A stretch of DNA of 64,000 bases from Candidatus Hydrogenedentota bacterium. GTDB lineage: Bacteria; Hydrogenedentota; Hydrogenedentia; Hydrogenedentales; Hydrogenedentaceae. Below are positions 1 to 64,000 of this stretch, one piece after another; positions within the stretch are counted from its first letter, which is position 1; every line of letters starts with the position of its first letter. The stretch lies in assembly GCA_026415215.1 (NCBI GenBank), contig JAOAHN010000063.1:778-64777 (forward strand), given 5' to 3'. The notes below the pieces were generated by a model, which saw nothing but the letters and a program-made list of their open reading frames with translations, did no database searches and was not told where the DNA came from. The position numbers were made by a program, and so were the translations under genes.

Positions 1-1199
1 AGGATATTCACACCATTAAAAAAGTTGAGCATACTGCGGAAAAGTTCTTGAGCAAGGGCTATAAAAACTTCGTTGTTCTCGGTATAGGAGGGTCTGCCTT
101 GGGAATCATTGCTCTGAACACAGCACTAAATCCTCCTTTCTATAATCTTTTACCTCAAAACATTAGAAAAGGCCACCCTAAGCTATTCGTAATGGACAAT
201 ATCGATCCCGATACTTTCTCACAGATGCTCTCAATATGCCCTATCGAAGAAACCTTATTCAATGCCATCTCCAAATCTGGCGAAACTGCAGAAACAATGT
301 GCCAATTAATGATTGTCCTTGACATGATTGAGAAAACTGTAGGAAAGGACAAAGTAAAAGAGCACTTAGTATTGACAACAAGTCCCAAAATTGAAAATGC
401 CCCAAAAAGTCTCTTCCACCCAATCGTAGAAAAATATGAACTTACCCAATTTGACATTCCTCTAAATGTAGGAGGTAGATTTTCAGTGTTTTCACCTGTA
501 GGTTTATTTCCCTCGGCTATCTTAGGCTTCAACATTCAGGAAATGCTTGAAGGCTGTGAAAAAATGGACGAGTTATGTTTAAATCCTAACTTGGAACTTA
601 ATCCCGCATATCAATTTTCAGCAATTCATTATCTTCTCGACAAGAACAAAGGTAAAAAAGTATCTGTAATGATGCCATATTCAGACAAACTAAAGGACAT
701 TGCTGATTGGTACCGCCAGCTCTGGGCCGAAAGTTTAGGAAAGAAATATGATTTAAATGGAAATATTGTTTACTCTGGCCAAACTCCCATAAAAGCATTA
801 GGAGTAACAGATCAACACTCTCAAATACAACTATATAGGGAAGGTCCTAACGACAAAATTATAAATATTATTAAGGTAAACAATTTTGATAACATCTTGA
901 AAATCCCCAATATTTTAAGTGAAATATCTGAGCTCGATTACCTTAGAGACAAAACAATGAATGCACTTTTAGCCGCTGAGCTGATAGGGACGCGCGATGC
1001 ATTAGTTTTAAGTCAAAGACCCGTAATAACAATTGAAATAGATGAAGTCAGAGAATACACTGTAGCTCAACTTATGTATATGCTCGAAGTTGCTACTGCT
1101 ATGGCAGGAAAATTGTATGGAGTTAACGCTTTTGACCAGCCAGGGGTAGAAGAAGGTAAAAGAATCGCTCGAGAACTGATGAGAAAAATACAAGTATAA
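1..1199 (+). CDS. pgi: Glucose-6-phosphate isomerase, 5'-partial. The reading frame is open back to the window start, so the TTG at 48 is not the true start.
   Basis: Has the VLGIGGSALG phosphoglucose-isomerase motif and bacterial/archaeal PGI-like length and composition. The frame continues upstream (…DIHTIKKVEHTAEKF…) with no stop. Confidence 0.8.
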   Translation, partial: DIHTIKKVEHTAEKFLSKGYKNFVVLGIGGSALGIIALNTALNPPFYNLLPQNIRKGHPKLFVMDNIDPDTFSQMLSICPIEETLFNAISKSGETAETMCQLMIVLDMIEKTVGKDKVKEHLVLTTSPKIENAPKSLFHPIVEKYELTQFDIPLNVGGRFSVFSPVGLFPSAILGFNIQEMLEGCEKMDELCLNPNLELNPAYQFSAIHYLLDKNKGKKVSVMMPYSDKLKDIADWYRQLWAESLGKKYDLNGNIVYSGQTPIKALGVTDQHSQIQLYREGPNDKIINIIKVNNFDNILKIPNILSEISELDYLRDKTMNALLAAELIGTRDALVLSQRPVITIEIDEVREYTVAQLMYMLEVATAMAGKLYGVNAFDQPGVEEGKRIARELMRKIQV

Positions 1200-1217
1200 A
1201 TCTACTTATTCTCCATA

Positions 1218-2834
1218 ATGTCAAAAGAAAATGACAAAATAGAGATTCTTTCAACACCACCTGAAGAAAAACTCCCTTCATATCCTGGTCATTTTTTAAC
1301 ACCAGCTGAGGACCTCTACTCCAATAACAAATTTAAAACAACTTACAAAAGATTAGCTTTACTTGCCCTCTTTTTTACCCTATCACTATGGTTCACTGAC
1401 AGATATCTAAGATACAACCTCATAGAAACAAAGTATAGAATTGCGGTCTCTCTTGAGCCAGAATCTGCTCGACCGATAATGAGAAGTGTAGTTAAAGAGT
1501 TGCAAAAAAAATTAGACACCAGTGAGTACTCACTGCAGTATTTACAATACATAGAGTTTCTTGCATCAATAGAGGAAGGAGATGAAGTCTTAAAACTATA
1601 CGAATCTATTTATCCATTCAATAATCAAAATCCAGAGTTTTTAATTAGATTAGGGTGCAGGGAGTATCTCCTTGGAAACTACGAAAAAGCGAAAATATAC
1701 TTTTCAGAAGCAGGTAATCTTGCACCTTTAAATTCTTTATCCAACTACCTGTTACTATCTGCAAATTTTAAGCTTTCCACTTACTCTGATTTCGATGCTT
1801 TAATTACAACTCTAATAAAGGAAAACATAAATAACCACTCATTAATATTTCCTGAACCCTTTTGGCATCCCTCACTCCCGGTATATTCCTACGCTTATTA
1901 TCTTAGAAAGAAAGAAACCTATGAGAGAGCACTTTCACCTATTTACGAACTGTGCTATAGTGTAACGAATCACCTGACCGACTTAGGCAGAGATAGTAAT
2001 CCATATCCCTCAGATAAGGTCAAAACGGTTCTCGAAGGGTTATACTTGATGGGAGAAAAAATTGCAAGAAAAACCATACTAAATGACCAGTACCTCGGTT
2101 CATTACCTCTACATCTTTCCCTCACAATCCAGAGACATATTCTTCACTACTATGAAAATACTAAGGAGAAACTTAAAATAAAATCTGATTTATTAGAATC
2201 TGAGAAAAGCAAAATTAGTAAAATCTCTGAAAACTTAGACCTATTATCATCTCTCAACTCTGAGCGAGAGAAAACCTTTGAAAAAAGCAAAAATAACCTT
2301 TTCTTTCTCTTGTTAACTGTAGTCTTCAATGCGGTTGGACTCTTGCTCCTCTACTTAGTCTCAAAACTTTTTAATCATCTCTTAACTGATCAGTCACCTA
2401 TTTTATCCCAACCTAACAGATTGTCTGTTATGACCCCTTTACTATGGGTAATTATTTTTACAATAATACTATTTTTATTAACACCTAACAGCTTATACTC
2501 ACCATTCTCAGTTTACAGTCACTCCTCAATCCTAAAGATCTTGGTAATAGCTAATTTTTTTATTCCTCTTTTAATATCTATTGTAGAATCATATAAACAA
2601 AACTCGGAATTATCAAATAGACAAACCTTAAAGAAAAATACCTTTCTCCTTTTTACCTTTTACTTTGAAAATACAGTATTTTTCCAACTTTATTCTCTTA
2701 TTATTGGAATCTCAATATGGTTTCTTGCATTTAGATTTCTTTTCTTCTCATACCCTTACCAATTAAATCTTGTACCGGACCTACTTACAGAAAGAGAGAT
2801 ATACCTTGTCCAATCCATAATCAAACAGTATTAG
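1218..2834 (+). CDS. Hypothetical membrane protein with an N-terminal TM helix, a TPR-like helical region, a coiled-coil stretch and a C-terminal polytopic region.
   Basis: Hydrophobic segments near aa 45-60 and a cluster of 5-6 TM-like segments after aa 355. Lys/Glu/Ser-rich coiled-coil around aa 320-350. No recognisable catalytic motif. Confidence 0.45.
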   Translation: MSKENDKIEILSTPPEEKLPSYPGHFLTPAEDLYSNNKFKTTYKRLALLALFFTLSLWFTDRYLRYNLIETKYRIAVSLEPESARPIMRSVVKELQKKLDTSEYSLQYLQYIEFLASIEEGDEVLKLYESIYPFNNQNPEFLIRLGCREYLLGNYEKAKIYFSEAGNLAPLNSLSNYLLLSANFKLSTYSDFDALITTLIKENINNHSLIFPEPFWHPSLPVYSYAYYLRKKETYERALSPIYELCYSVTNHLTDLGRDSNPYPSDKVKTVLEGLYLMGEKIARKTILNDQYLGSLPLHLSLTIQRHILHYYENTKEKLKIKSDLLESEKSKISKISENLDLLSSLNSEREKTFEKSKNNLFFLLLTVVFNAVGLLLLYLVSKLFNHLLTDQSPILSQPNRLSVMTPLLWVIIFTIILFLLTPNSLYSPFSVYSHSSILKILVIANFFIPLLISIVESYKQNSELSNRQTLKKNTFLLFTFYFENTVFFQLYSLIIGISIWFLAFRFLFFSYPYQLNLVPDLLTEREIYLVQSIIKQY

Positions 2835-2859
2835 TATCTAACTTTTCCAAAAACTCCAA

Positions 2860-2889
2860 TTGATTTACCCCCTCATGACTTTGTATAAT
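2860..2889 (+). promoter_or_regulatory. Candidate sigma-70 promoter, TTGATT-18-TATAAT, upstream of the two-component operon.
   Basis: TTGATT at 2860-2865 and TATAAT at 2884-2889, followed by an AGGAGG RBS at 2945-2950. Confidence 0.3.
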
Positions 2890-2956
2890 AAATGCTAATC
2901 CAATTAAAAATGTTAAATATGGAATAATTACTAAATACTGTTATAGGAGGTTGGAA

Positions 2957-3544
2957 ATGATGAATAGAGAACAGAAAGCTTATACAACCTTCGAAGCGGC
3001 GAGAATATGTCATGTTACTCATCACAGCATAAAAAATTGGATTAGGCAAGGCTTAATCAAAGCATCCAGAACTCCAGGTGGACATTACAGAATCTTGGAA
3101 AAAGACTTAGATGAATTCCGTGAGAAATACGACATGTTCCCCAAGGATGCGAACATGAAGAGGTATAGGATAATGGTAGTCGATGATGACCCTGAAGCAA
3201 TTCAACTAATAGAAACTGTTTTGGGTAACGATGACTATGAAATCATTAAAGTAGCTAATGCTACAGAAGTTGGTATAAAGGCTGTTTTACTATCTCCAGA
3301 TTTAATACTTCTTGATTTTCTTATGCCAGAAATCAACGGATTCGATGTCTGTAGAGCACTTAGGAATAATGATATAACAAGAAATATCCCTATAATGGCA
3401 GTAACCTGCCTTACTAAAGAATCCGATATAGAAAGAATATTTGCATGCGGAGCAGATGAATACCTTGCAAAGCCTTTTAAAGTTGACCAGCTCCTTGAAA
3501 AGGTTAAGGAATTAGTTACTAAGGGTAGAGCTGTTCTTAAATAA
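2957..3544 (+). CDS. Response regulator with an N-terminal MerR/excisionase-type HTH (HTH_17-like) and a C-terminal receiver domain.
   Basis: The N-terminus (…FEAARICHVTHHSIKNWIRQGLIKASRTPGGHYRI…) matches the excisionase/MerR HTH. The receiver has the canonical VVDDD pair, phospho-acceptor Asp in LLDFLMP, a conserved Thr (AVTCLT) and Lys (AKPF). The ATG at 2957 is 6 nt after AGGAGG; the tracked TTG at 2951 lies inside the RBS. Confidence 0.75.
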   Translation: MMNREQKAYTTFEAARICHVTHHSIKNWIRQGLIKASRTPGGHYRILEKDLDEFREKYDMFPKDANMKRYRIMVVDDDPEAIQLIETVLGNDDYEIIKVANATEVGIKAVLLSPDLILLDFLMPEINGFDVCRALRNNDITRNIPIMAVTCLTKESDIERIFACGADEYLAKPFKVDQLLEKVKELVTKGRAVLK

Positions 3545-3581
3545 CTTCCGCTGTAAAAATTGCTCCTAAGGAAAGAAAAGA

Positions 3582-6500
3582 ATGAATCCATCTAACCAAA
3601 GGAGCGGAGGTATCGAGAAAAAGTTTTTTGTTGCCATTTTCTGGGTTGGCATTCTCCCAATGACAATTACCCTAATTGTTGCTTATGTTTTCGCAAGAGA
3701 AAGTCAATGGGTAACTACAAAGAGAAATCTGACCACCGCAGTCAGGAGAACAACAGAAGGGCTAAAACTTGCCATAAATACTCGTCTAAATATTACCGAA
3801 AAAATTTCCACTGACCCTTTATTCGAAAAATTTCTAAAGCTCCCATCTAATGAGAGAAATACTTTAATACCCGAAATAACGGAAAAACTGAAAAAAGTTA
3901 AAAATACTTCCGATGGCAAAACCATCTCTTTGGCAATATTAGATACTAACAAAAATATTCTCGTTGCTCTGCCAGATTTTAACATAGGAACTGAAATAAT
4001 TCCCGAATGGCATACAAAAATTGAAAAGCCAAAGATTATATCAATTACCACATTTCCATCATCGAATATATTTACTTTCACCATTGGAGCACCAATAAAA
4101 GATAGAGAAAATTCGAATACAATAGGATTCTTGTTAGAAATACAAAGCATAGATGAACTGATTGAGTTTGCTCTCGGCAGTAGCACATCCGCATCTGAAG
4201 GATTAGGCTCAGAACATATCTATTATTCCTTGAGTTACCTTTCTGAGAAAGGTGGTATCTCAATATTTAAATCTCCCCCAAAGTCGCCTATATCCGCCAA
4301 AGATTATTATTACGAGCCTGTAGACAAAAGACTCCTTCAAAGAATAAAAAGAGCTTTTCCTAAAAATGAGGGTATTCTAACACTATTCAGTTTTATGGTT
4401 AATAATAAACGCCTACCTGTTTTAATAGCTTTCCAAAAAATATTTCCGGAGTATGAACTATATACAATAGTTTTTAGGCCTTTCTATGAAATATTCTGGT
4501 TTATTCATGTAGGTTCTATAGTGGCTCTTATTTTAGCGGGAATGGTGATCCTAATCTTCTCAATAATCGGCTACAGGATTGTAAATAAAAATATTCTTTT
4601 ACCTTTAAGCCTTATAAATGAGGGAGCCCAAATAATAAGACAGGGAGACCTCGATCTAAAACTAAAAATTGCCACAGGTGATGAACTGCAAGAAGTAGCC
4701 GAATCCTTCAACGAAATGGCTAGCACATTGAGGAAGAACATTAGAAAATTAGAAGAATCGGAAGAAAGATACAGAAATCTTGTCAACTCGATGCGAGACG
4801 GAATATTTCAAACGGACGAGAACGGAAAAATAACATTCATCAACCCGGCGGGGGCGAAGATTCTTGGTTATAGTCAACCTGAAACAGCAATAGGAACCTC
4901 CATAAACGAGTTCTTGGTGAGTGACGATGATTTTGAGTATATCAAAAATCAACTTACAACTACTGGTTTTATCCACCAACATCGTATATGGATAAAACCT
5001 TACGAAGGTGAACCAATATGCATAGAAATATCAGCAGATAGAAAAAAAGACCCTCTAAAAAAAGTATACATATTAGAAGGTATCTTCAGAGACATCACTC
5101 AAAATGTTCTCCTTGAGAAAGAAGTCCACAAGAGAGCCGAAAGAATCAGAGCTGTAAACCTCATCGCTCAAAGTATAAATTCAAGCCTCGAAGTCGGCAA
5201 AGTATATGAGACTATATTAGAAGAGATTAAAAGGTTAATCCCATCTGCGGATTTAGTGCTTTTGGCAATAAATAAATACAAAAGTGGTGATACCGACAGT
5301 CCTTCTGTTGAATATGAAATACTTAAGAGCTCTTCAAAAAATGTTGAGGAGATTCCTATTCCAAACAAAAGTATAACAAGGTTATCGACAAAAAAAGATT
5401 TTATTCATTATGACTTTCTACAGTCAGAAGACGAAGAAATAGCGAAAGAATTTCCTCCCAGGATTTCGAGCCTTTTAGGTATCCCCCTCTACACAGAACA
5501 AGAATTCCTTGGATGCCTAATTCTCGCATCTGAAACTCCCAAAGTGTTTTCATCACATGAAATAAATACTGTAGAAGAACTTGCTCCCCATATCGCTGTC
5601 GCTATAAGAAATGCAAAACTACTTGAAAAACTCAGACAAACTCTGGATGAAGTAAACCAAGCAAAAGAACAACTAAATATGGCAAACGAAGAATTGAAAA
5701 CACTTGATGAGATGAAAACAAATTTATTGTCAAATGTATCTCATGAATTAAGAACACCTCTTGTAGCGGTAATGGGATACACAGACATGGTTTTAAAAGG
5801 GAAAGCAGGGCCTATAACAGAAAACCAAAAAGAATTCTTGACGATAAGTATGAGAAATATAGAAAAACTTGTAACTCTCATAGATAACCTACTTGACTTT
5901 TCAAAATTATACAAAGGTAAAGAAGAGCTTATATTTAGCACTTTTGACTTAATAGAATGCGTCGAATATGGAATTCAGAATATTAGGCCCATGGCTGAAC
6001 CAAGAGGAATAACTCTGGAAGTTATATACCCCGAGAAGCCTATACTTGTAGATGGCGACAAAGGAAAAATACTACAAGTCCTAAATAACCTTCTGTCAAA
6101 TGCAGTAAAGTTTAATAAGAATAACGGAGCAATAACTGTCACAATAGAAAAAGTGGAGGATAGAGAGGTAGAAATTTCTGTATCAGACACGGGCATAGGA
6201 ATCCCTGAAGAAGCCCTGGACAAAATCTTTACAAGATTTTACCAAGTAGACTCCTCTTCAACAAGAAAATATGGTGGAGCTGGTATAGGTTTGGCTATAT
6301 CTCAAGACATTATCAGGCTCCATGGAAGTACAATAAGTGTCAAAAGTAAATTGGGCGAAGGTAGCACCTTCTCCTTCAGATTACCATTACACGGTAGATC
6401 ACCTAAAGACCATGCAAAATTTGATAAAGAATTAACTCCAGAGGAAACTCACCTATTAGTTGAGTTAGTTACTCAAGACCGAGGCCTCAATGCTCAAATT

Positions 6501-7205
6501 CGCCAATGGCTAATCGAAGAAAACATCGATGTTATAAGTGCTCTTCATCAATCTGCTGCGGTTTCTCTATTCCTAAAATACAGCCCCGACTGCATAATTA
6601 TTGACTGTGAGGATTCCCCTCTCGCTAAAGAAAGGCTAAGGGAAATTATTGAGAATCCGGCATTAGAAAATGCCCCATTAGTTGTTCTTACCGATGATAA
6701 CAGAATTGGAAGCCTATACCCTGATAAGGCTATATCTACAATATCTAAAAGTTTTGGAAAAAGTAAATTAATCTCGGCGATAAGATACACTGTAAAAGCA
6801 TCTTCTTCGGAAATACCTTCTGAACTTGGAGATAAAATACTCTATCTTGATAATGAGGAACTTACTAAGTTAGTAAAGCCAATTCTTGAATCAAGCGGCT
6901 ATAAAGTCGAAGCCGTTACTACAGGAGAGGGCGCCCTCGAAAAAATACTAACTGGTGAATTCAGAGTACTCATATCAGAAATAACGCTCCCAGGACTTGA
7001 CATCTGGGAAACCTGTAAAATAATAAGAAGCAATCCTCAACTAAGAAGAATTAAAATAATCATAACTACAACAAAAACTCCCCAGGAAGTAGAAGAAAAT
7101 TGTAAAAAATACAACTTACATATAGACGGGCTACTACCAAAACCCTTCACAGCAGATGACCTACTTAGCGTAGTTAATAAATACTTCTCAGTGAGTCACA
7201 AGTAA
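3582..7205 (+). CDS. Hybrid sensor histidine kinase: TM, a roughly 260-aa extracytoplasmic sensor, TM, HAMP, PAS, GAF, HisKA, HATPase_c and two C-terminal receiver-like domains.
   Basis: HAMP-like LPLSLINEGAQIIRQGDLDLKLKIATGDELQEVAESFNEMA. PAS RYRNLVNSMRDGIFQTDENGKITFINPAGAKILGY. H-box SHELRTPL. ATPase G-boxes DTGIGIP and GGAGIGLAI. Two REC-like folds at the C-terminus. Confidence 0.85.
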   Translation: MNPSNQRSGGIEKKFFVAIFWVGILPMTITLIVAYVFARESQWVTTKRNLTTAVRRTTEGLKLAINTRLNITEKISTDPLFEKFLKLPSNERNTLIPEITEKLKKVKNTSDGKTISLAILDTNKNILVALPDFNIGTEIIPEWHTKIEKPKIISITTFPSSNIFTFTIGAPIKDRENSNTIGFLLEIQSIDELIEFALGSSTSASEGLGSEHIYYSLSYLSEKGGISIFKSPPKSPISAKDYYYEPVDKRLLQRIKRAFPKNEGILTLFSFMVNNKRLPVLIAFQKIFPEYELYTIVFRPFYEIFWFIHVGSIVALILAGMVILIFSIIGYRIVNKNILLPLSLINEGAQIIRQGDLDLKLKIATGDELQEVAESFNEMASTLRKNIRKLEESEERYRNLVNSMRDGIFQTDENGKITFINPAGAKILGYSQPETAIGTSINEFLVSDDDFEYIKNQLTTTGFIHQHRIWIKPYEGEPICIEISADRKKDPLKKVYILEGIFRDITQNVLLEKEVHKRAERIRAVNLIAQSINSSLEVGKVYETILEEIKRLIPSADLVLLAINKYKSGDTDSPSVEYEILKSSSKNVEEIPIPNKSITRLSTKKDFIHYDFLQSEDEEIAKEFPPRISSLLGIPLYTEQEFLGCLILASETPKVFSSHEINTVEELAPHIAVAIRNAKLLEKLRQTLDEVNQAKEQLNMANEELKTLDEMKTNLLSNVSHELRTPLVAVMGYTDMVLKGKAGPITENQKEFLTISMRNIEKLVTLIDNLLDFSKLYKGKEELIFSTFDLIECVEYGIQNIRPMAEPRGITLEVIYPEKPILVDGDKGKILQVLNNLLSNAVKFNKNNGAITVTIEKVEDREVEISVSDTGIGIPEEALDKIFTRFYQVDSSSTRKYGGAGIGLAISQDIIRLHGSTISVKSKLGEGSTFSFRLPLHGRSPKDHAKFDKELTPEETHLLVELVTQDRGLNAQIRQWLIEENIDVISALHQSAAVSLFLKYSPDCIIIDCEDSPLAKERLREIIENPALENAPLVVLTDDNRIGSLYPDKAISTISKSFGKSKLISAIRYTVKASSSEIPSELGDKILYLDNEELTKLVKPILESSGYKVEAVTTGEGALEKILTGEFRVLISEITLPGLDIWETCKIIRSNPQLRRIKIIITTTKTPQEVEENCKKYNLHIDGLLPKPFTADDLLSVVNKYFSVSHK

Positions 7206-7217
7206 CCTATCTTAACC

Positions 7218-8285
7218 TTAAGATTCTCTATAAAATAACCTATCCTCGGGGGGTATCTCTACCTCAATTCGAGTTCTGGCAGTATCAAGGCGAGGGGGAT
7301 AAAGTACTCTTATTGGCTCCGATCTTTCCTCAGCAATCCACTTGCTAAGCTCTTCCAGACCGTGAGTTGCAGATTCCCGAACTGGTAGCCAAACATGAGC
7401 TATTGCCTCTCGTAAAATCATTCTTCTCTCTTCATATGTCCAAATAACTATTTCGACATCTTTACCAAACTCTTTTCCTGCTAATCTACTCGCTTCCCTC
7501 AAGGCTATAGGGTCTTCATTACCACTACCATCTACAATTGCTGTTATACTTGGATTGGACAACAAGTAACAAGCACTCCTATACAAACTATCAAAATTAA
7601 ATTTAACAGGTTGAACTAAGTCTTTGTTGAATGGTATTCCGAATTCCTCTAAAGCTCTTCTGTAACCGGCAATCCTTTCTGCTCCTGGCTGGTATCCATC
7701 AAAAGCCTGAAGGAAACCAATTACCTTATGCCCCCTTTCTATTAGAAACTTCGTACTAATATATGCAGAATATTCATAATCTACAGTAGCATGGGAAATC
7801 TCAGGGAAAGAACTCAAACGCCCAAAAGCTACATACGGAATCCCAGCATCGTGAATTTTTCTCACAGTGGTATCGTTTAATGCAATAGGACCAACTAAAA
7901 CACAAGCCCTAAATAAATTATCAAAGACTCCTCGTGCGTAATTCCGTATTTCAAATGTTTCATAAGGCATAAAATCAAAACATATATACTCACCTTTCTT
8001 ACCGAAAATCCTATATAACTCATAGAAAAGCCACAAGAAAAATTTACTACTAAAAGGGACTATTTCTATTGGCGCTGGAAAAGTAATTCCTATACAAGCA
8101 GGTGTATTTACTCTCAATGATCGAGCAAAAATATTAGGATGGTATCCTGTTTTTTTAATTATCTCTAAAATTTTTACTCTGGTTTCAAATTTCACCCCAT
8201 CTTTGTTATTAATAACCTTGCTCACCGTTTTCGGTGATACCCCTGCTTCTTTAGCAATATCATATATAGTCACCTTTCTTTTCAT
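7218..8285 (-). CDS. LacI-family transcriptional regulator.
   Basis: N-terminal HTH VTIYDIAKEAGVSPKTVSKVINNK followed by a periplasmic-binding-protein-like sugar-binding fold. Confidence 0.8.
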   Translation of the reverse strand: MKRKVTIYDIAKEAGVSPKTVSKVINNKDGVKFETRVKILEIIKKTGYHPNIFARSLRVNTPACIGITFPAPIEIVPFSSKFFLWLFYELYRIFGKKGEYICFDFMPYETFEIRNYARGVFDNLFRACVLVGPIALNDTTVRKIHDAGIPYVAFGRLSSFPEISHATVDYEYSAYISTKFLIERGHKVIGFLQAFDGYQPGAERIAGYRRALEEFGIPFNKDLVQPVKFNFDSLYRSACYLLSNPSITAIVDGSGNEDPIALREASRLAGKEFGKDVEIVIWTYEERRMILREAIAHVWLPVRESATHGLEELSKWIAEERSEPIRVLYPPRLDTARTRIEVEIPPEDRLFYRES

Positions 8286-8599
8286 AATTTAATACTTCCT
8301 CCTTTTTTCGCAAATACACACTGGAAAAAAATCTACTTCTTCCTCACAATATAAATCGTAATATAAACTCTCTTTTTTACATTTTTGCTCTTCCTATAAT
8401 CTTCCTATATCTTTGTATTATTTTTTTCAAAACATTTGAAAATTTAAAGTGAAATTTTATCATATCCTATTTAACAATTCAATCATCATTCATACACACC
8501 TATATCTATTTCATCTACTATAGTATTTTGGTAATCGGTTACTTATGGCATAAAACAATCAGCCAAATCTAATAAAATAAGCATTTAAGAAGGTCAAAT

Positions 8600-9290
8600 A
8601 TGGGGAAAAAGGGTTAGGCTAATCAAACTTCTTGTTGTCATAGCTTTTAATCAGTATTCTCAAAGCAATTCTACTTCCCGCTCTCGCACATGCTCGTGAT
8701 ATAGATCCTCGTTCAATTCGTCGGAATAATCTTAAACAATGGAGTCTTGTACTCAAAATAATTCTAATTAGACAAAAGGTGAACATTTCTCCAGTGTAAA
8801 TGGGATTACACCCAAGAACAGATGGATAGCCCAGATGGATATTAGATGTTGGTCTAAATGCACTTGGTCTCTATACTGAGTACTTAACTGGCCCGATGAT
8901 TATCTTTTGTCCTTCCGATGCTATTTAGGAACTTCAATTGCTCGTGTTATTTTATTGGAATCTATCCACAAATAAACAAGTATATTTTGGCGAGGCAAAG
9001 AATCAGAAACGGTGTGAGTTCTACAGTGTATCGTCTAAAAGAAGGTATAAAAATATTCTCAATTACAGGCATTAAATTAACAATCCAAATGCTTCTGCCC
9101 AAGCTCAGAGCAGTGTTTGGATAATGTTCTACCAACTTTGTACAAATCCCCACGCATACAGCCACATTCCGGGTGGCTCCAATGTGCTTTACATGAATGG
9201 ACATGTCCAATTCCTGAGATATGGCGAATGTGAACTGCCGCAGTTAACAGACCAATGGCATTATTAGTAGGTATATTGACTTCTAACTAA
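8600..9290 (+). pseudogene. Decayed tandem paralog of the downstream prepilin-type/DUF1559 gene (9523..10506), with an early stop and internal deletions.
   Basis: DNA is collinear with 9508..10506, including the RBS and start context (aagaaggtcaaatATGggg vs aaggaggtcaaaatATGcaa). It shares the N-terminal hydrophobic segment, a middle block (8840-8935 vs 9811-9880) and a near-identical 3' end (9121-9290 vs 10337-10506). A TAG stop falls at codon 6 and roughly 300 nt are missing relative to the intact copy. Confidence 0.7.
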
Positions 9291-9395
9291 ATAATAGACT
9301 CAAGTAAATCTTCAACTTAGAATCATCTTTTAGTGACTATTTTAGTGATTATATTGAATACGAGTTATAACCGCTTATTTTTTTCTTTCAAACGA

Positions 9396-9424
9396 TTTGA
9401 CATCTGAATTTTTATTAATATAAG
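9396..9424 (+). promoter_or_regulatory. Candidate sigma-70 promoter, TTGACA-17-TATAAG, for the DUF1559 gene.
   Basis: TTGACA at 9396-9401 and TATAAG at 9419-9424. AAGGAGG RBS at 9508-9514 before the ATG at 9523. Confidence 0.35.
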
Positions 9425-9522
9425 ATTAGTGCAAAGTTTACTTTTATTCTTTCAGTAATCGATTACTTCTCTGTGTGAAGTAGTCAAGTAAACCTTAAGA
9501 ACAAGTTTAAGGAGGTCAAAAT

Positions 9523-10506
9523 ATGCAAAAGAAGGGTTTTACTTTAATTGAACTACTCGTCGTCATCGCCATTATTGGCATACTTGCTGCAATTCTACTT
9601 CCTGCTCTCGCCCGCGCCCGTGAAGCCGCTCGCCGGTCAAGCTGTCAGAACAATCTAAAACAATGGGGACTCGTTTTCAAGATGTATTCCAACGAAGCTA
9701 AGGGAGAAAGATTTCCCCCGATTCAGGCAGGTGTCTACTTGGATGCAAATCAGCAATACAGAGGTGTGTTAGACGCTGGACCAAATGTATTTGTCCTTTA
9801 TCCAGAATACTTGACTGACCCAATGATAGTCTTCTGTCCATCTGATGCAGAGTTGGGAACTTCTATTGCCCGAGCACACTTCAATGACGATGTGAACCAA
9901 GATTGGTGTCTGGGTTATGCACACAACCATGGTGGAAGATGCGCTCGCGCTATCGACATGAGCTACGGTTACCTCGGATGGGTTTTAGATAAGGGTAATT
10001 GCGACGATCCTATAACCACTGTTTCCTCTTTCCCATTATTAGGAACATTAGCCCAAATGTTAGGCGTACAGCTCGATCCCAACACTCAGATCTCATCCCA
10101 AGTAGGTGCTGCTTTTGAATATCTTGTCCAGCAGGCGCTTCCTTTAATAGGAGTAGATCCTAATACCTTACCCAAAGGGATTTATCCTACCATCGACCAA
10201 GACATCCCTGTTACTGCAGGTCTTGGTAATGGCGGTGGCTCGACAATCTATAGGCTAAGAGAAGGTATTGAGAGATTTTTAATTACCGACATCAACAATC
10301 CAAGTGCCTCTGCCCAAGCTCAAAGCAGTGTTTGGATAATGTTCGACCAACTCTCTACAAATCCCTCTGCATACAACCACATTCCGGGTGGCTCTAATGT
10401 GCTTTACATGGATGGACATGTGCAATTCCTGAGATACGGCGAATGTGAACCTGCCCCAGTTAACAAACCAATGGCGGTATTGGTTGGAATCCTAACTTCG
10501 AGCTAA
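9523..10506 (+). CDS. Prepilin-type N-terminal cleavage/methylation domain protein with a C-terminal DUF1559 (H-X9-DG) domain, a pseudopilin-like secreted protein.
   Basis: [44 protein letters not shown] is the classic type IV pilin-like leader and methylation site. The C-terminal [15 protein letters not shown] fits the H-X9-DG motif. This family is massively expanded in Planctomycetes and other PVC lineages (established knowledge). Confidence 0.8.
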
Positions 10507-10542
10507 TCTACGGTACTCTCTCATAATACTATAAGTAGTTTA

Positions 10543-10590
10543 GGGTCCACACTCCGGGCGGTCGTATCGAACGATACGGCCGCTTAAACT
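10543..10590. terminator. Probable bidirectional rho-independent terminator between convergent genes.
   Basis: Imperfect GC-rich hairpin CGGGCGGTCGTATCG-AAC-GATACGGCCGC followed by TTAAACTTTTATT. Confidence 0.45.
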
Positions 10591-10649
10591 TTTATTCTGA
10601 CGGAGGGAAAAAAATACACTCCCCGAACCAATTATAAAAGCCGAGGAAA

Positions 10650-11897
10650 CTACCCCTCTATAATTTTTGGCGGTTCGGAAGCATAATCAACCTGATAAAT
10701 CTTCCCCCCACTTGCGATAGATTTCCTTGCACACTCATTTATTAATTCGTTGTAATATGAATTGGTAGGAGTAGCAATTATTCCATTTCTATCAATCTCA
10801 TTAAGTAGGTTGAGTTGTGCTTCTAACTCTGAACAATTTTCTAATCTAAGTACTACATTTATCAATTCTTCTATTGAAGTATAACCATACCCAACGGGTT
10901 TCAAACCCTCTCCATTCCACGGAACCATCCTGAAATAATCCGTATTGACTAAATAGAATTTCTTTTTTGGTTCCCCCAAGTCTTCTCTTAAAGCATAGGT
11001 AACACCTCTGAATTGGTCGTCGTGTCTCAGTGTAGCAGTGCAATCTTTCCCCTCGAAAAACATTTCAAGTCCCTGTTGATTACTTCCACCTCCGATATCT
11101 GGATAGCCTAATCCATTTATTAAAGACAAAATACCACCATTTTCATAAACAACTCTGCCTTGGCTCCACATATACCCCTCTTTACCATTCGGAAAATTCT
11201 TTTTTATCCCAACCACTGAAACAGAGACTGGTTTTAACCCTGTAATAAAAGTTACGAGGTCCACATAATGACATCCCACATATGTAAATGGGTCTGAAAT
11301 ATCACAAGTAAACCAATTCTGAAAGTTGCTGTGTCGATAATAATATGGCTCAATCATTTTTGCTTCACCAATAACAAACTCCCCAAATAGCCCTGCTTTA
11401 TAATTCCTTCTTGCAAGCAGGGCTCTAATATCAAATCTCTTGTGATATTCTACCCCCACAAATAACCCTTTAGATTTTGCAATTTTCTCTATTTCTGCCA
11501 ACTGAGCGTAAGACTGAACTAAAGGTTTCACACAGATAACATGTTGGTTATTACTTAGTGCCTCCATTATCGCAGGATAATGTAAATTATCAGGCAAAGC
11601 AATGAAAATACACTGCCGAGGAGATAACTTTTTAATAACTTCTTTATAGAGTTCAGGATAATACTCATTTTCAGGAGTTTTTAAGGGAGGAAAAGCCTCA
11701 AAACTTTGGTTTGGGAACGCTTCTTTGATAAATGGACTTTCAGCAAGATTTTTAAGAGGGGTAGAATGACGGGCACAAATTAAAATTCTCCCCACTTGCC
11801 CTAACCTCTGTAAATGGTATAAGCTCGGGAGAATTTGGTCATGAACTATCATTCCCCCTCCTATAATTAGAACATCTACTTTTTTCACGCCAACCAT
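10650..11897 (-). CDS. Gfo/Idh/MocA-like NAD(P)-dependent oxidoreductase (divergent member).
   Basis: N-terminal Rossmann VDVLIIGGGMIVHDQILP, a VKPL segment at the position of the family EKP motif, and about 415 aa length. Confidence 0.45.
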   Translation of the reverse strand: MVGVKKVDVLIIGGGMIVHDQILPSLYHLQRLGQVGRILICARHSTPLKNLAESPFIKEAFPNQSFEAFPPLKTPENEYYPELYKEVIKKLSPRQCIFIALPDNLHYPAIMEALSNNQHVICVKPLVQSYAQLAEIEKIAKSKGLFVGVEYHKRFDIRALLARRNYKAGLFGEFVIGEAKMIEPYYYRHSNFQNWFTCDISDPFTYVGCHYVDLVTFITGLKPVSVSVVGIKKNFPNGKEGYMWSQGRVVYENGGILSLINGLGYPDIGGGSNQQGLEMFFEGKDCTATLRHDDQFRGVTYALREDLGEPKKKFYLVNTDYFRMVPWNGEGLKPVGYGYTSIEELINVVLRLENCSELEAQLNLLNEIDRNGIIATPTNSYYNELINECARKSIASGGKIYQVDYASEPPKIIEG

Positions 11898-11921
11898 TTT
11901 CTTTTATTCCCTAATAACTAT

Positions 11922-12917
11922 TTATTTTTCGTATACCACATCAATCTTTTCTTTAAGTTTTTCTATACGCTGATTCAAAATCTTCTTTAATTCTATCTCT
12001 GTTAACTGTTTCTCTAAACCCAACCTCATTTTTTCGTAGGGAATAGTAGTTCCTTTTTGATATTTTCCTAATACTTTTATGATATTCCAACCGTTTCTCG
12101 ACCTAAAAGGAGGAGAAACACTGCCCACAGGCAAAAGAACGAGATAATGTTTTACTTCAGGCAATACCTCTCTTAATGTGACCTCATAGTATGAAAATCC
12201 CTGCTTGGTAGAGAAACTATCTTTTGAATATTTTCTTGCAGCAGAGAAAAAATCCTCTCCTTCTTGGAGTTTTAAATAAATGCTCTTTATCTGGTTTTCA
12301 ACTTCAGGCGAATTCGTAAAATCTGGTAGAAAAATATTAGCAAAGTCATATGTATCAGCAGTCCTTCGTATAATCCCCTTGTTCGAAAGCTGTAAATAGG
12401 TTTCTTTTATCTTTTCCTCCGGGATTGATATATCTCTTTTAACCTTTTCAATGTACTTATCAATCATAATCTTCCGCTTGATTTGCTCTTTGATGTAATC
12501 CTCATCTACGCCATTTTCCTTTAGCCACCTTTTATACACCTCTTGTCCTCCTAAACTTTCTATACCACTTTGAAGAATTTCATCCACCTCCTTTTCTTCG
12601 TAAGTAGTGTTATCTTCGGTAGCAAGTATGAAGACCATTTGTTGAAATACAATTTCCTCAAGCACTTTAGATTTAAAAGTCTCTATAGCTTTAGGAAAAA
12701 GAGCAGGAGGATACTCCAATAATTCAAACTCTCTATACTTTAAATAAGCATTAAAGTCCCCCACTGTTATATTGTAAGAGCCAATCCTTACTAATATCTT
12801 ATTCTCTGGAAGAGACGAAAAACCATCGCCTCTGCTCCCCCCTGTAGCATAAAAAGGGCATGTAACAATGATAATCAAAGTGATAATTACTAATCTCTTC
12901 AGATAAATATGAACCAT
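11922..12917 (-). CDS. Secreted SurA/PrsA-like peptidyl-prolyl isomerase (parvulin domain).
   Basis: Signal peptide. The C-terminal parvulin-like segment DSFSTKQGFSYYEVTLREVLPEV…GSVSPPFRSRNGWNIIKV matches the spacing of the GG.LGwf…G.vS.pv.t.fG.H.IkV pattern. Confidence 0.5.
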   Translation of the reverse strand: MVHIYLKRLVIITLIIIVTCPFYATGGSRGDGFSSLPENKILVRIGSYNITVGDFNAYLKYREFELLEYPPALFPKAIETFKSKVLEEIVFQQMVFILATEDNTTYEEKEVDEILQSGIESLGGQEVYKRWLKENGVDEDYIKEQIKRKIMIDKYIEKVKRDISIPEEKIKETYLQLSNKGIIRRTADTYDFANIFLPDFTNSPEVENQIKSIYLKLQEGEDFFSAARKYSKDSFSTKQGFSYYEVTLREVLPEVKHYLVLLPVGSVSPPFRSRNGWNIIKVLGKYQKGTTIPYEKMRLGLEKQLTEIELKKILNQRIEKLKEKIDVVYEK

Positions 12918-12950
12918 TTTTTGAGAATCTGTCCCGAGGGTTCTAAGAAA

Positions 12951-14000
12951 CTATTGAATCTTTATAGGTTTCCCAAGGCGAGCAGATTTATAGATTTGTT
13001 CTATCAAAGCAACCGCATGCCTTGCTTCTCTTCCATCAACTGCGGGCTTTCTCCCTTTTAAAATTGCCTGAGCAAAATCTTCAATTTGCCTCCTATGTCC
13101 CTCAATTTTTAATGCTGCGAGCGGGTCACTTGCTCCCGAGCCTAATTCTGATTCTCTTTTCATTTCCTTTTCTACTTTCACATCAATTGGCTTCCTTTTA
13201 GTGAATTTCCAGAAAACTATCTTACCATCTTCAAGCACGGCACTCCCCTCCGATCCGTGTACTTCAACCCTTGCAGGATGACCAGGCCAAGTGGCGGTGC
13301 TACCTTCTATTACACCATACGCACCATTTTCAAATTCCAACACAGCGGTAGCAAGGTCTTCCACCTCAAGCCCTTCATGAGCAATACATTGAGTTTGTGC
13401 AAAGACTCTCTTCACTCGTCCCATAAACCAAAGAAGTAAATCTATTTGGTGTATCCCTTGATTCATCAGGGCGCCACCACCATCAAGTTTCCAAGTCCCT
13501 CGCCACGAAGCACTCTTATAATATTCCTGAGAACGATACCACTTTATATATGCATCTCCAAGCACTAATTTCCCGAACCTATTTTGTTCTATGGCTTGCT
13601 TAATTAACTTAGACCCATCTGCAAATCTACTTTGAAAGATACAACCTAATAAAACCCCGGCTTTCTCAGTAGCTCTAATTATTCTATCTATCCGGGATGA
13701 GGTAACTTCTAACGGTTTCTCAGAGAGAATATGCTTGCCCGCTTGAGCACATTCCTCTGCTATTTCAGCCCTTAACCCACTAGGAACACACAAACACACA
13801 GCTTGCACATCTTTTCGCTTAACCATCTCCCTATAATCAGTATATGCATCTACATTATATTTATCTGCGAGCTTCTTTGCATTTGCCTCAACTACATCAG
13901 AAACAGCTACCAACATTGCGCACGATACCGCTTGAATCGCCGCCGCATGAACAGGTCCTATATTCCCACACCCTATTATTCCAAAGCCAACTTTTTTCAT
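12951..14000 (-). CDS. Gfo/Idh/MocA family oxidoreductase.
   Basis: GFGIIGCGNIGPVHAAAI Rossmann start, EKP motif (ILSEKPLE) and about 349 aa. Confidence 0.8.
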   Translation of the reverse strand: MKKVGFGIIGCGNIGPVHAAAIQAVSCAMLVAVSDVVEANAKKLADKYNVDAYTDYREMVKRKDVQAVCLCVPSGLRAEIAEECAQAGKHILSEKPLEVTSSRIDRIIRATEKAGVLLGCIFQSRFADGSKLIKQAIEQNRFGKLVLGDAYIKWYRSQEYYKSASWRGTWKLDGGGALMNQGIHQIDLLLWFMGRVKRVFAQTQCIAHEGLEVEDLATAVLEFENGAYGVIEGSTATWPGHPARVEVHGSEGSAVLEDGKIVFWKFTKRKPIDVKVEKEMKRESELGSGASDPLAALKIEGHRRQIEDFAQAILKGRKPAVDGREARHAVALIEQIYKSARLGKPIKIQ

Positions 14001-14134
14001 AAATTTATGCCTCCTGCACGCTATTAATTATAGTTCTTCCATCATTGCCTAAATCCAGAATATTCTTGTGATATAATAACACATTCCCGAATAATGTCAC
14101 TATTCAATGGGATATACCTCCTTAGGAAACCTCA

Positions 14135-15307
14135 ATGAAAACTGCAGTACAATTTGGGGCAGGAAATATAGGACGGGGCTTCTTAGGCCAATTATACTTT
14201 GAAAGCGGATATTACACAATTTTTATAGATGCATTGCCAGAATTAGTCAATCTTCTAAATGAAAGAAAGTGTTATCCTATAAAAATCGTAGGAAATAATA
14301 GAGAAAATACCGTCAGAATAAAGAACTTCGAGGCTTGTCATATTTCTGATAAAGGAAAAATCATCAACGCTATAAGGAACGCAGATATAGTATCCACTGC
14401 AGTCGGACAAAAAGGCATACCTGAAGTAATCAAGATACTATCAGAAGGCGTTGTTGCTCGACTTTTAGAAGAGAATATGCCCCCTCTAAATGTAATAATC
14501 TGTGAAAACTTGCCAGAACCTCAAAAGACATTTTATGAATTAATTATCAAACAGATTCCGGACCATCTCAAGGAGAAATTTGACGAAAACATAGGGTTAG
14601 TAGAAGCTTCCATAGGAAGAATGGTCCCAGTAGTTACAGAGAAAGAAAAATTAGAGGATCCATTACTCATTAAAGTAGAGGAGTATTCTGAACTACCAGT
14701 GGATAGAGACAGCTTTAAAGGTAAAATCCCTCATATCAAAAACATGAAACTTTGTTCTCCTTTTTATGCCTATGTTCACAGGAAATTGTATTTACATAAC
14801 TTAACTCATGCGACAACTGCTTATCTGGGAGCTCTAAAAAAATACAAATATATATGGGAAGCTATTGAAGATAAAGATATTAGAAACATTGTTTATGAAG
14901 CAGGAAGTGAATCTACTCAAGCGATTCATAAATTAGATAAACTTCCTATGGACGAACTTAAAAATCATTTAGAGGATTTATTAGTAAGGTACGCTAACAA
15001 AAATCTTGGCGACCAGATTGCAAGAGTCAGCAAAGACCCCATAAGAAAACTTTCTCCAGGAGAAAGATTTATTGGTGCAGCTAACTACTGTATAAAAGCA
15101 GGAATAATACCTGAGCACATCTCCATAGGAATTGCAAGTGCTCTATTTTTCGATGGTGAGGATGATGAAAGCTTAACTCTCAGAGAAATTAGAGAAAAAA
15201 GGGGAGTAGACTACATATTAAAAGAAATATGTAAAATCAGTAACGATTCTCTCCTGTTTAATTTGATAAAAAAAGCCATTGATAAAGTAAAATCTTTTGC
15301 AAAATAA
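14135..15307 (+). CDS. mtlD: Mannitol dehydrogenase family protein, mannitol-1-phosphate 5-dehydrogenase-like.
   Basis: The N-terminus [25 protein letters not shown] closely parallels MtlD [24 protein letters not shown]. Length 390 aa. Confidence 0.6.
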   Translation: [390 protein letters not shown]

Positions 15308-15328
15308 GAAGTTAGGAAAGGAAATCAT

Positions 15329-16666
15329 ATGTTTGAAGTAAAAATGCCTAAGCTTGGTCAAACAGTAGAAGTAGCTACAATAGTCCAGTGGCTAAAAAAA
15401 GAAGGAGATTATGTTAAAGAAGGAGAACCATTATTTACGGTTCAAACTGACAAAGCTGAGATAGAATATGAATCACCATATTCGGGAACATTACTGAAAA
15501 TCCTTGCTCAAGAAGGCGAAGAGGTTCCCGTATTAACAGTTGTAGCATTAATTGGCGAAAAGGATGAAGTAATCCCCGAAAATTATCTTACTCGACCAAA
15601 AACATCCGGGGAAGAAGCGGTAGTTTCAGAAACATCTATCACCTCAAATCTTGGTAGCAGAGAACTTCATAAAGACGCTCAAATCATAGATACTCCTAAT
15701 AATATTGTTTCATCTGGAGAAATAAAAGCGTCTCCAAGAGCCAAGAAAACTGCAGAAGAATTAGGAGTATCTTTAGAAGGTATAAAGGGAACTGGTATCG
15801 AAGGTAGAATCACTTCTAAAGACATAATAGAAGCCTATGAAAAACAACCTAAAATTACCCCCACAGCGAAAAAAATTGCTGAACAAAAAGGTATAGATAT
15901 AACATCCATCACAGGAACAGGACCACAGGGGAAAATTACAAAGGAAGATGTAGAAAAAGCAATCTCTAAAAAGCAGGCTCCACTGGAAAAAGTTAGCCCA
16001 CCAATAAGTGCCCAGAAAATACCTCTAACTCCTATGAGAAAGATAATAGCAGAAAGGATGTCACATAGTTTGAGTGTTGCTCCTCATTATTATGTAACAG
16101 TGGAAATAGATATGATGAATGCAAAACTTTTGAGAGAGAGGCTTCCTTTCAAAGTGTCCTTTAACGACATAGTGTTGTATGCCACTGTAAGGGCAATCAG
16201 AGAATACCCATCAGTAAATGTGCAATGGGGAGGAGACTGTATCATTCAAATGCCCGATATAAATTTAGGTGTGGCAGTTGCATTACCACAAGGGCTCATT
16301 GTGCCTGTTATAAAAAAAGCCCAGGAACTCTCATTGGAAGGAATATCCAAAGCTGCCAAGGAACTAATACAAAAAGCTCAAAACAACAAACTTCTTCCAG
16401 ATGACTACACAGGGAACACATTTACAGTCTCTAATTTAGGTCCTTATGGGGTAGACCACTTTACCGCCATAATAAACCAACCTGACAGTGCTATACTTGC
16501 AGTAGGACAAATAAAAGATCGACCAGTTGTCATAGATGGAGGGATATACATACGACCAATAATGAAGATTACCATGTCTTGTGATCACAGAGTAATCGAT
16601 GGAGCATTGGGAGGCCAATTTATGGGGAAACTAAAAGAAATATTAGAAAAAGCAGATTTTATCTAA
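15329..16666 (+). CDS. Dihydrolipoamide acyltransferase (E2) of a 2-oxoacid dehydrogenase complex: one lipoyl domain, two E3-binding (PSBD) domains and a catalytic domain.
   Basis: Lipoyl-lysine context TVQTDKAEIE. Two PSBDs (SPRAKKTAEELGVSLEGIKGTGIEGRITSKDI and TPTAKKIAEQKGIDITSITGTGPQGKITKEDV). Catalytic DHRVIDGA motif. Confidence 0.85.
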   Translation: MFEVKMPKLGQTVEVATIVQWLKKEGDYVKEGEPLFTVQTDKAEIEYESPYSGTLLKILAQEGEEVPVLTVVALIGEKDEVIPENYLTRPKTSGEEAVVSETSITSNLGSRELHKDAQIIDTPNNIVSSGEIKASPRAKKTAEELGVSLEGIKGTGIEGRITSKDIIEAYEKQPKITPTAKKIAEQKGIDITSITGTGPQGKITKEDVEKAISKKQAPLEKVSPPISAQKIPLTPMRKIIAERMSHSLSVAPHYYVTVEIDMMNAKLLRERLPFKVSFNDIVLYATVRAIREYPSVNVQWGGDCIIQMPDINLGVAVALPQGLIVPVIKKAQELSLEGISKAAKELIQKAQNNKLLPDDYTGNTFTVSNLGPYGVDHFTAIINQPDSAILAVGQIKDRPVVIDGGIYIRPIMKITMSCDHRVIDGALGGQFMGKLKEILEKADFI

Positions 16667-16688
16667 AAATCAAAGGAGGAGCATATAT

Positions 16689-18068
16689 ATGGAATATGAT
16701 GTAGTAGTAATTGGAGCAGGACCGGGAGGATATGTTTCTGCTATTAGAAGTGCACAAAGAGGTGCAAAGACAGCAGTAGTCGAAAGAAAATATCTTGGCG
16801 GAGTATGCCTAAACATAGGGTGTATACCTACAAAATCTCTCCTACACACTGCCCACTTATACAAACTCGCTAAAAGGGGTAGGGAGTTCGGCTTAAATAT
16901 AGATAATCTCTCAATAGATTTGAAAGAGTTAACAAAAAGAAAGGATAAAGTAATAAGCCTTAACCGAGGTGGCATAGAAAGATTATTTAAAAAATATTCC
17001 ATAGAATTTATTGAGGGCGAGGCTAATATCTATAAACCAAATGAGGTTTTAGTAAATGACAGAAAAATTACTACTAAAAATATAATAATTGCTACAGGTG
17101 GAAGACCAGTAGAGCTTTCTTTCTTGAGGTTTGACAAGAACAAAATAATCTCGAGCACTGAAGCTCTCAACTTAACCGAATTACCTCCTCGGATAGGTAT
17201 AATAGGAGCAGGAGCAATTGGATGTGAGTTTGCATGCATATGGAATTCTTTTGGAAGTGAGATACACCTTATCGAAATGATGCCAAACATTCTTCCAAAA
17301 TCAGATGAGGAATTAACCAAAAAACTCGAATCTATATTCAAAAAAGAAGGCATCAAAGTATATACTAATACAAAAGTCGAAAACGCAGAAATATCCAATA
17401 ATGGAATTAAATTAAATCTTCAAGGTAAAGCGGAAAAAATCATAGAAGTAGACACAGTACTACTTTCCATAGGAATGCGATGCAATTCAGAACTTCTACA
17501 AGAACCATTAAGAAACGCTTTGAAGATTAACAAAAAAGGAGGAATTATAGTTAACAACAAAATGGAAACAGGTATCCCAGGGATCTATGCTATAGGTGAT
17601 GTAATAGATACCACCTGGCTGGCACACGGTGCATCAGCAGAAGGAATAGTTGCGAGCACTAATGCCACAGGAGGAAACAAAAAACTTGATTATAGAGTGG
17701 TTCCTTCCTGTACTTTCACATTTCCTGAACTGGCATCAGTAGGATTGACCGAGCAGGATGCTAAAGAAAAAAATATTCCTATCAAGATTGGCAAATTCCC
17801 CTTTATGAATTCAGGCAGGGCCCACACTATAGGTGAGACAGAAGGAATGGTAAAAGTTATTGCTAATAGTGAGACAGAGGAAATTATAGGAGTCCATATA
17901 TTAGGACCTGAGGCTGGAGAACTTATCGCTACTGCTGGAGTAGCAATGAAAATGGAGGGAACCATCGAAGAAGTAGCTGAAACAATATTTACACACCCCA
18001 CACTTTCGGAAACTATAATGGAAGCTTGTGAAGACTTTTATGGATTAAGTATTCATAACCCTAAATAA
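16689..18068 (+). CDS. lpdA: Dihydrolipoyl dehydrogenase (E3).
   Basis: YDVVVIGAGPGGY FAD site, redox-active GGVCLNIGCIPTK disulfide and a C-terminal interface domain. Confidence 0.9.
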   Translation: MEYDVVVIGAGPGGYVSAIRSAQRGAKTAVVERKYLGGVCLNIGCIPTKSLLHTAHLYKLAKRGREFGLNIDNLSIDLKELTKRKDKVISLNRGGIERLFKKYSIEFIEGEANIYKPNEVLVNDRKITTKNIIIATGGRPVELSFLRFDKNKIISSTEALNLTELPPRIGIIGAGAIGCEFACIWNSFGSEIHLIEMMPNILPKSDEELTKKLESIFKKEGIKVYTNTKVENAEISNNGIKLNLQGKAEKIIEVDTVLLSIGMRCNSELLQEPLRNALKINKKGGIIVNNKMETGIPGIYAIGDVIDTTWLAHGASAEGIVASTNATGGNKKLDYRVVPSCTFTFPELASVGLTEQDAKEKNIPIKIGKFPFMNSGRAHTIGETEGMVKVIANSETEEIIGVHILGPEAGELIATAGVAMKMEGTIEEVAETIFTHPTLSETIMEACEDFYGLSIHNPK

Positions 18069-18080
18069 TTCTCTAAAAAT

Positions 18081-20351
18081 ATGACTCTGTTAAAGTCAAC
18101 ATATACGAAAGATATCTTCTTAAACATTTTCTTCTTGCTCTTACTCCCTACAGCATTATTAGCATTCGATTTCTTTGGCAAGAAGATTCCGGGAAATTAC
18201 CATTTGATTTGTCAAAACCCCTTAGCAGTTAGTGAAAACAACACAATTCTCACAAAATCTTTCGAAGACCCAACAACAGACTGCTCCGCGTATCTCGAAG
18301 ACTATATTTATCTAAATGATATTAAAAGGGACCGTCTCTTTTCTCATTTAATTTGGAACGCCACATCCGGAACAGGAGCACCATTCCTCGCACGATGGCG
18401 TACAAGAATATTTTCTGTATTTACAGTGCCTTTCTACTTTTTATCTATATTTCATGCAGTTTTTTTAAGCATCTGGTTAAAAATTGTAATTGGTGGAATA
18501 GGGATATACTTACTCGCACTAACCTACAACCTCTTACCCTCCACATCCCTATTAGTAGCCACAATTTTTCAAACCCTGGGCATCTTTACTTTTGTTCCCC
18601 TACACCCAATTACAGATACGGTAGCAATAGCTCCATATTACCTTGTTATTCTAAACTTAATGTCTAAGGGAAATACAAAACTATGGTTACTCCTAACACT
18701 TCCTATAGCCTTAATGCTACTTGGTGGGAGATTACAATCAATAATAGTTACTCTGATTTTTTCATTCTTATATCTGCTTTTAAATGATATTTTCGCAAAG
18801 AAAAAATCTCGACAAATAATCAGGGAAATAATGCTATTATCGTCCGCTTGGCTGTTAGGTTTTGGAGTGATTTTATTTCAAATCTTGCCATATATAGAAT
18901 GGGCTCGACTCAAAGCTGATGCCGGTTTTGATTATATACCACACTTTTCCTTTGCGGATATTTTTTCGCTCATCATACCCGTTGCTTCAAAAGAAGTGAA
19001 CGAAAAACTGATTCTTCAAAAAATTATAAACTCTCCAAGCCTCTTTTTGATACTGCTCATACCCCTATATATAAGTGGAAGAAAGTTGATAAAGAACAAG
19101 ATGAAAAGGAACATAGAGTTCTTTTGGATATCAGCTACTATTCCATTTATTGTGGTATTACTACTATCTTTAGATGCAGGGAAATATTTAGCTTCTATAG
19201 AACTCCTAAAAAACTTGGAACTTATTGATACCAGTTGGATTTTCATACTTGCCACAGCACTATTAATAGGATTAGCAATAGAATCGTGGAATCTGTTTAA
19301 TCCAGACGAGTGTAGAAACTGTACAAAGAAACTTATCGTATACGCTCCCTTATTCTGGGGTATAATTTTCATATCTTTACTCGCAGGAAGATTTTCACTT
19401 GATATAGGTTCTAACACTTTCTGGTATCATTACATTCTCGGACTGGCATTACTGTCAGTGATTTGCCTTTATTTTGTAATCACTTTATTTTCCCCCTCTC
19501 CCCGGAATGGTGTATACGCAATGATAATAATTTTCCTTGCTTTTTCACAATATATATATGGAGTTTACAAGCCACATCTTTCCTATACATCTCTCCTCAA
19601 ATCCCAAGAAGCCTTCGTCAACCTCGAACCATTTGGCAAGAGAATCTCCACTTTTAGTGACAAACCAATCATTCCAAGCTTTTCAAACAAGGTAACTATA
19701 TTGCCTCCCCCAAAAGAAAAAAGAACCTCTCGACTTGACATTTTTTTCCAACAGGCTTTGAACGACCCTAATCTCTGGACAAGAGTAGGTTCAAATGTTT
19801 TTCTTCTTCCCTCAGAAACAGACTATCTCAACAATATTTCCAAACTAAGGGATAAATTAAGGCTTTTAAGCCAAGACAAATCAGGTATTTCCATTTTTAA
19901 GTATGATGGTGATACAAGCAGAGCATATGTAATATACAATTGGAAAAATATTCCAGACATAAAACAAATCACCTTGTCATCTAATTTTCCACATATTGTA
20001 GAGAGTACAGGAAATGATGTTTCTGGCAGTTCTGAAGTTCTTAATGTTAACATTAATGATGTCTCCTCTACGAAAGCAATCATCAATGTCCCCAAGACAA
20101 AGCCAGGCATATTAGTTATCAGCGATACATACTATCCAGGTTGGGAAGCAACTATAGACGGAAAACCAACTGAGATAGTAGCAGTAAATGGAGCTTTTAG
20201 GGGAATAGAATTAAGTGAGGGCGAACATATAATTGAGATAAGTTATACCTGCACTCCTTTCTATGTAGGCGGAGCTTTTTCATTCTTATTTCTATTAACA
20301 TGGTTTACGCTCGCAAAGTTTACGCTCAAATTTACTTACTCTAATAGATAA
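18081..20351 (+). CDS. YfhO-family polytopic membrane protein (glycosyltransferase-like).
   Basis: About 14 predicted TM segments plus the characteristic C-terminal block SDTYYPGWEATIDGKPTEIVAVNGAFRGIELSEGEHIIEISY. Confidence 0.65.
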   Translation: MTLLKSTYTKDIFLNIFFLLLLPTALLAFDFFGKKIPGNYHLICQNPLAVSENNTILTKSFEDPTTDCSAYLEDYIYLNDIKRDRLFSHLIWNATSGTGAPFLARWRTRIFSVFTVPFYFLSIFHAVFLSIWLKIVIGGIGIYLLALTYNLLPSTSLLVATIFQTLGIFTFVPLHPITDTVAIAPYYLVILNLMSKGNTKLWLLLTLPIALMLLGGRLQSIIVTLIFSFLYLLLNDIFAKKKSRQIIREIMLLSSAWLLGFGVILFQILPYIEWARLKADAGFDYIPHFSFADIFSLIIPVASKEVNEKLILQKIINSPSLFLILLIPLYISGRKLIKNKMKRNIEFFWISATIPFIVVLLLSLDAGKYLASIELLKNLELIDTSWIFILATALLIGLAIESWNLFNPDECRNCTKKLIVYAPLFWGIIFISLLAGRFSLDIGSNTFWYHYILGLALLSVICLYFVITLFSPSPRNGVYAMIIIFLAFSQYIYGVYKPHLSYTSLLKSQEAFVNLEPFGKRISTFSDKPIIPSFSNKVTILPPPKEKRTSRLDIFFQQALNDPNLWTRVGSNVFLLPSETDYLNNISKLRDKLRLLSQDKSGISIFKYDGDTSRAYVIYNWKNIPDIKQITLSSNFPHIVESTGNDVSGSSEVLNVNINDVSSTKAIINVPKTKPGILVISDTYYPGWEATIDGKPTEIVAVNGAFRGIELSEGEHIIEISYTCTPFYVGGAFSFLFLLTWFTLAKFTLKFTYSNR

Positions 20352-20420
20352 AAAAGCATAGTAATTAACATTTAGTGAAGAAAAGATTTTCTCCTATTAG
20401 AAGTTTCTGAATAAATCCTT

Positions 20421-23027
20421 TTATACCAGAACGGGTTCTACTTCATTCACCACCACAAACAAAAACTCATTCTTATCATCAACATCAATCCTCACTTCAC
20501 TACCTTCCTTAATTCCTTTAGAGAGGATTTGCATTGCTAACGGATCTACAATCCTACGCTGGATTAGGCGTTTTAAAGGTCTTGCTCCGTAAGTTGGATC
20601 ATATCCTTCTTCTGCAAGCAAATTTTTTGCTCTATCCGTGAGTACAATCTTAATCTTTCTTTCATCGAGTCGTTTTTGAATTTGCTTTATCTGAAGTTCA
20701 ACAATTTGTCGGATATCTTCCTTACTTAATGGATTGAATAAAATTATCTCATCAACCCTATTTAAAAATTCAGGTCTGAAATGGCTTCTAATCACATTTG
20801 TAACATAATCTACCTGTTTTTCATAACTCATGTCCTTTCTTAGAAAAACTTCACTGCCGAGATTAGATGTCATTATGACTATCGTATTTCTGAAGTCCAC
20901 AGTTCTACCTTTACCATCAGTCAACCTGCCGTCATCTAAAAGTTGCAATAACACATTGAATACCTCGGGATGTGCTTTCTCTATTTCATCTAATAATACT
21001 ACGCTGTAGGGTTTCCTTCTAACTGCTTCTGTAAGTTGTCCACCCTCTTCATAACCCACATACCCTGGCGGAGCACCTATTAATCTTGCCACAGAATGTT
21101 TCTCCATATATTCAGACATATCTATCCGAATCATAGCACTTTCGTGGTCGAACAATAGCTCAGCAAGTGCTCGAGCAAGCTCAGTTTTACCCACTCCCGT
21201 CGGACCAAGAAAGATAAAAGAGCCAATCGGTCTGTTAGGGTCTTTTAATCCCGATCTCGCCCGGCGCACCGCATCAGAGACAGCTTTAATACCTCCTTTT
21301 TGTCCCACAACCCTTTGAGAAAGACGTTCCTCCATATTCACAAGTCTCTGTATTTCACTTTCCATAAGTCTATCTACTGGAATTCCTGTCCAGCTTGAAA
21401 CTATTTTCGAAATATGCTCTTCTGTGACCTCTTCGCTTAGGAATGAACCGGACTTTTGATGTTCTTCAAGTTCCCTCCTTTTTCTCTCCAATTCCTTATT
21501 TAACTCTGTAAGAACACCATATCGAATTTCCGCTACTTTATCATAGTTGTTTTGCCTCTCGGCTATCTCTTCTTGTCTCTTAGCCTCTTCAATTTTCGCC
21601 TTTATCTCCCGAATTTGATTTATTAATAATTTTTCTTTTTGCCACTTTGCTTTTTTAGCACTCAGTTGCTCTTTAAGCTCCGAGATCTCCCTTTCTATCG
21701 ACTCTCTCCTCTCAACTCCTGAACGCTCAGTTTCTTTTTTTAACGCTACATACTCTATCTCCAACTGTCTAATCCTTCGGTCTAAAACATCTATCTCATA
21801 AGGCATACTATCTATCTCAATTCTTAAACGAGATGCGGCTTCATCAACAAGGTCTATCGCTTTATCCGGAAGAAATCTGTCAGTTATGTATCTATGACTT
21901 AGATACGCAGAGGCAACCAATGCGGCGTCTCTTATTCTCACCCCATGATGCACTTCGTATTTTTCCTTAAGCCCCCGAAGGATGGCAATGGTATCTTCAA
22001 TACTTGGCTCATCCACTAAAATTGGCTGAAACCTTCTTTCAAGTGCGGGGTCTTTCTCAATATATTTTCGATATTCGTCTATAGTGGTTGCACCTATACA
22101 ATGCAATTCTCCCCTTGCAAGAGCTGGCTTGAGCATATTAGAAGCGTCAATCGCACCCTCAGCTGAACCCGCACCTATTATCGTATGCATCTCATCTATA
22201 AATAAGATTATATTTCCTTCCGACTCTTGAACCGTATTTAAAACTGCTTTTAACCGCTCTTCAAACTCTCCCCTAAACTTGGTGCCCGCTATTAATGATG
22301 CCATATCTAAAGCGGCTATTCTCTTATTTTTTAATGTCTCAGGTACATCACCCGAAACTATACGCTGAGCTAAACCTTCCACTATGGCGGTCTTCCCAAC
22401 ACCTGGCTCACCTATCAATACAGGGTTATTTTTCGTTCGTCTCGAAAGAACCTGGATCACTCTTCTAATTTCCTCATCACGACCTATAACCGGATCTAAT
22501 TTCCCAGCTCGAGCAAGCTGGGTTAGGTCCCTACTAAACTTTTCCAGAGCATTGTAAGTAGACTCGGCATTAGGATCGTCAACTTGCTGGTTGCCTCTTA
22601 TCTCTCTTAGTACAGATAGCACCGCTTGTTCTTTCAAACCTAATTCTCTTAGTATCTTTCCAGCATAGTTATCTTTGTCCTGAATCATTCCCAGCAACAC
22701 ATGTTCAGAACTTAGGTAGCTATCTTTCAGATTTTTAGCATACTCCCAAGATACTTCAAAAACCTTTTGAAGTTCTTGAGATAAAGAGGGGTTATGAAGT
22801 CCTGAAACCTTTGGAAATCTCTGAAAATCTCTCTCTATTAGATTTCTCAATTGTCCCACAGACAAACCAAATCTCTGAATTATTGGGAGAACTGCAGAAT
22901 TAGACTTTACCAATAGAGAAGAAAGCAAATGCAAAGAAGTAACTTCCGGATGCCCCTTATTAGATGCCAAGTCTAAGGCATCTGAAACAGATTCTTGTAG
23001 CGGGATAGTTAGTTTGTCAAACCTCAT
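20421..23027 (-). CDS. clpB: ClpB disaggregase chaperone (AAA+).
   Basis: Clp N-domain, two Walker A sites (GEPGVGKT and GPTGVGKT) and a long coiled-coil middle domain. The start is at MRFDKL, where a GAAAGGAG RBS lies 8 nt upstream. The tracked start at 23045 is a TTG inside that RBS. Confidence 0.95.
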
Positions 23028-23175
23028 GTATAACACTCCTTTCAAGTAATTTCATCACAAAATTTTACCTAACATTAGCAATATACATGCCAAATATTAT
23101 CATCATATTCCCTTTACTAACATATCATTTATAAAAGCGTTAGTTTCAAAAAACAACAATATAATTACCTATCAT

Positions 23176-23217
23176 GTTTTAAAATGAAAAGACCGAGTAT
23201 TTTTTCACTCGGTCTTT
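23176..23217 (-). terminator. Rho-independent terminator downstream of the outer-membrane protein gene.
   Basis: Perfect 10-bp stem AAGACCGAGT / ACTCGGTCTT with an 8-nt loop. On the minus strand it is followed by TTTTCATTTT. Confidence 0.55.
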
Positions 23218-23251
23218 AGAAATGCAAATACCAAAATTAGCCTGAGTTAGA

Positions 23252-24856
23252 TTAAAACTTAAGAACACTCATCCAAAAGATATACCCAGCGTTGTCATCA
23301 TCAGTTCCGCCTGCGAAATCAGTCCCATTCCCTTGGATATATGCCCCTTGTGCAAGGCCATCTCCTACAAACAAGTAATTTCCATACAGCATAAACCACA
23401 AATCTTTAGAATAGTTGTATCTAATCCAAGCTGCAAGCTCCCAACCTATATCGTCCTCTCCCTCCTCAGTCCAAAAACTGAAAAATGGCAAGGCGTAAAA
23501 CTTCCTTCCAAAAATTTTGAAACTCTTAGGAGGATCAAATGGGGAGACAATCCCATCGTATGCTCCATGAAAGTGGAACAATATCTTCTCAGTAGGCTTT
23601 AGTTCAAACCCTAATTGAACCTGCCAGTAATTTGAAAGCCATCCATTATCGTTAACCGTTGGTAAATAGTTCCTATCAGAAAACAATCTATTGAAAGAAT
23701 GACTCGCCTCAGGCTCATAGAAAGGATTTATCCAATCCCAAAAACTTATATCTCTGTTATCATGGCCTTGGAAATACACTCCTAAAGTATATATTCTAGG
23801 TGTCCATTTGACATCTTGAAATGTATAACCGAGTGTTAGCTCCGCTCCCAAATCTCCCCATGAGGCGTCATCGTCACCGTATAAAAACCCTCCTATAGGT
23901 TTAAACCTCGCTCCAATAGAATCCGCATCTCCAAACTGGTAAGCCAACTCTAAATCATAATCAAATGATGAGTATTTTCCGAAAGCCCTGATTCCCACAG
24001 TATGCAAACGAGTAACACCGTAATCATCTCTATTTAATAAATCTTCCATAAATTCCAAGACAGGATCATCTTTTGTGTCGTGCGGACTTAACCCGTCCCT
24101 CAGGAAATACCAGTAAGCAGATAAACTAAGAGGTTTCCACCCAGAGTATGTTCCGTAAACTCCATAAAAGTCAATATCTCCATCTTGCTCTACATTATAT
24201 CTCTCAGCAAGCTTTGAGGCGAAAGCATCTAAAGTCCAGTTTCCTTCCTTGTAGGTTAATCTAATCGAATCTTGGGATGAATATTGAGAGGGGGTTAACA
24301 TATTCGTAACTAACCATCCCTTACCCATGATTAAATCTTGCCTGCCAATCTTTACTGTAATAGGCATATCAAATATATTTCTTACCTCAATATATGCTTG
24401 CTCAATCTCCACATCATCTTTAGACTCGGCTCTTGTATCCACACCAGTAACATAATCTTTCGACCTGAAATCTTCCCCCCCCACATAGAAATCATAAAAC
24501 TCAATAAATGCAGTGATGTCATCAGTAAAATCTGCTTTAAAGTTTAACAGAACGCTCGTTTCATATCTTGACCAGTCAGAACCCTCATTATCCCACTTAA
24601 ACATAGATGTTACCTTATCTCCTCCAACTGGTCTCTTAATCAAAAAAGCGGGAGGGATTCTTTCTTCTCTCGGTGCAAAGGTATTTATATACCATCTTCC
24701 TCTAATCCTTAGCTCTCCTCCCACGGAAACCGATTGTAACTCTCCTAATGTTTCAAAAGCTAAAAACAAAAAGATAATAAAAGATAGGTATCCCCTCGCC
24801 TTAATCATCATTTTGCATTCCCTTTCCATAATAAAAGTTAGTTGCTTTACTCCCAA
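23252..24856 (-). CDS. Putative outer-membrane beta-barrel protein (alginate-export / porin-like).
   Basis: N-terminal hydrophobic leader, GGELRIRGRWY start typical of alginate-export-type barrels, alternating amphipathic strands rich in aromatic residues, and a C-terminal Phe (…SVLKF). Confidence 0.45.
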   Translation of the reverse strand: MGVKQLTFIMERECKMMIKARGYLSFIIFLFLAFETLGELQSVSVGGELRIRGRWYINTFAPREERIPPAFLIKRPVGGDKVTSMFKWDNEGSDWSRYETSVLLNFKADFTDDITAFIEFYDFYVGGEDFRSKDYVTGVDTRAESKDDVEIEQAYIEVRNIFDMPITVKIGRQDLIMGKGWLVTNMLTPSQYSSQDSIRLTYKEGNWTLDAFASKLAERYNVEQDGDIDFYGVYGTYSGWKPLSLSAYWYFLRDGLSPHDTKDDPVLEFMEDLLNRDDYGVTRLHTVGIRAFGKYSSFDYDLELAYQFGDADSIGARFKPIGGFLYGDDDASWGDLGAELTLGYTFQDVKWTPRIYTLGVYFQGHDNRDISFWDWINPFYEPEASHSFNRLFSDRNYLPTVNDNGWLSNYWQVQLGFELKPTEKILFHFHGAYDGIVSPFDPPKSFKIFGRKFYALPFFSFWTEEGEDDIGWELAAWIRYNYSKDLWFMLYGNYLFVGDGLAQGAYIQGNGTDFAGGTDDDNAGYIFWMSVLKF

Positions 24857-24977
24857 AAAGACAGGGAACTATTATACTCTCAGTTTTTCATCATTTCAAA
24901 CTAATATTAGAAATTTTCCACTTAGTGTTGGTGTTAATTACATAAAAAATTATTAGGATATTATAGGAGGTTCAAAA

Positions 24978-25559
24978 ATGGTAGCGGTAAACTCTCAAAT
25001 GGTCCCTCTTGGCACTATTGCACATCACTTTGAATTACCAGATCCCACAGGAAAAATATATAAATTAAGCAACCTAAAAGGAGAAAAAGGAACATTAATA
25101 ATATTTATGTGTAATCATTGTCCATTTGTTAAGCATGTAATCAGAGAAATTGTGAACATTGCAAATGACTATGTTAGAAAAGGGATTGCAGTAGTAGGTA
25201 TCAATTCTAACGATACCCAGAAGTACCCTGAGGATTCACCTCAAAATATGATTGAATTCATCAAACATGAAGAAATACCATTTCCATACCTTATAGATGA
25301 AACTCAAGAAGTGGCAAAATTATACAAAGCAGCTTGCACTCCAGATTTTTTCCTCTTTGATTCAGAGCTAAGACTTTTCTACAGAGGACAATTGGATAGT
25401 TCGAGACCCGGAAATAATATACCAGTTAGTGGAGAAGATCTCAGAAATGCCCTCGAGTCTCTCCTTTCAGGTAAATCTCCACCAGCAAATCAAAAACCGA
25501 GTATGGGATGCAACATAAAATGGAAACCAGGTAATGAACCCGACTATTTTAAGCCCTAA
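24978..25559 (+). CDS. Thioredoxin-fold protein with a CxxC active site (AhpC/TSA or TlpA-like).
   Basis: FMCNHCPFV CxxC motif in a thioredoxin-like context. No signal peptide. Confidence 0.55.
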   Translation: MVAVNSQMVPLGTIAHHFELPDPTGKIYKLSNLKGEKGTLIIFMCNHCPFVKHVIREIVNIANDYVRKGIAVVGINSNDTQKYPEDSPQNMIEFIKHEEIPFPYLIDETQEVAKLYKAACTPDFFLFDSELRLFYRGQLDSSRPGNNIPVSGEDLRNALESLLSGKSPPANQKPSMGCNIKWKPGNEPDYFKP

Positions 25560-25703
25560 CTGATATTCCTTATAATAGACACAATTTTACTGTCTTTACT
25601 CCTATAGTTTATCAACCACTTGGAAAAGATACTACTCTATTGTGTATATTTTTATAATTAAATTTGTATATTTATATAATAATGCTGGTATAAGGTTACA
25701 AAT

Positions 25704-26162
25704 ATGGGTAATGAAAATGCTCAAATCAGTAAATCGGAGGTAAGGATACAAACCTTTAGAATATCCATGTACATTCTTTCAGCTTTATATCTTGGAGGTG
25801 CATTATTTTTCTTTTTCATTCCTGACGGCGTATACTATATTCTCAATTTCCCTCCTCTATTTCTCAAGGTATTACATCCACTCCCCAAAGAAAATGTAGA
25901 CTTTTTCTGGTTACCCCTTGTAGGTTCTTTGATGTTTGTTCTATCCCTTATTGCATATCATTCAGCCAAGGACCCAAAAAATACAACCTTGGTAAATATC
26001 CATATAATATCTAAATTTGTATCATCAATGGGGTACCTCTACCTATTCATCTTTTCTTCCAAAATATTTGGATACATTATCGGCTTTACCCTCGACCTAC
26101 TTATATGCATCTATGTGTTTTATCTGAAAATCCAGATTAAAAACTATATAAAAGAAACATGA
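25704..26162 (+). CDS. Small polytopic membrane protein (4 TM), first gene of a translationally coupled 4-gene operon.
   Basis: Four hydrophobic helices. ATGA stop/start overlap with the next gene. Confidence 0.4.
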   Translation: MGNENAQISKSEVRIQTFRISMYILSALYLGGALFFFFIPDGVYYILNFPPLFLKVLHPLPKENVDFFWLPLVGSLMFVLSLIAYHSAKDPKNTTLVNIHIISKFVSSMGYLYLFIFSSKIFGYIIGFTLDLLICIYVFYLKIQIKNYIKET

Positions 26163-27196
26163 AATTCCCATACAAAGTTACTAATTCTCCGTTTTTCCAA
26201 CAATTTGAAAAATGTTATGAAGTATGGTATTGGAAATTAAATTCACTTGATAAAAAGTTCGCTTTTTGGTATAGATTTACAATACTTAAAACTCCACTCA
26301 AATCTATTGTCGAGGTATGGGGAATTCTCACACAAAATCTCTCAACTACTCATCAGAGCCCCAAATACCTGTTGAGAGGAATAAAAAATACCTTCGACCT
26401 TAATGAGTTAAAAGTTTCATCTGAAGCAAATAAAAGCTTACTTGAAGTTCGAGAAAACTTTACGAACTTTAGTGAAACAAGAGGTCATATAACTGACAGT
26501 GAAGGTGTTATTAAATGGATACTATTCCATAGACCCGAGAATGGTCCATTGTATTATAACTTTATTCCACAAACCCTTTGGAAAATAGGACTTTCAAAAA
26601 ACTATGCTGTCACTACATATGAAAATCTGATGTTTGAAGGAGAGATTATTTGCGACGATAAAGTGATCCCCGTTGAACAAGCACTTGGAATGCAAGGTCA
26701 CCTATGCGGAACACAACAAGGACACTCTTGGGCTTGGGCTCATGGAAATATTTTTTATAACGAAAAAACAGGAGAAAGAGTCCCGTGTATTGTAGATATT
26801 TTAACTGCTCGCACTAAGTTAGGAAATTTTTTAACATCTCCTAAAATTTCATCTGTATTTATAAAATATAAAGACCAAATATTTTCTACTTCGAGCATTA
26901 CCGATTTACTTAAAGTCCACTCCTATTATGAGCCATCTTACTGGAAACTCAAAATCAAGAACAATAAACGCAAATTTATAATTGATGTAGACACAGAAGA
27001 AGCCTCTATAGCGGGCGTAAAATATGAAGATACTGACAACACTAATCTATACTGTTACAACTCAAAAGTCGCTACTATAAAAATTAAGATTTTAGATGCG
27101 GTTTCCAACGAAGAAACACTTCTGATTAGCCCTAAATTATCAGCATTTGAATGGGTTCAAAGAGAAATTTGGAACAAAAGGGAAATCTTGATATAA
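26159..27196 (+). CDS. Hypothetical soluble protein, possibly tocopherol-cyclase / CrtC-like fold (weak).
   Basis: N-terminal SPFFQQFEKCYEVWYWKL…KKFAFWYRFTIL loosely resembles the FFEGWYFR…FAFMYSI start of tocopherol cyclases. This is memory-based and low confidence. Confidence 0.35.
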   Translation: MKFPYKVTNSPFFQQFEKCYEVWYWKLNSLDKKFAFWYRFTILKTPLKSIVEVWGILTQNLSTTHQSPKYLLRGIKNTFDLNELKVSSEANKSLLEVRENFTNFSETRGHITDSEGVIKWILFHRPENGPLYYNFIPQTLWKIGLSKNYAVTTYENLMFEGEIICDDKVIPVEQALGMQGHLCGTQQGHSWAWAHGNIFYNEKTGERVPCIVDILTARTKLGNFLTSPKISSVFIKYKDQIFSTSSITDLLKVHSYYEPSYWKLKIKNNKRKFIIDVDTEEASIAGVKYEDTDNTNLYCYNSKVATIKIKILDAVSNEETLLISPKLSAFEWVQREIWNKREILI

Positions 27197-27200
27197 AACC

Positions 27201-27635
27201 ATGAAAAACTTTGTGATTAAAAACTCTTATTACATCATCTCGACTTTCTTCAGTGATTCAAATACCATATTAGAGGGGACATCACCGGAAGACCTGTGGC
27301 TTGAAATAAGAAAAACCTTATCCTCGATTCCCAGAGTAAACAGACTGCTAATTTTGTTCTCTATAATACTTATTTCATTTATATTACCTCCCTACGGAAC
27401 ATTCAATATTTTTTACAAAGCTCCTCTTGAAAAAAGAAAAAAATGGTTAAGTGCATGGGCGGAGTCGCAATTTTCAATATTTAAATATGCGTTCGTAGGT
27501 GTCCGCATAATACTTTACGGAAGTTTTTCTCAGCTTCCCACTGTAATGCAAAAAACAGAGTATTTATCTACTTCTCTCAAGACGAGAGATTATGAGTTAA
27601 CCTGTACAGAGGTAATCAACCGGTTAAATGAATGA
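27201..27635 (+). CDS. Small single-TM protein, possibly an accessory subunit of the downstream GMC oxidoreductase.
   Basis: One TM (LLILFSIILISFILPP). Overlaps the GMC start by 8 nt. Confidence 0.35.
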   Translation: MKNFVIKNSYYIISTFFSDSNTILEGTSPEDLWLEIRKTLSSIPRVNRLLILFSIILISFILPPYGTFNIFYKAPLEKRKKWLSAWAESQFSIFKYAFVGVRIILYGSFSQLPTVMQKTEYLSTSLKTRDYELTCTEVINRLNE

Positions 27636-29175
27636 TTTCATAAGAGAAATATATCACTCGAAAAATGTAATAGACCTATACTCAAATCCTTCTTGTGAAT
27701 ACACTAAAATTACATACGACTTTATTGTAGTCGGTAGCGGGGCAGGTGGAGCAGTAGTTGCTAAAGAATTGTCCGAAATTGGGGCAAAAGTAGCACTAAT
27801 AGAAGAAGGCCCATTACCCTTTCCATTTGAAAAATCTGCCTTTCGTTCTCTATTGAAAATATATAGAGAAAGTGGTTTTACAGGAGTCTTAGGAAAGCCT
27901 ATGATTCCCATACCACTTGGTAGGTGCGTTGGTGGAACTACTACTATAAACTCAGGCACTTGCTTCAGAACTCCGCAAGAAGTTTTTGACAAATGGAATA
28001 ATGAACTTAACCTTTCTACCCTTGTGAATAGCAATTGGGAATATCTCTTCACAAAAGTAGAAAAAGAAATCCATGTCGAAGAAGCAAAATGGGAAGTAAT
28101 GAACAAATCAAGTCATTTCATAAAAAGAATATTCACTACTCATGGATATGAATGTTTGCCATTGCGAAGGAATACAGAAAACTGTCAAGGCTGCGGAATG
28201 TGTTGTTATGTTTGCACTTCAGGTGCTAAAAAAAGTATGGAAGTTAGTTATATCCCTAAAGGGATAAAAAATGGGATGCTTCTTTTCTATAACGCAAAAG
28301 TTACAAGGATTTCATTAGACTCAAACCATAAAAGAATAACGGGAGTAGAAGTAGAAATTGTAAATCCCTCTAATAAGAAGCCTTTAGGAAAGATTAATAT
28401 AAAAGGAGGAGTGGTAATAATCGCATGCGGAGCGCTTCTTACCCCATCCCTCTTACAAAAAAGTGGCATAGCGAGAAATAACACTCACTTAGGAAAACAT
28501 TTAACTATACACCCCGCAAGTAAAATCTCCATAGAATTAGAAGAAGACATATATTCATGGGTGGGAATTCCTCAAGCTTGCTATAGCACTGCTTTGGAGA
28601 AGGAAGGAATAATATTTGAAGGGGTAGCAATGCCTCCTGATTTAGGACCATCTGCTATACCTTTTATAGGAGAAGAACTTGTAAACTACTTCACCAATTA
28701 TAGAAAAATGGCAACCTTTGGCTTCATGATAAAAGACTCTACTGAAGGTTATCTCAAAACACATATAAATAACCAGCCAATCTATTACTATCAGTTAACT
28801 GAAAGTGATGTATCAAGATTGAAAAAAGCGATAACTTTTCTTTCTGAATTAGCTATGAGTGAAAAAACAAAAAAGGTCTATGCTATGGTAAGCAAAAAAC
28901 CAAATGTTTTTTCCTCATTAGAAGATATTCAAAAGTTTATGAAAACGAAACACTCTCCGAATGATTTTGAATGTATGGCTTTTCATCCACTGGGCACATG
29001 TAGAGTAGGAACTTCACCTGAAAATGGTGTCTGTGACGAAACACTTAAGGTATTTGGAACGGAAAACCTGTATATATGCGATGGGAGTGCAATTCCTACT
29101 TCTCTCGGAGTAAACCCTCAACTAACCATAATGGCTTTTGCCACAAGATTAGCAACCATTATAAGCAAAACCTAA
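27628..29175 (+). CDS. GMC-family FAD-dependent oxidoreductase.
   Basis: N-terminal YDFIVVGSGAGGAVVA FAD fold. C-terminal GMC signature AFHPLGTCRVG and GSAIPTSLGVNPQLT. Confidence 0.85.
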   Translation: MNDFIREIYHSKNVIDLYSNPSCEYTKITYDFIVVGSGAGGAVVAKELSEIGAKVALIEEGPLPFPFEKSAFRSLLKIYRESGFTGVLGKPMIPIPLGRCVGGTTTINSGTCFRTPQEVFDKWNNELNLSTLVNSNWEYLFTKVEKEIHVEEAKWEVMNKSSHFIKRIFTTHGYECLPLRRNTENCQGCGMCCYVCTSGAKKSMEVSYIPKGIKNGMLLFYNAKVTRISLDSNHKRITGVEVEIVNPSNKKPLGKINIKGGVVIIACGALLTPSLLQKSGIARNNTHLGKHLTIHPASKISIELEEDIYSWVGIPQACYSTALEKEGIIFEGVAMPPDLGPSAIPFIGEELVNYFTNYRKMATFGFMIKDSTEGYLKTHINNQPIYYYQLTESDVSRLKKAITFLSELAMSEKTKKVYAMVSKKPNVFSSLEDIQKFMKTKHSPNDFECMAFHPLGTCRVGTSPENGVCDETLKVFGTENLYICDGSAIPTSLGVNPQLTIMAFATRLATIISKT

Positions 29176-31880
29176 TTTGTATGTAGGGAGAAAGAATCAA
29201 TCCAAAAAACTGCGGAATTATGAACCGTTGGAACAATCTTAATAGACTTAACCCGACCTAACCATCGAGGATGCGTTCTTAAATCAAATGTATAGATATA
29301 ATAATTCCCGTCAGCTCTAACAGGAATAGTTATTGAATTAGCTTCATCAAAATTCATCATCTTGAAAGCCCAGTAGAGTTTTACTTGAGAAACTCCCTCA
29401 CTAACATTATCTACCCTTAGCCTAATTGTAGCTCTCGGATACTTGAAAGCCAAAATTCCTTCAGTGTCATAGAAGAAAAAATATATAGAGGAATTTTCCG
29501 TGAGGGTCTTTCCCATTAAACTACCATCTACTACCTTCAAGTCATCTATCCCACTTAACACCTTCCATCCAGAAGTGCTATCCTGAAAATCCCAAAAAGT
29601 CCTTATCGGCTCAATCGGAAAATCATAAGGACCTAATCCAACATCTTCAGGAGCTATATTTACGGGCAGTGGTTCAGTATTCGACTTGGCAAAAACATCT
29701 CTTATAGCCTCATACATAGAAAATCCAAACTCGACATTAGGCTCTATATAACTGCCCTCTCCCCATTCATTCAAGGGACCCAATACCACAATGTTATTGT
29801 GATTTTCCTCTGTGTAATGTCTCGCCTTCAACAAAATCTCTCTAAATAACTCCGGAGTTCTACCAGAAATTACTAAAGCTCTTGTTCCATGCCAAGGACG
29901 GGAATCCCACCCTGTTTCTACTAAGGGATAATATATGATTCCCTCACAAAGGTTCCTTTTTTCTACCCACGAGGAATATGCAGTTTGTACTACATCTTCA
30001 TATCTCGCATAGTTAGAAACTGATGACTTCTGTAATGCTTTTTCAAACTCATGATAGTTTGTAAAACAAGCATAACCTTCTTCTACTAAAGTCTTTAACT
30101 CCGATGGAGTTCGGTTATTATTAACCGCCATGAAAACTATTCCATCGAATCCCTTCTCTTTGGCTAATTCCTGCGACCTCGTCAATAAAACCTTTACCGA
30201 GTCAGAGCCACCTAAATCATTTCTCAAATTCTCAGGGGACCAAATACAAACCAAGGGTTTATTACCTAACTTATAATAAGAAGGCAAATTAAAATAATTA
30301 TCGAGCCATTCGAGATTAACTTTTTCCCAATCTTCGGGAGAGTGAGTTTTAGGAGGGTTATGATTAGCCCACATTATAGCTACTTTTAGATAGTCCCTAT
30401 ATTTCGCTTTTTTATATGCTTCAAACCAATGTTTCAAAGATTGCCTTCCCGCAACCCAGTACCAATCAACCAAAAAACACTTTATCCCATTTTCCACTGC
30501 CCATTTAATTTGCCAATCTACACATTCTGGGTTACCCTCATTATAAAAACCTAAAGCTGGTTTTCTAACAGGGGATACGGTCCTAATACAATCCCACTTC
30601 TCCGCTGTGTCCCATCCTGGGAAATAAAAAGCACATAGATCCACCTTAGTCTCAATAGGTTTAGGCTCAGGAACATAATCTACCTCAACCTTCTGAATCT
30701 CTGGAAGAACAGTGATTTCGGCTGTATTTTCAGCTAACAAATCCTCTTTCGAGAAAGCTTGGACTTTTAATAAATGTTTACCATCTTTATCGCTTTTTAT
30801 AATCCATTTAACACTCGTATATTCCCCATACTCTACTATGTAAGGAGGCTCCGGCATTGGCCCTTCAACTATATCTATTCCTTCGGAAACTTCTAATCTT
30901 ACATCTCTAATTTCCTTCTCACCACCACCTATGTTACTAAACCTTGCCATAATTCCAAAAGGCCTGTTAACTCTATTGATTGCGTTCTCAGGTCCAAGGT
31001 AATTAACAGATAATTCAGGTTGCCCTAAAGGCTCTTCTCCTAAACTAATCTTAAATATCTTCATTTTTTGTGAATCAGGCAGTATAAATCCCATTGCTAC
31101 AAGTGTCCCAATCCAATTATTCTCCGAGGACATGTCCAAAGTGATGTAATGTCTTTTGCCATCACACTTATTAAAGGGAACTGAGATAGAGCGAAGACCT
31201 GAAATCTCTTTACTACTCCACAAAAATGTAATTGGAGGAACACAACCATCACTTGAATACTCAATACTTATAAAGGTTCTCTTACCCAACTCCAACTCTA
31301 AAGGTGGAGAAAAAAAATAATTAGAATTTTCTTCAATTTTCCAGCTCGAAATATCACCTTCGGGGAAAATCCAATCCCAAACATTATTAAAAGGAGATTC
31401 TTTACTCCAGGATTTAATAGAAATCTTTTCTATCTCAAAATTTACCCCTTCATACAAGTCTAACCTAATTTTCTTTATTTTACCTTCCTTATGCCAAAAG
31501 GGGAATATGCAAATCTCCTGCCATTCATTAGTATCCTTAACATTAAAGAAAGTAGATTTCTCCTGAGATAATCCGCCGTAAGGACCCTCATCGGTTCCAC
31601 TCCAAAATAACTGGCCAACCCCTCCTTTATCCACCCGGAGTTTCACTTTTAGATATTGATATGGTGTCGCTTCCAAATCCAATTTCTCACAAAGCAAATA
31701 AGGATCATAGCCCGAGGTAAATCCACTCAACTTTCCATCCGAAACTCTAATGTTTGAAATATACGAGTTAGGGACCCATACCGAAATCACATCCTCCTTA
31801 TCAAAAAACCACTCAGGTAATTGAGAAAACACAAGAAGTGAGAACATCAGAATACTCATACCGTAGTAATCTCCCTCCAA
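29172..31880 (-). CDS. Large secreted protein with a WbsX-like (GH99-like TIM-barrel) glycosyl hydrolase/transferase-like domain.
   Basis: N-terminal hydrophobic leader. The central AFYFPGWDTAEKWDCIRTV…GFYNEGNPECVDWQIKWAVENGIKCFLVDWYW resembles the WbsX FYLPQFH…GyYdl.npev…A..yGIdGF.fyhYW block. Confidence 0.45.
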   Translation of the reverse strand: MEGDYYGMSILMFSLLVFSQLPEWFFDKEDVISVWVPNSYISNIRVSDGKLSGFTSGYDPYLLCEKLDLEATPYQYLKVKLRVDKGGVGQLFWSGTDEGPYGGLSQEKSTFFNVKDTNEWQEICIFPFWHKEGKIKKIRLDLYEGVNFEIEKISIKSWSKESPFNNVWDWIFPEGDISSWKIEENSNYFFSPPLELELGKRTFISIEYSSDGCVPPITFLWSSKEISGLRSISVPFNKCDGKRHYITLDMSSENNWIGTLVAMGFILPDSQKMKIFKISLGEEPLGQPELSVNYLGPENAINRVNRPFGIMARFSNIGGGEKEIRDVRLEVSEGIDIVEGPMPEPPYIVEYGEYTSVKWIIKSDKDGKHLLKVQAFSKEDLLAENTAEITVLPEIQKVEVDYVPEPKPIETKVDLCAFYFPGWDTAEKWDCIRTVSPVRKPALGFYNEGNPECVDWQIKWAVENGIKCFLVDWYWVAGRQSLKHWFEAYKKAKYRDYLKVAIMWANHNPPKTHSPEDWEKVNLEWLDNYFNLPSYYKLGNKPLVCIWSPENLRNDLGGSDSVKVLLTRSQELAKEKGFDGIVFMAVNNNRTPSELKTLVEEGYACFTNYHEFEKALQKSSVSNYARYEDVVQTAYSSWVEKRNLCEGIIYYPLVETGWDSRPWHGTRALVISGRTPELFREILLKARHYTEENHNNIVVLGPLNEWGEGSYIEPNVEFGFSMYEAIRDVFAKSNTEPLPVNIAPEDVGLGPYDFPIEPIRTFWDFQDSTSGWKVLSGIDDLKVVDGSLMGKTLTENSSIYFFFYDTEGILAFKYPRATIRLRVDNVSEGVSQVKLYWAFKMMNFDEANSITIPVRADGNYYIYTFDLRTHPRWLGRVKSIKIVPTVHNSAVFWIDSFSLHTN

Positions 31881-32023
31881 ATAGTATGAATTTTGGAAAA
31901 TGGATTATAAACTTTGAGAAATTATAACAAATAATAATCCGCCGAGATTGGAATATTATCCCGGCGGACTGGATAAGCCTTTTTTCGAAATTCTACTTTA
32001 ATGCAACACTATGGAGCAACTAC

Positions 32024-34879
32024 TTACCGTGGTAGGCAGAATCCATCAATGTCAGCACTATTGTCTCCACAATCTCTCATATATCCACCGATATTGAAGA
32101 ATTGTATCAGTCTTAGTAACTCTGTAAGTTGGATTTTCCAATCCTGGGGACTGTAATCGCTCAAATGCGGTTTACACATTCTTAGGGACAGATCATCACC
32201 TGGCATATATCCATCCTCTGACTGACTCAAAGCACAGTGATAACCTCCAGCGTTGAAAAATTGAATAACTCTCAAGAGTTCACCAAGCTCAATCTTCCAA
32301 TTTCGATTAGTGTCCGCAGAGTGATATGGGGAATCCTCTCCTTCATCATCACCTTCAATACTCCCTTCTGAGACTCCTTCTATTTCACCTTCAAGTATTA
32401 TCTCTCCTTCTAAACCGCCCTCTGAGAGCCCTTCCGTATCACCTTCTACTTCACCTTCATTTACTCCCTCCTCAATCACACCTTCGGATGAACCTTCTTC
32501 GATCCCTTCAGTAGAACCTTCAATAACACCTTCCTCAACACCATCTACAGAACCTTCTATTTCGCCTTCAGATACTCCTTCAGTAACACCTTCAAAAACT
32601 CCTTCTGAGACACCTTCGGGTATTCCCTCGACAACACCCTCAGACACTCCTTCCATCACACCTTCGGAGATCCCTTCTCCTTCTTCATAGCCCTCTACAA
32701 TACCTTCACTCACACCTTCTTCAACAGATCCTTCCAAAGAACCTTCCGCTGTACCTTCTCCTTCTTGAACCATATACGGTTCAAAGTCATAACAATCCAA
32801 TACACCATTTTGATTCAAATCAACCGCATTTAATTGTTCTTGAGTAATGGAAGAATTTAATCCTTGCAGTTCATAAAGAATCAGAACCTCATCTCCATTA
32901 ATATCAATATCTGTGAACAGGTCATATATAACGCTTACTCTACTGAACTCACTTACACTTAATTGCCCGTCCCCATTAGTATCCACAAGATACCATCCTA
33001 ATAGCACTGTATCACTCCACCCAGTAATAGCCTTCAATTCATCCCTTGAAAGCAGTTTATTTCCATCTGTATCTCCAAACATCAAAAGGATATAATAATA
33101 ATGGACAATATCCGTTATATCACAAGGAGCCTCACCTCCATATACCCAACTATAATCCTCCGGACAAGGTGGGCATCCACCCCCGTCTGATGTCACATTG
33201 ATATCCAATGCAGAAGCCACAAATACATCATAATTCTGTGGAGATGTTACATGTGCTGTGTATTCACCCTTATTACAAACATTGTCAAAATCAGGATCAC
33301 CATCTGAGGCAAGATATTGGCCCGCAGTAGTGTCATATTCGTCGATAGTAAATGTTCCCCAGAAGTAAATGTAATCAATAATCTGAACTATTCTATTTAT
33401 GAAAGCTTTCTCGCCAGTGGTTAAGACACCAGCGATTACCGGAATGAATACCGAACTGGAAATAAACTGACCGATAAAAGGCAAAGAATTCCATTTAGTC
33501 TGGGCAGTTACTCTATTATTCATATAAGAATTCCTGACACAACAGAAAATTGGTAAATCAGGATGTGCAAGAATATAGTCTAACAATCTGGCTTGAGCAA
33601 CATCCGCTATTCCATTTTCGTCAATATCTGCGGTATCAGGATTAAGTCCTAACCAAGAAGCAAGGTTGTATAAGCTTCTTAGCGAGCTCTCAAACTGTGA
33701 ACTCACAGGGGAATTACTACATGTACTCCAACACCATTCAGCATAACAAGATTGGGGGAGCGGACCTATCAGATCCCAACAATCGAGATAGCCATTATCA
33801 TCTATATCTATTTCGTCAAATTTAGCCTGGGTTATCTTGCTACTCAACTGTCTTATCTCCGTCAAAGTTACTTTATTATCCCCGTCTGCATCTAAGTGTT
33901 GAGGTAATAAGCCACCTAAACGATTACTATCAACAAATTCTTGGTAGGACATATAGCCATCTCTATCTTTATCAATCAACCACCACCCCAACTCAAGTAA
34001 AATTCCATTAACGAACGCCTTTAGTTCATTCTTCGAAAGTTTTCCATCTGCATTGGTATCCCCGAAGAGCACAAGCAGAGCGAAGTAATTCTCATTAGAC
34101 CTCATATCACACTGGGGCCCCGGGGTTCCTTCTCCCTCACCAGTGCCCTCACCTTGCCCACAGTCAGGACAGCCCCCGTAATAGTCCCTTACATTAGGAT
34201 TTACTGCAGCGGATACAAAAGCATTAAAATCATCGGGTATCGTTAAAACCCAAGCTCTATACTCACCAATATTACAGACTCTATCAAGGTCAGCATCACC
34301 CTTAGCATTGAGATACACTATGTTTGAACCATCAAGCTCTAAGAGAGAAAGATCTGGCAAGTCAGGAATTATCCATTTTAACGCACTTAGTATCGTATTT
34401 ATGATTTCTTCATTTCCCATCGTTGCTAAAGCGGCAAAAAATGTCTTTAGATTTTCTAAATCAGGAGGCTCCCCAAGATAAGATGGCCAACCCGCATTAA
34501 TAGCCATAGCTAAAGCTTCGACCTTTACCCTATTCGCTACATAAGACCAATATATACAATTCCGAGTAGAAATCGCATTAAGAGGATTCATCTTCATTAT
34601 AGTGTCAAATAATCTTGCTTGAGCAACATCCTTCATTCCGTCAAAGTCAAGATCTAAGTTGTCCGGATTACCACCCAATAGAGGGATCTTCGTATACAGC
34701 TCACGCATCGAGTTTTCAAAACTCTCTGTATAAATTAGCCCAGGTATAATGTTATTACAAGGAGGAATATTACAATAATCTGGTTCTTGGGACTGCGAAT
34801 ATACATAGCCTAAATTAAACAAAATAAAAACTACTAATATATACATCACCCTGGGAGTATATGTAACACTTACTTTCAT
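32024..34879 (-). CDS. Large secreted Ca-binding repeat protein with multiple EF-hand/dockerin-like loops, two copies of a roughly 175-aa module, an acidic EG-repeat tract and a C-terminal twin ELLRVIQFFN module.
   Basis: Signal/TM leader. Canonical 12-residue loops DTNADGKLSKNE, DKDRDGYMSYQE, DADGDNKVTLTE, DTNGDGQLSVSE. An (EG[VIS]xEG)n tract of about 140 aa. C-terminal NWKIELGELLRVIQFFNAGGYHC … DWKIQLTELLRLIQFFNIGGY. Confidence 0.7.
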   Translation of the reverse strand: MKVSVTYTPRVMYILVVFILFNLGYVYSQSQEPDYCNIPPCNNIIPGLIYTESFENSMRELYTKIPLLGGNPDNLDLDFDGMKDVAQARLFDTIMKMNPLNAISTRNCIYWSYVANRVKVEALAMAINAGWPSYLGEPPDLENLKTFFAALATMGNEEIINTILSALKWIIPDLPDLSLLELDGSNIVYLNAKGDADLDRVCNIGEYRAWVLTIPDDFNAFVSAAVNPNVRDYYGGCPDCGQGEGTGEGEGTPGPQCDMRSNENYFALLVLFGDTNADGKLSKNELKAFVNGILLELGWWLIDKDRDGYMSYQEFVDSNRLGGLLPQHLDADGDNKVTLTEIRQLSSKITQAKFDEIDIDDNGYLDCWDLIGPLPQSCYAEWCWSTCSNSPVSSQFESSLRSLYNLASWLGLNPDTADIDENGIADVAQARLLDYILAHPDLPIFCCVRNSYMNNRVTAQTKWNSLPFIGQFISSSVFIPVIAGVLTTGEKAFINRIVQIIDYIYFWGTFTIDEYDTTAGQYLASDGDPDFDNVCNKGEYTAHVTSPQNYDVFVASALDINVTSDGGGCPPCPEDYSWVYGGEAPCDITDIVHYYYILLMFGDTDGNKLLSRDELKAITGWSDTVLLGWYLVDTNGDGQLSVSEFSRVSVIYDLFTDIDINGDEVLILYELQGLNSSITQEQLNAVDLNQNGVLDCYDFEPYMVQEGEGTAEGSLEGSVEEGVSEGIVEGYEEGEGISEGVMEGVSEGVVEGIPEGVSEGVFEGVTEGVSEGEIEGSVDGVEEGVIEGSTEGIEEGSSEGVIEEGVNEGEVEGDTEGLSEGGLEGEIILEGEIEGVSEGSIEGDDEGEDSPYHSADTNRNWKIELGELLRVIQFFNAGGYHCALSQSEDGYMPGDDLSLRMCKPHLSDYSPQDWKIQLTELLRLIQFFNIGGYMRDCGDNSADIDGFCLPR
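32330..32760 (-). repeat. Coding low-complexity tandem repeat (acidic EGVSEG-type tract) inside 32024..34879.
   Basis: Reiterated ccttc/accttc units in the DNA, translating to …EGVSEGIVEGYEEGEGISEGVMEGVSEGVVEGIPEGVSEGVFEGVTEGVSEGEIEG…. Confidence 0.7.
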
Positions 34880-34966
34880 ATTTTATTCTCCTATAATCCT
34901 ACTTAAGTTTTAATCTTAGGTTTAATAGATAAAAGCACTAAATAACACAGCCACTCACATATTCTA

Positions 34967-35440
34967 TCAACATCTGATTGGGAAAACTAACTTATTAGAA
35001 TCTTGTACATGAAAGGTTATATGGAAACCTTCAACATCGCCTTTCTTCTTGCTGATTACCGAGAAGTTAAAACAAGCCCCAAGTAAACTTATATCTCGAA
35101 CTCTGACCAATCTAATTCCACTCGATTGTCTGTCTGTAAGATGCTTATTGTATTCATCTTTAATAATTACCGCCTCATAAACCTTAATATTCTTCCGAGT
35201 AGAATCCCTATTAGCCCCTCTCGCCAACTTCGAATAGAGAGCACATAAGTCCCTTACATCTACCCATCCATCATCATTAACATCATAAATAAAGAAATTT
35301 GCAACTATCTCATATCGAAGGATATGAGAGACCAACCTTTCCCATTCTCCTACTGAGGGTTTAAAACCCACATGAGAATCACAAACTCCATATATTAGCA
35401 AACATACCACCACACTTATTTTCAATAATGACTTAAACAT
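34967..35440 (-). CDS. Small secreted protein with a single dockerin/EF-hand-like repeat.
   Basis: Signal peptide. YDVNDDGWVDVRDLCALYSKL fits a dockerin-type Ca loop plus helix. Confidence 0.4.
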   Translation of the reverse strand: MFKSLLKISVVVCLLIYGVCDSHVGFKPSVGEWERLVSHILRYEIVANFFIYDVNDDGWVDVRDLCALYSKLARGANRDSTRKNIKVYEAVIIKDEYNKHLTDRQSSGIRLVRVRDISLLGACFNFSVISKKKGDVEGFHITFHVQDSNKLVFPIRC

Positions 35441-35522
35441 CTTTATCCTAATTTTGTATAATTATTATAACACAAAATCTCGTAAAAGATATCGTGTACT
35501 CACTGTATTCAGAGTGTTGTTT

Positions 35523-36905
35523 ATGCAACAAAGATTACAACAAATTCCGCAACTAAGGCAAGAGCTAAGGCTATCTCAAACTCAAATCCAGTCATTGGAA
35601 ATTCTTCAGCTTCCCACACCAGAGTTAGAAACCCGATTAAGAGAAGAAACTGAAAAAAATCCTTTTTTAGAAATTGAAGAGAAGAGTAGCCTATCTTATG
35701 ATGACATAACAACCATTGAAGAAAAAGACCCCGAACAATATTACTCCAAAGATTTTAACAGAACACTGCCCTTAGATTTGAGTAAAAATCGTCACTCAGA
35801 ACTACCTGTTAATATTGTTTCAGTGACCCCTTCTCTGAAACAGCATTTAATAAAACAACTTAGATGTACCACTGAAGAACCCAGAATTCTCCAGATAGGC
35901 GAGGCGATAATAGCAAATATAGACAGAAAAGGCTATCTCTCAGAAACTGTGGAGGATTTAGCTCAGTCACTTAATGTAGGCAAAGAGGAGGTAGAAAAGG
36001 TCTTAGAAATTATACAGAGTTTCGAGCCTCCAGGCGTAGGTGCAAGAAATCTTAAAGAATGTCTTCTCATTCAGGCTAAAATTCTTTTTCCTGACAACTT
36101 TCTTTTAATAGAACTATTAGACAATCACTACGACGAGTTTATAAATTCACAAAAAAATAAAATAGCTAAAAACTTAAAGATCACACTGGAAGAAGTAGAA
36201 AACATCTACAAACTTATTAAAGAAAACTTTAATCCTCATCCAGGATACCAGTACCCAGAACCACCTGAGTATATATTCCCAGATCTTATAGTTAAAGAAT
36301 TAGAGGATGGCAAATATACCGTAGAGTTAGTAGATGAATACCTCCCCAAGGTTAAGCTGGTTGAAACTTTATCTCAAGAAGATATAAAAAAACTACCCTC
36401 CGAAGAAAAAGAAAAAGTAAAAGAGTGGAAAGAAACCGCTAAATCACTTATAAGAAGCATAGAATTAAGGAAAGATACCCTATTGAAAGTGGGGGAAGAA
36501 ATTGTAAGGAGCCAAGAAGGTTTTATGAAAAAGGGCCCCTCACACTTAAAGCCTATGACTTACAAAGACATAGCCCAAAAGTTAGGGGTTCACGAATCAA
36601 CAATATCCAGATGCATTGCAGGAAAGTGGATTGCTACACCTCAAGGGATATATGAGCTGAAATTTTTCTTCACGAGAGGACTCGAATCAGCTAAAGAGGG
36701 AGAAACAGTATCCGCTCAGGCGATAAAAAATTTAATATTAGAAATTGTTAACCAGGAAAATAAAGCAAAACCTCTTAGCGACGAAAAAATTGCCGAAATG
36801 ATAGAAAAACAACTCGAAGTAAAAATAGCTCGAAGAACTGTTGCAAAATATAGAGAAGAACTTAAAATTCCCAACTCATCTGATAGAAAAAGAATCCAAA
36901 AATAA
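35523..36905 (+). CDS. rpoN: RNA polymerase sigma-54 factor.
   Basis: Gln/Leu-rich region I (MQQRLQQIPQLRQELRLSQTQIQSLEILQLPTPELE…NPFLE) and a C-terminal RpoN box ARRTVAKYRE. The start is at the ATG at 35523 rather than the tracked 35454. Confidence 0.9.
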   Translation: MQQRLQQIPQLRQELRLSQTQIQSLEILQLPTPELETRLREETEKNPFLEIEEKSSLSYDDITTIEEKDPEQYYSKDFNRTLPLDLSKNRHSELPVNIVSVTPSLKQHLIKQLRCTTEEPRILQIGEAIIANIDRKGYLSETVEDLAQSLNVGKEEVEKVLEIIQSFEPPGVGARNLKECLLIQAKILFPDNFLLIELLDNHYDEFINSQKNKIAKNLKITLEEVENIYKLIKENFNPHPGYQYPEPPEYIFPDLIVKELEDGKYTVELVDEYLPKVKLVETLSQEDIKKLPSEEKEKVKEWKETAKSLIRSIELRKDTLLKVGEEIVRSQEGFMKKGPSHLKPMTYKDIAQKLGVHESTISRCIAGKWIATPQGIYELKFFFTRGLESAKEGETVSAQAIKNLILEIVNQENKAKPLSDEKIAEMIEKQLEVKIARRTVAKYREELKIPNSSDRKRIQK

Positions 36906-36911
36906 AATACC

Positions 36912-40163
<3,252 letters not shown>

Positions 40164-40216
40164 TCAAATGATAAAATCTCTCAAGATACTCTTTATCTCC
40201 CAAAGTTAATCCTTTT

Positions 40217-40795
40217 GTGAAAGGTAGTGTAATGATAATAAAAGAAGTTATCCAAGGAAAACTTCCTGGGATTAAGCTAATAAAAATAGGCAAGTTTGAG
40301 GATACACGAGGCTGTTTTGCTGAATTGTATCATCAAATGGATTTCCATCAGGTAGGTCTATCAGAAAAATTCGTCCAAGACAATTTAAGTTTCTCAAAAA
40401 AGTTGGTGCTAAGAGGAATGCACTATCAACTCGAACCATACGGAATGGGAAAACTAATATCCTGTCTAAGCGGGGAAATATTCGATGTCGTAGTAGACCT
40501 CAGAAAAGGCTCCCCCACTTATGCTCAATGGGAAGGATTCTACTTATCATCTGATGATCTATGCTGGCTTTGGGTTCCAGTTGGTTTTGCCCATGGTTTT
40601 TTAAGCTTATCAGAAAACACCATTATTCTATATAAATGCACACAACTTTATAATCCATCTGCCGATAGAACCCTCTCTTATTGTTGTCCTAAAATTAATA
40701 TAAAATGGCCCGAGGAACCATTAATAATCTCCGAAAAGGATAAAAATGCTCCTTGTCTCGATGAAGCAGAATACAACTTCATATACAGCGAGTAA
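40217..40795 (+). CDS. rmlC: dTDP-4-dehydrorhamnose 3,5-epimerase (cupin fold).
   Basis: FEDTRGCFAELY…LRGMHYQ…KLISCLSGEIFDVVVDLRKGSPTY…WVPVGFAHGF matches the RmlC pattern. Confidence 0.8.
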   Translation: MKGSVMIIKEVIQGKLPGIKLIKIGKFEDTRGCFAELYHQMDFHQVGLSEKFVQDNLSFSKKLVLRGMHYQLEPYGMGKLISCLSGEIFDVVVDLRKGSPTYAQWEGFYLSSDDLCWLWVPVGFAHGFLSLSENTIILYKCTQLYNPSADRTLSYCCPKINIKWPEEPLIISEKDKNAPCLDEAEYNFIYSE

Positions 40796-40835
40796 ATTTA
40801 CAACTATTTATCTCTAACCCATACCGGTTCTAATT

Positions 40836-42275
40836 ATGCTGAACTTAAATAAAACGACAATGGTAGTTAATCTCTCTGTCTTACTGCTCGTTCTTCTCTC
40901 TATATTCTCAGTATTTTTCCCCTATCAGATTCAGTCTTATCTTTTCGACCGAATAAACATCTTTTCTAACTTAAGTAACAACCCCATAAGGATTATTAAA
41001 AGTAACTATCCCAATGAAAAAAACATTTATGATACATTAGCCGAAGCTCTCAAAAAGAATTCAATACCAGTAAGAGAAGTTCCTTGTGAGAAGGATGCCC
41101 TCACATATCATACTTTACTTAAAGACAAGGGAGATTTAACAATTGTGCCCAGCTTCATATCTCTCATGCATATTAACAGAATTTCACCGATTGCACTCAC
41201 AACACCCTCACACTTAATAATATTATCTCCTAAAAGTTATCAAATTTCAGAGTTCGCCCAACTAACAGGGAAAAAAGTTGGTATAAAAGATAAAAACGAG
41301 GTGGGACTTATATTATTTCAGTACCTTACAAAAATATACCTTTTTGACATACCGCCGACATTGATTCAAGAACCAATCAGAGATATAGAAAAGAGTTTTA
41401 GAGATGGAATAGTTGAATGCGTAATTTGGATAGCTGATATTCATTCGCCTGAAGTTCTAAAAGAGATTAAAGAGGGGGATTATAATCTTGTTGAAATATC
41501 ACTGGCAGATACGCTAACTAAAATGCTCCCAGGTTTACATATCCAATCTATAAATTTAAGCCAGATTGGACAAAACAAAACACTTACTCTGGAAATAGAT
41601 AATGTATTAGCAGTGAGTAAAAAAGTTTCTAATCATACAATTCGGAGGGTAATAAACACCATAAGCAAACCTGAAATATATGCCAAGATAAACTCCAGTA
41701 AGCCATTCCCTTCACTACCACCTTACCTACCAATTCACCCAGAAATAGAAAATTTCTTAAAAAGTGGAAAGCAAATTTCTTCATTACAACTAAGAACACT
41801 TATCATTTCTTTCATCTTTATTATCGTTCTATCTAATTCCATAAGGTACTTAGTAAAACAGTGGAAAAGTAGAAAGGATAAAAAATCCAATGAAGAATTA
41901 GAAAAAACGCTTCAAGATTTAAAAAAGATAGATGCTAACCTTACCATAAATACCCCTTATGAGGAGCAACTAAACTATATAAAAATAATAAAATCTCAAC
42001 TTAGTTGGGGTATACAAAATTACAACCACAACAAAATTAGTGCTTACCAACTAATAATTCTTCTTCATAGAATCCTACAGACAACATTGACCTTTACCGA
42101 GAAAACTATTGAATCTAACTTGAAAAAAACTTATCTTGAAAAAATAGAAAGCAAAGCAACCCAACTCCCAACCTCCACTAACACAAAGGGTAAATCTGAA
42201 CTTATACAAGAAAACTCATCAGAAAATATCCAGCCACTTTTGTTCGAGGTAGAAGACATAAAAGAAAAAAAATAG
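40836..42275 (+). CDS. Hypothetical bitopic membrane protein with a roughly 300-aa extracytoplasmic domain between two TM helices and a cytoplasmic coiled-coil tail.
   Basis: TM at aa 9-28 and about aa 315-333. A Lys/Glu-rich C-terminus. No recognisable output domain. Confidence 0.4.
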   Translation: MLNLNKTTMVVNLSVLLLVLLSIFSVFFPYQIQSYLFDRINIFSNLSNNPIRIIKSNYPNEKNIYDTLAEALKKNSIPVREVPCEKDALTYHTLLKDKGDLTIVPSFISLMHINRISPIALTTPSHLIILSPKSYQISEFAQLTGKKVGIKDKNEVGLILFQYLTKIYLFDIPPTLIQEPIRDIEKSFRDGIVECVIWIADIHSPEVLKEIKEGDYNLVEISLADTLTKMLPGLHIQSINLSQIGQNKTLTLEIDNVLAVSKKVSNHTIRRVINTISKPEIYAKINSSKPFPSLPPYLPIHPEIENFLKSGKQISSLQLRTLIISFIFIIVLSNSIRYLVKQWKSRKDKKSNEELEKTLQDLKKIDANLTINTPYEEQLNYIKIIKSQLSWGIQNYNHNKISAYQLIILLHRILQTTLTFTEKTIESNLKKTYLEKIESKATQLPTSTNTKGKSELIQENSSENIQPLLFEVEDIKEKK

Positions 42276-42309
42276 ATATTCCAAATTAGGAAAAAGGAGT
42301 AAGTGCCTT

Positions 42310-43260
42310 ATGAAACATCAGTATATTGCGGACCTACACGAAGGAGACCAAATTAACGAGTATTTCCTTCTGATTAAGAAAGATCTAAAAGATAATCCTT
42401 CAGGAGAGAAATTCTTAATCTTCACAGTGCAGGATAAAACTGGAGAAATGGGCGGTATTCTCAAAGATAATCCAGTCGACATATCTCAAAAAATTTCTGT
42501 TGGAGATGTAGTAGTAATAAAAGGCACTGTGAAACTATTTAGGGAACAACTACAAATTCACGCAACAAACATAACTACTATCAGCTGTGAACATTACTCC
42601 ATGGATGATTTAGTTTTACCTCAAGAACCAATAGAAAAATTTCAAAGAGAATTTTGGGATATATTAGAGTCCATTTCTAACAAATGGCTTAAGAAACTCA
42701 TCGAAAAAATTAAGGCAGACTCTGAAATAATCCAAAGGTTCTTGAGAGCTCCAGCAGCAAAAAAATTGCACCACAACCTTAGAGGTGGTTTACTCAAACA
42801 TTGCTATGAAATGATGAAGATTTCAGAAACCATATGCGAGCTATACCCTAATATCAACAGAGATTTACTGATTTCGCTCTGTTTCTTTCATGACCTCGGA
42901 AAAATCGAAGAATTGTCTGTCAACCAGGCATTTACAGATTACACTCATTCAGGCAAGCTTATAGGCCATTTAGTTCAGGGTGTACTTCTAATAGAAAAAA
43001 AGATTAACGAGATAGAAGGCTTTCCCGAAGATTTGAAACTACAAATAATACATGGCATATTATCCCATCACGGAGATCCAGAAAAAGGTTCTCCAGTTGT
43101 TCCCAAAACTTTAGAGGCAATAGTTCTACATCATATCGACTTTCTTGATTCCCAAACTAACGCTCTAAGTAAAATAGAAAAAGATACCTTAGCCCGAGGA
43201 GAAAAATGGAGCGAATATTTGCCCCTTTTAGGAAGGCAAATATGGACAAAAAAAATCTAA
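42310..43260 (+). CDS. OB-fold plus HD-domain phosphohydrolase (YhaM-like 3'-5' exoribonuclease family).
   Basis: N-terminal OB-fold-like region, then HD motifs (…FFHDLGK…, HHGDPEKGSPVVPKTLEAIVLHHIDFLDS). Confidence 0.65.
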   Translation: MKHQYIADLHEGDQINEYFLLIKKDLKDNPSGEKFLIFTVQDKTGEMGGILKDNPVDISQKISVGDVVVIKGTVKLFREQLQIHATNITTISCEHYSMDDLVLPQEPIEKFQREFWDILESISNKWLKKLIEKIKADSEIIQRFLRAPAAKKLHHNLRGGLLKHCYEMMKISETICELYPNINRDLLISLCFFHDLGKIEELSVNQAFTDYTHSGKLIGHLVQGVLLIEKKINEIEGFPEDLKLQIIHGILSHHGDPEKGSPVVPKTLEAIVLHHIDFLDSQTNALSKIEKDTLARGEKWSEYLPLLGRQIWTKKI

Positions 43261-44485
43261 TATGAGCGCTCAAATTATTAGATTATAAAAGTATTTTAGC
43301 TGAGTCGTTAAAAATTTCTACATACTTCTAATCAATATTCTATGTTTTTTCATAAAATAAATCATATAGCACAGTAAATCTTACCAATATAAATAGTCAA
43401 CTCACCTATGTGTTCAGAATTACTATGTTACCATACATACTTCTACAGTAATATAAATATATAAAGAGTTTATATCAGGTTTATTAAGTATGAATAAAGA
43501 AAGAAAGTGATAGATCAGGAATTAAGTATCATCCTAAGGAAAAGACCACTGTCCAGGAACGGAAGATAACCCATGAGTCGAGATAGTATATATTAAGTTT
43601 AGCCCAACAGTTAAAACTAAACAGAAGAACGGTATTGAAATGGAACGATAGGAGTTGAGGGGTACATCTTCTCTCAACATCGGTTCCAGACTGTCCTCAA
43701 TCCAATAGGAAAGTGAGTTGTATGTAAGGTGAGTAGAGCTATCCGCCTAAATTTTCGGGATATTGTGGATATCTTAAATTTATCTAACTCGCAGTTAAAC
43801 CATAGCAATGCGTCACGATATCTCCATCAATATGAAGTTCCCAAAAAAGAGCGAAAAAAAGCGGAGGGATAAAAGAGAACTCTGATAGCAAGGGGATTTG
43901 AGCCTACATTCCCGGTGTTTATTCATATTAATGTAAAGAAATACCGAAATTGCCAGGAGACCTTCAGAAGAAGATATACTTGGGGCTCCAGAATGTGCAA
44001 TCTGGTAGGTTTATGTGTCTCCGATAGATGGACAGAATGCTTATATTCCCAGGAGTTTCGGCAGGAAATGATAGAACTCTTCTTACATTCGTCCACATTA
44101 TTCTTACTGACAATTAGGAATGAATTTACTGATAAATATTATCAGAAGCGAGAGAACCCCTCGCGGATGAGCGTGCGTTTGTCAAAGTGTATGTGAGGGG
44201 AGGAATAGAAGATAAGTTAACCTGTCTATACATGCCGAGTAAGAAAAAATTAGCAGAGCAGTTAAAAGTAGAACTGTGGAAATACTCAAGAAATATCATT
44301 TTATAAACTATATAAGATGATAAAGGTATCAGAAAGGTGAGTGTTAAATAACCGAGACTATTCAGAGTAAGTGTTTAAGTAATATTGGGGTCTGTGCCTC
44401 CTTAATCCATCTACTAACAACGCAAATAACTATAATCTGTTAAATCCTTACATATATTAGCCCTGATTAGCCAAATCATGTATTC

Positions 44486-45496
44486 TTAAAGAATCAGATT
44501 AAAATCAATGGGCTCACATAAAGCTTTTAGGTTTTCGTGGGGCGTACCACCTGGAACCTCACATCCCGCACCTATCATAAGAGGAAACCCCACTTCCCTA
44601 TACAAATCTCTTAACTTTCCCTTTATTTCGTCAGGAGTAGAGTTCATAACCTCTCTAACTGGGTCAATATTAGTGACTAAAACTGAATCTGGGCCCAAAA
44701 TCTCTCTTGCTTCTCTTAATGGAACAAACCAATCTAAATCGTAAATATCGCAGGGGAGTTCTCTCCAGAAGTTCAACAAGTGCTTTGTATTACCACAAAT
44801 ATGGAGTCTTACAAATCCTCCAGCATCTTTAATTGCCTTCATAAGTTTATATTCGTGTGGGAAAATTAACTCGTAATAGGTTTGAGGTGATACTTGACTT
44901 GCAATAGCATCGCCAATGCCAATCGTATCTGCACCCTCCTGAAGTTGGGCAAGAGCAAACCGAATAGAAGTTTCAGTACAAAACCCCATCAGTTCAAAAG
45001 CATATTCAGGTCTAATAAGCAAATCTGTAAGAAAATCCGTAACTCCCCTTAAATCTGCAGCCTCCGCTGCAGGTCCTTCTACCCAACCCATCACAGAATA
45101 ATTTTTATTTGCTCTATTTCTCATCTCTCTTACTGCAAGAAGTCTATCCATCATCCTTTCCGCTTTATAAGGATTCGGAGGTTCCAATCTTGTAAAATCA
45201 AGATCATCCTTCAATAAAGGCTCTACACAACGAGGAACTTCATCCTCTGGAAAATATAACTCCGCTCCAAATCCTGAGGTCTCTCTAAACGGATCCGAAA
45301 TTGCACTCCACTGATCAACCCCAAAGTCCTCACTACATTTCTCATTTGCTCTAACCAACACATGATAATCGCTTACGAACTCTCTGTATTTTGCTCCTAT
45401 ATAGTGCGCTGAAAAAAACATTAGAATGGGAATTCTTGGCAAAAAATCTACAGGCTGTTTTTTTATAGTTCTCTCGTATCGCTCAAGTGAGTTCAT
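44486..45496 (-). CDS. Uroporphyrinogen decarboxylase (URO-D) family protein, UroD/MtaA-like.
   Basis: About 336 aa with URO-D-family architecture (…RIPILMFFSAHYIGAKYREF…, …GAGCEVPGGTPHENL…). Confidence 0.6.
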   Translation of the reverse strand: MNSLERYERTIKKQPVDFLPRIPILMFFSAHYIGAKYREFVSDYHVLVRANEKCSEDFGVDQWSAISDPFRETSGFGAELYFPEDEVPRCVEPLLKDDLDFTRLEPPNPYKAERMMDRLLAVREMRNRANKNYSVMGWVEGPAAEAADLRGVTDFLTDLLIRPEYAFELMGFCTETSIRFALAQLQEGADTIGIGDAIASQVSPQTYYELIFPHEYKLMKAIKDAGGFVRLHICGNTKHLLNFWRELPCDIYDLDWFVPLREAREILGPDSVLVTNIDPVREVMNSTPDEIKGKLRDLYREVGFPLMIGAGCEVPGGTPHENLKALCEPIDFNLIL

Positions 45497-45553
45497 AAAG
45501 TATTTACCTTCTCTACTCTAATGATAACCAAAACATTTAGATCAAACAAAAAA

Positions 45554-48430
45554 TTATACTCTTTGAAAATTCCCTTTATATTTATCCCTTAATCCCAATT
45601 TCTCTCTTAAAAATTTCCCAGTATACGATTCTTTAACCTTTACAATTTTCTCTGGCGGACCCACAGCAACAACATTTCCACCATCTTCTCCTCCCTCTGG
45701 ACCAAGATCGATTATCCAATCTGCAGTTCTTATAACCTCGAGATTGTGTTCAATTACAATCACAGTATTTCCGTAATCTACAAGTTGATGAAGCACTCTT
45801 AAAAGTCTGTCCACATCTACAGCATGTAGCCCTGTCGTAGGTTCATCAAGAATGTAAAGAGTGTTACCAGTGTGCCTTCTTAAAAGCTCAGTAGCAAGCT
45901 TAACCCTCTGTGCCTCCCCTCCTGAAAGGGTAGTAGCGGGCTGACCAAGTTTTATGTACCCTAAACCGACCTCATAAAGAGTGCGCAGAGGTTTAGCAAT
46001 AGAAGGGATATTCTTAAAAAAATCGAGCGCATCTTCAACTGTCATATCAAGAACATCTGCCACGCTCTTACCTTTATATAAGACTTGTAGAGTGTCCCGA
46101 TTATATCTCTTTCCTTTACAGGTTTCACACGGGATATATACATCTGGTAAAAATTGCATTTCTATTACTAAAAAACCATTACCTTCACACTCTTCACACC
46201 TTCCACCTTTAACATTAAAACTAAACCTTCCCGGTGTGTAGCCTCTTGCCCTCGCTTCAGGAGTCTTACTAAATAATTCTCTTATAGGAGTAAACACCCC
46301 CGTGTATGTAGCAGGATTAGACCTTGGAGTTCGGCCAATCGGAGACTGGTCTACATCTATTATCTTGTCTATATGCTCTAACCCTTCTATAGTTTCATAA
46401 TAAAGCTTCCTATCCGGTTTCTTCTTGTTAAGTGCGAACTGAACAGCGGGAAACAAGGTCTCATTTACTAAACTCGATTTACCAGAGCCGGATACACCTG
46501 TAACACAAATGAACAATCCCAATGGGAAAGCTACATCAATATTCTTTAGGTTATTCAAAGAGGCACCTCTTACAACAAGCCATTTGTCTTTAGGGCTACG
46601 CCTTTTGGTAGGAACATAAACTTTAAACTTCCCAGAGAGATATTGTCCCGTATACGAGTTCTCACATTTCTCAATATCAGAAGGCTTACCTTGAACAACC
46701 ACCCTACCCCCATGGATACCGGCGCCAGGCCCTAAATCTACTACATAGTCAGCGGAACGAATAGTAGTTTCGTCATGTTCGACTACTATCACGGTATTTC
46801 CCAAATCTCTCAATCTTTGCAAAGTGTTAATCAATCTTTGGGTATCTCTCGGATGTAAACCTATGCTCGGCTCATCGAGTACATATATTACTCCAACTAA
46901 TCCAGAACCTATCTGACTTGCCAATCTAATCCTCTGTGATTCACCTCCGGATAAAGTGCCCGCAGACCTATCGAGTGTAAGGTAATCTAACCCAACATTA
47001 GCGAGAAAAGTTAATCTTAATTTGATTTCTTTCAACAATCTTTCCGCAATCTTGGCTTGAAGCTCACCCAACTCTAAATTATCGAAAAAGTTTAGCAGTT
47101 CTCTAACTGACATGCTCGTTACTTCAACTATATTTTTACCTCCAATTTTTACAGCTCTTGCCTCTGGCTTTAACCTCGTCCCCTGGCACATACGACATAT
47201 CTTAGTTGTCATATACTTTTCAATCATCTCTCTTGCACGAGTCGAAGTTGTATCTCTATATCTTCTTTCTAAATTAGGTATTACCCCTTCGAAAGACTTA
47301 TAAGTCTCATATTTGCTGTTAGCCATGTTATAAGTAAAATGTATGACCTCATCTCCCGAGCCGTAGAGAATCACATCCTTTAACTCCTCAGATAAATCTT
47401 TCCAAGGGGTAAAGGGACTTTCTCCATAATGTTCACAGACCATTCTTAACATTTTCCTATACATAGAATCGAGCACAGGGCGTTGACTCCATGGCTCAAT
47501 TGCACCCTCCGCAATTGATAATTCCGGATCAGGCACTACCAAATCTGGGTCTATTTCAGTCACAGTCCCTAACCCACCGCAAGCAGGACAAGCACCGTTA
47601 GGGTTATTAAACGAAAACATTCTCGGCTCAAGTTCTTCTACGGAAATTCCACAATCTATACAAGATAGATGTTCACTGTGTATGACCTCTTTAGGATGCT
47701 GACCAGGAATCTCGTACCAAACTCTAACCAACCCTTTTCCATATTTAAGGGCAGTTTCAACTGAGTCTGTTAACCTCTTCTGAACTTCAGGCTTTATTAC
47801 CAATCGATCTACAACTACATCTACATCATGTTTCACATACCTCTCTAATTTAATATCATCTTCGACATTATAAATTGTTCCATCTACTCTAATCCTGACA
47901 AATCCAGACTTCTTTATCTCTTCGAACAACTTTGTATAATTACCTTTCCTCTGTCTAACAACAGGAGCAAGTATCTGGACCTTCGTCTGTTCAGGAAATT
48001 TCATCATTACATCCACAATTTGCTGGGGCGTTTGCGCTGTAATAACCTTCCCACATTTATAACAATGAGGAGTACCAACCCGCGCAAAAAGCAATCTCAA
48101 ATAATCATATATTTCCGTCACAGTTCCCACAGTGGACCGAGGATTTCTATGAACCGTCTTTTGCTCTATGGAAATAGCAGGACTCAACCCCTCTATAAGG
48201 TCCACATCCGGCTTTTCCATCTGCTCCAAAAATTGCCTCGCATAAGCAGAAAGACTTTCTACATATCTTCTTTGTCCTTCTGCATAAAGGGTGTCAAACG
48301 CCAAACTTGACTTACCTGAACCACTTAGGCCAGTTATAACTATTAGTTTATTTCTCGGCAGGTCTAAATTAATATTAGCTAAATTATGCTGTCTTGCTCC
48401 TCTTATCATTATGTAATTCAGTGAATCCAT
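45554..48430 (-). CDS. uvrA: Excinuclease ABC subunit A.
   Basis: IRGARQHNL start, two ABC cassettes ([10 protein letters not shown] and [10 protein letters not shown]), zinc-finger Cys clusters and about 958 aa. Confidence 0.95.
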
Positions 48431-48476
48431 AGGAAAACAAACCCTAAACCAACAACTTTAGCTCCACAAAATTTTC

Positions 48477-50411
48477 TTAAAAAGAACTTACCTCTCCCTT
48501 CTGCTCTTGATTCTCCATCGAAAATTTTCCCCCTATAAAAATATTTCCATCATTAGTTTCTAATAGCAAACTAAATTTACCATCTCCTAAAACAGTTTCT
48601 CCCTCCTGATTTACTCTCGAAAAGGAACCCGTCAGAGTATAAGTTGAATCAATTATTCCATTTACTGCTTTTGCTTTTACCTTACAATTAGGATTTGATG
48701 GAAGAATGATACTTATACCGCCACCCATACACTTTAAATCTAAATCACTCATGATATCTGATAAAAACAAAGCCTTAATTTCACCATTTTGGTTTACTAC
48801 CTTAGTACTCGCTGTTGAGTCCTCTAAATTTATTTTTGCTTCAACACCGTTAATAGTCAAGTTGCCACCTACAAATTTAGTATTCACAGACCCTTTTTTA
48901 ATATTAATATCACCTACTCCCTCCGAACCTTCAATGTAAACATTACCATTTACCATAGAAACAACATATTCACCCTTAATATTTCTAAGAGATAAATTTC
49001 CACCTTCTTGGTTAACTCTTAAATTCTTTTCCATAGATTCAAAAGTGCATTCTCCACCACCAGAAATCACATCCACACCTATAAAAGAGGGACACAATAT
49101 TTGAATCTCCACTCTCCAATCTGCAACATCAACACCTAAACCATCTAATAAGCCCCCAATTGTCAAATATAGCCTGTTATCAGTTCGATGAAAATCCCTA
49201 ACTATTTTCTCCATAACTACAGGTGCCTTCTCCGAGTCATTTAACCATACCAGACGCGAAATCTTAATAGTCACCTTATTTTGGTCTGAACCTATCAAAT
49301 GAATTCCACCTCTTTGATTATTAATAATCAAAATATCCTCTGAATTCGCAGTCTCTTCCAAAACAATCATATCTGTAAACGGTTTTGCAGTCGATACCTT
49401 TTCACTTACCCCACTATCAGCTTCGCTTCCAGACTGTATGACTATCTTAGAAAAATTTGCACTAAGGTAAAGCTCTCTCTTAGATTCAGGATTCAATAAT
49501 TCAATCTTATTAAAGTAACCTACACTCTTTTTTACCACAGGCAAATCAGAGACAAACTCTCCGCCTACCATACTGCCAGTTATACTGCTCTCCTTTCCCG
49601 CTGATAAATAATACCTTAATTCACCTCCATCCATATTTATCTGGACTTTAGGAGAAGAAATCTCCCTTAAAACTACATCACACATCGAAGAATTTAAATT
49701 TATATCTCCTCCCATATCAACTATTTCTGCTCTTGTCCTAGCTAAGTTTAATACAGCATTTCCAGTTACTTTCTTAAGAGACAAAGAGAACTCTCCTTGC
49801 ATCTGAATACTCACAGCCCCCCCTATGTTTTGAACATCAACATTTCCAAACTGACATAAAATACTCACATTCCCTAATATGTCCCGAATAGTTACATCAC
49901 CAAAAAAATTATCAACACTTATCGAAGAAAACCTCGGAACCATTAATTCGTAGTCAATTTGCAAATACTCTATGTTAGTTTCTGGTGTTTTACTCTGTAT
50001 ATGAAAGTTATTCTCTTCTTTCGAAGTTGATAATTCAAAGCTGTTAACTAATTGATCAACAACATCTTTAGAATTTCCACCTGCGGTGATAGTTGCTTCT
50101 ACTCTAATGATTGGGTTATTCCAACTTTTTATATTAACCTTACCAAACTCATTCTTTATAGACAAGATGACTGTATCTGTCTCTATTTCAAATTGTTCAC
50201 TGATTTTGCGAGAAGAAGAAAAAGGTAGTTTTTCATCCCGCATTAAATTAGAACGAATCAACAAATCCGAAAATGAACCTAATTGCTGGATACCCCTTAT
50301 AATCCTTTCAAACCCAGACTTTAAATATTGTGAGCGTTGTTCCTGCGCGAACAAATTTGTACAAAAAAACATAAAAAACAGTAGAAATATCTGTTTTCTG
50401 CTTAAATGCAT
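48477..50411 (-). CDS. Secreted protein with DUF4097-like (putative adhesin, beta-rich) repeats.
   Basis: Signal peptide. Reiterated GDVTIRDILGNVSI…GNVDVQNIGGAVSIQ-type strands. Confidence 0.45.
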   Translation of the reverse strand: MHLSRKQIFLLFFMFFCTNLFAQEQRSQYLKSGFERIIRGIQQLGSFSDLLIRSNLMRDEKLPFSSSRKISEQFEIETDTVILSIKNEFGKVNIKSWNNPIIRVEATITAGGNSKDVVDQLVNSFELSTSKEENNFHIQSKTPETNIEYLQIDYELMVPRFSSISVDNFFGDVTIRDILGNVSILCQFGNVDVQNIGGAVSIQMQGEFSLSLKKVTGNAVLNLARTRAEIVDMGGDINLNSSMCDVVLREISSPKVQINMDGGELRYYLSAGKESSITGSMVGGEFVSDLPVVKKSVGYFNKIELLNPESKRELYLSANFSKIVIQSGSEADSGVSEKVSTAKPFTDMIVLEETANSEDILIINNQRGGIHLIGSDQNKVTIKISRLVWLNDSEKAPVVMEKIVRDFHRTDNRLYLTIGGLLDGLGVDVADWRVEIQILCPSFIGVDVISGGGECTFESMEKNLRVNQEGGNLSLRNIKGEYVVSMVNGNVYIEGSEGVGDINIKKGSVNTKFVGGNLTINGVEAKINLEDSTASTKVVNQNGEIKALFLSDIMSDLDLKCMGGGISIILPSNPNCKVKAKAVNGIIDSTYTLTGSFSRVNQEGETVLGDGKFSLLLETNDGNIFIGGKFSMENQEQKGEVSSF

Positions 50412-50473
50412 ATTATATCCCCATTAATTTATATACTCTATTTCTTCTCTCTTACCTAACGATTAATTTCATA

Positions 50474-51898
50474 CTATTTCTTTATTCTCAATTTAGAGAG
50501 CATTTCCCTTAAAATTTTTAATACTCTATTCCCATCTACACGCTCTCCAAACTTTTCCATATCAAACTCACCAGTAAAAATTTTCTCTACCATCTTTCTT
50601 ACTTCTTTCTCTACTAATGCTCTTGCAGGGATATTTGCAAGCATACCATAAGTAGGCGCCTTAGAATATCTCCCTATATCTCGGTTTCCTCTAACTTTTT
50701 CTACAGAATCTCTTAAATCCTCAATATACCTCTCAACAATATCTTTATGAGTAGGGTTAATCATTTGATGTATACTCGGCGGTTTCTGTTGTCTATCAAT
50801 ATGCCATCCTTTTTCTTCCATCACATCAGCCACAGCGTAAATATTCAAGTTTTTATCTGTACTATAGTATGCAAACACAGGACCACACGGATTGCCAACT
50901 ATATCCAAACCCGGTATACTTCTAATCCCTTCCTGAAATCTCTCAACAGTATCAATAAGAAGCTTACTATTATCCATATATCCTTTCTCTCCAATCGACA
51001 TAAGCGTAGCCCATGCAGAGGCAATAGCACCTCCAGGTCTCGTCCCTAACATTCCAGGACTCATATATATACCACCGGGCCAATTCACATACACAAATAT
51101 TTGCTCTCTCATGAACTCTATCGACTTATACAAAATCACAGAAGCACCTTTTGCAGAATAACCATATTTGTGGATATCCACCGAAATAGAAGTCACTCCA
51201 GGAACTCGAAAATCAAATAATGGAACTTCTTTTCCTAACTTTTCCCACCAAGGTAAGACCATCCCTCCTATACATGCATCCACATGAAGGAGAAGGTTAT
51301 ATCTTTGAGCAAGTTTTCCTAACTCAATTATAGGATCCACTGCACCACAAGGGTAATTAGGTGCAGAACCAACCACTGCAACAGTCTTTGATGTAATCCG
51401 CCTTTCTACAGCATCTACATCTACCCTCCCTTCAGAATCTACAGGAGCATGTACTATTTTTATATCAAAGTATTCTCCCGCTTTTTCAAAGGCTACATGA
51501 GCTGTATCGGGCACTATGACCTCTGGGATAAAGAACCTATCTCTTCTCCTATTTCTAATATAATCTCTGTAGGTCTTCATCGCTAAAAGTATACTTTCAG
51601 TCCCACCAGATGTCATACAACCTACAACACCATCATCTCCATTCAATAAATTAGCAACCATCCTAACAACCTCAGACTCAAATTTTTTTAGACTCTGAAA
51701 AGCAAAAGGATTTAATCCATTTTCATGAAAGAAACTCGTATATACTTCCTTAAGAAACTCTGTATGTTCATCAGATAGATGAAATACAAGGCTAAAAATC
51801 TTACCCTCTTCCCATCGTGCATCTCTCTCCCTTGCTTTACTCATCTCAATCATAATTTCATCTCGAGACATCCCAATCTCTGGAATGGTCATACTCAT
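50474..51898 (-). CDS. PLP-dependent group II decarboxylase, sphingosine-1-phosphate-lyase-like / glutamate-decarboxylase family.
   Basis: The PLP-lysine block SISVDIHKYGYSAKGASVILYK parallels S1P-lyase SxSADTHKYGxAPKGSSV. CMTSGGTESILLA also matches the family. Confidence 0.7.
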   Translation of the reverse strand: MSMTIPEIGMSRDEIMIEMSKARERDARWEEGKIFSLVFHLSDEHTEFLKEVYTSFFHENGLNPFAFQSLKKFESEVVRMVANLLNGDDGVVGCMTSGGTESILLAMKTYRDYIRNRRRDRFFIPEVIVPDTAHVAFEKAGEYFDIKIVHAPVDSEGRVDVDAVERRITSKTVAVVGSAPNYPCGAVDPIIELGKLAQRYNLLLHVDACIGGMVLPWWEKLGKEVPLFDFRVPGVTSISVDIHKYGYSAKGASVILYKSIEFMREQIFVYVNWPGGIYMSPGMLGTRPGGAIASAWATLMSIGEKGYMDNSKLLIDTVERFQEGIRSIPGLDIVGNPCGPVFAYYSTDKNLNIYAVADVMEEKGWHIDRQQKPPSIHQMINPTHKDIVERYIEDLRDSVEKVRGNRDIGRYSKAPTYGMLANIPARALVEKEVRKMVEKIFTGEFDMEKFGERVDGNRVLKILREMLSKLRIKK

Positions 51899-51931
51899 TG
51901 TTTACCTCCTATCTTGCATCTCTTTAAATAC

Positions 51932-52771
51932 TCAAAATACAAGTACATTAAAAGCAATTATAATCATCTTAGATAATATGTAAACTAAGTCAACAAAGAT
52001 TGAAAATACAAACAATGCAACTACTGCATTCCTCAAATTTTGAAAAGTTTCATTCCATCCATTTGATAAAGGGAGTGAGGTGTATAAAGAAAATACAACT
52101 GAATTGAATCCCAAAATAAATGTCAATATTTTTGCAAAGTTCTTAGCCTCTTGTAACCATGCCATATCTTTAGGATGACTACCTACATAAATAACATATA
52201 TATAGTAAATTCCCTCGACAATTGAATGAAAACCAACATAAATCAATGCGGTAATTATCAAAGTAATAACTGACCGCATAATTATTGCAGGCCAGCTAAT
52301 CCTAATGAATTTCTGGATACCTTGCGAATTTTTGTACATAATCAAAAATAGAAAAAAGTATAAGAGCAAACCAATCCCCAAAAGTAAACCTAATTGCACA
52401 AAAAATACTCTCACCCAAAGCGGGTTAACTTTTAATTTCTTCCCAATTCCTCCACACACACCCAACCAAACTGACTGAGAAGGAGAAAGGGCCAATCTAT
52501 CAGAATTATCCAACTCATATAAGATACACTCTGACATCTTTTCTGCGGTTCCAAACCTAACCTCTAAAAGTTTTCTTACTTCTGAATCTCCTAATTGAAT
52601 TCCCTTCTCTTTCGTCAAAAACTCATAGATTTCTTCTCTTTTTTTAACTAATTCATTGCTGATATCTTGTAGGTCAAAGCCTTGCCTCCCCTCCAACTTT
52701 TTTTGTAATAAATTTTTTACTTCTCCAATGTAATCATCAACTATTCTGGAGTGTGATTTGGTTGTGCTCAT
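51932..52771 (-). CDS. PspC-domain membrane protein.
   Basis: RLALSPSQSVWLGVCGGIGKKLKVNPLWVRVFFVQLGLL matches the PspC domain, followed by extra TM helices. Confidence 0.55.
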   Translation of the reverse strand: MSTTKSHSRIVDDYIGEVKNLLQKKLEGRQGFDLQDISNELVKKREEIYEFLTKEKGIQLGDSEVRKLLEVRFGTAEKMSECILYELDNSDRLALSPSQSVWLGVCGGIGKKLKVNPLWVRVFFVQLGLLLGIGLLLYFFLFLIMYKNSQGIQKFIRISWPAIIMRSVITLIITALIYVGFHSIVEGIYYIYVIYVGSHPKDMAWLQEAKNFAKILTFILGFNSVVFSLYTSLPLSNGWNETFQNLRNAVVALFVFSIFVDLVYILSKMIIIAFNVLVF

Positions 52772-52939
52772 TTAATATTTAGTCATTAGTTTTAGAATAT
52801 TTTACTACAAAACTCTATTTTGTAATAGGAATAGAGAATACAATAAAAAACATTAATTTGTGAAATATAACTACAAGTTTAATATAATTCTTGCGGAAAA
52901 TTAACTACCGTAGAGAATTGAAATTCAGGGAACTGTATT

Positions 52940-54640
52940 ATGAACCTAATAACTAAGATCAAACTTTTATGGCACATAGCTAAGTGGAGAGCCACCTGGG
53001 ATTGGAGAAATACAAAAAAAGCAGTGAGAGTTCCGGGAAATCCAAAATTTATGAGTGCAAGGGAAGCGGTATCGCTTATTAAGGACGGATCTGTAATAGG
53101 AACCTCTGGATTAGCAGGGAATCAGCGATCTTCTCTAATCTGGTGGGCGATCAGAGAAATGTTTGAAGAAACTGGTCACCCAAGAGACTTGACAATAGTT
53201 AGCGTAGGAGGACAAGGCGGGAGGGGTAAAATACCTGGAACATTAGAAGAACTCGGCTTACCAGGTTTATGCACGAGACTGTTTACAGGCCACACGGAAA
53301 CATTTAAATCCCTACTAAAACTTGCTGACCAAGGACTCTGTGAAATTCAATGCATACCGCAAGGTACTCTTACTCTCATATTAAAAGCGATGGGAGAAGA
53401 AGGGAAAAACTATGTAATTAATAAGACAGGCATAGGAACTTTTATTGACCCCAGAGTAGGAAGAGGGACTCCAGTAGTAAATGGAGGTAAAAAACAGTGG
53501 GTAGAGGTGGTAGATGGGTGCCTAAAATATGAAGTGCCTTGGCTTGATGTAGCTGTGTTTAACGCACCAGCAGCCGATAGAGAAGGAAATATTTATGTGA
53601 AAAACTGTGCTATGATCGGGGAGAGTTATGAGATTACCAAAGCGGTAAAGCGTAGAGGAGGTGTTGTCATCGCTAATGTGGGATTGTTAGTAGATAAAGG
53701 ATATGACGAGATATTCCTACCTGCAAGTGATATAGATGCAATAGTTGTTTGGAAGGGCACAGAGCAATCAGGTGGGATACAACATAGAAAATATTGGGAC
53801 TTCTTTACTCTCAATAGCAAGACTCCAATAGAAGAAGGTATAGCAAGAGTTAGATTTGTCAATCGTGTATTGAAAATTACACCAGTTAGGACACCTGCAG
53901 ACGATGTATTGGCAAGGCTTGCTGCAAAAATTTTCGTCCAGAACTCTAAAAAAGGTGACTATATCGACATCGGAGTTGGTCTCCCAGAAGAAGCTTCGAG
54001 ATTACTATTCGAAAGTGGAGTACTAAAATATGTTACCCTTATGACAGAGAGTGGTGTTATAGGTGGACTACCCGCCCCAGGTATATTCTTTGGGGCTTCG
54101 ATTAATCCATCAGAAATAGTTTCCTCTGCTACAATCTTTACTCGAATGTACCAAAGACTCGATGGTGTCATCCTTGGTGCATTACAAGTAGACAGTGAGG
54201 GTAATGTTAATGTGTCAAAGCGCGGAGAGGGTGCTATAAATTATGTGGGTCCGGGAGGATTCATAGATCTAACAACCGCAGCCAAAACAGTCTACTTTTG
54301 CGTAGCTTGGGGTAACGAAGCCAAGATAAAAGTAGTAAATGGGAAGGTCAAAGTAATCGACCCTGGAAAACCAAAATTTATTGAAAAAGTAGATGAAATA
54401 ACATTCTCTGGGAAGGAAGCTCTAAAAAATGGCAAGAAAGTCTTCTATATTACTCATATAGGTGCATTTATGCTTACTGAGAGAGGAATGGAGATTAGAT
54501 GGATAATGCCCGGAGTAGACCTCCAAAAAGATATACTCGAAGTTACTCCTATGAGAGTAATCGTTCCCGAAAACGGACCAGAAGTAGTAGAAGAATCTAT
54601 AATTACAGGTAACAACTTCAAACTGACATTGGAAAGTTAA
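52940..54640 (+). CDS. Acyl-CoA:acetate / propionate CoA-transferase (Pct/YdiF family, fused A/B subunits).
   Basis: GIGTFIDPRVGRG and the C-terminal ITFSGKEALKNGKKVFYITHIGAFMLTERGMEIRWIMPGVDLQKDILE match propionate CoA-transferase ITFSGK…YITERAVF…IAPGVDLQKDIL. Confidence 0.8.
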   Translation: MNLITKIKLLWHIAKWRATWDWRNTKKAVRVPGNPKFMSAREAVSLIKDGSVIGTSGLAGNQRSSLIWWAIREMFEETGHPRDLTIVSVGGQGGRGKIPGTLEELGLPGLCTRLFTGHTETFKSLLKLADQGLCEIQCIPQGTLTLILKAMGEEGKNYVINKTGIGTFIDPRVGRGTPVVNGGKKQWVEVVDGCLKYEVPWLDVAVFNAPAADREGNIYVKNCAMIGESYEITKAVKRRGGVVIANVGLLVDKGYDEIFLPASDIDAIVVWKGTEQSGGIQHRKYWDFFTLNSKTPIEEGIARVRFVNRVLKITPVRTPADDVLARLAAKIFVQNSKKGDYIDIGVGLPEEASRLLFESGVLKYVTLMTESGVIGGLPAPGIFFGASINPSEIVSSATIFTRMYQRLDGVILGALQVDSEGNVNVSKRGEGAINYVGPGGFIDLTTAAKTVYFCVAWGNEAKIKVVNGKVKVIDPGKPKFIEKVDEITFSGKEALKNGKKVFYITHIGAFMLTERGMEIRWIMPGVDLQKDILEVTPMRVIVPENGPEVVEESIITGNNFKLTLES

Positions 54641-54643
54641 AAA

Positions 54644-55375
54644 TTAGCGTCCACTTACAAATGATTCTATCTCTGAAAATCTTTCTATAAACTCATACCA
54701 ACTTTGAAATATAAAGTCTGCACGAGTATCATTTCTATATTTGTCATTAACACCAACAAATAATCCTCCGTACCCACCTACTTCTTTAATACCTTTAATG
54801 TCAGTAGGCTCAAGATCCCCAATATGAAGTATGTTCTCAGGCCTCACATTTAACTTCTCTGCAGTCAACTCAAACATTATCGGACGAGGTTTTGAGACTC
54901 CAACTTCATCAGAATAACAACAGAACGAAAAATATTGAGAAAATTCATATTCATCAAGCAACTTCTGCAAGGACCTCCCCGGAGATATTCCCGTATCAGA
55001 AATCAAAGCCACGGGAAAATTTTCATAAGCAAGTTTTACAGCATCAATAGCACCTTCTATAGGTTCAGGCTGATATACCAAAATTGCAGTAGCAAATTCC
55101 TCTACTAAAAAGTCAAACTGCGATTTACTGAACTCAACTCCGAGATGAAGCGAAACAATATCTACCGCATCTTCAGGGTTTAGAGTTCTCTGTTCCTCTA
55201 TATGGCATCGGGCAAACTCTTTAGCAGCGATTGAAAGTGCTTCTTTAGCTTCTTCGAGAGAAACTGCCCCTCTCAAAATATTCGATATAGCTTTAGCCCG
55301 ATATTCCTGCCTCTCTTTCCCAAAAGCATCTTTAAATAAAGTTCCCCAAAAGTCAAATGTTATAGCCTTTATCAT
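54644..55375 (-). CDS. HAD-superfamily hydrolase.
   Basis: N-terminal motif I ITFDFWGTL and a C-terminal HIGD motif. Confidence 0.6.
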   Translation of the reverse strand: MIKAITFDFWGTLFKDAFGKERQEYRAKAISNILRGAVSLEEAKEALSIAAKEFARCHIEEQRTLNPEDAVDIVSLHLGVEFSKSQFDFLVEEFATAILVYQPEPIEGAIDAVKLAYENFPVALISDTGISPGRSLQKLLDEYEFSQYFSFCCYSDEVGVSKPRPIMFELTAEKLNVRPENILHIGDLEPTDIKGIKEVGGYGGLFVGVNDKYRNDTRADFIFQSWYEFIERFSEIESFVSGR

Positions 55376-55418
55376 ACCGCATACCCATCTACTAACTAAT
55401 TCATTTACAGAAAACTAA

Positions 55419-56819
55419 TTACTCACTCACTCGAATTATCTCACTAATCTGCTCCCTTACTGCACTCACCATTTCATCTTCCACAGTAGGAGCCCATCCT
55501 ACAGGAGAAGCATACTGCTCTTGAATAACCTTTGCCTGATACAGGCCTAATCTGACTATCTCCCTTGTAGGAATATACAAATTATGCTCACCCATATATC
55601 CAAACACCATAATGGGATAATTATATCTAAAAGCATCCTTTATCCGCATACCTATAGGAGCACATACCTCCCCCTGAAGCGCGACTAATATGAAATTTCC
55701 AATTTTAGCAACAATAGATTCTTCATATCTACAGGGATATTCCCTACCATCTGGATTTTCTTCAATTAAAAAGCCATCGTCAGTGCAAATTTTGTCTGAT
55801 GACTTATTGGGGAAAGGAATTCCTTCACGGTAGTGTTTCAAAAGTGACCTTATCCAGTTTGAACTTCTCCTATGGTCGGGATAGGGCACGAAGCCTATGT
55901 CCATTGGATGAAACAAAGCCAGTTTTTCAGCTTGTTCTCTTGGCATAGGCTTGGCAAGGGAAAGCGATACGACTTTAAATGAACTCGATATCTTACCCTC
56001 TATGGGTGTTTTTTTCTCGTTTGCAACCCTAATAACCTCTCTGGATAATTCTTCAGCATACTTTATTACTACCGCTTCATCAGCATGCATGAAACTCTTT
56101 GTAAACTGATTCCCCCCACATGCATCAGCATACATAGCAATACATCCATCAAATGCTTTTTCAACAAAATCCATTGCATAGCCGGGATGCCCAGGATGGA
56201 TTACATTATCTTTACCTGCTAACTGAAGAGGATGTGTAGGATGATTAAATAAAATTGCGTATACTTTGCCAGCGCTGTCCACAACTTTTAACACCTGGAC
56301 CTCATAGTCTACTGGAGCATTACCAACACTCAGTAAGTGATAAACATATCCATTTCCAAATTCTAAATGAACTGGACCTGTGAGATTTTCCAATGCTCTT
56401 TTCACTAAATCGAATATCTTATTAGCCAGCCATCTACCATACTCAAAATTTTCAGGAACTATTTGAATAGGTGCACAGTGGTTATGAGTAGCAAGAGGTA
56501 TGAAGTACTCATGCGAAATGCCCAACTCGTGTTTTAGGCGAGACCTTAATATAGGTGTAGCTACATCCAAACAGTTCAAATCGTATGTCACTATCACAAG
56601 TTTAGAATTCCCATCATCAAGCACAAGAACCCTTGCATATAAATCCTTCGCAACTTCAACCATTCTCTCACCAAATACACCCACAGGTTTGTTATCTAAA
56701 CTTGGAGGAGTAATTATATCCTTTGCAGTCCCTACCCGAAGAAAAGCTTGTCCTACACCACAGAACAAAACTGAAAAAGATAAACACAAAGTAAAAACTC
56801 TTAATTTAAAAAAGTTCAT
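55419..56819 (-). CDS. Secreted neutral/alkaline ceramidase-like hydrolase (tentative).
   Basis: Signal peptide. VGTAKDIITPP…VGVFGERM…ARVLVLDDGNSKLVIVTYDL and PLATHNHCAP parallel the ceramidase N-terminal ADITgP…mGYa…RAfvl…vfvsaD and THTHSGP blocks. This is memory-based. Confidence 0.4.
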   Translation of the reverse strand: MNFFKLRVFTLCLSFSVLFCGVGQAFLRVGTAKDIITPPSLDNKPVGVFGERMVEVAKDLYARVLVLDDGNSKLVIVTYDLNCLDVATPILRSRLKHELGISHEYFIPLATHNHCAPIQIVPENFEYGRWLANKIFDLVKRALENLTGPVHLEFGNGYVYHLLSVGNAPVDYEVQVLKVVDSAGKVYAILFNHPTHPLQLAGKDNVIHPGHPGYAMDFVEKAFDGCIAMYADACGGNQFTKSFMHADEAVVIKYAEELSREVIRVANEKKTPIEGKISSSFKVVSLSLAKPMPREQAEKLALFHPMDIGFVPYPDHRRSSNWIRSLLKHYREGIPFPNKSSDKICTDDGFLIEENPDGREYPCRYEESIVAKIGNFILVALQGEVCAPIGMRIKDAFRYNYPIMVFGYMGEHNLYIPTREIVRLGLYQAKVIQEQYASPVGWAPTVEDEMVSAVREQISEIIRVSE

Positions 56820-56929
56820 AAAGGCTCTCCTTCTACGCCCAAAAGAAAAATGGAATATTATTAAATAGTATTTTTATTATAATAAAAAGAATTCGGGACT
56901 TAATCACCAAATTTTGGAGTAAATTATAA

Positions 56930-58465
56930 ATGCCAGAAAAAAAGGAAAAAATTCTGGTAGTAGATGATGAACTAATAATCAGAGAGCTACTAACAGACCT
57001 ATTAACGGAAGAGGGTTTCGAAGTCATAACTGCTCCTGATGGAGAAGATGCATTACAGATAATAAAAGAGGACAAAGAAATTTCCATAATCTTTACTGAT
57101 ATATTGATGCACAGGATGGATGGTATCCAACTTATCCACAAGGCAAAAGAGATAAACCCAAACTTTGTTCCTATAATAATGACAGGCTATGCAACATTAG
57201 AGACGGCGAGAGCGGCTGTTAAAGAAGGAGCCTATGACTATGTTCTAAAACCTTTCAATATATCAGAAATAAAAACCGCTGTATACAATGCAATAGAGCG
57301 TCATAGATTAATCCTCGAAAACGCCCGACTAAAGGAAATTACCGAACTATTCAAAATCAGCGAGAATATATCTTCTATCAGAGATGAGGAACAACTGCTC
57401 CGATTCATATTAAACACTGCTTTAGAATATACAGAAGCAGAAAGGGGTTCAATATTAATAGTAACTGAGGATGGAAAACACCTTAAATTAGTAGCTGGAA
57501 CGGGGATTCCACAAGAATTGATAGGAAATGTGATTCCCATGAAGCCTACCTCCATTTCCGGAATAGTAGCGTTAAATATGGAACCGTTTTTTGTTGAGGA
57601 CATTGAATCCCAGCCTGAGATAAAAGAATACATCATAGGACTGAAAAATAAATCATTTATATCCGTTCCGTTAAAAAGGAAAAAAAGTGATTTTATAACT
57701 CATCATCCTCTAATGGATAACCCTTCAGATATTATTGCGGTATTGAATGTAACTGATAAGAGGAACAATGCTCCATTTACAGAGTCAGACCTTAAAGTGT
57801 TGAGAATCATAGGCAACCACGGCGCAGTTGCGATTGAGAATGCAAGGCTAATTAGGGAAATAGAATCTGCACAGAGAGAAATCGTGTTTACCTTGGGTGA
57901 GATAGTAGAAACTCGTTCCCGAGAAACAGGAAGCCATGTGAAAAGAGTCGCGGAGTATTCGAAAGTACTCGCATCCAAAATAGGCTTATCTCCTAAAGAG
58001 GCAGAGATTTTGAGATTAGCCGCTCCTCTTCACGATGTAGGTAAAGTGGGTATCCCTGATGCTATCCTAAATAAACCAGGCTCCCTAACCCCATCTGAAT
58101 TCGAAATAATTAAGACTCACACTATCATTGGACACGATATGCTTAAGAAAACAAAGGGTGTTGTTCTCCAGTCAGCAGCAATAATTGCTCTCGAACATCA
58201 CGAAAGATATGACGGAAACGGTTATCCTCAAGGTAAAAAAGGAAAGGAAATACACATATACGGAAGAATAGTAGGAATAACTGATGTGTTCGATGCTTTA
58301 GGTGTAGATAGAATATATAAAAAAGCATGGTCGCTTGAGGAAATTAAAGACTATTTCGCAGACCAAAGAGGCAAGCAGTTTGATCCTGAACTTGTAGATA
58401 TTTTCTTTGCAAACATAGAGGAAATACTCCAGATACGCGAACGCTTCCCTGAAAAACAACAATAA
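56930..58465 (+). CDS. Response regulator REC-GAF-HD-GYP (c-di-GMP phosphodiesterase, RpfG-like).
   Basis: Canonical receiver (ILVVDDE…IFTDILMHRMDG). A central GAF domain. An HD-GYP domain with HD…HHERYDGNGYP. Confidence 0.85.
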   Translation: MPEKKEKILVVDDELIIRELLTDLLTEEGFEVITAPDGEDALQIIKEDKEISIIFTDILMHRMDGIQLIHKAKEINPNFVPIIMTGYATLETARAAVKEGAYDYVLKPFNISEIKTAVYNAIERHRLILENARLKEITELFKISENISSIRDEEQLLRFILNTALEYTEAERGSILIVTEDGKHLKLVAGTGIPQELIGNVIPMKPTSISGIVALNMEPFFVEDIESQPEIKEYIIGLKNKSFISVPLKRKKSDFITHHPLMDNPSDIIAVLNVTDKRNNAPFTESDLKVLRIIGNHGAVAIENARLIREIESAQREIVFTLGEIVETRSRETGSHVKRVAEYSKVLASKIGLSPKEAEILRLAAPLHDVGKVGIPDAILNKPGSLTPSEFEIIKTHTIIGHDMLKKTKGVVLQSAAIIALEHHERYDGNGYPQGKKGKEIHIYGRIVGITDVFDALGVDRIYKKAWSLEEIKDYFADQRGKQFDPELVDIFFANIEEILQIRERFPEKQQ

Positions 58466-58473
58466 ATAGTATA

Positions 58474-61107
58474 CTAATACTCATACGCACCTATGTCGTA
58501 ATCAGATCCGTCCCCCCGTGGAGCTGAAATTCCGTCTCTACCTCTCATGTTATTCTCAATATCGAAAATCACGGAGCCCCACTCTTCACTACTGGTATCA
58601 AATCCCGCATCCACACACGGCGAACTACTGGAAAGCCTTAAGTTGCCACCTTGAGGAAAAACAAACAGAGGGTCTACTGAAATATTGCCTACCCCCTGCT
58701 TCTCTACCTGTAGATTACAATAATAGAATTCAGGTTCTCCTCCCAACGAATATACTCCAGCACCTGAATTTTCCCAAATTATAGTATTCCCAAATCTTAA
58801 ACCTCCGTAATAATTGAACACCGCCCCACCCTGAATATTTGAAAGCAGATCAGTCATATTCCCATAAAAGGTGCAGTTCGTAACGATTATATTTTCACAA
58901 AAATCGAGGTGAAGCCCCCCTGTTCGTTCAGTCGAGTAACTGAAATCATATGACTGGTTACGGAAAACAACCGAATTTATTAACTTGCCGGAGCTTCGTG
59001 TCAGGAATCCCATACCACCGCTTGCCCGAGAATAGCCTGGATGGTCATTAGTCGAAACCGAATTATTTCTAAACTCAGAACTTTCAATTCTGAAGCTTGA
59101 ATACCACAAATAAATAGCACCACCTAATGCTCTTGCTACCGCTCCATAGTAATTTCCATTTATCCGCCCATCACCTATCCCTTCTGCGGAGCATGAGTTT
59201 AGATAAAAATAACTATTTTCCAAAGATAATGATGAATTATAAGAGTAAATTGCGCCTCCGCCCGCTGTCGCATATACATTTCCTATCGAATTTTTCCATT
59301 CACACCGAGCGTTAGCCACATTTCTCTCAAATCTACACCTGACAAAATTCGCAACGCTATCAGATACATAAACCGCACCACCATAATTGTAAACAGAGGC
59401 TGTCCCATTCAGTTCAACCCTGTTTTCAATAAAATGGCAGTCATACGCTGATAGCTTTCCGCTCAGAATAGCTATCGCCCCTCCAGCTCCTTCTGCTTTA
59501 TTCTGGAAGAATTTGCAATTTCTAACAGTCATCCTCTTTCCAGGGATGTATAATCCCCCTCCGTCCGAAGCGTCTAAGTATATACCATTAAATCGGGCAA
59601 TACCCCCCTTAATAACGAAACCATCTATCTCACAATAATTATCCCCTAATAAAACATGCCACGCTGGTTCACCTGCTCGAGATTTGCTCCCATCGATGAC
59701 TGTTACATTCGTATTAAAGTTCCTTTGGGATAAACTAATCTCATTTCCACTAAAACCACCATATAATTTAACAAGTTCTCTTAGGACAAGTGCCCCGTAG
59801 GGATTATTTCTCACTTCGTCGTAAATACCACCTGCAACCCAAACTTCTCCTCCACCTAACTCATAAGCCTTATTTATCCCCTCCTGAATTGTAGTATAAG
59901 CAGAATCCCAAGTTAATCCATCTGGTTCAACTTCTTTATTTACATTACTTTTCTTAACATGTATTCTCACGCCCTCATGTATTTCAATGTAATTCTCTCT
60001 AACTATGGTATCTGTGCCAGCAGTAGTAGTCACACTTAATCTTACGGTGTAAACTCCAGGCTGAGTATATATATGAACTGGATCTCTCTGAACACTAAAA
60101 GAACCATCCCCAAAATTCCAAAGCCACTGGGGATCTGTTCCGTTTCCTAACCTACTTTCATCGGTAAACTCCACTTCCGTACCTACTAGAGTCCTGGTTG
60201 GCGATGCGGAAAAATTTGCTTTAGGGGGATAAGGCAAAGCACTATATATCCTAATCCAACCTGCCAATATGCTCAAAGGATACAAAATCCCCTGAGGGTA
60301 TGTGGTTGATAATATATTTTCACTATACAAAGAGTATATATCTCCGAAGTCTACTTCCTCAGATATGTGAAATCTAATAGCCATAAGAAGCCCTGAGGAC
60401 ATTCCAGTTGTAGAGGTACCAGAAATAACAACTCTCAACCTCCCAGGTACTATCTGGGAAACTGTTAAACTCCTACCTGTATTAAATATGACAAGCCCAG
60501 GAATAGACTCTACATAATTTAGTTTTCTATGGTTGTAGAGTAAATCAAACTGAATAGAATCGAGGAAAACATCTTTTGTATCTAATGTAAACGGGACAGA
60601 CACATCAGAATTAGGAACTGCATCTTTTCTATCAATAACCACTCTTGCATATTGATATACTTCCCCCTCTCCCTCAGGTGAGCCTTCCAATTCTCCTTCT
60701 TCATTATTAGGGGGGCATAGAATAGGTCTGAAGCCATCTTCAGTCCCTGAGTATGGCTCGTAACCACAAGAATTATAAAATTGTATTAGTCTCAAAATCT
60801 CATTAAGAGTAATACGCCACTTATTATTTTCCTCAAAATCACTGTCATGAGGTTCACAACTCTGATCACCCGGCCCGGGGTTATACCCATCTTCCCCATT
60901 GGGGTCACAATGATAACTCTTTACATTATAGAATTGAATTACTCTAAGAAGTTCAGATAAATTTATTTTCCCATCTCTATCTTTATCAGCCGAATGATAT
61001 TCGGTTTGGTCTGTATATCCATAAATACTAATTACTATAAAAAAAATAAAAACAAACAATATACACTTTTTTCCTCTACTACTCATTTTGTTTTCCTTTA
61101 TCAGCAT
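58474..61107 (-). CDS. Secreted protein with an N-terminal dockerin/EF-hand twin module, a PKD domain and a right-handed parallel beta-helix (pectate-lyase fold).
   Basis: Signal/TM. DKDRDGKINLSELLRVIQFYN … NKWRITLNEILRLIQFYNSCGY. PKD WNFGDGSF…HIYTQPGVYTVRLSV. PbH1-like repeats (NCKFFQNKAEGAGGAIAI, GGAVYVSDSVANFVRCRFERN, GGAIYSYNSSLSLENSYF). Confidence 0.7.
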   Translation of the reverse strand: MLIKENKMSSRGKKCILFVFIFFIVISIYGYTDQTEYHSADKDRDGKINLSELLRVIQFYNVKSYHCDPNGEDGYNPGPGDQSCEPHDSDFEENNKWRITLNEILRLIQFYNSCGYEPYSGTEDGFRPILCPPNNEEGELEGSPEGEGEVYQYARVVIDRKDAVPNSDVSVPFTLDTKDVFLDSIQFDLLYNHRKLNYVESIPGLVIFNTGRSLTVSQIVPGRLRVVISGTSTTGMSSGLLMAIRFHISEEVDFGDIYSLYSENILSTTYPQGILYPLSILAGWIRIYSALPYPPKANFSASPTRTLVGTEVEFTDESRLGNGTDPQWLWNFGDGSFSVQRDPVHIYTQPGVYTVRLSVTTTAGTDTIVRENYIEIHEGVRIHVKKSNVNKEVEPDGLTWDSAYTTIQEGINKAYELGGGEVWVAGGIYDEVRNNPYGALVLRELVKLYGGFSGNEISLSQRNFNTNVTVIDGSKSRAGEPAWHVLLGDNYCEIDGFVIKGGIARFNGIYLDASDGGGLYIPGKRMTVRNCKFFQNKAEGAGGAIAILSGKLSAYDCHFIENRVELNGTASVYNYGGAVYVSDSVANFVRCRFERNVANARCEWKNSIGNVYATAGGGAIYSYNSSLSLENSYFYLNSCSAEGIGDGRINGNYYGAVARALGGAIYLWYSSFRIESSEFRNNSVSTNDHPGYSRASGGMGFLTRSSGKLINSVVFRNQSYDFSYSTERTGGLHLDFCENIIVTNCTFYGNMTDLLSNIQGGAVFNYYGGLRFGNTIIWENSGAGVYSLGGEPEFYYCNLQVEKQGVGNISVDPLFVFPQGGNLRLSSSSPCVDAGFDTSSEEWGSVIFDIENNMRGRDGISAPRGDGSDYDIGAYEY

Positions 61108-61110
61108 CTC

Positions 61111-63117
61111 TCAACGGGAATTACACCCACACTTCACTCCCGTAATGTTTTTTAGGTACTCTTCTAATTCTTCACGGGAGATTTTTCCATCTCTATCTTT
61201 ATCTATCTCGAGCAATAAGTCTATAGGAATTTGAGGATACCTTTCAACTACCTCTTCGTAGCTTAAATACCCATCACCATCTATATCGCAATAAGAAAAT
61301 GTAGACCACAGCAAAAGAGCAAAATTTCTCTTCTCTTTCTCCGTTAGAGCTACTGATTTTTTATAAGACACATCCAAAGCCAAACGACTGGCAAAGGGAA
61401 TGTATACCTTAAGCGACTGGGGTTTTATATAGCCATCTACATCTGTAAATTCTATCTCTACCCACCCCATCTCAAGGATTACCACTTCCTTAGAATTTCT
61501 CCATAATTCAAATCCTTTAGGTCTCCACTTGGCCCCTTTATTCACTGCATCCGGTGGAAATATGCTAACCATTAACTCACCAACTTTTATAAAGGTCTCT
61601 ACCACAACCTTGTTCTCACCCGAATCAATTTCTACATCTATATAATCATTTTTAAAATCCAAATACCGAGAATAAACCCATCCCTGAGGTTGATAAAAGA
61701 AAACTCTATAAACCCCAGCTGACAATCCCGTTACACTCTCTCCACTGGAACGCCAAGCCTCATCCCCCTCAATCTTCCATTGGGCCCCACTAATCACGGC
61801 CTCCTCTGGTTCAATAATAACGGTAAGAGAAGCAAAAACTTCATCTTCTCCCTCTCCTTCTATTATTCCTTCACCTTCTCCCTCGAGAATACCCTCTAAC
61901 ACACCTTCTCCCTCATACGGAGACTCACCCTCACCACACCATACACAACCACCACCATCACTGAACTCTTCAACACTCAACACCCTCCTCTTATAGCCTT
62001 CCAAACCCTCACTCGAATCCATCGCATATCTATACTCACCTAAATTACACACCCCATCCATATCAGCATCACCATACATACTCAACCAACACGAACTACT
62101 CACATTAAATAAAGCCATATTCGGCAACGGCACCTCCAATGGCAATTCATCTATCATACCCACCAACATCTCCACTGTAGACCTTTCTCCAACCGTCATT
62201 ATCCCTGCCACTACTCTCTCAAACCTCGCACGATCCACTATCAAAAATATCACCGGTTGGCTCGCCGCTATCTCATCTGCATATAACTTCGCGCTATCCA
62301 AATTAACTACATAAGTAGCTACAACACAACAATATATTCCCATATCCCACCTACTCAATACACCATCAAGTATCCACGCCTGAGCTACATCCAGCACCCT
62401 ATTGCCATCCAAATCCGCTTTATCCGGGTCCTCTCCAAATAACTCGTAAAACCACCTCAAATCAGATTCAAAACTACTACTCACCTCCCCACTATTACAA
62501 CCAACCTCAAGACAATTATCTATATTACAAGGATCAAACCAAAATCCTCCCTCTCCTTCTCCTTCTGCAACACCCTCTCCCTCCTGTGTCCCCTCAATAC
62601 CTCCCTCATTCACACCTTCCCCCGATCCTTCAGAAGAATCGCAGACACAAACTAAGTTTGCAACAACTGATTCAGTAGTTATATTAGGTCCATCAGTACG
62701 ATACATACCGTATGAAGTCACTGCCAAAGGAGAAGTATATCCTTCTTCTACATTTATCTTGAAAGAAAATTTAAAAGGAAAATTAGGTATGAATATCCAG
62801 GCAAACTCAAATCTTCCTCTTGTTCCCCCAGACGGATAAATAGGTGGGAGTGCACCGGAAACTAACGATACAAAGCTACACTGCTGAGGAACTTCCGTCA
62901 CCAATCCAAGGGCAGTAACAGTGCTTGAACCAGTATATATAAATTCTACCTCCACTACTAAATCTTTGCCAGGTGTGTACTTATTACCGTTAGAAATATA
63001 CCCTTCCCCACCTATAGTCTGTGAAATTTTTAAATCTGTTTCAGCGAAACTCCAAATCGAGAAAAACAACACCACGAATAGGAAAACCAACACAAATTTT
63101 TCATATATACTATACAC
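61111..63117 (-). CDS. Secreted paralogous Ca-binding repeat protein with one copy of the 175-aa module, EG tracts, a repeated beta-rich domain and a C-terminal EF-hand pair. It lies 3 nt upstream of 58474..61107 on the same strand.
   Basis: Leader peptide. SFESDLRWFYELFGEDPDKADLDGNRVLDVAQAWILD … DADMDGVCNLGEYRY … GGGCVWCGEGE. C-terminal DIDGDGYLSYEE and DKDRDGKISREE canonical EF-hand loops. Confidence 0.65.
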   Translation of the reverse strand: MYSIYEKFVLVFLFVVLFFSIWSFAETDLKISQTIGGEGYISNGNKYTPGKDLVVEVEFIYTGSSTVTALGLVTEVPQQCSFVSLVSGALPPIYPSGGTRGRFEFAWIFIPNFPFKFSFKINVEEGYTSPLAVTSYGMYRTDGPNITTESVVANLVCVCDSSEGSGEGVNEGGIEGTQEGEGVAEGEGEGGFWFDPCNIDNCLEVGCNSGEVSSSFESDLRWFYELFGEDPDKADLDGNRVLDVAQAWILDGVLSRWDMGIYCCVVATYVVNLDSAKLYADEIAASQPVIFLIVDRARFERVVAGIMTVGERSTVEMLVGMIDELPLEVPLPNMALFNVSSSCWLSMYGDADMDGVCNLGEYRYAMDSSEGLEGYKRRVLSVEEFSDGGGCVWCGEGESPYEGEGVLEGILEGEGEGIIEGEGEDEVFASLTVIIEPEEAVISGAQWKIEGDEAWRSSGESVTGLSAGVYRVFFYQPQGWVYSRYLDFKNDYIDVEIDSGENKVVVETFIKVGELMVSIFPPDAVNKGAKWRPKGFELWRNSKEVVILEMGWVEIEFTDVDGYIKPQSLKVYIPFASRLALDVSYKKSVALTEKEKRNFALLLWSTFSYCDIDGDGYLSYEEVVERYPQIPIDLLLEIDKDRDGKISREELEEYLKNITGVKCGCNSR

Positions 63118-63195
63118 AATTTACCTCCTAAATATGCTGGTTATCTAATTATACCCTATAAACACCTATTAAAGGTTATGTAGACTAAATTAATA

Positions 63196-64000
63196 TCAGT
63201 TACAATCCTCTAACAATTTAAATCCACAAGACACAGGTTCAACTATATATACCCCATATTCATTATATTCATCAGATATCTTCTTGGCAAGTAATTCAGC
63301 TTCGTCTTTTGAACCAAAAATAGCAAAGATAGTTGACCCGCTTCCTGTCATACATACATTTTTAACACCTAAACTATTCACAAAATCTTTTATCTTTCTC
63401 AACTTAGGGTAAAGAACAAAGGCTGGAATTTCTAATCTATTATATAACACCTTCTCCCATCTCTTTCGGTACAACTCGACCAGCATTTTTCTAAAATTGT
63501 AGGAAAAAAAACTCCTTTTTTTCCTAATTCTCCTAACAACAAGAGAAGGATGTGTATATACTTCTCTGGTTGATGATGAAAAACCTGGGTCGATTAACAC
63601 TATATAATAATCACACATAAAAGGTAACTTTCTAACAAAATCACCTATTCCACTTACCGCACAGGTCCCCCCCGTAAAGAAGAATGGCACATCAGCACCC
63701 AACTTAGTGGCAAATTTTATCAATTCCTCTTTACTTAGTCCTAACCCCCACAAAACATTCAAACCTGCCAAGGTCCCGGCACAATTGCTTGAACCTCCTC
63801 CCAATCCTCTACCTATAGGGATCCTTTTCTCCAAATAGATTTTTACACCTTTTTTAACCCCGAAGTTAGTTGCCAAAATATTAGCAGCTTTTATAACCAA
63901 GTTCCTCTCATCAGTTGGTAATGATTTCTCATTAGAAATGAAAAATACGCCTTTCCGAGAATCTTCCAAAATTAATTCGTCTGATAAACCTATACTCTGA
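63196..64000 (-). CDS. ispE: 4-diphosphocytidyl-2-C-methyl-D-erythritol kinase (GHMP kinase). The N-terminus lies beyond the window end.
   Basis: GHMP ATP-binding loop IPIGRGLGGGSSNCAG and IspE-like length/order. The minus-strand frame is open to position 64000. Confidence 0.75.
   Translation of the reverse strand, partial: QSIGLSDELILEDSRKGVFFISNEKSLPTDERNLVIKAANILATNFGVKKGVKIYLEKRIPIGRGLGGGSSNCAGTLAGLNVLWGLGLSKEELIKFATKLGADVPFFFTGGTCAVSGIGDFVRKLPFMCDYYIVLIDPGFSSSTREVYTHPSLVVRRIRKKRSFFSYNFRKMLVELYRKRWEKVLYNRLEIPAFVLYPKLRKIKDFVNSLGVKNVCMTGSGSTIFAIFGSKDEAELLAKKISDEYNEYGVYIVEPVSCGFKLLEDCN

Follow-up and report, generated by a model that had tools for sequence, protein, structure and literature searches.

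The described systems closest to the repeat considered here are calcium-binding units. The calmodulin-type EF-hand (CL0220) coordinates its ion through oxygen ligands at loop positions 1, 3, 5 and 9 and a bidentate acidic residue at position 12; a helix abuts the loop on its entering side, and two such units are paired by a short β-bridge. Replacing E12 by Q in a classical EF-hand abolishes binding. Dockerin type I (PF00404) is an extracellular unit of about 70 aa with two tandem 22-residue repeats and a short linker between them. Each of its two Ca-type loops is followed by a helix and has no proper entering helix, and the unit is found in modular secreted proteins joined by linkers. The EC domain of SPARC/BM-40 is extracellular and helical, with a canonical EF-hand pair and EF-type Ca2+ sites stabilised by disulfides. 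Excalibur (PF05901; about 40 aa, DxDxDGxxCE, flanking Cys) and bacterial thrombospondin type 3 (TSP3, PF18884) are small extracellular Ca-binding DxDxDG motifs with nearby Cys. TSP3 wires consist of contiguous loop repeats (DxDxDGxxDxxD) with little regular secondary structure.

Two genes on the minus strand of the window (the whole 64,000-nt stretch of DNA that was analysed) encode the repeat. Gene A (32024..34879) codes for a protein of 951 aa with a signal peptide, a module, four EF loops, a second module, four more EF loops, a linker and a C-terminal double-repeat domain. Gene B (61111..63117, 668 aa) codes for a signal peptide, an N-terminal beta-rich region, a linker, one module, a linker, two ~75-aa repeats and an EF-hand pair; its orthologue, P0008, was found in the exhaustive search described below. 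Both proteins are long ORFs with signal-peptide-like N-termini. The module boundaries were taken from the family alignment and the linkers. Copy 1 (34160..34774, minus strand; protein A aa 36-240) runs from CNIPPC to GGCPDC and has 6 Cys; it was delimited by the alignments and the family HMM. Copy 2 (33164..33748, minus strand; protein A aa 378-572), the one named in the preliminary description, extends from CYAEWCWSTC to GGGCPPC, contains 8 Cys and scores 224 against the family HMM (i-E 2.6e-68). Copy 3 (61936..62529, minus strand; protein B aa 197-394) extends from CNIDNCLEVGC to GGGCVWC, contains 9 Cys and has Gly/Glu-rich linkers on either side. The preliminary description had placed two copies in gene A and one in gene B, and we found them there, all in frame. 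Its ranges pointed to the right places, but each was one base over a whole number of codons. No fourth copy was found with the family HMM in all six frames of the window.

The copies were compared by pairwise BLASTP with composition adjustment. Copies 1 and 2 are 35% identical (E 4e-31), copies 2 and 3 are 35% identical (E 1e-35), and copies 1 and 3 are 28% identical (E 3e-18). Because every pairwise alignment spans both ends, the similarity is far beyond chance. The three repeats are true homologous copies of one domain. In copies 1, 2 and 3, respectively, the opening motif reads SFENSMRELY, QFESSLRSLY and SFESDLRWFY, the first-loop motif DLDFDGMKDVAQARLFD, DIDENGIADVAQARLLD and DLDGNRVLDVAQAWILD, and the second-loop motif DADLDRVCNIGEY, DPDFDNVCNKGEY and DADMDGVCNLGEY. 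All the motifs listed in the preliminary description are thus present, with two departures from their wording: loop 1 of copy 3 has N-R instead of (D/N)-G, and copy 1 has YGGC instead of GGGC. The length of about 175 aa given there was too short. It left out the conserved N-terminal Cys cluster (CxxxxCxxxC), and the true start lies about 17-20 residues further upstream, so the domain comprises about 200 residues from this cluster to the terminal GGGCxxC.

In protein A, each module is followed by a classical EF-hand block. Block 1 (33773..34060, minus strand; aa 274-369) has four loops, and block 2 (32786..33073, minus strand; aa 603-698) is its second copy, duplicated along with the module. 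These blocks match Pfam EF-hand_1/6/7 with E 1e-13 to 1e-18. The internal duplication noticed in protein A is real and reaches beyond the module; the unit comprises the module and the four-loop block, about 340 aa. SPARC_Ca_bdg matches protein A only once, weakly (E 0.056), within the classical EF-hand block and outside the module. The rest of the protein consists of an E/G/V-rich linker of about 150 aa (32330..32773, minus strand) and the C-terminal double-repeat domain (32027..32326, minus strand).

The family was collected by an exhaustive, single-pass HMMER search of 1.84 billion representative proteins. This search was needed because a k-mer-indexed search misses the family: it returned one match with a 3-sequence profile and five with a 65-sequence profile. 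HMMER revealed 86 relatives. Of these, 50 reach E <= 1e-10, and most span the whole profile. Every taxonomically labelled relative belongs to Hydrogenedentota, in agreement with the proposal that the repeat is lineage-specific. A scan of species-representative genomes, run with a 4-sequence alignment and biased to close relatives, gave 35 loci, and all 35 were from Hydrogenedentota or from unlabelled or mislabelled metagenome-assembled genomes (MAGs). The domain has so far been seen only in Hydrogenedentota, and its range may be wider, the search being a single pass. No family of Pfam-A (2025) or NCBIfam (2026) exceeded its curated threshold over the module, and the sub-threshold matches were confined to the loops. 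Among 65 members, EF-hand_1 matched 5 weakly, over only about 20 residues and short of the threshold; TSP3_bac (E 0.097) and Excalibur (E 0.026) each matched one member, and Dockerin_1 none. The sole recurrent NCBIfam match, to the pilus-like Amuc_1099_fam (6 of 65 members), was rejected; it covers 16 residues of a loop and reaches 14 bits, where the cutoff is 50. The searched literature on Hydrogenedentota contained nothing about these proteins or about the surface proteins of the phylum. By these searches the module, which the preliminary description had called unrecognised, is a domain previously unannotated in current databases.

The structure was predicted with AF2 for aa 393-574 of protein A (copy 2) from a 65-sequence alignment. 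The best model has pLDDT 95 and pTM 0.91, and all five models fall between 93.5 and 95. The modelled domain is all-alpha, with eight helices and only two loops of Ca type, about 110 residues apart, and it has no PDB neighbour; no structural match to EF-hand proteins was found. Each loop leads into a helix. DSSP analysis of the model showed that at least 15 coil residues precede loop 1 and only a 4-residue helix precedes loop 2; the model contains no bridge or strand residues. An alignment of one half of the module with the other by hhalign covered only 17 columns (the loops, in register; P 0.003, 10% probability) and did not support an internal duplication within the module beyond the loops. 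Outside the loops, two helix residues, N64 and T96 (the latter in T96-x-G-E), are invariant in the 65-member family alignment. A purely structural role does not explain them, and they could mark a ligand site.

The two loops differ in their likely affinity for calcium. Loop 2 lies at 33263..33298 in copy 2 (DPDFDNVCNKGE), 34262..34297 in copy 1 and 62035..62070 in copy 3, all on the minus strand. Its 12 residues make up a canonical EF-hand loop (D1 D3 D5 x6 V7 C8 N9 E12), in which the oxygen ligands occupy positions 1, 3, 5 and 9 and the acidic residue position 12. D3, D5 and E12 are found in 65 of 65 members, D1 in 64 and N9 in 63. When the family profile was compared with PDB sequences, the best matches were to calmodulin site IV and were restricted to this loop. 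Loop 2 (DxDxDGxCNxxE) has every canonical ligand position and is most likely a binding site for one Ca2+. Loop 1 is located at 33593..33628 in copy 2 (DIDENGIADVAQ; D1 D3 N5 G6 D9, Q at position 12), 34619..34654 in copy 1 and 62380..62415 in copy 3, also on the minus strand. It satisfies the EF ligand positions 1, 3, 5 and 9, with D1 in 64 and D9 in 61 of 65 members. Position 12 is Q in 27 members, H in 22 (together 49 of 65) and E in 9. Loop 1 (DxDxNGxxDxx[Q/H]), which usually lacks the acidic position 12, would be a weaker or non-canonical site. In some copies of the window, loop position 6 is R or N.

The cysteines were analyzed in 105 domain instances, where their presence and absence co-vary pairwise. 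The second Cys of the CC pair goes with the last Cys (phi 0.93), the third N-terminal Cys (N3) with the first CC Cys (phi 0.78), and the loop-2 Cys never occurs without the GGGC Cys. Copy 1 has neither N3 nor the first CC Cys. The co-occurrence suggests that up to 8 Cys form four disulfides: N1-N2, N3-first CC Cys, second CC Cys-last Cys and loop-2 Cys-GGGC Cys. Such bonds would fasten the Cys cluster at the N-terminus and the tail at the C-terminus to the helical core and loop 2. Stabilisation by calcium and disulfides, as proposed in the preliminary description, is thus plausible, considering the canonical and family-invariant loop 2, the paired Cys and the signal peptides.

Family proteins contain 1-6 modules each, with 5-6 tandem modules in L011, L012, L014 and L017. 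(Gly-Glu)n linkers usually bracket the module, and it is usually followed by an acidic linker and, at the C-terminus, by a conserved dockerin-like domain. The partner domains are of extracellular types (Ig, Lectin_C, PKD, TIG, Peptidase_C1, PhoPQ_related and Beta_helix). The C-terminal domain, which consists of two loop-helix repeats and matches Dockerin_1 and EF-hand models weakly, forms at least 533 clusters, almost all from Hydrogenedentota. In the scanned loci, all 27 module-bearing ORFs in which it was detected terminate exactly with it; nearly all of the remaining ones are at a contig end or broken. We consider it probable that the repeat is a genuine all-alpha domain of secreted, surface-type Hydrogenedentota proteins, serving as a Ca2+- and disulfide-stabilised extracellular accessory module. 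It would act outside the cell as a rigid structural spacer or interaction unit, placed singly or in arrays of up to 6 between the enzymatic or adhesive heads and the (Gly-Glu)n linker with the C-terminal domain, which presumably anchors these proteins.

The module could instead belong to the classical EF-hand superfamily as a strongly diverged member, with an EF pair split by a helical insertion of about 95 residues, and so no new kind of domain. Both loops fit the 12-residue EF consensus without a shift in register and, in the model, lead into helices, classical EF-hand blocks adjoin the module in protein A, and weak EF-hand_1 matches exist. We regard this as unlikely, because those matches stay below threshold over a short stretch, neither loop has an abutting entering helix, the inter-loop beta-bridge is absent from the model, and the halves align only at the loops. 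The module shares the ligand pattern of loop 2 and the following helix with EF-hands, but differs in its distant loops, the Cys at position 8 of loop 2, the Q/H at position 12 of loop 1, and the lack of a significant profile or structural similarity. The AlphaFold test proposed in the preliminary description showed no EF-hand helix-loop-helix pair. It also spoke against a TSP3-like fold. A Ca2+-wrapped repeat of that kind is hardly credible: DxDxDGxxxN with an embedded Cys is superficially alike and TSP3_bac has its single match, but a confident model with eight helices and just two loops over some 200 residues is unlike such wires. Excalibur also differs, with CE at positions 9-10 where the module (DxDxDGxCNxxE) has Cys at 8 and Glu at 12; neither motif is a 200-aa helical domain. 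Dockerin type I resembles the module in its loops, each followed by a helix and lacking a proper entering helix, and in its occurrence in modular, linker-joined secreted proteins, whereas the module, about 200 aa long, contains up to 8 Cys and a helical insertion of considerable size. The EC domain of SPARC/BM-40 is similar in combining helices, EF-type sites and, as we infer for the module, disulfides, but no sequence or structural match connects the two.

Other readings concern the function. A ligand-binding accessory module similar to carbohydrate-binding modules (CBMs), which would steer hydrolases, lectins or adhesins to a carbohydrate or other polymer through a site formed or shaped by the Ca2+ loops, has a low probability in our opinion. 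It agrees with the fusions to Peptidase_C1, PhoPQ_related, Beta_helix and Lectin_C, with the invariant N64 and T96-x-G-E, and with the description of Hydrogenedentes MAGs as polysaccharide degraders (PMC9723792). Gene A also lies between a GH2 beta-galactosidase gene and a WbsX-like, glycosidase-type gene, and this order (GH2 beta-galactosidase, rpoN, small ORF, A, WbsX-like) is kept in four genomes, but no functional tie stands behind the synteny. Known CBMs are overwhelmingly beta-sandwiches, a catalytic domain is not recognisable in many of the family proteins, and no aromatic platform or binding signature was found in the module. Even less probable is that the module is a cohesin analogue that receives the dockerin-like C-terminal domain, with the proteins of 5-6 modules acting as scaffoldins in a Ca2+-dependent surface assembly. 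The tandem arrays, the double loop-helix repeat in its many clusters, and the co-occurrence of both domains in the same proteins of one phylum are compatible with it. This evidence is purely circumstantial; cohesins have a beta-sandwich fold, the C-terminal domain also terminates the multi-module proteins themselves, and the two domains occur together in most module proteins, in keeping with one passenger-plus-anchor design. We also give little credence, only slightly more than to the cohesin analogue, to the broader proposal of a new extracellular Ca2+-binding fold that forms with the C-terminal double repeat a phylum-specific, cellulosome-like system of multi-module scaffolds and C-terminal plugs.

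The domain, together with the (Gly-Glu)n linkers and the C-terminal double repeat, represents a recurrent blueprint of the secreted proteins of a phylum known here only from MAGs; all three elements are unannotated in current databases. A definition of the domain would improve the annotation of at least 86 module clusters and at least 533 C-terminal-domain clusters and would add a confidently modelled helical domain without a PDB neighbour. It would also offer a handle for studying the display of hydrolases and adhesins through Ca2+ dependence, disulfides and a possible partner. Uncultured phyla commonly have accessory domains of their own lineage, and EF-type loops with disulfides are familiar chemistry, so this is no paradigm shift. 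Copy 1 is 76-89% identical to its orthologues in other Hydrogenedens genomes. dN is 0.07-0.27 and the synonymous sites are saturated, so a dN/dS ratio is not computable and we used the contrast in dN and amino-acid identity. Between protein A and its closest orthologue, the modules are 87-89% identical and the linker 58%, and this amino-acid conservation is consistent with constraint.

The repeat module is carried by two genes on the minus strand, A (32024..34879; 951 aa) and B (61111..63117; 668 aa). In-frame translation of the three ranges in the preliminary description gave the sequences as described; the ranges were in the right place and in frame, but each extended one base beyond a whole number of codons. 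Module boundaries were determined from an alignment of at least 50 strong family instances. The module starts with a conserved Cys cluster (CPxxCxxxC in the family, CxxxxCxxxC in the window), preceded in most instances by a (Gly-Glu)n linker and in copy 1 of protein A by the signal peptide. It ends with GGGCxxC, usually followed by another (Gly-Glu)n linker. This places the window copies at 34160..34774 (copy 1, protein A; 205 aa, 6 Cys), 33164..33748 (copy 2, protein A; 195 aa, 8 Cys) and 61936..62529 (copy 3, protein B; 198 aa, 9 Cys), all on the minus strand, and about 20 N-terminal residues had been missed earlier. The proposed full-length homology held: the copies aligned end to end, with composition-adjusted BLASTP E-values from 3e-18 to 1e-35 (copies 1 and 2, 4e-31 and 35% identity; copies 2 and 3, 1e-35 and 35%; copies 1 and 3, 3e-18 and 28%). 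All the motifs described were present, but copy 3 has N-R rather than (D/N)-G in the first calcium-type loop, and the terminal GGGC is YGGC in copy 1. HMMs of the three copies and, subsequently, of the family recovered exactly three module instances, and no fourth copy, from a six-frame translation of the window.

In the window proteins, no Pfam-A (2025) or NCBIfam (2026) model matched the module, which is unrecognised, as had been supposed; only the neighbouring classical EF-hands were detected. When 65 family members were scanned singly, nothing appeared beyond scattered sub-threshold loop matches, namely EF-hand_1 in 5/65 (best E 0.0098) and Excalibur and TSP3_bac in one member each. The NCBIfam model Amuc_1099_fam was rejected as the identity of the module, its match being a 16-residue loop stretch. 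A word-indexed search returned one relative, a Candidatus Hydrogenedens hypothetical protein with 79% identity. An exhaustive HMMER search of 1.84 billion representatives returned 86 proteins at E ≤ 1e-3, including 50 at E ≤ 1e-10 and 20 at E ≤ 1e-30; the majority span the full profile, and some carry several module copies.

A scan of one genome per species located 35 module loci in 18 assemblies, labelled only as Hydrogenedentota/Hydrogenedens, 'uncultured bacterium' or 'uncultured Nitrospirales (binchicken)'. Of the loci with the 'Nitrospirales' label, L004 and L007 are 74-80% identical to module copy 1 and 67-75% identical over the whole of A, and L007 also has the Hydrogenedens gene order around A. 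These identities, and the synteny of L007, mark both as Hydrogenedens relatives and indicate that the Nitrospirales label of these and the other binchicken loci is probably wrong. Candidatus Hydrogenedens terephthalaticus (L003) has an A orthologue with a module copy 1 that is 82% identical, and the closest genome, L013, reaches 90% over this copy. The traceable distant members also belong to Hydrogenedentota (one on chromosome OY782877, one in a Hydrogenedentiales bin). The suggested lineage specificity was thus borne out, all 35 loci being Hydrogenedentota, unlabelled or doubtfully labelled. In the library searched, no paper treated Hydrogenedentota and EF-hands together, and papers on related topics did not describe these proteins.

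The module contains two EF-hand-type loops, numbered from the N-terminus. In loop 2, D139, D141 and E148 (positions 3, 5 and 12) occur in 65/65 members, D137 (position 1) in 64/65 and N145 (position 9) in 63/65. The near-invariance of these five positions identifies loop 2, at the sequence level, as a canonical EF loop with Cys at position 8. In a search of the family profile against all PDB sequences, only calmodulins were found (E about 0.006, over about 20 residues); loop 2 (DaDgDgvcNlgEY) aligned with calmodulin site IV (DIDGDGQVNYEEF), and the match of loop 1 was weaker. Loop 1 has D27 (position 1) in 64/65 members and D35 (position 9) in 61/65, while position 12 is Q in 27, H in 22 and E in 9 of the 65. 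Since binding by classical EF-hands is abolished when E12 is changed to Q, loop 1 could be a weak site or a non-canonical one, or it may take a ligand from elsewhere, possibly N64 or T96, which are invariant (65/65) and lie inside helices, outside both loops (in copy 2, at about 33443..33445 and 33347..33349, minus strand). They could serve as an additional metal ligand, make a buried polar contact or belong to a binding site. Loops 1 and 2 can be aligned with each other in register, though over 17 columns only (hhalign P 0.003), and nothing indicates that the module halves arose by duplication.

All eight cysteines are present in 63 of 105 distinct domain instances, and losses come in pairs. 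The third N-terminal Cys and the first of the adjacent CC pair are lost together (phi 0.78), as in copy 1 of protein A, and the latter never occurs without the former. Loss of the second CC Cys goes with loss of the last Cys (phi 0.93). Every instance that has the loop-2 Cys also has the GGGC Cys, and this pair is retained longest. This co-occurrence suggests four disulfides, one between the first two N-terminal Cys and three joining the third N-terminal Cys to the first CC Cys, the second CC Cys to the last Cys, and loop-2 position 8 to the GGGC Cys. They would fasten both ends of the module to its core and to loop 2.

AlphaFold2 with a four-sequence alignment gave an unconvincing model (pLDDT 66); with 65 sequences, all five models had pLDDT 93.5-95 and pTM 0.91. 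The predicted fold is all-alpha, with helices in copy 2 at 5-15, 35-47, 54-73, 84-97, 100-113, 129-132, 145-152 and 156-166 and no beta-bridges by DSSP. The TSP3-like fold considered in the preliminary description is contradicted by this helical model. The Foldseek comparison with 350,542 chains reached E 3.6 at best, with TM ≤ 0.22, so a solved-structure relative was not detectable. If the module were a classical EF-hand pair, very divergent and interrupted by a large insertion, the loops would be accounted for, but neither the architecture nor the structure searches fit this. The module is best read as a new, lineage-specific domain that acts outside the cell as a rigid accessory unit. Up to four disulfides and one canonical EF-type Ca2+ site, perhaps joined by a weaker second site, would give it stability; loop-2 ligand conservation and Cys co-occurrence make the calcium and disulfide stabilisation anticipated earlier probable. 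The module would act as a spacer or interaction surface between head domains and an acidic linker with a putative C-terminal anchor.

Family proteins contain one to six modules; in four loci (L011, L012, L014 and L017) five or six are present, strong and divergent copies alternating. The predicted partner domains, Ig (9/64), EF-hand (8/64), Lectin_C (6/64), InlB B-repeat, Bact_surface_Ig-like, PKD, TIG, CHRD, Peptidase_C1, PhoPQ_related, LRR and Beta_helix, are of types typical of proteins that are secreted or surface-exposed. The presence of hydrolase and lectin domains among these partners, together with invariant N64 and T96, would suit a ligand- or carbohydrate-binding module, although all-alpha carbohydrate-binding modules are unusual. 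In the genome loci, 27 module-bearing ORFs terminate exactly with a double repeat of about 95 aa, and nearly all others are broken or at a contig end. Its consensus is HSAD...LSELLRVIQFFN..GYHC...EDGY / SDYNPQDW...LSELLRLIQFFN..GY..C..EDGFCPG, or more fully HSADxxxDxxIxLSELLRVIQFFNxGGYHC..EDGY..PG / SDYNPQDWxIxLSELLRLIQFFN..GY..C..EDGFCPG. Neither Pfam nor NCBIfam has a model for it, and the only matches are weak (EF-hand 16/23, Dockerin_1 3/23). It occurs in at least 533 protein clusters, the named ones nearly all from Hydrogenedentota and one from Kiritimatiellae, and is likely a phylum-specific anchoring, sorting or dockerin-like domain. A cohesin-like receptor for this domain is another candidate role of the module, since scaffoldin-like multi-module proteins exist and both share the phylum, but this evidence is circumstantial. 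The module is a new domain family that draws on familiar chemistry; it is of use in Hydrogenedentota annotation and as a target for structural work, and it would gain interest if its link with the C-terminal domain proved to be a surface-assembly system. Other, more distantly related members have a hydrophobic segment and a basic tail at their C-terminus.

Both A and B have signal-peptide-like N-termini. The duplication noted inside A is real, but its unit is larger, about 340 aa, comprising the module and a block of four classical EF-hand loops (33773..34060 and 32786..33073, minus strand); orthologues with as little as about 43% identity retain this arrangement of two units. The last EF loop of each block has a Cys (DIDDNGYLDCWD, DLNQNGVLDCYD). 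A long acidic, E/G/V-rich low-complexity linker (32330..32773, minus strand) precedes the C-terminal double repeat (32027..32326, minus strand; aa 852-951). Compared with the closest genome, this linker is 58% identical and the modules 87-89%; against orthologues the modules have dN 0.07-0.27. The module thus appears more constrained than the linker, with synonymous saturation precluding a dN/dS ratio. A lies in a conserved gene order (29172..40124) of GH2 beta-galactosidase, rpoN (sigma-54), a 157-aa ORF (34967..35440; weak Dockerin_1 and EF-hand matches), A and a 902-aa WbsX-like gene, found in at least four Hydrogenedens genomes (L001, L003, L005, L007). B is without the C-terminal double repeat, which occurs N-terminally (60724..60999, minus strand; aa 37-128) in the protein of the downstream gene (58474..61107). 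Shorter acidic linkers, (GE)n or EGxxEG, flank modules, e.g., at aa ~170-196 and 395-430 of B; the corresponding linkers of relatives consist purely of (GE)n over 20-40 residues. Many database records for these proteins are marked 'partial', perhaps because (GE)n repeats break assemblies. The N-terminal beta-rich region of B (aa ~26-165) has no Pfam match, and aa ~431-600 contain two unannotated ~75-aa repeats (…AVISGAQWKIEGDEAWRSSGE… / …AVNKGAKWRPKGFELWRNSKE…). Relatives sharing the B layout, such as the family protein P0020, have a weak N-terminal BACON_2 match.

Follow-up and report, generated by a model that had tools for sequence, protein, structure and literature searches.

The S1P-lyase-like and ceramidase-like genes found in the window (the whole 64 kb stretch of DNA analysed here) are probably functionally independent, each belonging to a known superfamily, and are neighbours only through lineage-specific, genus-level synteny. 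This reading builds on the family placement of the two proteins, their conserved and altered residues, the operon layout and the missing conserved linkage of the genes; the chemistry, location and substrates suggested below for both enzymes are predictions. A preliminary description of the window had proposed that the organism may catabolise sphingolipids. Both of its family-level calls largely hold, but no link between the two genes, or from either of them to sphingolipids, was recovered, and the pathway is not supported.

Gene organization

All five open reading frames of the preliminary description were recovered at their reported coordinates, and the lyase-like and ceramidase-like genes are indeed not adjacent, with the PspC, CoA-transferase and HAD genes between them. 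The window derives from a Candidatus Hydrogenedentes MAG, among whose recorded proteins exact copies of these ORFs appear, and homologues on record number thousands for the PLP enzyme and hundreds for the ceramidase-like protein, which indicates genuine genes and no chance ORFs. The interval and its flanks contain:

48477..50411, minus strand: DUF4097 / LiaG-LiaX-like protein, secreted; next gene downstream of the lyase-like one (gap of 62 bp), followed by uvrA
50474..51898, minus strand: PLP-dependent enzyme, 474 aa, S1P-lyase (SPL) branch, group II decarboxylase fold (Pfam Pyridoxal_deC, PDB phmmer)
51932..52771, minus strand: PspC-domain membrane protein (Pfam PspC, 49.9 bits); next gene upstream of the lyase-like one (gap of 33 bp)
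52940..54640, plus strand: fused family-I CoA-transferase, 566 aa (Pfam CoA_trans)
54644..55375, minus strand: HAD-superfamily hydrolase, 243 aa, cytoplasmic (Pfam Hydrolase, 68.7 bits)
55419..56819, minus strand: Zn-amidohydrolase-like protein, 466 aa, secreted, with one domain that is remotely homologous to the catalytic domain of neutral ceramidases
56930..58465, plus strand: response regulator with receiver, GAF and HD-GYP domains (Pfam Response_reg, GAF_2, HD_5)

The CoA-transferase gene is convergent with the HAD gene (3 bp) and divergent from the PspC gene (168 bp); its product scored 192 bits with an NCBIfam FadX-like model, against a cut-off of 750 bits. On the same strand, the HAD gene follows the ceramidase-like gene after 43 bp and is therefore probably co-transcribed with it, an adjacency found only in the eight loci of the close (Hydrogenedens) clade. 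NCBIfam subfamily matches of the HAD protein are all sub-threshold, and a Kyte-Doolittle check revealed no hydrophobic N-terminal stretch. The response regulator gene is divergent from the ceramidase-like gene (110 bp), a placement likewise kept in the close clade only.

The PspC, lyase-like and DUF4097-like genes follow each other on the same strand with gaps of 33 bp and 62 bp, an order kept in loci L001, L002, L006, L007, and L093 of close relatives. PspC and LiaG/LiaX-type proteins are, by their family names, members of envelope-stress systems, and the three genes might accordingly form an operon for envelope stress or membrane remodelling that tunes, e.g., amino-lipid or phosphoethanolamine pools. 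This is very unlikely, however, as PspC or DUF4097 genes occur in just 1 of 83 lyase-clade loci and the association is missing outside the Hydrogenedens clade. The DUF4097-like protein reached 32 bits with NCBIfam LiaX and 20.9 with LiaG, both far under the cut-offs, and its orthologue has a faint precomputed DUF4097 match. A promoter/terminator scan was uninformative (30 promoter-like sites versus 32.5 expected).

A PLP-dependent enzyme of the S1P-lyase branch

Pairwise scores and identities place the 474-aa PLP enzyme in the S1P-lyase branch and not with the glutamate decarboxylases (GAD), bearing out the earlier suggestion that it is closer to S1P lyase than to GadB. Its best PDB match by phmmer is the Symbiobacterium thermophilum S1P lyase, StSPL (3mad, also 3MAU; 398 bits, E 4e-118), and S1P lyases as a group scored 310-398 bits, with human SGPL1 (4Q6R/8AYF) at 342 and yeast Dpl1p at 323, against 136 bits for MfnA, the tyrosine/aspartate decarboxylase of archaea, 65-75 for plant and bacterial GADs, and 41 for E. 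coli GadB. Over ~420 residues the enzyme shares 44.6% identity with StSPL and 40.2% with human SGPL1; for comparison, StSPL and SGPL1 are 46.1% identical. The Pfam family Pyridoxal_deC (64.9 bits) is common to MfnA and GAD as well, and the NCBIfam MfnA decarboxylase model matched over the full length with 252.8 bits, below its cut-off of 299.4; the pairwise MfnA score is far below those of the S1P lyases. The enzyme shares its fold and branch with StSPL and SGPL1 and is predicted to be soluble, as StSPL is: it has no hydrophobic N-terminal stretch (Kyte-Doolittle check) and lacks the transmembrane anchor of eukaryotic S1P lyases. The first ~65 residues of StSPL are also missing, and the ORF is not extendable.

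Three stretches of the gene cover the lysine block and the substrate-phosphate pocket:

51143..51178, minus strand: PLP-lysine block DIHKYGYSAKGA, residues 241-252 (alignment to StSPL, coordinates confirmed by translation)
51704..51793, minus strand: altered substrate-phosphate pocket, SLVFH and ENGLNPF (alignment to StSPL; roles of SPL pocket residues from the review PMC10243590)
51029..51049, minus strand: pocket residue T286, equivalent to StSPL S353 (alignment to StSPL)

The PLP-binding residues of StSPL are matched by K244 (the Schiff-base lysine, StSPL K311), K250 (K317), and H243, all within the lysine block, and by D207, H134, G99/T100, and C209; all eight are invariant in 120 of 120 homologues. 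N60 (StSPL N126) is kept, as is Y417 (Y482, the tyrosine of APxYGM), which we take to be an important residue. In contrast, four pocket positions are changed relative to StSPL and the human enzyme: A103L (L37), Y105F (F39), H129N (N63), and S353T (T286). Three of these changes are common to 117-120 of the 120 nearest homologues (L in 118, N in 117, T in 120), and the remaining position is Y in 74 and F in 46. StSPL and human SGPL1 both read Y...NPLHP...GSRPG, whereas the clade of the PLP enzyme reads SLV[YF] / N[GA]LNP / GTRPG.

N63 and T286 could hydrogen-bond phosphate. Given the remodelled pocket, the substrate need not be sphingosine-1-phosphate; ~45% identity to a proven S1P cleaver and the kept catalytic lysines nevertheless make true S1P-lyase activity quite possible. 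By homology, the enzyme would form an external aldimine through K244 and most likely split an amino compound with an anionic, phosphate-like head group between C-alpha and C-beta, in the retro-aldol manner of SPL.

Unlike StSPL, the enzyme comes from a bacterial clade, large and uncharacterised, whose genes often stand beside one for a DUF819 transporter, of the CPA/AT transporter family (PMC8396727). In 29 of the 62 lyase-clade loci with sufficient flank, the DUF819 gene immediately precedes the lyase-clade gene on the same strand, and a TauE/SafE exporter gene adjoins the lyase-clade gene in seven loci. These pairings are consistent with a decarboxylase or lyase of a small soluble anionic amino compound instead of a sphingoid-base lyase, the compound (e.g., an amino acid or amino alcohol bearing a phospho or sulfo group) being supplied or removed by the adjacent secondary transporter in most of the clade. 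The clade signature, unlike that of StSPL and the human enzyme, fits this too, as do the MfnA model score, albeit under its cut-off, and the many homologues in phyla without known sphingolipids, to which the sources give generic names only. We regard this alternative as possible but doubtful: by pairwise score the protein is much closer to the proven S1P lyases than it is to either MfnA or GAD, and K250 and Y417 are retained. Further, the DUF819 pairing is a feature of Y-type members, with no such gene in the 64 kb window or beside the F-type members (0 of 7 loci).

A distant, exported homologue of neutral ceramidases

The 466-aa protein scored 24.3 bits (E 1.5e-5) with Pfam Ceramidase_alk (PF04734), so the ceramidase-like blocks noted earlier are present, though the protein fails the model's gathering score of 32.1 bits. 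The preliminary description had named two outcomes as telling against it; the hydrolase does fall short of the ceramidase HMM, but the PLP enzyme does not group with GAD. NCBIfam models gave no match to the 466-aa protein, and a profile of its family found no entry in the PDB. Profile-profile alignment (hhalign) linked the family to canonical nCDases at 97.9%, and through intermediates at 100% (E 1.6e-70 and E 1.3e-39), identifying the protein as genuinely, though very distantly, homologous to the catalytic domain of neutral ceramidases. Its principal features are:

56742..56819, minus strand: predicted signal peptide MNFFKLRVFTLCLSFSVLFCGVGQA, inferred cleavage before F
56466..56495, minus strand: LATHNHCAPI with H112 and H114 (profile-profile alignments)
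56223..56246, minus strand: inferred site residue H196 (profile-profile alignments)
55644..55679, minus strand: inferred site residue E384 (profile-profile alignments)
55530..55601, minus strand: inferred site residues Y415 and Y427 (profile-profile alignments)

The signal peptide, proposed previously, agrees with a basic N-terminus (K5/R7) followed by hydrophobic residues 8-22 (mean Kyte-Doolittle 2.31). N-terminal helix 3-18 has low pLDDT, and the family has a variable N-terminus and a conserved mature start, AGTAKxxITP. H112 and H114 align with mature H97 (Zn ligand) and catalytic H99 of the P. aeruginosa ceramidase, and the H204 register was confirmed by counting. H112, H114, H196, E384, Y415, and Y427 are invariant in a 30-sequence family alignment. 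If, as we assume, the residue roles of 2ZWS/4WGK apply here, Zn would be held by H112/H196/E384/Y415, H114 would be the general base, and Y427 would stabilise the transition state. The protein is probably an exported, single-domain amidohydrolase that depends on Zn and has the catalytic fold of neutral ceramidases, most likely cutting an N-acyl amide bond in the periplasm.

Compared with the neutral ceramidases CerN of P. aeruginosa (2ZWS/2ZXC) and human ASAH2 (4WGK), the protein is only 16-18% identical, is shorter (466 aa versus ~670 aa) and lacks the C-terminal Ig-like domain. It has lost the catalytic Arg of NRS/NRR (Arg160), has GGNQF in place of GDxSPN, and has its own conserved family-specific region, NWIR...CTDD...CRYEE. 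Short (430-480 aa) bacterial Ceramidase_alk proteins (P0275, P0283, P0293) have the same length and single-domain structure and match the family over the full profile (100% probability, E 1.6e-70), but they pass the Pfam cut-off (47-61 bits) and keep the canonical NRR Arg, GD..P, and GGYE, where the tight family, essentially one 50%-identity cluster, has diverged. Since the ceramidase Arg and C-terminal domain are absent and a family-specific insert is present, ceramide is only one candidate substrate.

Genes associated with the wider superfamily encode periplasmic dehydrogenase/cytochrome c proteins and glycan-degrading functions. In 10 distant loci the gene immediately preceding on the same strand encodes a DUF7133-HEAT-cytochrome c protein of 1000 aa, and superfamily members are fused to DUF7133-HEAT-cytochrome c (P0299, P0339), to a PF06439 3-keto-disaccharide hydrolase (P0322), and to Peptidase_S9 (P0287). 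Sporadic neighbours include GH2-like, sulfatase-like, and oxidoreductase genes (named by eye from sequences) as well as DUF1501 and DegT aminotransferase (Pfam). This context would suit an amide substrate other than a lipid, for instance a sugar with an N-acyl or N-acetyl group or another glycan-derived amide, in periplasmic glycan oxidation and degradation. Such a role is unlikely here, however: the fusions sit in paralogous subfamilies outside the tight family, any one neighbour is kept in at most 12 of 75 loci, and none of these partners adjoins the gene in the window.

Linkage of the two genes and sphingolipid catabolism

The lyase-like and ceramidase-like genes are 3.5 kb apart and in different transcription units, with the opposite-strand CoA-transferase gene between them. 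Of the 8 close-clade loci, 5 have a lyase gene no more than 10 kb from the ceramidase-like gene, against none of 75 distant loci; conversely, a ceramidase-like gene is near 1 of 83 lyase-clade genes, itself of the close clade, and near none of the other 82. Even within the close clade, the lyase is already missing nearby in L005 and L077. The absent conserved neighbourhood still leaves room for a shared pathway, since genes for catabolic steps that take place in separate compartments often lie apart. Neither neighbourhood set contains a conserved sphingolipid gene. Domains of sphingosine/LCB kinase (DAGK_cat), SPT, and ceramide synthase are absent from the 64 kb window, so the sphingosine kinase or SPT sought as corroboration was not recovered within it; the inspected part being 64 kb, either may lie elsewhere in the genome.

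A sphingolipid scavenging route would require the periplasmic ceramidase-like enzyme to free a long-chain base from ceramide of host, prey, or detritus, import of the base, its phosphorylation by a kinase encoded elsewhere, and cleavage by the cytoplasmic lyase to a fatty aldehyde and phosphoethanolamine, with the CoA-transferase and HAD hydrolase processing the products. Both enzyme families fit this scheme, the compartments are compatible (hydrolase exported, lyase cytoplasmic), and the lyase is as near StSPL as are validated bacterial S1P lyases (Burkholderia, ~43-44% identity; PMC5234717). The scheme is nonetheless highly improbable in view of the separate transcription units, the clade-limited proximity, the missing kinase, SPT, and ceramide synthase genes in the window, the replaced phosphate-pocket Y105 and H129 of the lyase, and a hydrolase that is under the Pfam threshold and without Arg160 or the C-terminal domain. 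Related MAG contigs, 5-6 in number, preserve the order ceramidase-like, HAD, CoA-transferase, PspC, lyase, as the scheme would lead one to expect, but the synteny block also takes in unrelated genes such as uvrA and one for a PKD protein, which points to recent common ancestry and not to selection.

Layout of the lyase and hydrolase genes

The preliminary description paired a sphingosine-1-phosphate lyase (SPL)-like pyridoxal phosphate (PLP) enzyme with a secreted ceramidase-like hydrolase, and ORF calling together with Pfam searches recovered its ORFs at exactly the same coordinates:

50474..51898, minus strand: PLP enzyme, or lyase (474 aa; Pfam Pyridoxal_deC)
51932..52771, minus strand: PspC-domain protein (279 aa; Pfam PspC)
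52940..54640, plus strand: CoA-transferase (566 aa; Pfam CoA_trans)
54644..55375, minus strand: HAD protein (243 aa; Pfam HAD)
55419..56819, minus strand: ceramidase-like hydrolase (466 aa; weak Pfam Ceramidase_alk match)

As had been described, the lyase and hydrolase genes are not adjacent, and the coordinates bear out the PspC, CoA-transferase, and HAD genes between them. The PLP enzyme gene is followed downstream by a DUF4097/LiaG-like gene and then by uvrA, and a receiver-GAF-HD-GYP response regulator gene diverges from the hydrolase gene. By coordinates there are three transcription units: hydrolase followed by HAD on the minus strand (gap of 43 bp); the CoA-transferase alone on the plus strand, convergent with the HAD gene (3 bp) and divergent from the PspC gene (168 bp); and a minus-strand series of PspC, PLP enzyme, DUF4097, and uvrA, spaced by 33, 62, and 46 bp. 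The lyase and hydrolase genes fall into separate units and are therefore judged not to be co-transcribed. Scans for sigma-70 promoters (30 promoter-like sites versus 32.5 expected) and terminators (1 terminator-like site versus 6.2 expected) were uninformative on operon boundaries. Proteins identical to the two focal ones have been recorded for a Candidatus Hydrogenedentes MAG (88.5-kb contig). Sources name the PLP enzyme generically as an "aspartate aminotransferase family protein" or a "sphinganine-1-phosphate aldolase" and call the hydrolase a "hypothetical protein" or a "neutral ceramidase".

The same-strand genes at 48477..52771 (minus strand) form an envelope-stress-like trio of a PspC membrane protein, the lyase, and a DUF4097-LiaG-LiaX-like secreted protein, which is kept only in the close Hydrogenedens clade. 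In motif I of the HAD protein (55316..55375, minus strand), which reads FDFWGTL, Trp replaces the second Asp of the usual DxD. Such a replacement resembles non-phosphatase or haloacid-dehalogenase-like HAD members, and a phosphatase role (for example, on phosphoethanolamine) is therefore not to be assumed for this protein.

The PLP enzyme is an SPL-branch protein with an altered phosphate pocket

The PLP enzyme belongs to the fold-type I, group II decarboxylase family PF00282 (Pyridoxal_deC), which it matches at 64.9 bits against a cut-off of 27. S1P lyases (SPL/SGPL1/Dpl1p family, EC 4.1.2.27) split S1P or dihydro-S1P into a fatty aldehyde and phosphoethanolamine. The suggested closer resemblance to S1P lyase than to GadB proved correct. 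Searches of PDB sequences gave 398 bits (E 4e-118) to the Symbiobacterium thermophilum S1P lyase (StSPL), 342 bits to human SGPL1, about 323 bits each to the Leishmania and yeast SPLs, 310 bits to the Burkholderia S1PL, and 217 bits to the Legionella SPL, versus 136 bits to MfnA and 41 to 75 bits to glutamate decarboxylases (GADs). This family placement rejects a GAD-type or MfnA-type decarboxylase. The only NCBIfam match was to the MfnA model, at 252.8 bits and under its 299.4 cut-off. The PLP enzyme is 44.6% identical to StSPL and 40.2% identical to human SGPL1, and the latter two share 46.1% identity. Compared with StSPL, the ORF begins at about residue 67 and allows no upstream extension; the enzyme therefore lacks both the N-terminal segment of StSPL and a membrane anchor.

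In SPL structures, PLP is contacted by K311, G168, T169, H310, S353', D274, and H201, and the substrate-mimicking phosphate or phosphoethanolamine by Y105, N126', H129', S353', A103, and K317 (StSPL numbering; PMC10243590). StSPL site residues were mapped onto the PLP enzyme and its 120 nearest homologues. The PLP and catalytic residues K244, K250, D207, H134, H243, G99, T100, and C209, equivalent to StSPL K311, K317, D274, H201, H310, G168/T169, and C276, are invariant in all 120. The Tyr of the APxYGM motif, an important residue in StSPL (Y482), is retained as Y417. Of the substrate-phosphate contacts Y105, N126, H129, S353, and A103, only N126 is retained (as N60). The A103 position is L37 (Leu in 118 of 120 homologues), the H129 position N63 (Asn in 117 of 120), the S353 position T286 (Thr in all 120), and the Y105 position F39 (Tyr in 74 homologues and Phe in 46). 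Human SGPL1, by contrast, has the same Tyr, Asn, His, and Ser as StSPL and differs from it in Thr at the A103 position. The two characterized enzymes thus read Y / NPLHP / GSRPG, whereas the clade of the PLP enzyme reads SLV[YF] / N[GA]LNP / GTRPG. Taken together, these data place the PLP enzyme in the SPL branch, with a predicted remodelled head-group pocket as a trait of a large bacterial clade. The chances that it would cleave long-chain base (LCB) phosphates in vitro appear evenly balanced.

Genomic company of the lyase clade

We surveyed 83 loci of this lyase clade from metagenomes and genomes (939 kb altogether). Their sole recurrent partner is a gene for a DUF819 membrane protein, which in 29 of the 62 loci with sufficient flank lies immediately upstream in the same orientation (for example, L131:8782-9960(+) and L091:7112-7966(+)). 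A TauE/SafE exporter gene adjoins the lyase-clade gene in seven loci (for example, L121:11422-12177). Members of the CPA/AT transporter superfamily, which includes DUF819, carry charged compounds such as ions and amino acids (PMC8396727). Pairing with a transporter is typical for enzymes with small, soluble, charged substrates, and the arrangement hints that transporter and enzyme may serve one such substrate. With this pairing, an LCB phosphate is less safely assumed to be the natural substrate of the clade. There is no DUF819 gene in the window or in the seven loci of F-type members (those with Phe at the Y105 position), and the transporter hint is therefore indirect for this particular PLP enzyme. 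Three further distant lyase loci with Pfam-annotated neighbors have unrelated contexts. On the Burkholderia gladioli plasmid bgla_1p (L092:4771-10114), an SPL-family homologue with 35% identity to the PLP enzyme and Ala at the H129 position lies between serC and a polyketide synthase gene, a context that is natural-product rather than catabolic.

The hydrolase has the neutral-ceramidase fold

The ceramidase-like call for the 466-aa protein did not pass its Pfam check: the match to Ceramidase_alk (PF04734) reaches 24.3 bits versus a gathering threshold of 32.1 and aligns only residues 169-226 (58 residues). Partial-only matches to PF04734 have been noted before for many proteins (PMC4443539). 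No NCBIfam model matched, phmmer against 2zws gave an E value of 0.59, and a profile of the tight family (the near homologues) matched no relevant entry among PDB sequences. Since the family profile drew a blank in the PDB, homology was shown instead by fold search and profile-profile comparison. An AlphaFold2 model built from 30 homologues (pLDDT 91.5) retrieved only neutral ceramidases in Foldseek, including 2zxc of Pseudomonas aeruginosa (E 4.5e-26) and human 4wgk (E 1.8e-23), and the protein thus has the fold of the neutral-ceramidase catalytic domain. Five canonical bacterial ceramidases, including P. aeruginosa CerN, were taken from annotated plasmids; a 72-aa P. aeruginosa ceramidase fragment used as query had returned two fragments only, and the full-length plasmid sequences were used instead. 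In hhalign the tight family aligns with these five at 97.9% probability (E 4e-13, 397 columns).

The family-profile HMMER search gave 87, 2,174, and 6,910 matches at E thresholds of 1e-30, 1e-10, and 1e-3, respectively, and the tight family is essentially one full-length cluster at 50% identity. Scores above the Pfam ceramidase cut-off (47 to 113 bits) were obtained for sampled short single-domain members of the wider set and for several fusion proteins. This intermediate set connects to the canonical ceramidases (100% probability, E 1.3e-39) and, over the full length, to the tight family (100% probability, E 1.6e-70). Relatives with at least 45% identity to the hydrolase occur in Hydrogenedentota, Planctomycetota, Acidobacteriota, Gemmatimonadota, and Bacteroidota. 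Literature searches on neutral ceramidase with Planctomycetes, Hydrogenedentes with sphingolipid, and DUF7133 found nothing useful.

In the P. aeruginosa ceramidase (mature numbering; compare structures 2ZWS and 4WGK) the zinc ligands are H97, H204, E411, and Y448, the general base is H99, and the transition-state residues are R160 (in an NRS/NRR motif) and Y460. The zinc-ligand counterparts in the hydrolase are H112, H196, E384, and Y415 by hhalign, both directly and through the intermediates, and that of the general base is H114; the H204 register was verified by residue counting. The direct alignment of the family with canonical enzymes had paired Y427 with Y479, a pairing that was rejected and corrected through the intermediate superfamily, where Y427 (GLYQ) is the counterpart of Y460 (GGYE). 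All mapped site residues are invariant in the 30-homologue alignment. No counterpart of R160 appears in the alignments, in which its place is a deletion or a non-Arg position with no invariant equivalent; one of R318, R324, and R359 in a family-specific insert may take over its role. A chance ORF or a decayed gene is rejected by the invariance of the mapped residues and by a set of 623 homologues (E of 1e-3 or lower), of which the best 120 listed are all at least 51% identical.

The canonical GDxSPN motif is GGNQF in the hydrolase, and the family has invariant motifs of its own (DLNCLDVATP, NWIR, CTDD, and CRYEE) and an insert of about 21 residues. Unlike CerN and human ASAH2, the protein lacks the C-terminal Ig-like domain (Ceramidse_alk_C, PF17048) and has no second Pfam domain; it ends in a single helix about 40 residues past the catalytic domain, whereas canonical bacterial enzymes are about 625 to 675 aa long. 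The N-terminus is compatible with the proposed signal peptide and its cleavage: it combines K5/R7 with a hydrophobic core (KD 2.31) and ends in a putative GQA|F site, and no such N-terminal region occurs in the PLP enzyme or the HAD protein. The hydrolase is most likely an active periplasmic zinc amidohydrolase, as predicted from these features. At only 16% to 18% identity to canonical neutral ceramidases, homology does not reveal its substrate. Ceramide, the N-acyl bond of which neutral ceramidases hydrolyze, is improbable as the natural one.

Neighbors and fusions of the hydrolase family

Canonical ceramidase genes adjoin a phospholipase C or sphingomyelinase gene, phospholipase C in the case of P. 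aeruginosa CerN, which is not so in the window. Across 83 hydrolase loci with a flank of up to 10 kb on each side, the most conserved neighbor is present in at most 12 of the 75 distant loci. The commonest encodes a DUF7133-HEAT-cytochrome c protein of about 1000 aa, and in 10 distant loci it immediately precedes the hydrolase gene in the same orientation, 0 to 72 bp away (for example, L034, L040, L042, L046, and L053). Next in frequency are tandem hydrolase paralogues, in about 10 distant loci (L025, L033, L039, L043, L045, L048, L052, and L060 among them), followed by sporadic DegT aminotransferase and DUF1501 genes; GH2-like, sulfatase-like, and oxidoreductase neighbors were named by eye from their sequences. 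Fusions of Ceramidase_alk-type domains also occur: P0299 (1417 aa) and P0339 (947 aa) carry DUF7133-HEAT-cytochrome c, P0322 (654 aa) carries a PF06439 domain (3-keto-disaccharide hydrolase), and P0287 (721 aa) carries Peptidase_S9. As a lead only, and one that concerns paralogous subfamilies, neighbors and fusions point to periplasmic oxidative or glycan metabolism over sphingolipids. A speculative and unlikely reading is that the hydrolase represents a highly conserved cross-phylum ceramidase-fold subfamily repurposed to a non-sphingolipid amide, as a periplasmic partner of DUF7133-HEAT-cytochrome c dehydrogenase-type proteins. If true, the activity would be novel for this fold, which is otherwise known from ceramidases alone.

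Linkage of the two genes and sphingolipid catabolism

A lyase gene is near the hydrolase gene in five loci, all from the close Hydrogenedens clade (at least 62% identity), in which synteny extends to uvrA, the PKD protein, and the response regulator. Within this clade, loci L005 and L077 already lack a lyase gene nearby, and so do all 75 distant loci, which come from Planctomycetota, Acidobacteriota, Gemmatimonadota, Bacteroidota, other Hydrogenedentota, and further groups. Reciprocally, a hydrolase is near the lyase in one of the 83 lyase-clade loci, again in the close clade. Recent common descent of the whole synteny block accounts for the proximity, and the two genes are probably independent.

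The preliminary description had proposed that the organism may catabolize sphingolipids and that sphingosine kinase or serine palmitoyltransferase (SPT) be sought. A Pfam scan of the 40 ORFs of at least 100 aa in the 64-kb window (all except 36912..40124) found no SPT-type class-II aminotransferase, DAGK_cat kinase, or ceramide synthase, and no LCB kinase, SPT, or ceramide synthase is among the recurrent neighbors in the 83 lyase-clade loci. At the level of family, the proposal held with caveats: the PLP enzyme is of the SPL family, with its altered phosphate pocket, and the hydrolase has the ceramidase fold, but the latter falls short of the HMM threshold, apparently lacks one catalytic residue, and is without the second domain. 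Sphingolipid catabolism by the organism is not supported, because the genes are transcribed separately, their proximity reflects synteny-block ancestry, a gene for the obligatory kinase step is missing from the 64-kb window, and the wider associations of each family point in other directions. Cleavage of LCB phosphates as the physiological role of the lyase, coupled to the hydrolase, is very improbable.

Had the pathway held, it would have been a sphingolipid catabolic route for a candidate-phylum scavenger, but the evidence gives that reading no support. Neither protein is new in kind; the short ceramidase-fold family and the lyase clade with its NxLNP signature are uncharacterized variants of known families. 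A large bacterial SPL-family clade with a distinct head-group pocket and a frequent DUF819 partner advises caution against annotating S1P lyases by similarity alone. The secreted short neutral-ceramidase fold is widespread and tightly conserved, with the metal site kept, one catalytic Arg apparently lost, and no C-terminal domain. Both families are reasonable biochemical targets, and neither would surprise a specialist.

Other features of the window

Two intervals of about 1.2 kb each, 8286..9522 and 43261..44485, contain no ORF of at least 100 aa, no tRNA, and no Rfam match at the gathering threshold. Among the 32 2-kb segments of 1..64000, 29 have a negative GC skew (cumulative -5.18). G+C content is about 34% to 41% throughout, with no compositional island around the lyase and hydrolase region. 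Three large proteins with EF-hand-type calcium-binding motifs (32024..34879, 58474..61107, and 61111..63117, all on the minus strand) belong to the same conserved synteny block. The product of 58474..61107 begins with a basic and then a hydrophobic stretch, and its orthologues match PKD and beta-helix models.

Follow-up and report, generated by a model that had tools for sequence, protein, structure and literature searches.

A dockerin-like module at the termini of secreted Hydrogenedentota proteins, probably a calcium-dependent docking domain

What is the segment shared by two large proteins of Hydrogenedentota, an uncultured candidate phylum, when it lies near the N-terminus of one and at the C-terminus of the other? 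Both are encoded in a 64,000-nucleotide stretch of DNA, which was analyzed as a whole and is called the window here. The segment had been described as a portable docking or anchoring module, dockerin-like but atypical, and this sequence-only reading is supported, with binding to a partner being what we infer. The best explanation, to which we assign a probability of roughly 0.6, is a previously undescribed dockerin-like and probably Ca-dependent docking domain that would most likely bind a cohesin.

The ORF at 58474..61107 (−) encodes an 877-aa protein with an N-terminal module following the signal peptide, and the ORF at 32024..34879 (−) encodes a 951-aa protein whose C-terminus is formed by the module; the peptides quoted earlier from both are accurate. 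Both ORFs were confirmed as described, and BLASTP with composition-based statistics aligned the two segments with 44 identities over 82 residues (54%) at an E-value of 5e-27. A similarity due to low-complexity composition was rejected on this value. The comparison of the two segments also gave a cross-match between repeat 1 and repeat 2 (E = 5e-8), and therefore the module contains an internal duplication. The helix motif was found exactly four times in the window by a six-frame motif scan, only in these two ORFs. The coordinates proposed first, 60765..60996, were too short, covering only aa 38–115 of the 877-aa protein, for which the conserved unit is aa 37–131. The size of roughly 75 aa was accordingly revised to ~95–100 aa, including a second β-hairpin (…GTEDGF.P) after helix 2. 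What had been regarded as a linker of roughly 35 residues is, in the AlphaFold2 model, a structured β-hairpin plus the start of repeat 2. The features are listed in Table 1.

Table 1. Positions of the module copies and of the adjoining protein regions in the window.
Feature	Position	Strand	Description
Module copy 1	60715..60999	-	aa 37-131 of the 877-aa protein, directly after the signal peptide; YHSADKDRDGKINLSELLRVIQFYNVKSYHCDPNGEDGYNPGPGDQSC / EPHDSDFEENNKWRITLNEILRLIQFYNSCGYEPYSGTEDGFRPILC; AlphaFold2 pLDDT 95.9, pTM 0.84
Repeat A, copy 1	60856..60999	-	near-canonical 12-residue EF-hand/dockerin-type loop DKDRDGKINLSE; hairpin YHC…YNP; Cys67/Cys84
Helix of repeat A, copy 1	60922..60960	-	LSELLRVIQFYNV
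Repeat B, copy 1	60715..60855	-	degenerate 13-residue loop; second hairpin GYEP…FRPI
Helix of repeat B, copy 1	60775..60807	-	LNEILRLIQFY
Module copy 2	32027..32326	-	aa 852-951 of the 951-aa protein, exact C-terminus
Repeat A, copy 2	32174..32326	-	
Repeat B, copy 2	32027..32173	-	
Glu/Gly-rich flexible linker before copy 2	32327..32773	-	149 aa: 45 E, 37 G
Signal peptide, 877-aa protein	61018..61107	-	MLIKENKMSSRGKKCILFVFIFFIVISIYG; read from sequence
Short E/G-rich linker, module copy 1 to cohesin	60661..60714	-	length highly variable among orthologues
Cohesin domain, 877-aa protein	60220..60660	-	aa ~150-296; Pfam Cohesin
Passenger part, 877-aa protein	58474..60228	-	PKD domain and right-handed β-helix region, DIGAYEY tail
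PKD domain, 877-aa protein	59989..60228	-	PKD_4, 5.1e-16
Passenger part, 951-aa protein	32774..34879	-	signal peptide, ~200-aa Cys-containing domain x2, EF-hand pairs

Two ~50-aa repeats make up the module. In each, a Ca-type loop precedes an amphipathic helix (LSELLRVIQF[FY]N), and a β-hairpin (GYHC…TEDGY.PG) comes after the helix. DSSP assignment on the AlphaFold2 model, whose fold is predicted with confidence (pLDDT 95.9), gave a loop-helix-hairpin order in each half. This is the F-hand arrangement known from dockerins, because the Ca-type loop of each repeat has no helix before it. In the family alignment, loop A follows the pattern D-x-[ND]-x-[DN]-x-x-I-x-x-x-E, Glu occupying position 12. 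Loop B has the family consensus D-Y-N-P-Q-D-W-x-I-x-L-S-E, which deviates from the canonical Ca loop of 12 residues and is itself conserved (D 100%, D/N 98%, W 98%, and E 99%). Calcium is probably bound by the module. Polar residues of the helix and hairpin are likewise conserved (R 98–99%, Q 95–97%, and N 93–94%), and the helices of the two repeats are nearly identical, leading to an internal two-fold symmetry. The two cysteines noticed earlier in the window proteins are conserved at 98–99% in 309 distinct family members, so that a disulfide bond probably pins the hairpin.

The family comprises 3043 clusters at 50% identity (1564 at E ≤ 1e-30), mostly from Hydrogenedentota MAGs, and is expanded to dozens of copies per Hydrogenedentota genome. 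A genome scan matched at least 590 stretches, and 80 loci from a few MAGs were kept, including 24 from one MAG; the closest orthologue among the matches listed is L001, with 68% identity in the best tblastn segment obtained with the module as query. The claim of portability held well. Among 160 copies in the best 150 representatives, 122 (~76%) are C-terminal, with no more than 12 residues following the module, 14 follow a signal peptide, and 24 are internal or in tandem, and the passenger domains of the carriers are very diverse. Most carriers have a single copy; tandem arrays of 2–4 modules exist, some with a C-terminal membrane anchor (P0124, P0128, P0131, P0133, and P0146). Carbohydrate-active enzymes were not seen among the carriers examined. 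As for the flanking sequences, (EG)n linkers also precede the module in many relatives, and relatives show junctions of AxA followed by Q[YF]HSAD at the boundary between signal peptide and module. No family covering the module was found in Pfam, NCBIfam, or the PDB, and literature searches covering the module motif, Hydrogenedentota dockerins and cohesins, and noncellulosomal cohesin-dockerin pairs gave no description of it. The family is previously undescribed and unnamed.

How far the module is dockerin-like depends on the comparison made. The dockerin-like reading is backed by position, the module standing where a Pfam dockerin stands in homologous forms of a gene cassette described below, whereas membership of the dockerin sequence profile failed. 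Dockerin_1 (PF00404) matched neither window protein at E ≤ 1, and its matches in 6 of 75 family members were sub-threshold (best E 0.019), not reaching the curated threshold. A comparison by hhalign with four PDB-verified dockerins returned a probability of 16%, for which only 16 Ca-loop columns were aligned, and jackhmmer searches starting from the CelS and CelD dockerins of C. thermocellum did not reach the module in 4114 ORFs of the fetched loci. Foldseek neighbours were mostly dockerins and EF-hands, none of them significant. Since the profile comparison aligns the Ca loop only and Dockerin_1 remains sub-threshold, the resemblance to dockerins is not proven to reflect homology and could be due to convergence from EF-hand-type loops. 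In architecture, the tandem duplication of a Ca-loop and helix without entering helix, which is typical of dockerins, was found. The module shares this duplicated F-hand and an acidic EF-hand-type loop with type I dockerins (Cel48S, 2MTE, and Xyn10B, 1OHZ_B/2CCL_B, of C. thermocellum; Cel5A, 2VN5_B, of C. cellulolyticum). Similar to them, it is located terminally behind flexible linkers on secreted multidomain proteins, has many carriers per genome, co-occurs with cohesins, and holds the same post-cohesin place in homologous cassettes. It differs from a classical dockerin in its greater length, bracing hairpins, probable disulfides, and very uniform helix sequence.

EF-hand pairs (Pfam EF-hand_1/5/6/7, calmodulin-like) were compared in the same manner. 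They resemble the module in that loop A fits D-x-D/N-x-D/N-G-x-I-x-x-x-E and two loops occur per domain; the module differs in its lack of an entering helix, non-canonical loop 2, extra hairpins, conserved Cys, and extracellular terminal context. EF-hand_6 scored 24.0 bits on the window loop A against a cut-off of 25, and matched 45 of 75 members at the permissive E ≤ 10. With scores below threshold for PF00036, PF13405, and PF13499, no entering helix, and a non-canonical loop B, the module was not assigned to the EF-hands. A profile search of PDB sequences yielded only weak EF-hand loop matches (E ≥ 0.02), and hhalign against calmodulin gave a probability of 9%, aligning the loop only.

The partner is suggested by cohesins found beside the module. 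Scanned on its own, the segment following the module in the 877-aa protein scored 25.0 bits with the cohesin model (PF00963), above the gathering cut-off of 24.1 (E 2.3e-5); it was unlisted in the whole-protein Pfam scan, so that it is a borderline member. A local jackhmmer profile is further evidence for the domain; its counterparts in orthologues gave 3e-15 (L064) and 1.3e-7 (L003). A homologue search from the window cohesin alone found nothing, and a 14-sequence cohesin alignment recovered only a conserved ~270-aa family composed of a signal peptide, cohesin, and module. When module, linker, and cohesin of the 877-aa protein were modeled together by AlphaFold, pLDDT was ~95 for the module and <50 for the cohesin, with a shallow alignment and a pTM of 0.48, so that the model does not bear on docking. 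Cohesin domains are present in 5 of 51 carrier proteins, and in L078 a module protein adjoins a membrane-anchored protein with two cohesins. Furthermore, a cassette of the order [dockerin][dockerin][cohesin-MODULE][cohesin-TM][cohesin-TM] recurs in L019, L082, L093, L095, L096, and L108, and homologous cassettes have [cohesin-Dockerin_1] (L097/L098) or [cohesin-TM] (L085/L086) in the module's place. The dockerins of the cassettes were confirmed by Pfam (26–36 bits, cut-off 22.9). The conserved cassette was absent from the neighbourhoods of the cohesin-module genes P0267 and P0275 and of L031, and is therefore not universal. Across module-rich loci totalling about 800 kb, few cohesins were seen against about 98 module-bearing ORFs. 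The classical dockerins of the same cassettes could occupy those cohesins. The co-occurrence in proteins and neighbouring genes, together with the replacement of Dockerin_1 at the same position, is circumstantial evidence that points to a cohesin as the partner, and the cohesin of the 877-aa protein is a candidate socket for such modules. Adaptor scaffoldins of cellulosomes are proteins with both a cohesin and a dockerin (PMC4959524). The 877-aa protein and the ~270-aa family similarly join socket and plug in one chain, while differing in that the plug is the new module and carbohydrate-active enzymes are missing among the carriers examined.

If the module is a docking domain, flexible Glu/Gly linkers would connect it to secreted proteins at their mature N-terminus or their extreme C-terminus, and through non-covalent contacts it would plug these carriers into a receptor on a second protein, most likely a cohesin domain. 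Such an arrangement would bring passengers such as β-helix, PKD, LRR, Ig-like, and EF-hand arrays to the cell surface, for display or for assembly there. The 877-aa protein may serve as an adaptor because it has the module and a cohesin in one chain, and the 951-aa protein may be a cargo. A wider proposal, which we regard as tentative, sees in the module the plug of an undescribed surface-assembly system of phylum scale. This system would be comparable to the cellulosome but non-cellulolytic, with an orthogonal cohesin-dockerin class; alternatively, the module would bind an entirely new, non-cohesin receptor. In the first case, each cell would have dozens of secreted adhesin-like proteins clipped onto membrane-anchored cohesin scaffolds, a system that might range over Hydrogenedentota and, more sparsely, Kiritimatiellia and candidate-phyla-radiation bacteria.

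The same observations can be read in other ways. The small number of cohesins seen relative to modules would fit a module that fixes its carriers to non-protein envelope material (lipopolysaccharide, capsule, exopolysaccharide, or S-layer glycan), in the manner of SLH and other wall-binding modules. Such an anchor would also be terminal, linker-attached, and present on dozens of carriers per genome, and the alternation with a TM anchor or dockerin in the cassette indicates an attachment device without naming its receptor. This explanation is nevertheless unlikely, since the structural neighbours are mainly protein-binding dockerins, Pfam and NCBIfam gave no match of the module to a carbohydrate-binding or SLH family, and the module is recurrently fused to or located beside cohesins. 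We consider it unlikely as well that the module is an EF-hand-type Ca pair that has no dedicated partner and acts on the secreted protein itself, stabilizing or regulating it by sensing Ca or aiding its folding. Pfam EF-hand models are the best, if sub-threshold, sequence matches on loop A, and ordinary EF-hands abound in both window carriers and in their neighbour. However, neither loop has an entering helix, the conservation of helix and hairpin across thousands of paralogues far exceeds the needs of Ca ligation, a strictly terminal position at the end of a long flexible linker suits a handle better than a regulator, and the module replaces a dockerin or TM anchor in the cassette.

Association between modules themselves, cross-linking the carriers into a surface lattice, would agree with the tandem arrays, some in membrane-anchored proteins, and with the near identity of the repeats in the helix; it is very unlikely given that most carriers are single-copy and that it offers no explanation for the cohesins found with the module. 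That the module is a signal for secretion or sorting (T9SS C-terminal domain, PEP-CTERM- or exosortase-type), to be removed or covalently processed, appears extremely improbable, even if about three quarters of the copies lie at the C-terminus. Copies also occur internally and in tandem, in the 877-aa protein the module lies at the start of the mature chain, behind a Sec signal peptide, and the 951-aa protein ends with …DGFCLPR, lacking a transmembrane segment and a hydrophobic or basic tail after the module. NCBIfam, which we take to be the home of sorting-domain models, and Pfam gave no match to T9SS CTD, PEP-CTERM, GlyGly-CTERM, LPXTG, or other such models; a match of this kind had been named in advance as evidence against a docking module. 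The T9SS C-terminal domain is a β-sandwich, whereas the predicted fold of the module is helical and dockerin-like.

A working docking domain of this type would constitute a structurally novel class among dockerin-like plugs, used on a scale (thousands of variants, dozens per genome) seldom reported outside cellulosome-producing bacteria. It would explain the organization of many large “hypothetical” secreted proteins of Hydrogenedentota, offer an annotation handle for more than 3000 protein clusters now lacking a domain in the module region, and possibly be a source of small, orthogonal, Ca-switchable affinity pairs for designer scaffolds. Even if it were only a Ca-binding stabilizer, the module would be a new domain family worth a database entry. 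Regarding the passenger parts of the two window proteins, a sub-threshold match to choice_anch_Q was detected in that of the 877-aa protein, and the ~200-aa Cys-containing domain of the 951-aa protein recurs in 61111..63117.

The segment directly past the signal peptide of the 877-aa protein (YHSADKDRDGKINLSELLRVIQFYNVKSYHCDPNGEDGYNPGPGDQSCEPHDSDFEENNKWRITLNEILRLIQFYNSCGYEPYSGTEDGFRPILC) and the C-terminal end of the 951-aa protein are homologous, and each carries one copy of the dockerin-like module. Using BLASTP with compositional adjustment, the two segments were aligned over 82 residues with 54% identity (E = 5e-27), and a six-frame motif scan of the 64-kb window (G+C = 37%) detected four occurrences of the helix motif, all confined to these two ORFs. 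This indicates that the likeness noted in the sequence-only reading is real and not compositional. Repeat 1 of one segment also matched repeat 2 of the other (BLASTP, E = 5e-8), indicating that the module unit is an internal duplication. Its boundaries and consensus were derived from homologue sequences and from 309 distinct copies compiled into a profile, which gave a module of approximately 95–100 residues consisting of two repeats of approximately 50 residues. Repeat A begins with H-[ST]-A-D-x-[ND]-x-[DN]-x-x-I-x-L-S-E-L-L-R-V-I-Q-F-[FY]-N-S-G-G-[YF]-H-C and continues as x-x-G-T-E-D-G-Y-x-P-G-x-G-x-x-x-C, while repeat B reads x-P-H-x-S-D-Y-N-P-Q-D-W-x-I-x-L-S-E-L-L-R-[LV]-I-Q-F-[FY]-N-S-G-G-Y-…-T-E-D-G-F-C-P-G. 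The unit of about 75 residues initially proposed was a conserved module, but it was too short, ending before the second hairpin.

Features of the two module-bearing genes, their neighbours and an example cassette
Feature	Sequence	Position	Strand	Basis or remark
Module-bearing 877-aa protein	window	58474..61107	-	ORF translation
Module copy in 877-aa protein	window	60715..60999	-	profile-based boundaries
Borderline Pfam Cohesin domain (aa ~150-296 of 877-aa protein)	window	60220..60660	-	right behind module
Module-bearing 951-aa protein	window	32024..34879	-	ORF translation
Module copy in 951-aa protein	window	32027..32326	-	profile-based boundaries
149-residue Glu/Gly/Val/Ser linker of 951-aa protein	window	32327..32773	-	degenerate (E-G-x-x) units
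Gene immediately upstream of 877-aa gene	window	61111..63117	-	3-nt gap
Convergent neighbour of 877-aa gene	window	56930..58465	+	sequence reading and window-wide family counts
Example cohesin/dockerin cassette	locus L093	6050..10715	+	tightly packed genes

An AlphaFold2 model of the module built on a 75-sequence alignment (pLDDT 95.9, pTM 0.84) showed a loop, a helix (model residues 15–27 and 66–76) and a two-stranded hairpin in each half, with no helix preceding either loop. What was taken for a Cys-containing linker thus consists of a structured hairpin and the beginning of repeat B. Loop A has Glu at position 12 and conforms to the 12-residue EF-hand/dockerin pattern; loop B is longer by one residue and retains an invariant Asp, Asp/Asn (98%), Trp (98%) and Glu (99%) in the 309-copy profile, where the Cys pair flanking hairpin 1 is 98–99% conserved. 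These conservation patterns suggest that the loops bind Ca and that the Cys residues form disulfides. The arrangement is consistent, though weakly, with a larger domain built around a dockerin core of two F-hands (Ca-type loop plus helix, without the entering helix).

Pfam (2025) and NCBIfam (2026) contained no model for the module. Pfam EF-hand matches on loop A were all sub-threshold (the window copy scored 24.0 bits, the cut-off being 25), Dockerin_1 matches were rare and likewise sub-threshold, and PDB searches with a single sequence and with a profile gave just weak EF-hand loop matches. By hhalign, 16 loop columns were aligned at 16% probability to four dockerins whose sequences were checked against PDB entries, and calmodulin gave 9%. 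Since the module falls below the profile thresholds of the dockerin and EF-hand families and differs from them in size, hairpins, conserved Cys and second loop, it is not classed as a member of either; its dockerin likeness may reflect homology or convergence from EF-hand-like loops. The motif was not found in the literature searched, nor was a relevant link of Hydrogenedentes to dockerins or cohesins.

A homologue search gave 132 short proteins or fragments in which this region had no Pfam annotation, and an exhaustive profile search gave 3043 cluster representatives at E ≤ 1e-3, including 1564 at E ≤ 1e-30. Scanning one genome per species gave at least 590 matching stretches, of whose best 80 loci 44 were labelled Hydrogenedentota/-tes/-tales and 29 'uncultured Nitrospirales', the remainder being other bacteria or a 'delta proteobacterium' by label. 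One MAG contributed 24 of these 80 loci, and three others 14, 13 and 9. The 29 'Nitrospirales' loci come from MAGs CAYYRW01, CAYXPO01 and CAZMVU01 (14, 13 and 2), and represent either a module expansion in that lineage too or mislabelled Hydrogenedentota-related bins. Kiritimatiellae and Vecturithrix were further source names. In the 150 best representatives, 122 copies were C-terminal (≤12 residues from the end), 14 lay directly past a signal peptide (junction …AxA|Q[YF]HSAD) and 24 were internal, mostly in proteins with 2–4 modules, which bears out the portability suggested earlier. The passengers are diverse and mostly non-catalytic, including InlB-B-repeat-like, PKD, right-handed beta-helix, LRR, CHRD, FG-GAP, Ig-like, EF-hand and cohesin domains, and are usually set apart from the module by long Glu/Gly linkers. 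The module is hence a genuine, portable, duplicated domain of a large family without a Pfam, NCBIfam or PDB entry. Runs of (EG)n comparable to the linker of the 951-aa protein precede the module in most relatives; such runs probably break assemblies, because many database matches are fragments lying at the ends of contigs.

With module-linked cohesins as seeds, a metagenome scan returned 79 loci, which revealed a recurring, conserved cassette encoding two small dockerin-bearing and three cohesin-bearing proteins, two of the latter with C-terminal transmembrane (TM) anchors, in several lineages (L093; also L019, L082, L095–L098, L085–L091 and L108). Six of these (L019, L082, L093, L095, L096 and L108) carry a cohesin-module gene (~263–286 aa), followed by cohesin-linker-TM (~400–470 aa) and cohesin-TM (~220–310 aa) genes, the third cohesin gene being cut off in the short contig L108. 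Upstream, contig permitting, lie genes for one or two proteins that carry a classical dockerin at the N-terminus: the smaller (~170–200 aa) occurs in L019, L082 and L096, the larger (~440–525 aa) in all but L108. A 163-aa ORF of L093 showed dockerin-type repeats on direct reading and was absent from the local model's list. In the homologous cassettes L097 and L098, the C-terminal domain of the third cohesin protein is a Pfam Dockerin_1 domain (26–36 bits against a cut-off of 22.9 in six cohesin-dockerin proteins of this kind), and in L085 and L086 that protein has a TM anchor at its end. Thus, the module is positionally interchangeable by lineage with a dockerin or a membrane anchor, which is the strongest evidence here for a dockerin-type attachment function. 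The literature searched contained no description of this cassette.

Judging from sequence and context, the module most probably works like a dockerin, docking secreted proteins onto a receptor that is likeliest a cohesin. It would form a Ca-stabilised plug at the tip of a flexible tether, with the 877-aa protein acting as adaptor and the 951-aa protein as cargo. The former is ordered as signal peptide, module, E/G linker, cohesin, PKD and beta-helix, an architecture kept with very different linker lengths in five orthologues (L001, L002, L003, L023 and L064). Its cohesin segment scanned alone scored 25.0 bits, just over the Pfam threshold of 24.1, and its orthologues matched clearly (3e-15 in L064); an AlphaFold run on module, linker and cohesin together folded the module and not the cohesin, for which the alignment was shallow. 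Signal peptide, cohesin and module also make up a conserved family of ~270 aa, and in locus L078 a module gene is followed by that of a membrane-anchored two-cohesin protein. Pfam cohesins were found in 5 of 51 module carriers.

Cohesins were few relative to modules in the module-rich loci examined, the cassettes' own classical dockerins could occupy the cassette cohesins, and in the neighbourhoods checked the cassette was not next to every cohesin-plus-module gene. Anchoring of the carriers to a non-protein envelope component is an unlikely alternative reading, and a plain Ca-binding stabiliser is slightly less plausible still. A homotypic cross-linker seems improbable. A sorting signal is very unlikely for a module that also occurs past signal peptides and internally.

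Separated from the 877-aa gene by only 3 nt, the adjacent upstream gene shares with the 951-aa protein a Cys-containing domain of ~200 aa (CNSGEVSSSFESDLR…DADMDGVCNLGEYR…GGGC; 35% identity, E = 9e-30), which has no Pfam family and occurs twice in the 951-aa protein. It also has EF-hand pairs and E/G-rich linkers as in that protein, and lacks the module. The convergent neighbour appears from its sequence to encode a response-regulator/GAF/HD-domain protein, and the other window genes are ordinary chromosomal ones (PGI, sigma-54, GH2 beta-galactosidase, Clp-type AAA protein and oxidoreductases).

Among the homologous proteins, P0104, P0109 and P0119 contain a Cys-free variant with another post-helix segment (LSELLRVIELFNxRxGTVRTGxY…EDGF); both halves start with YH[ST]AD in these fragments, which suggests a sister subfamily. 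P0128, P0131, P0133 and P0146 are low-complexity proteins with divergent tandem arrays of 2–3 modules, the last from Candidatus Buchananbacteria and the other three with a C-terminal membrane anchor. Their loops, hairpins and Cys are retained and the helix sequence is variable, the pattern to be expected were binding specificity to reside in the helices.
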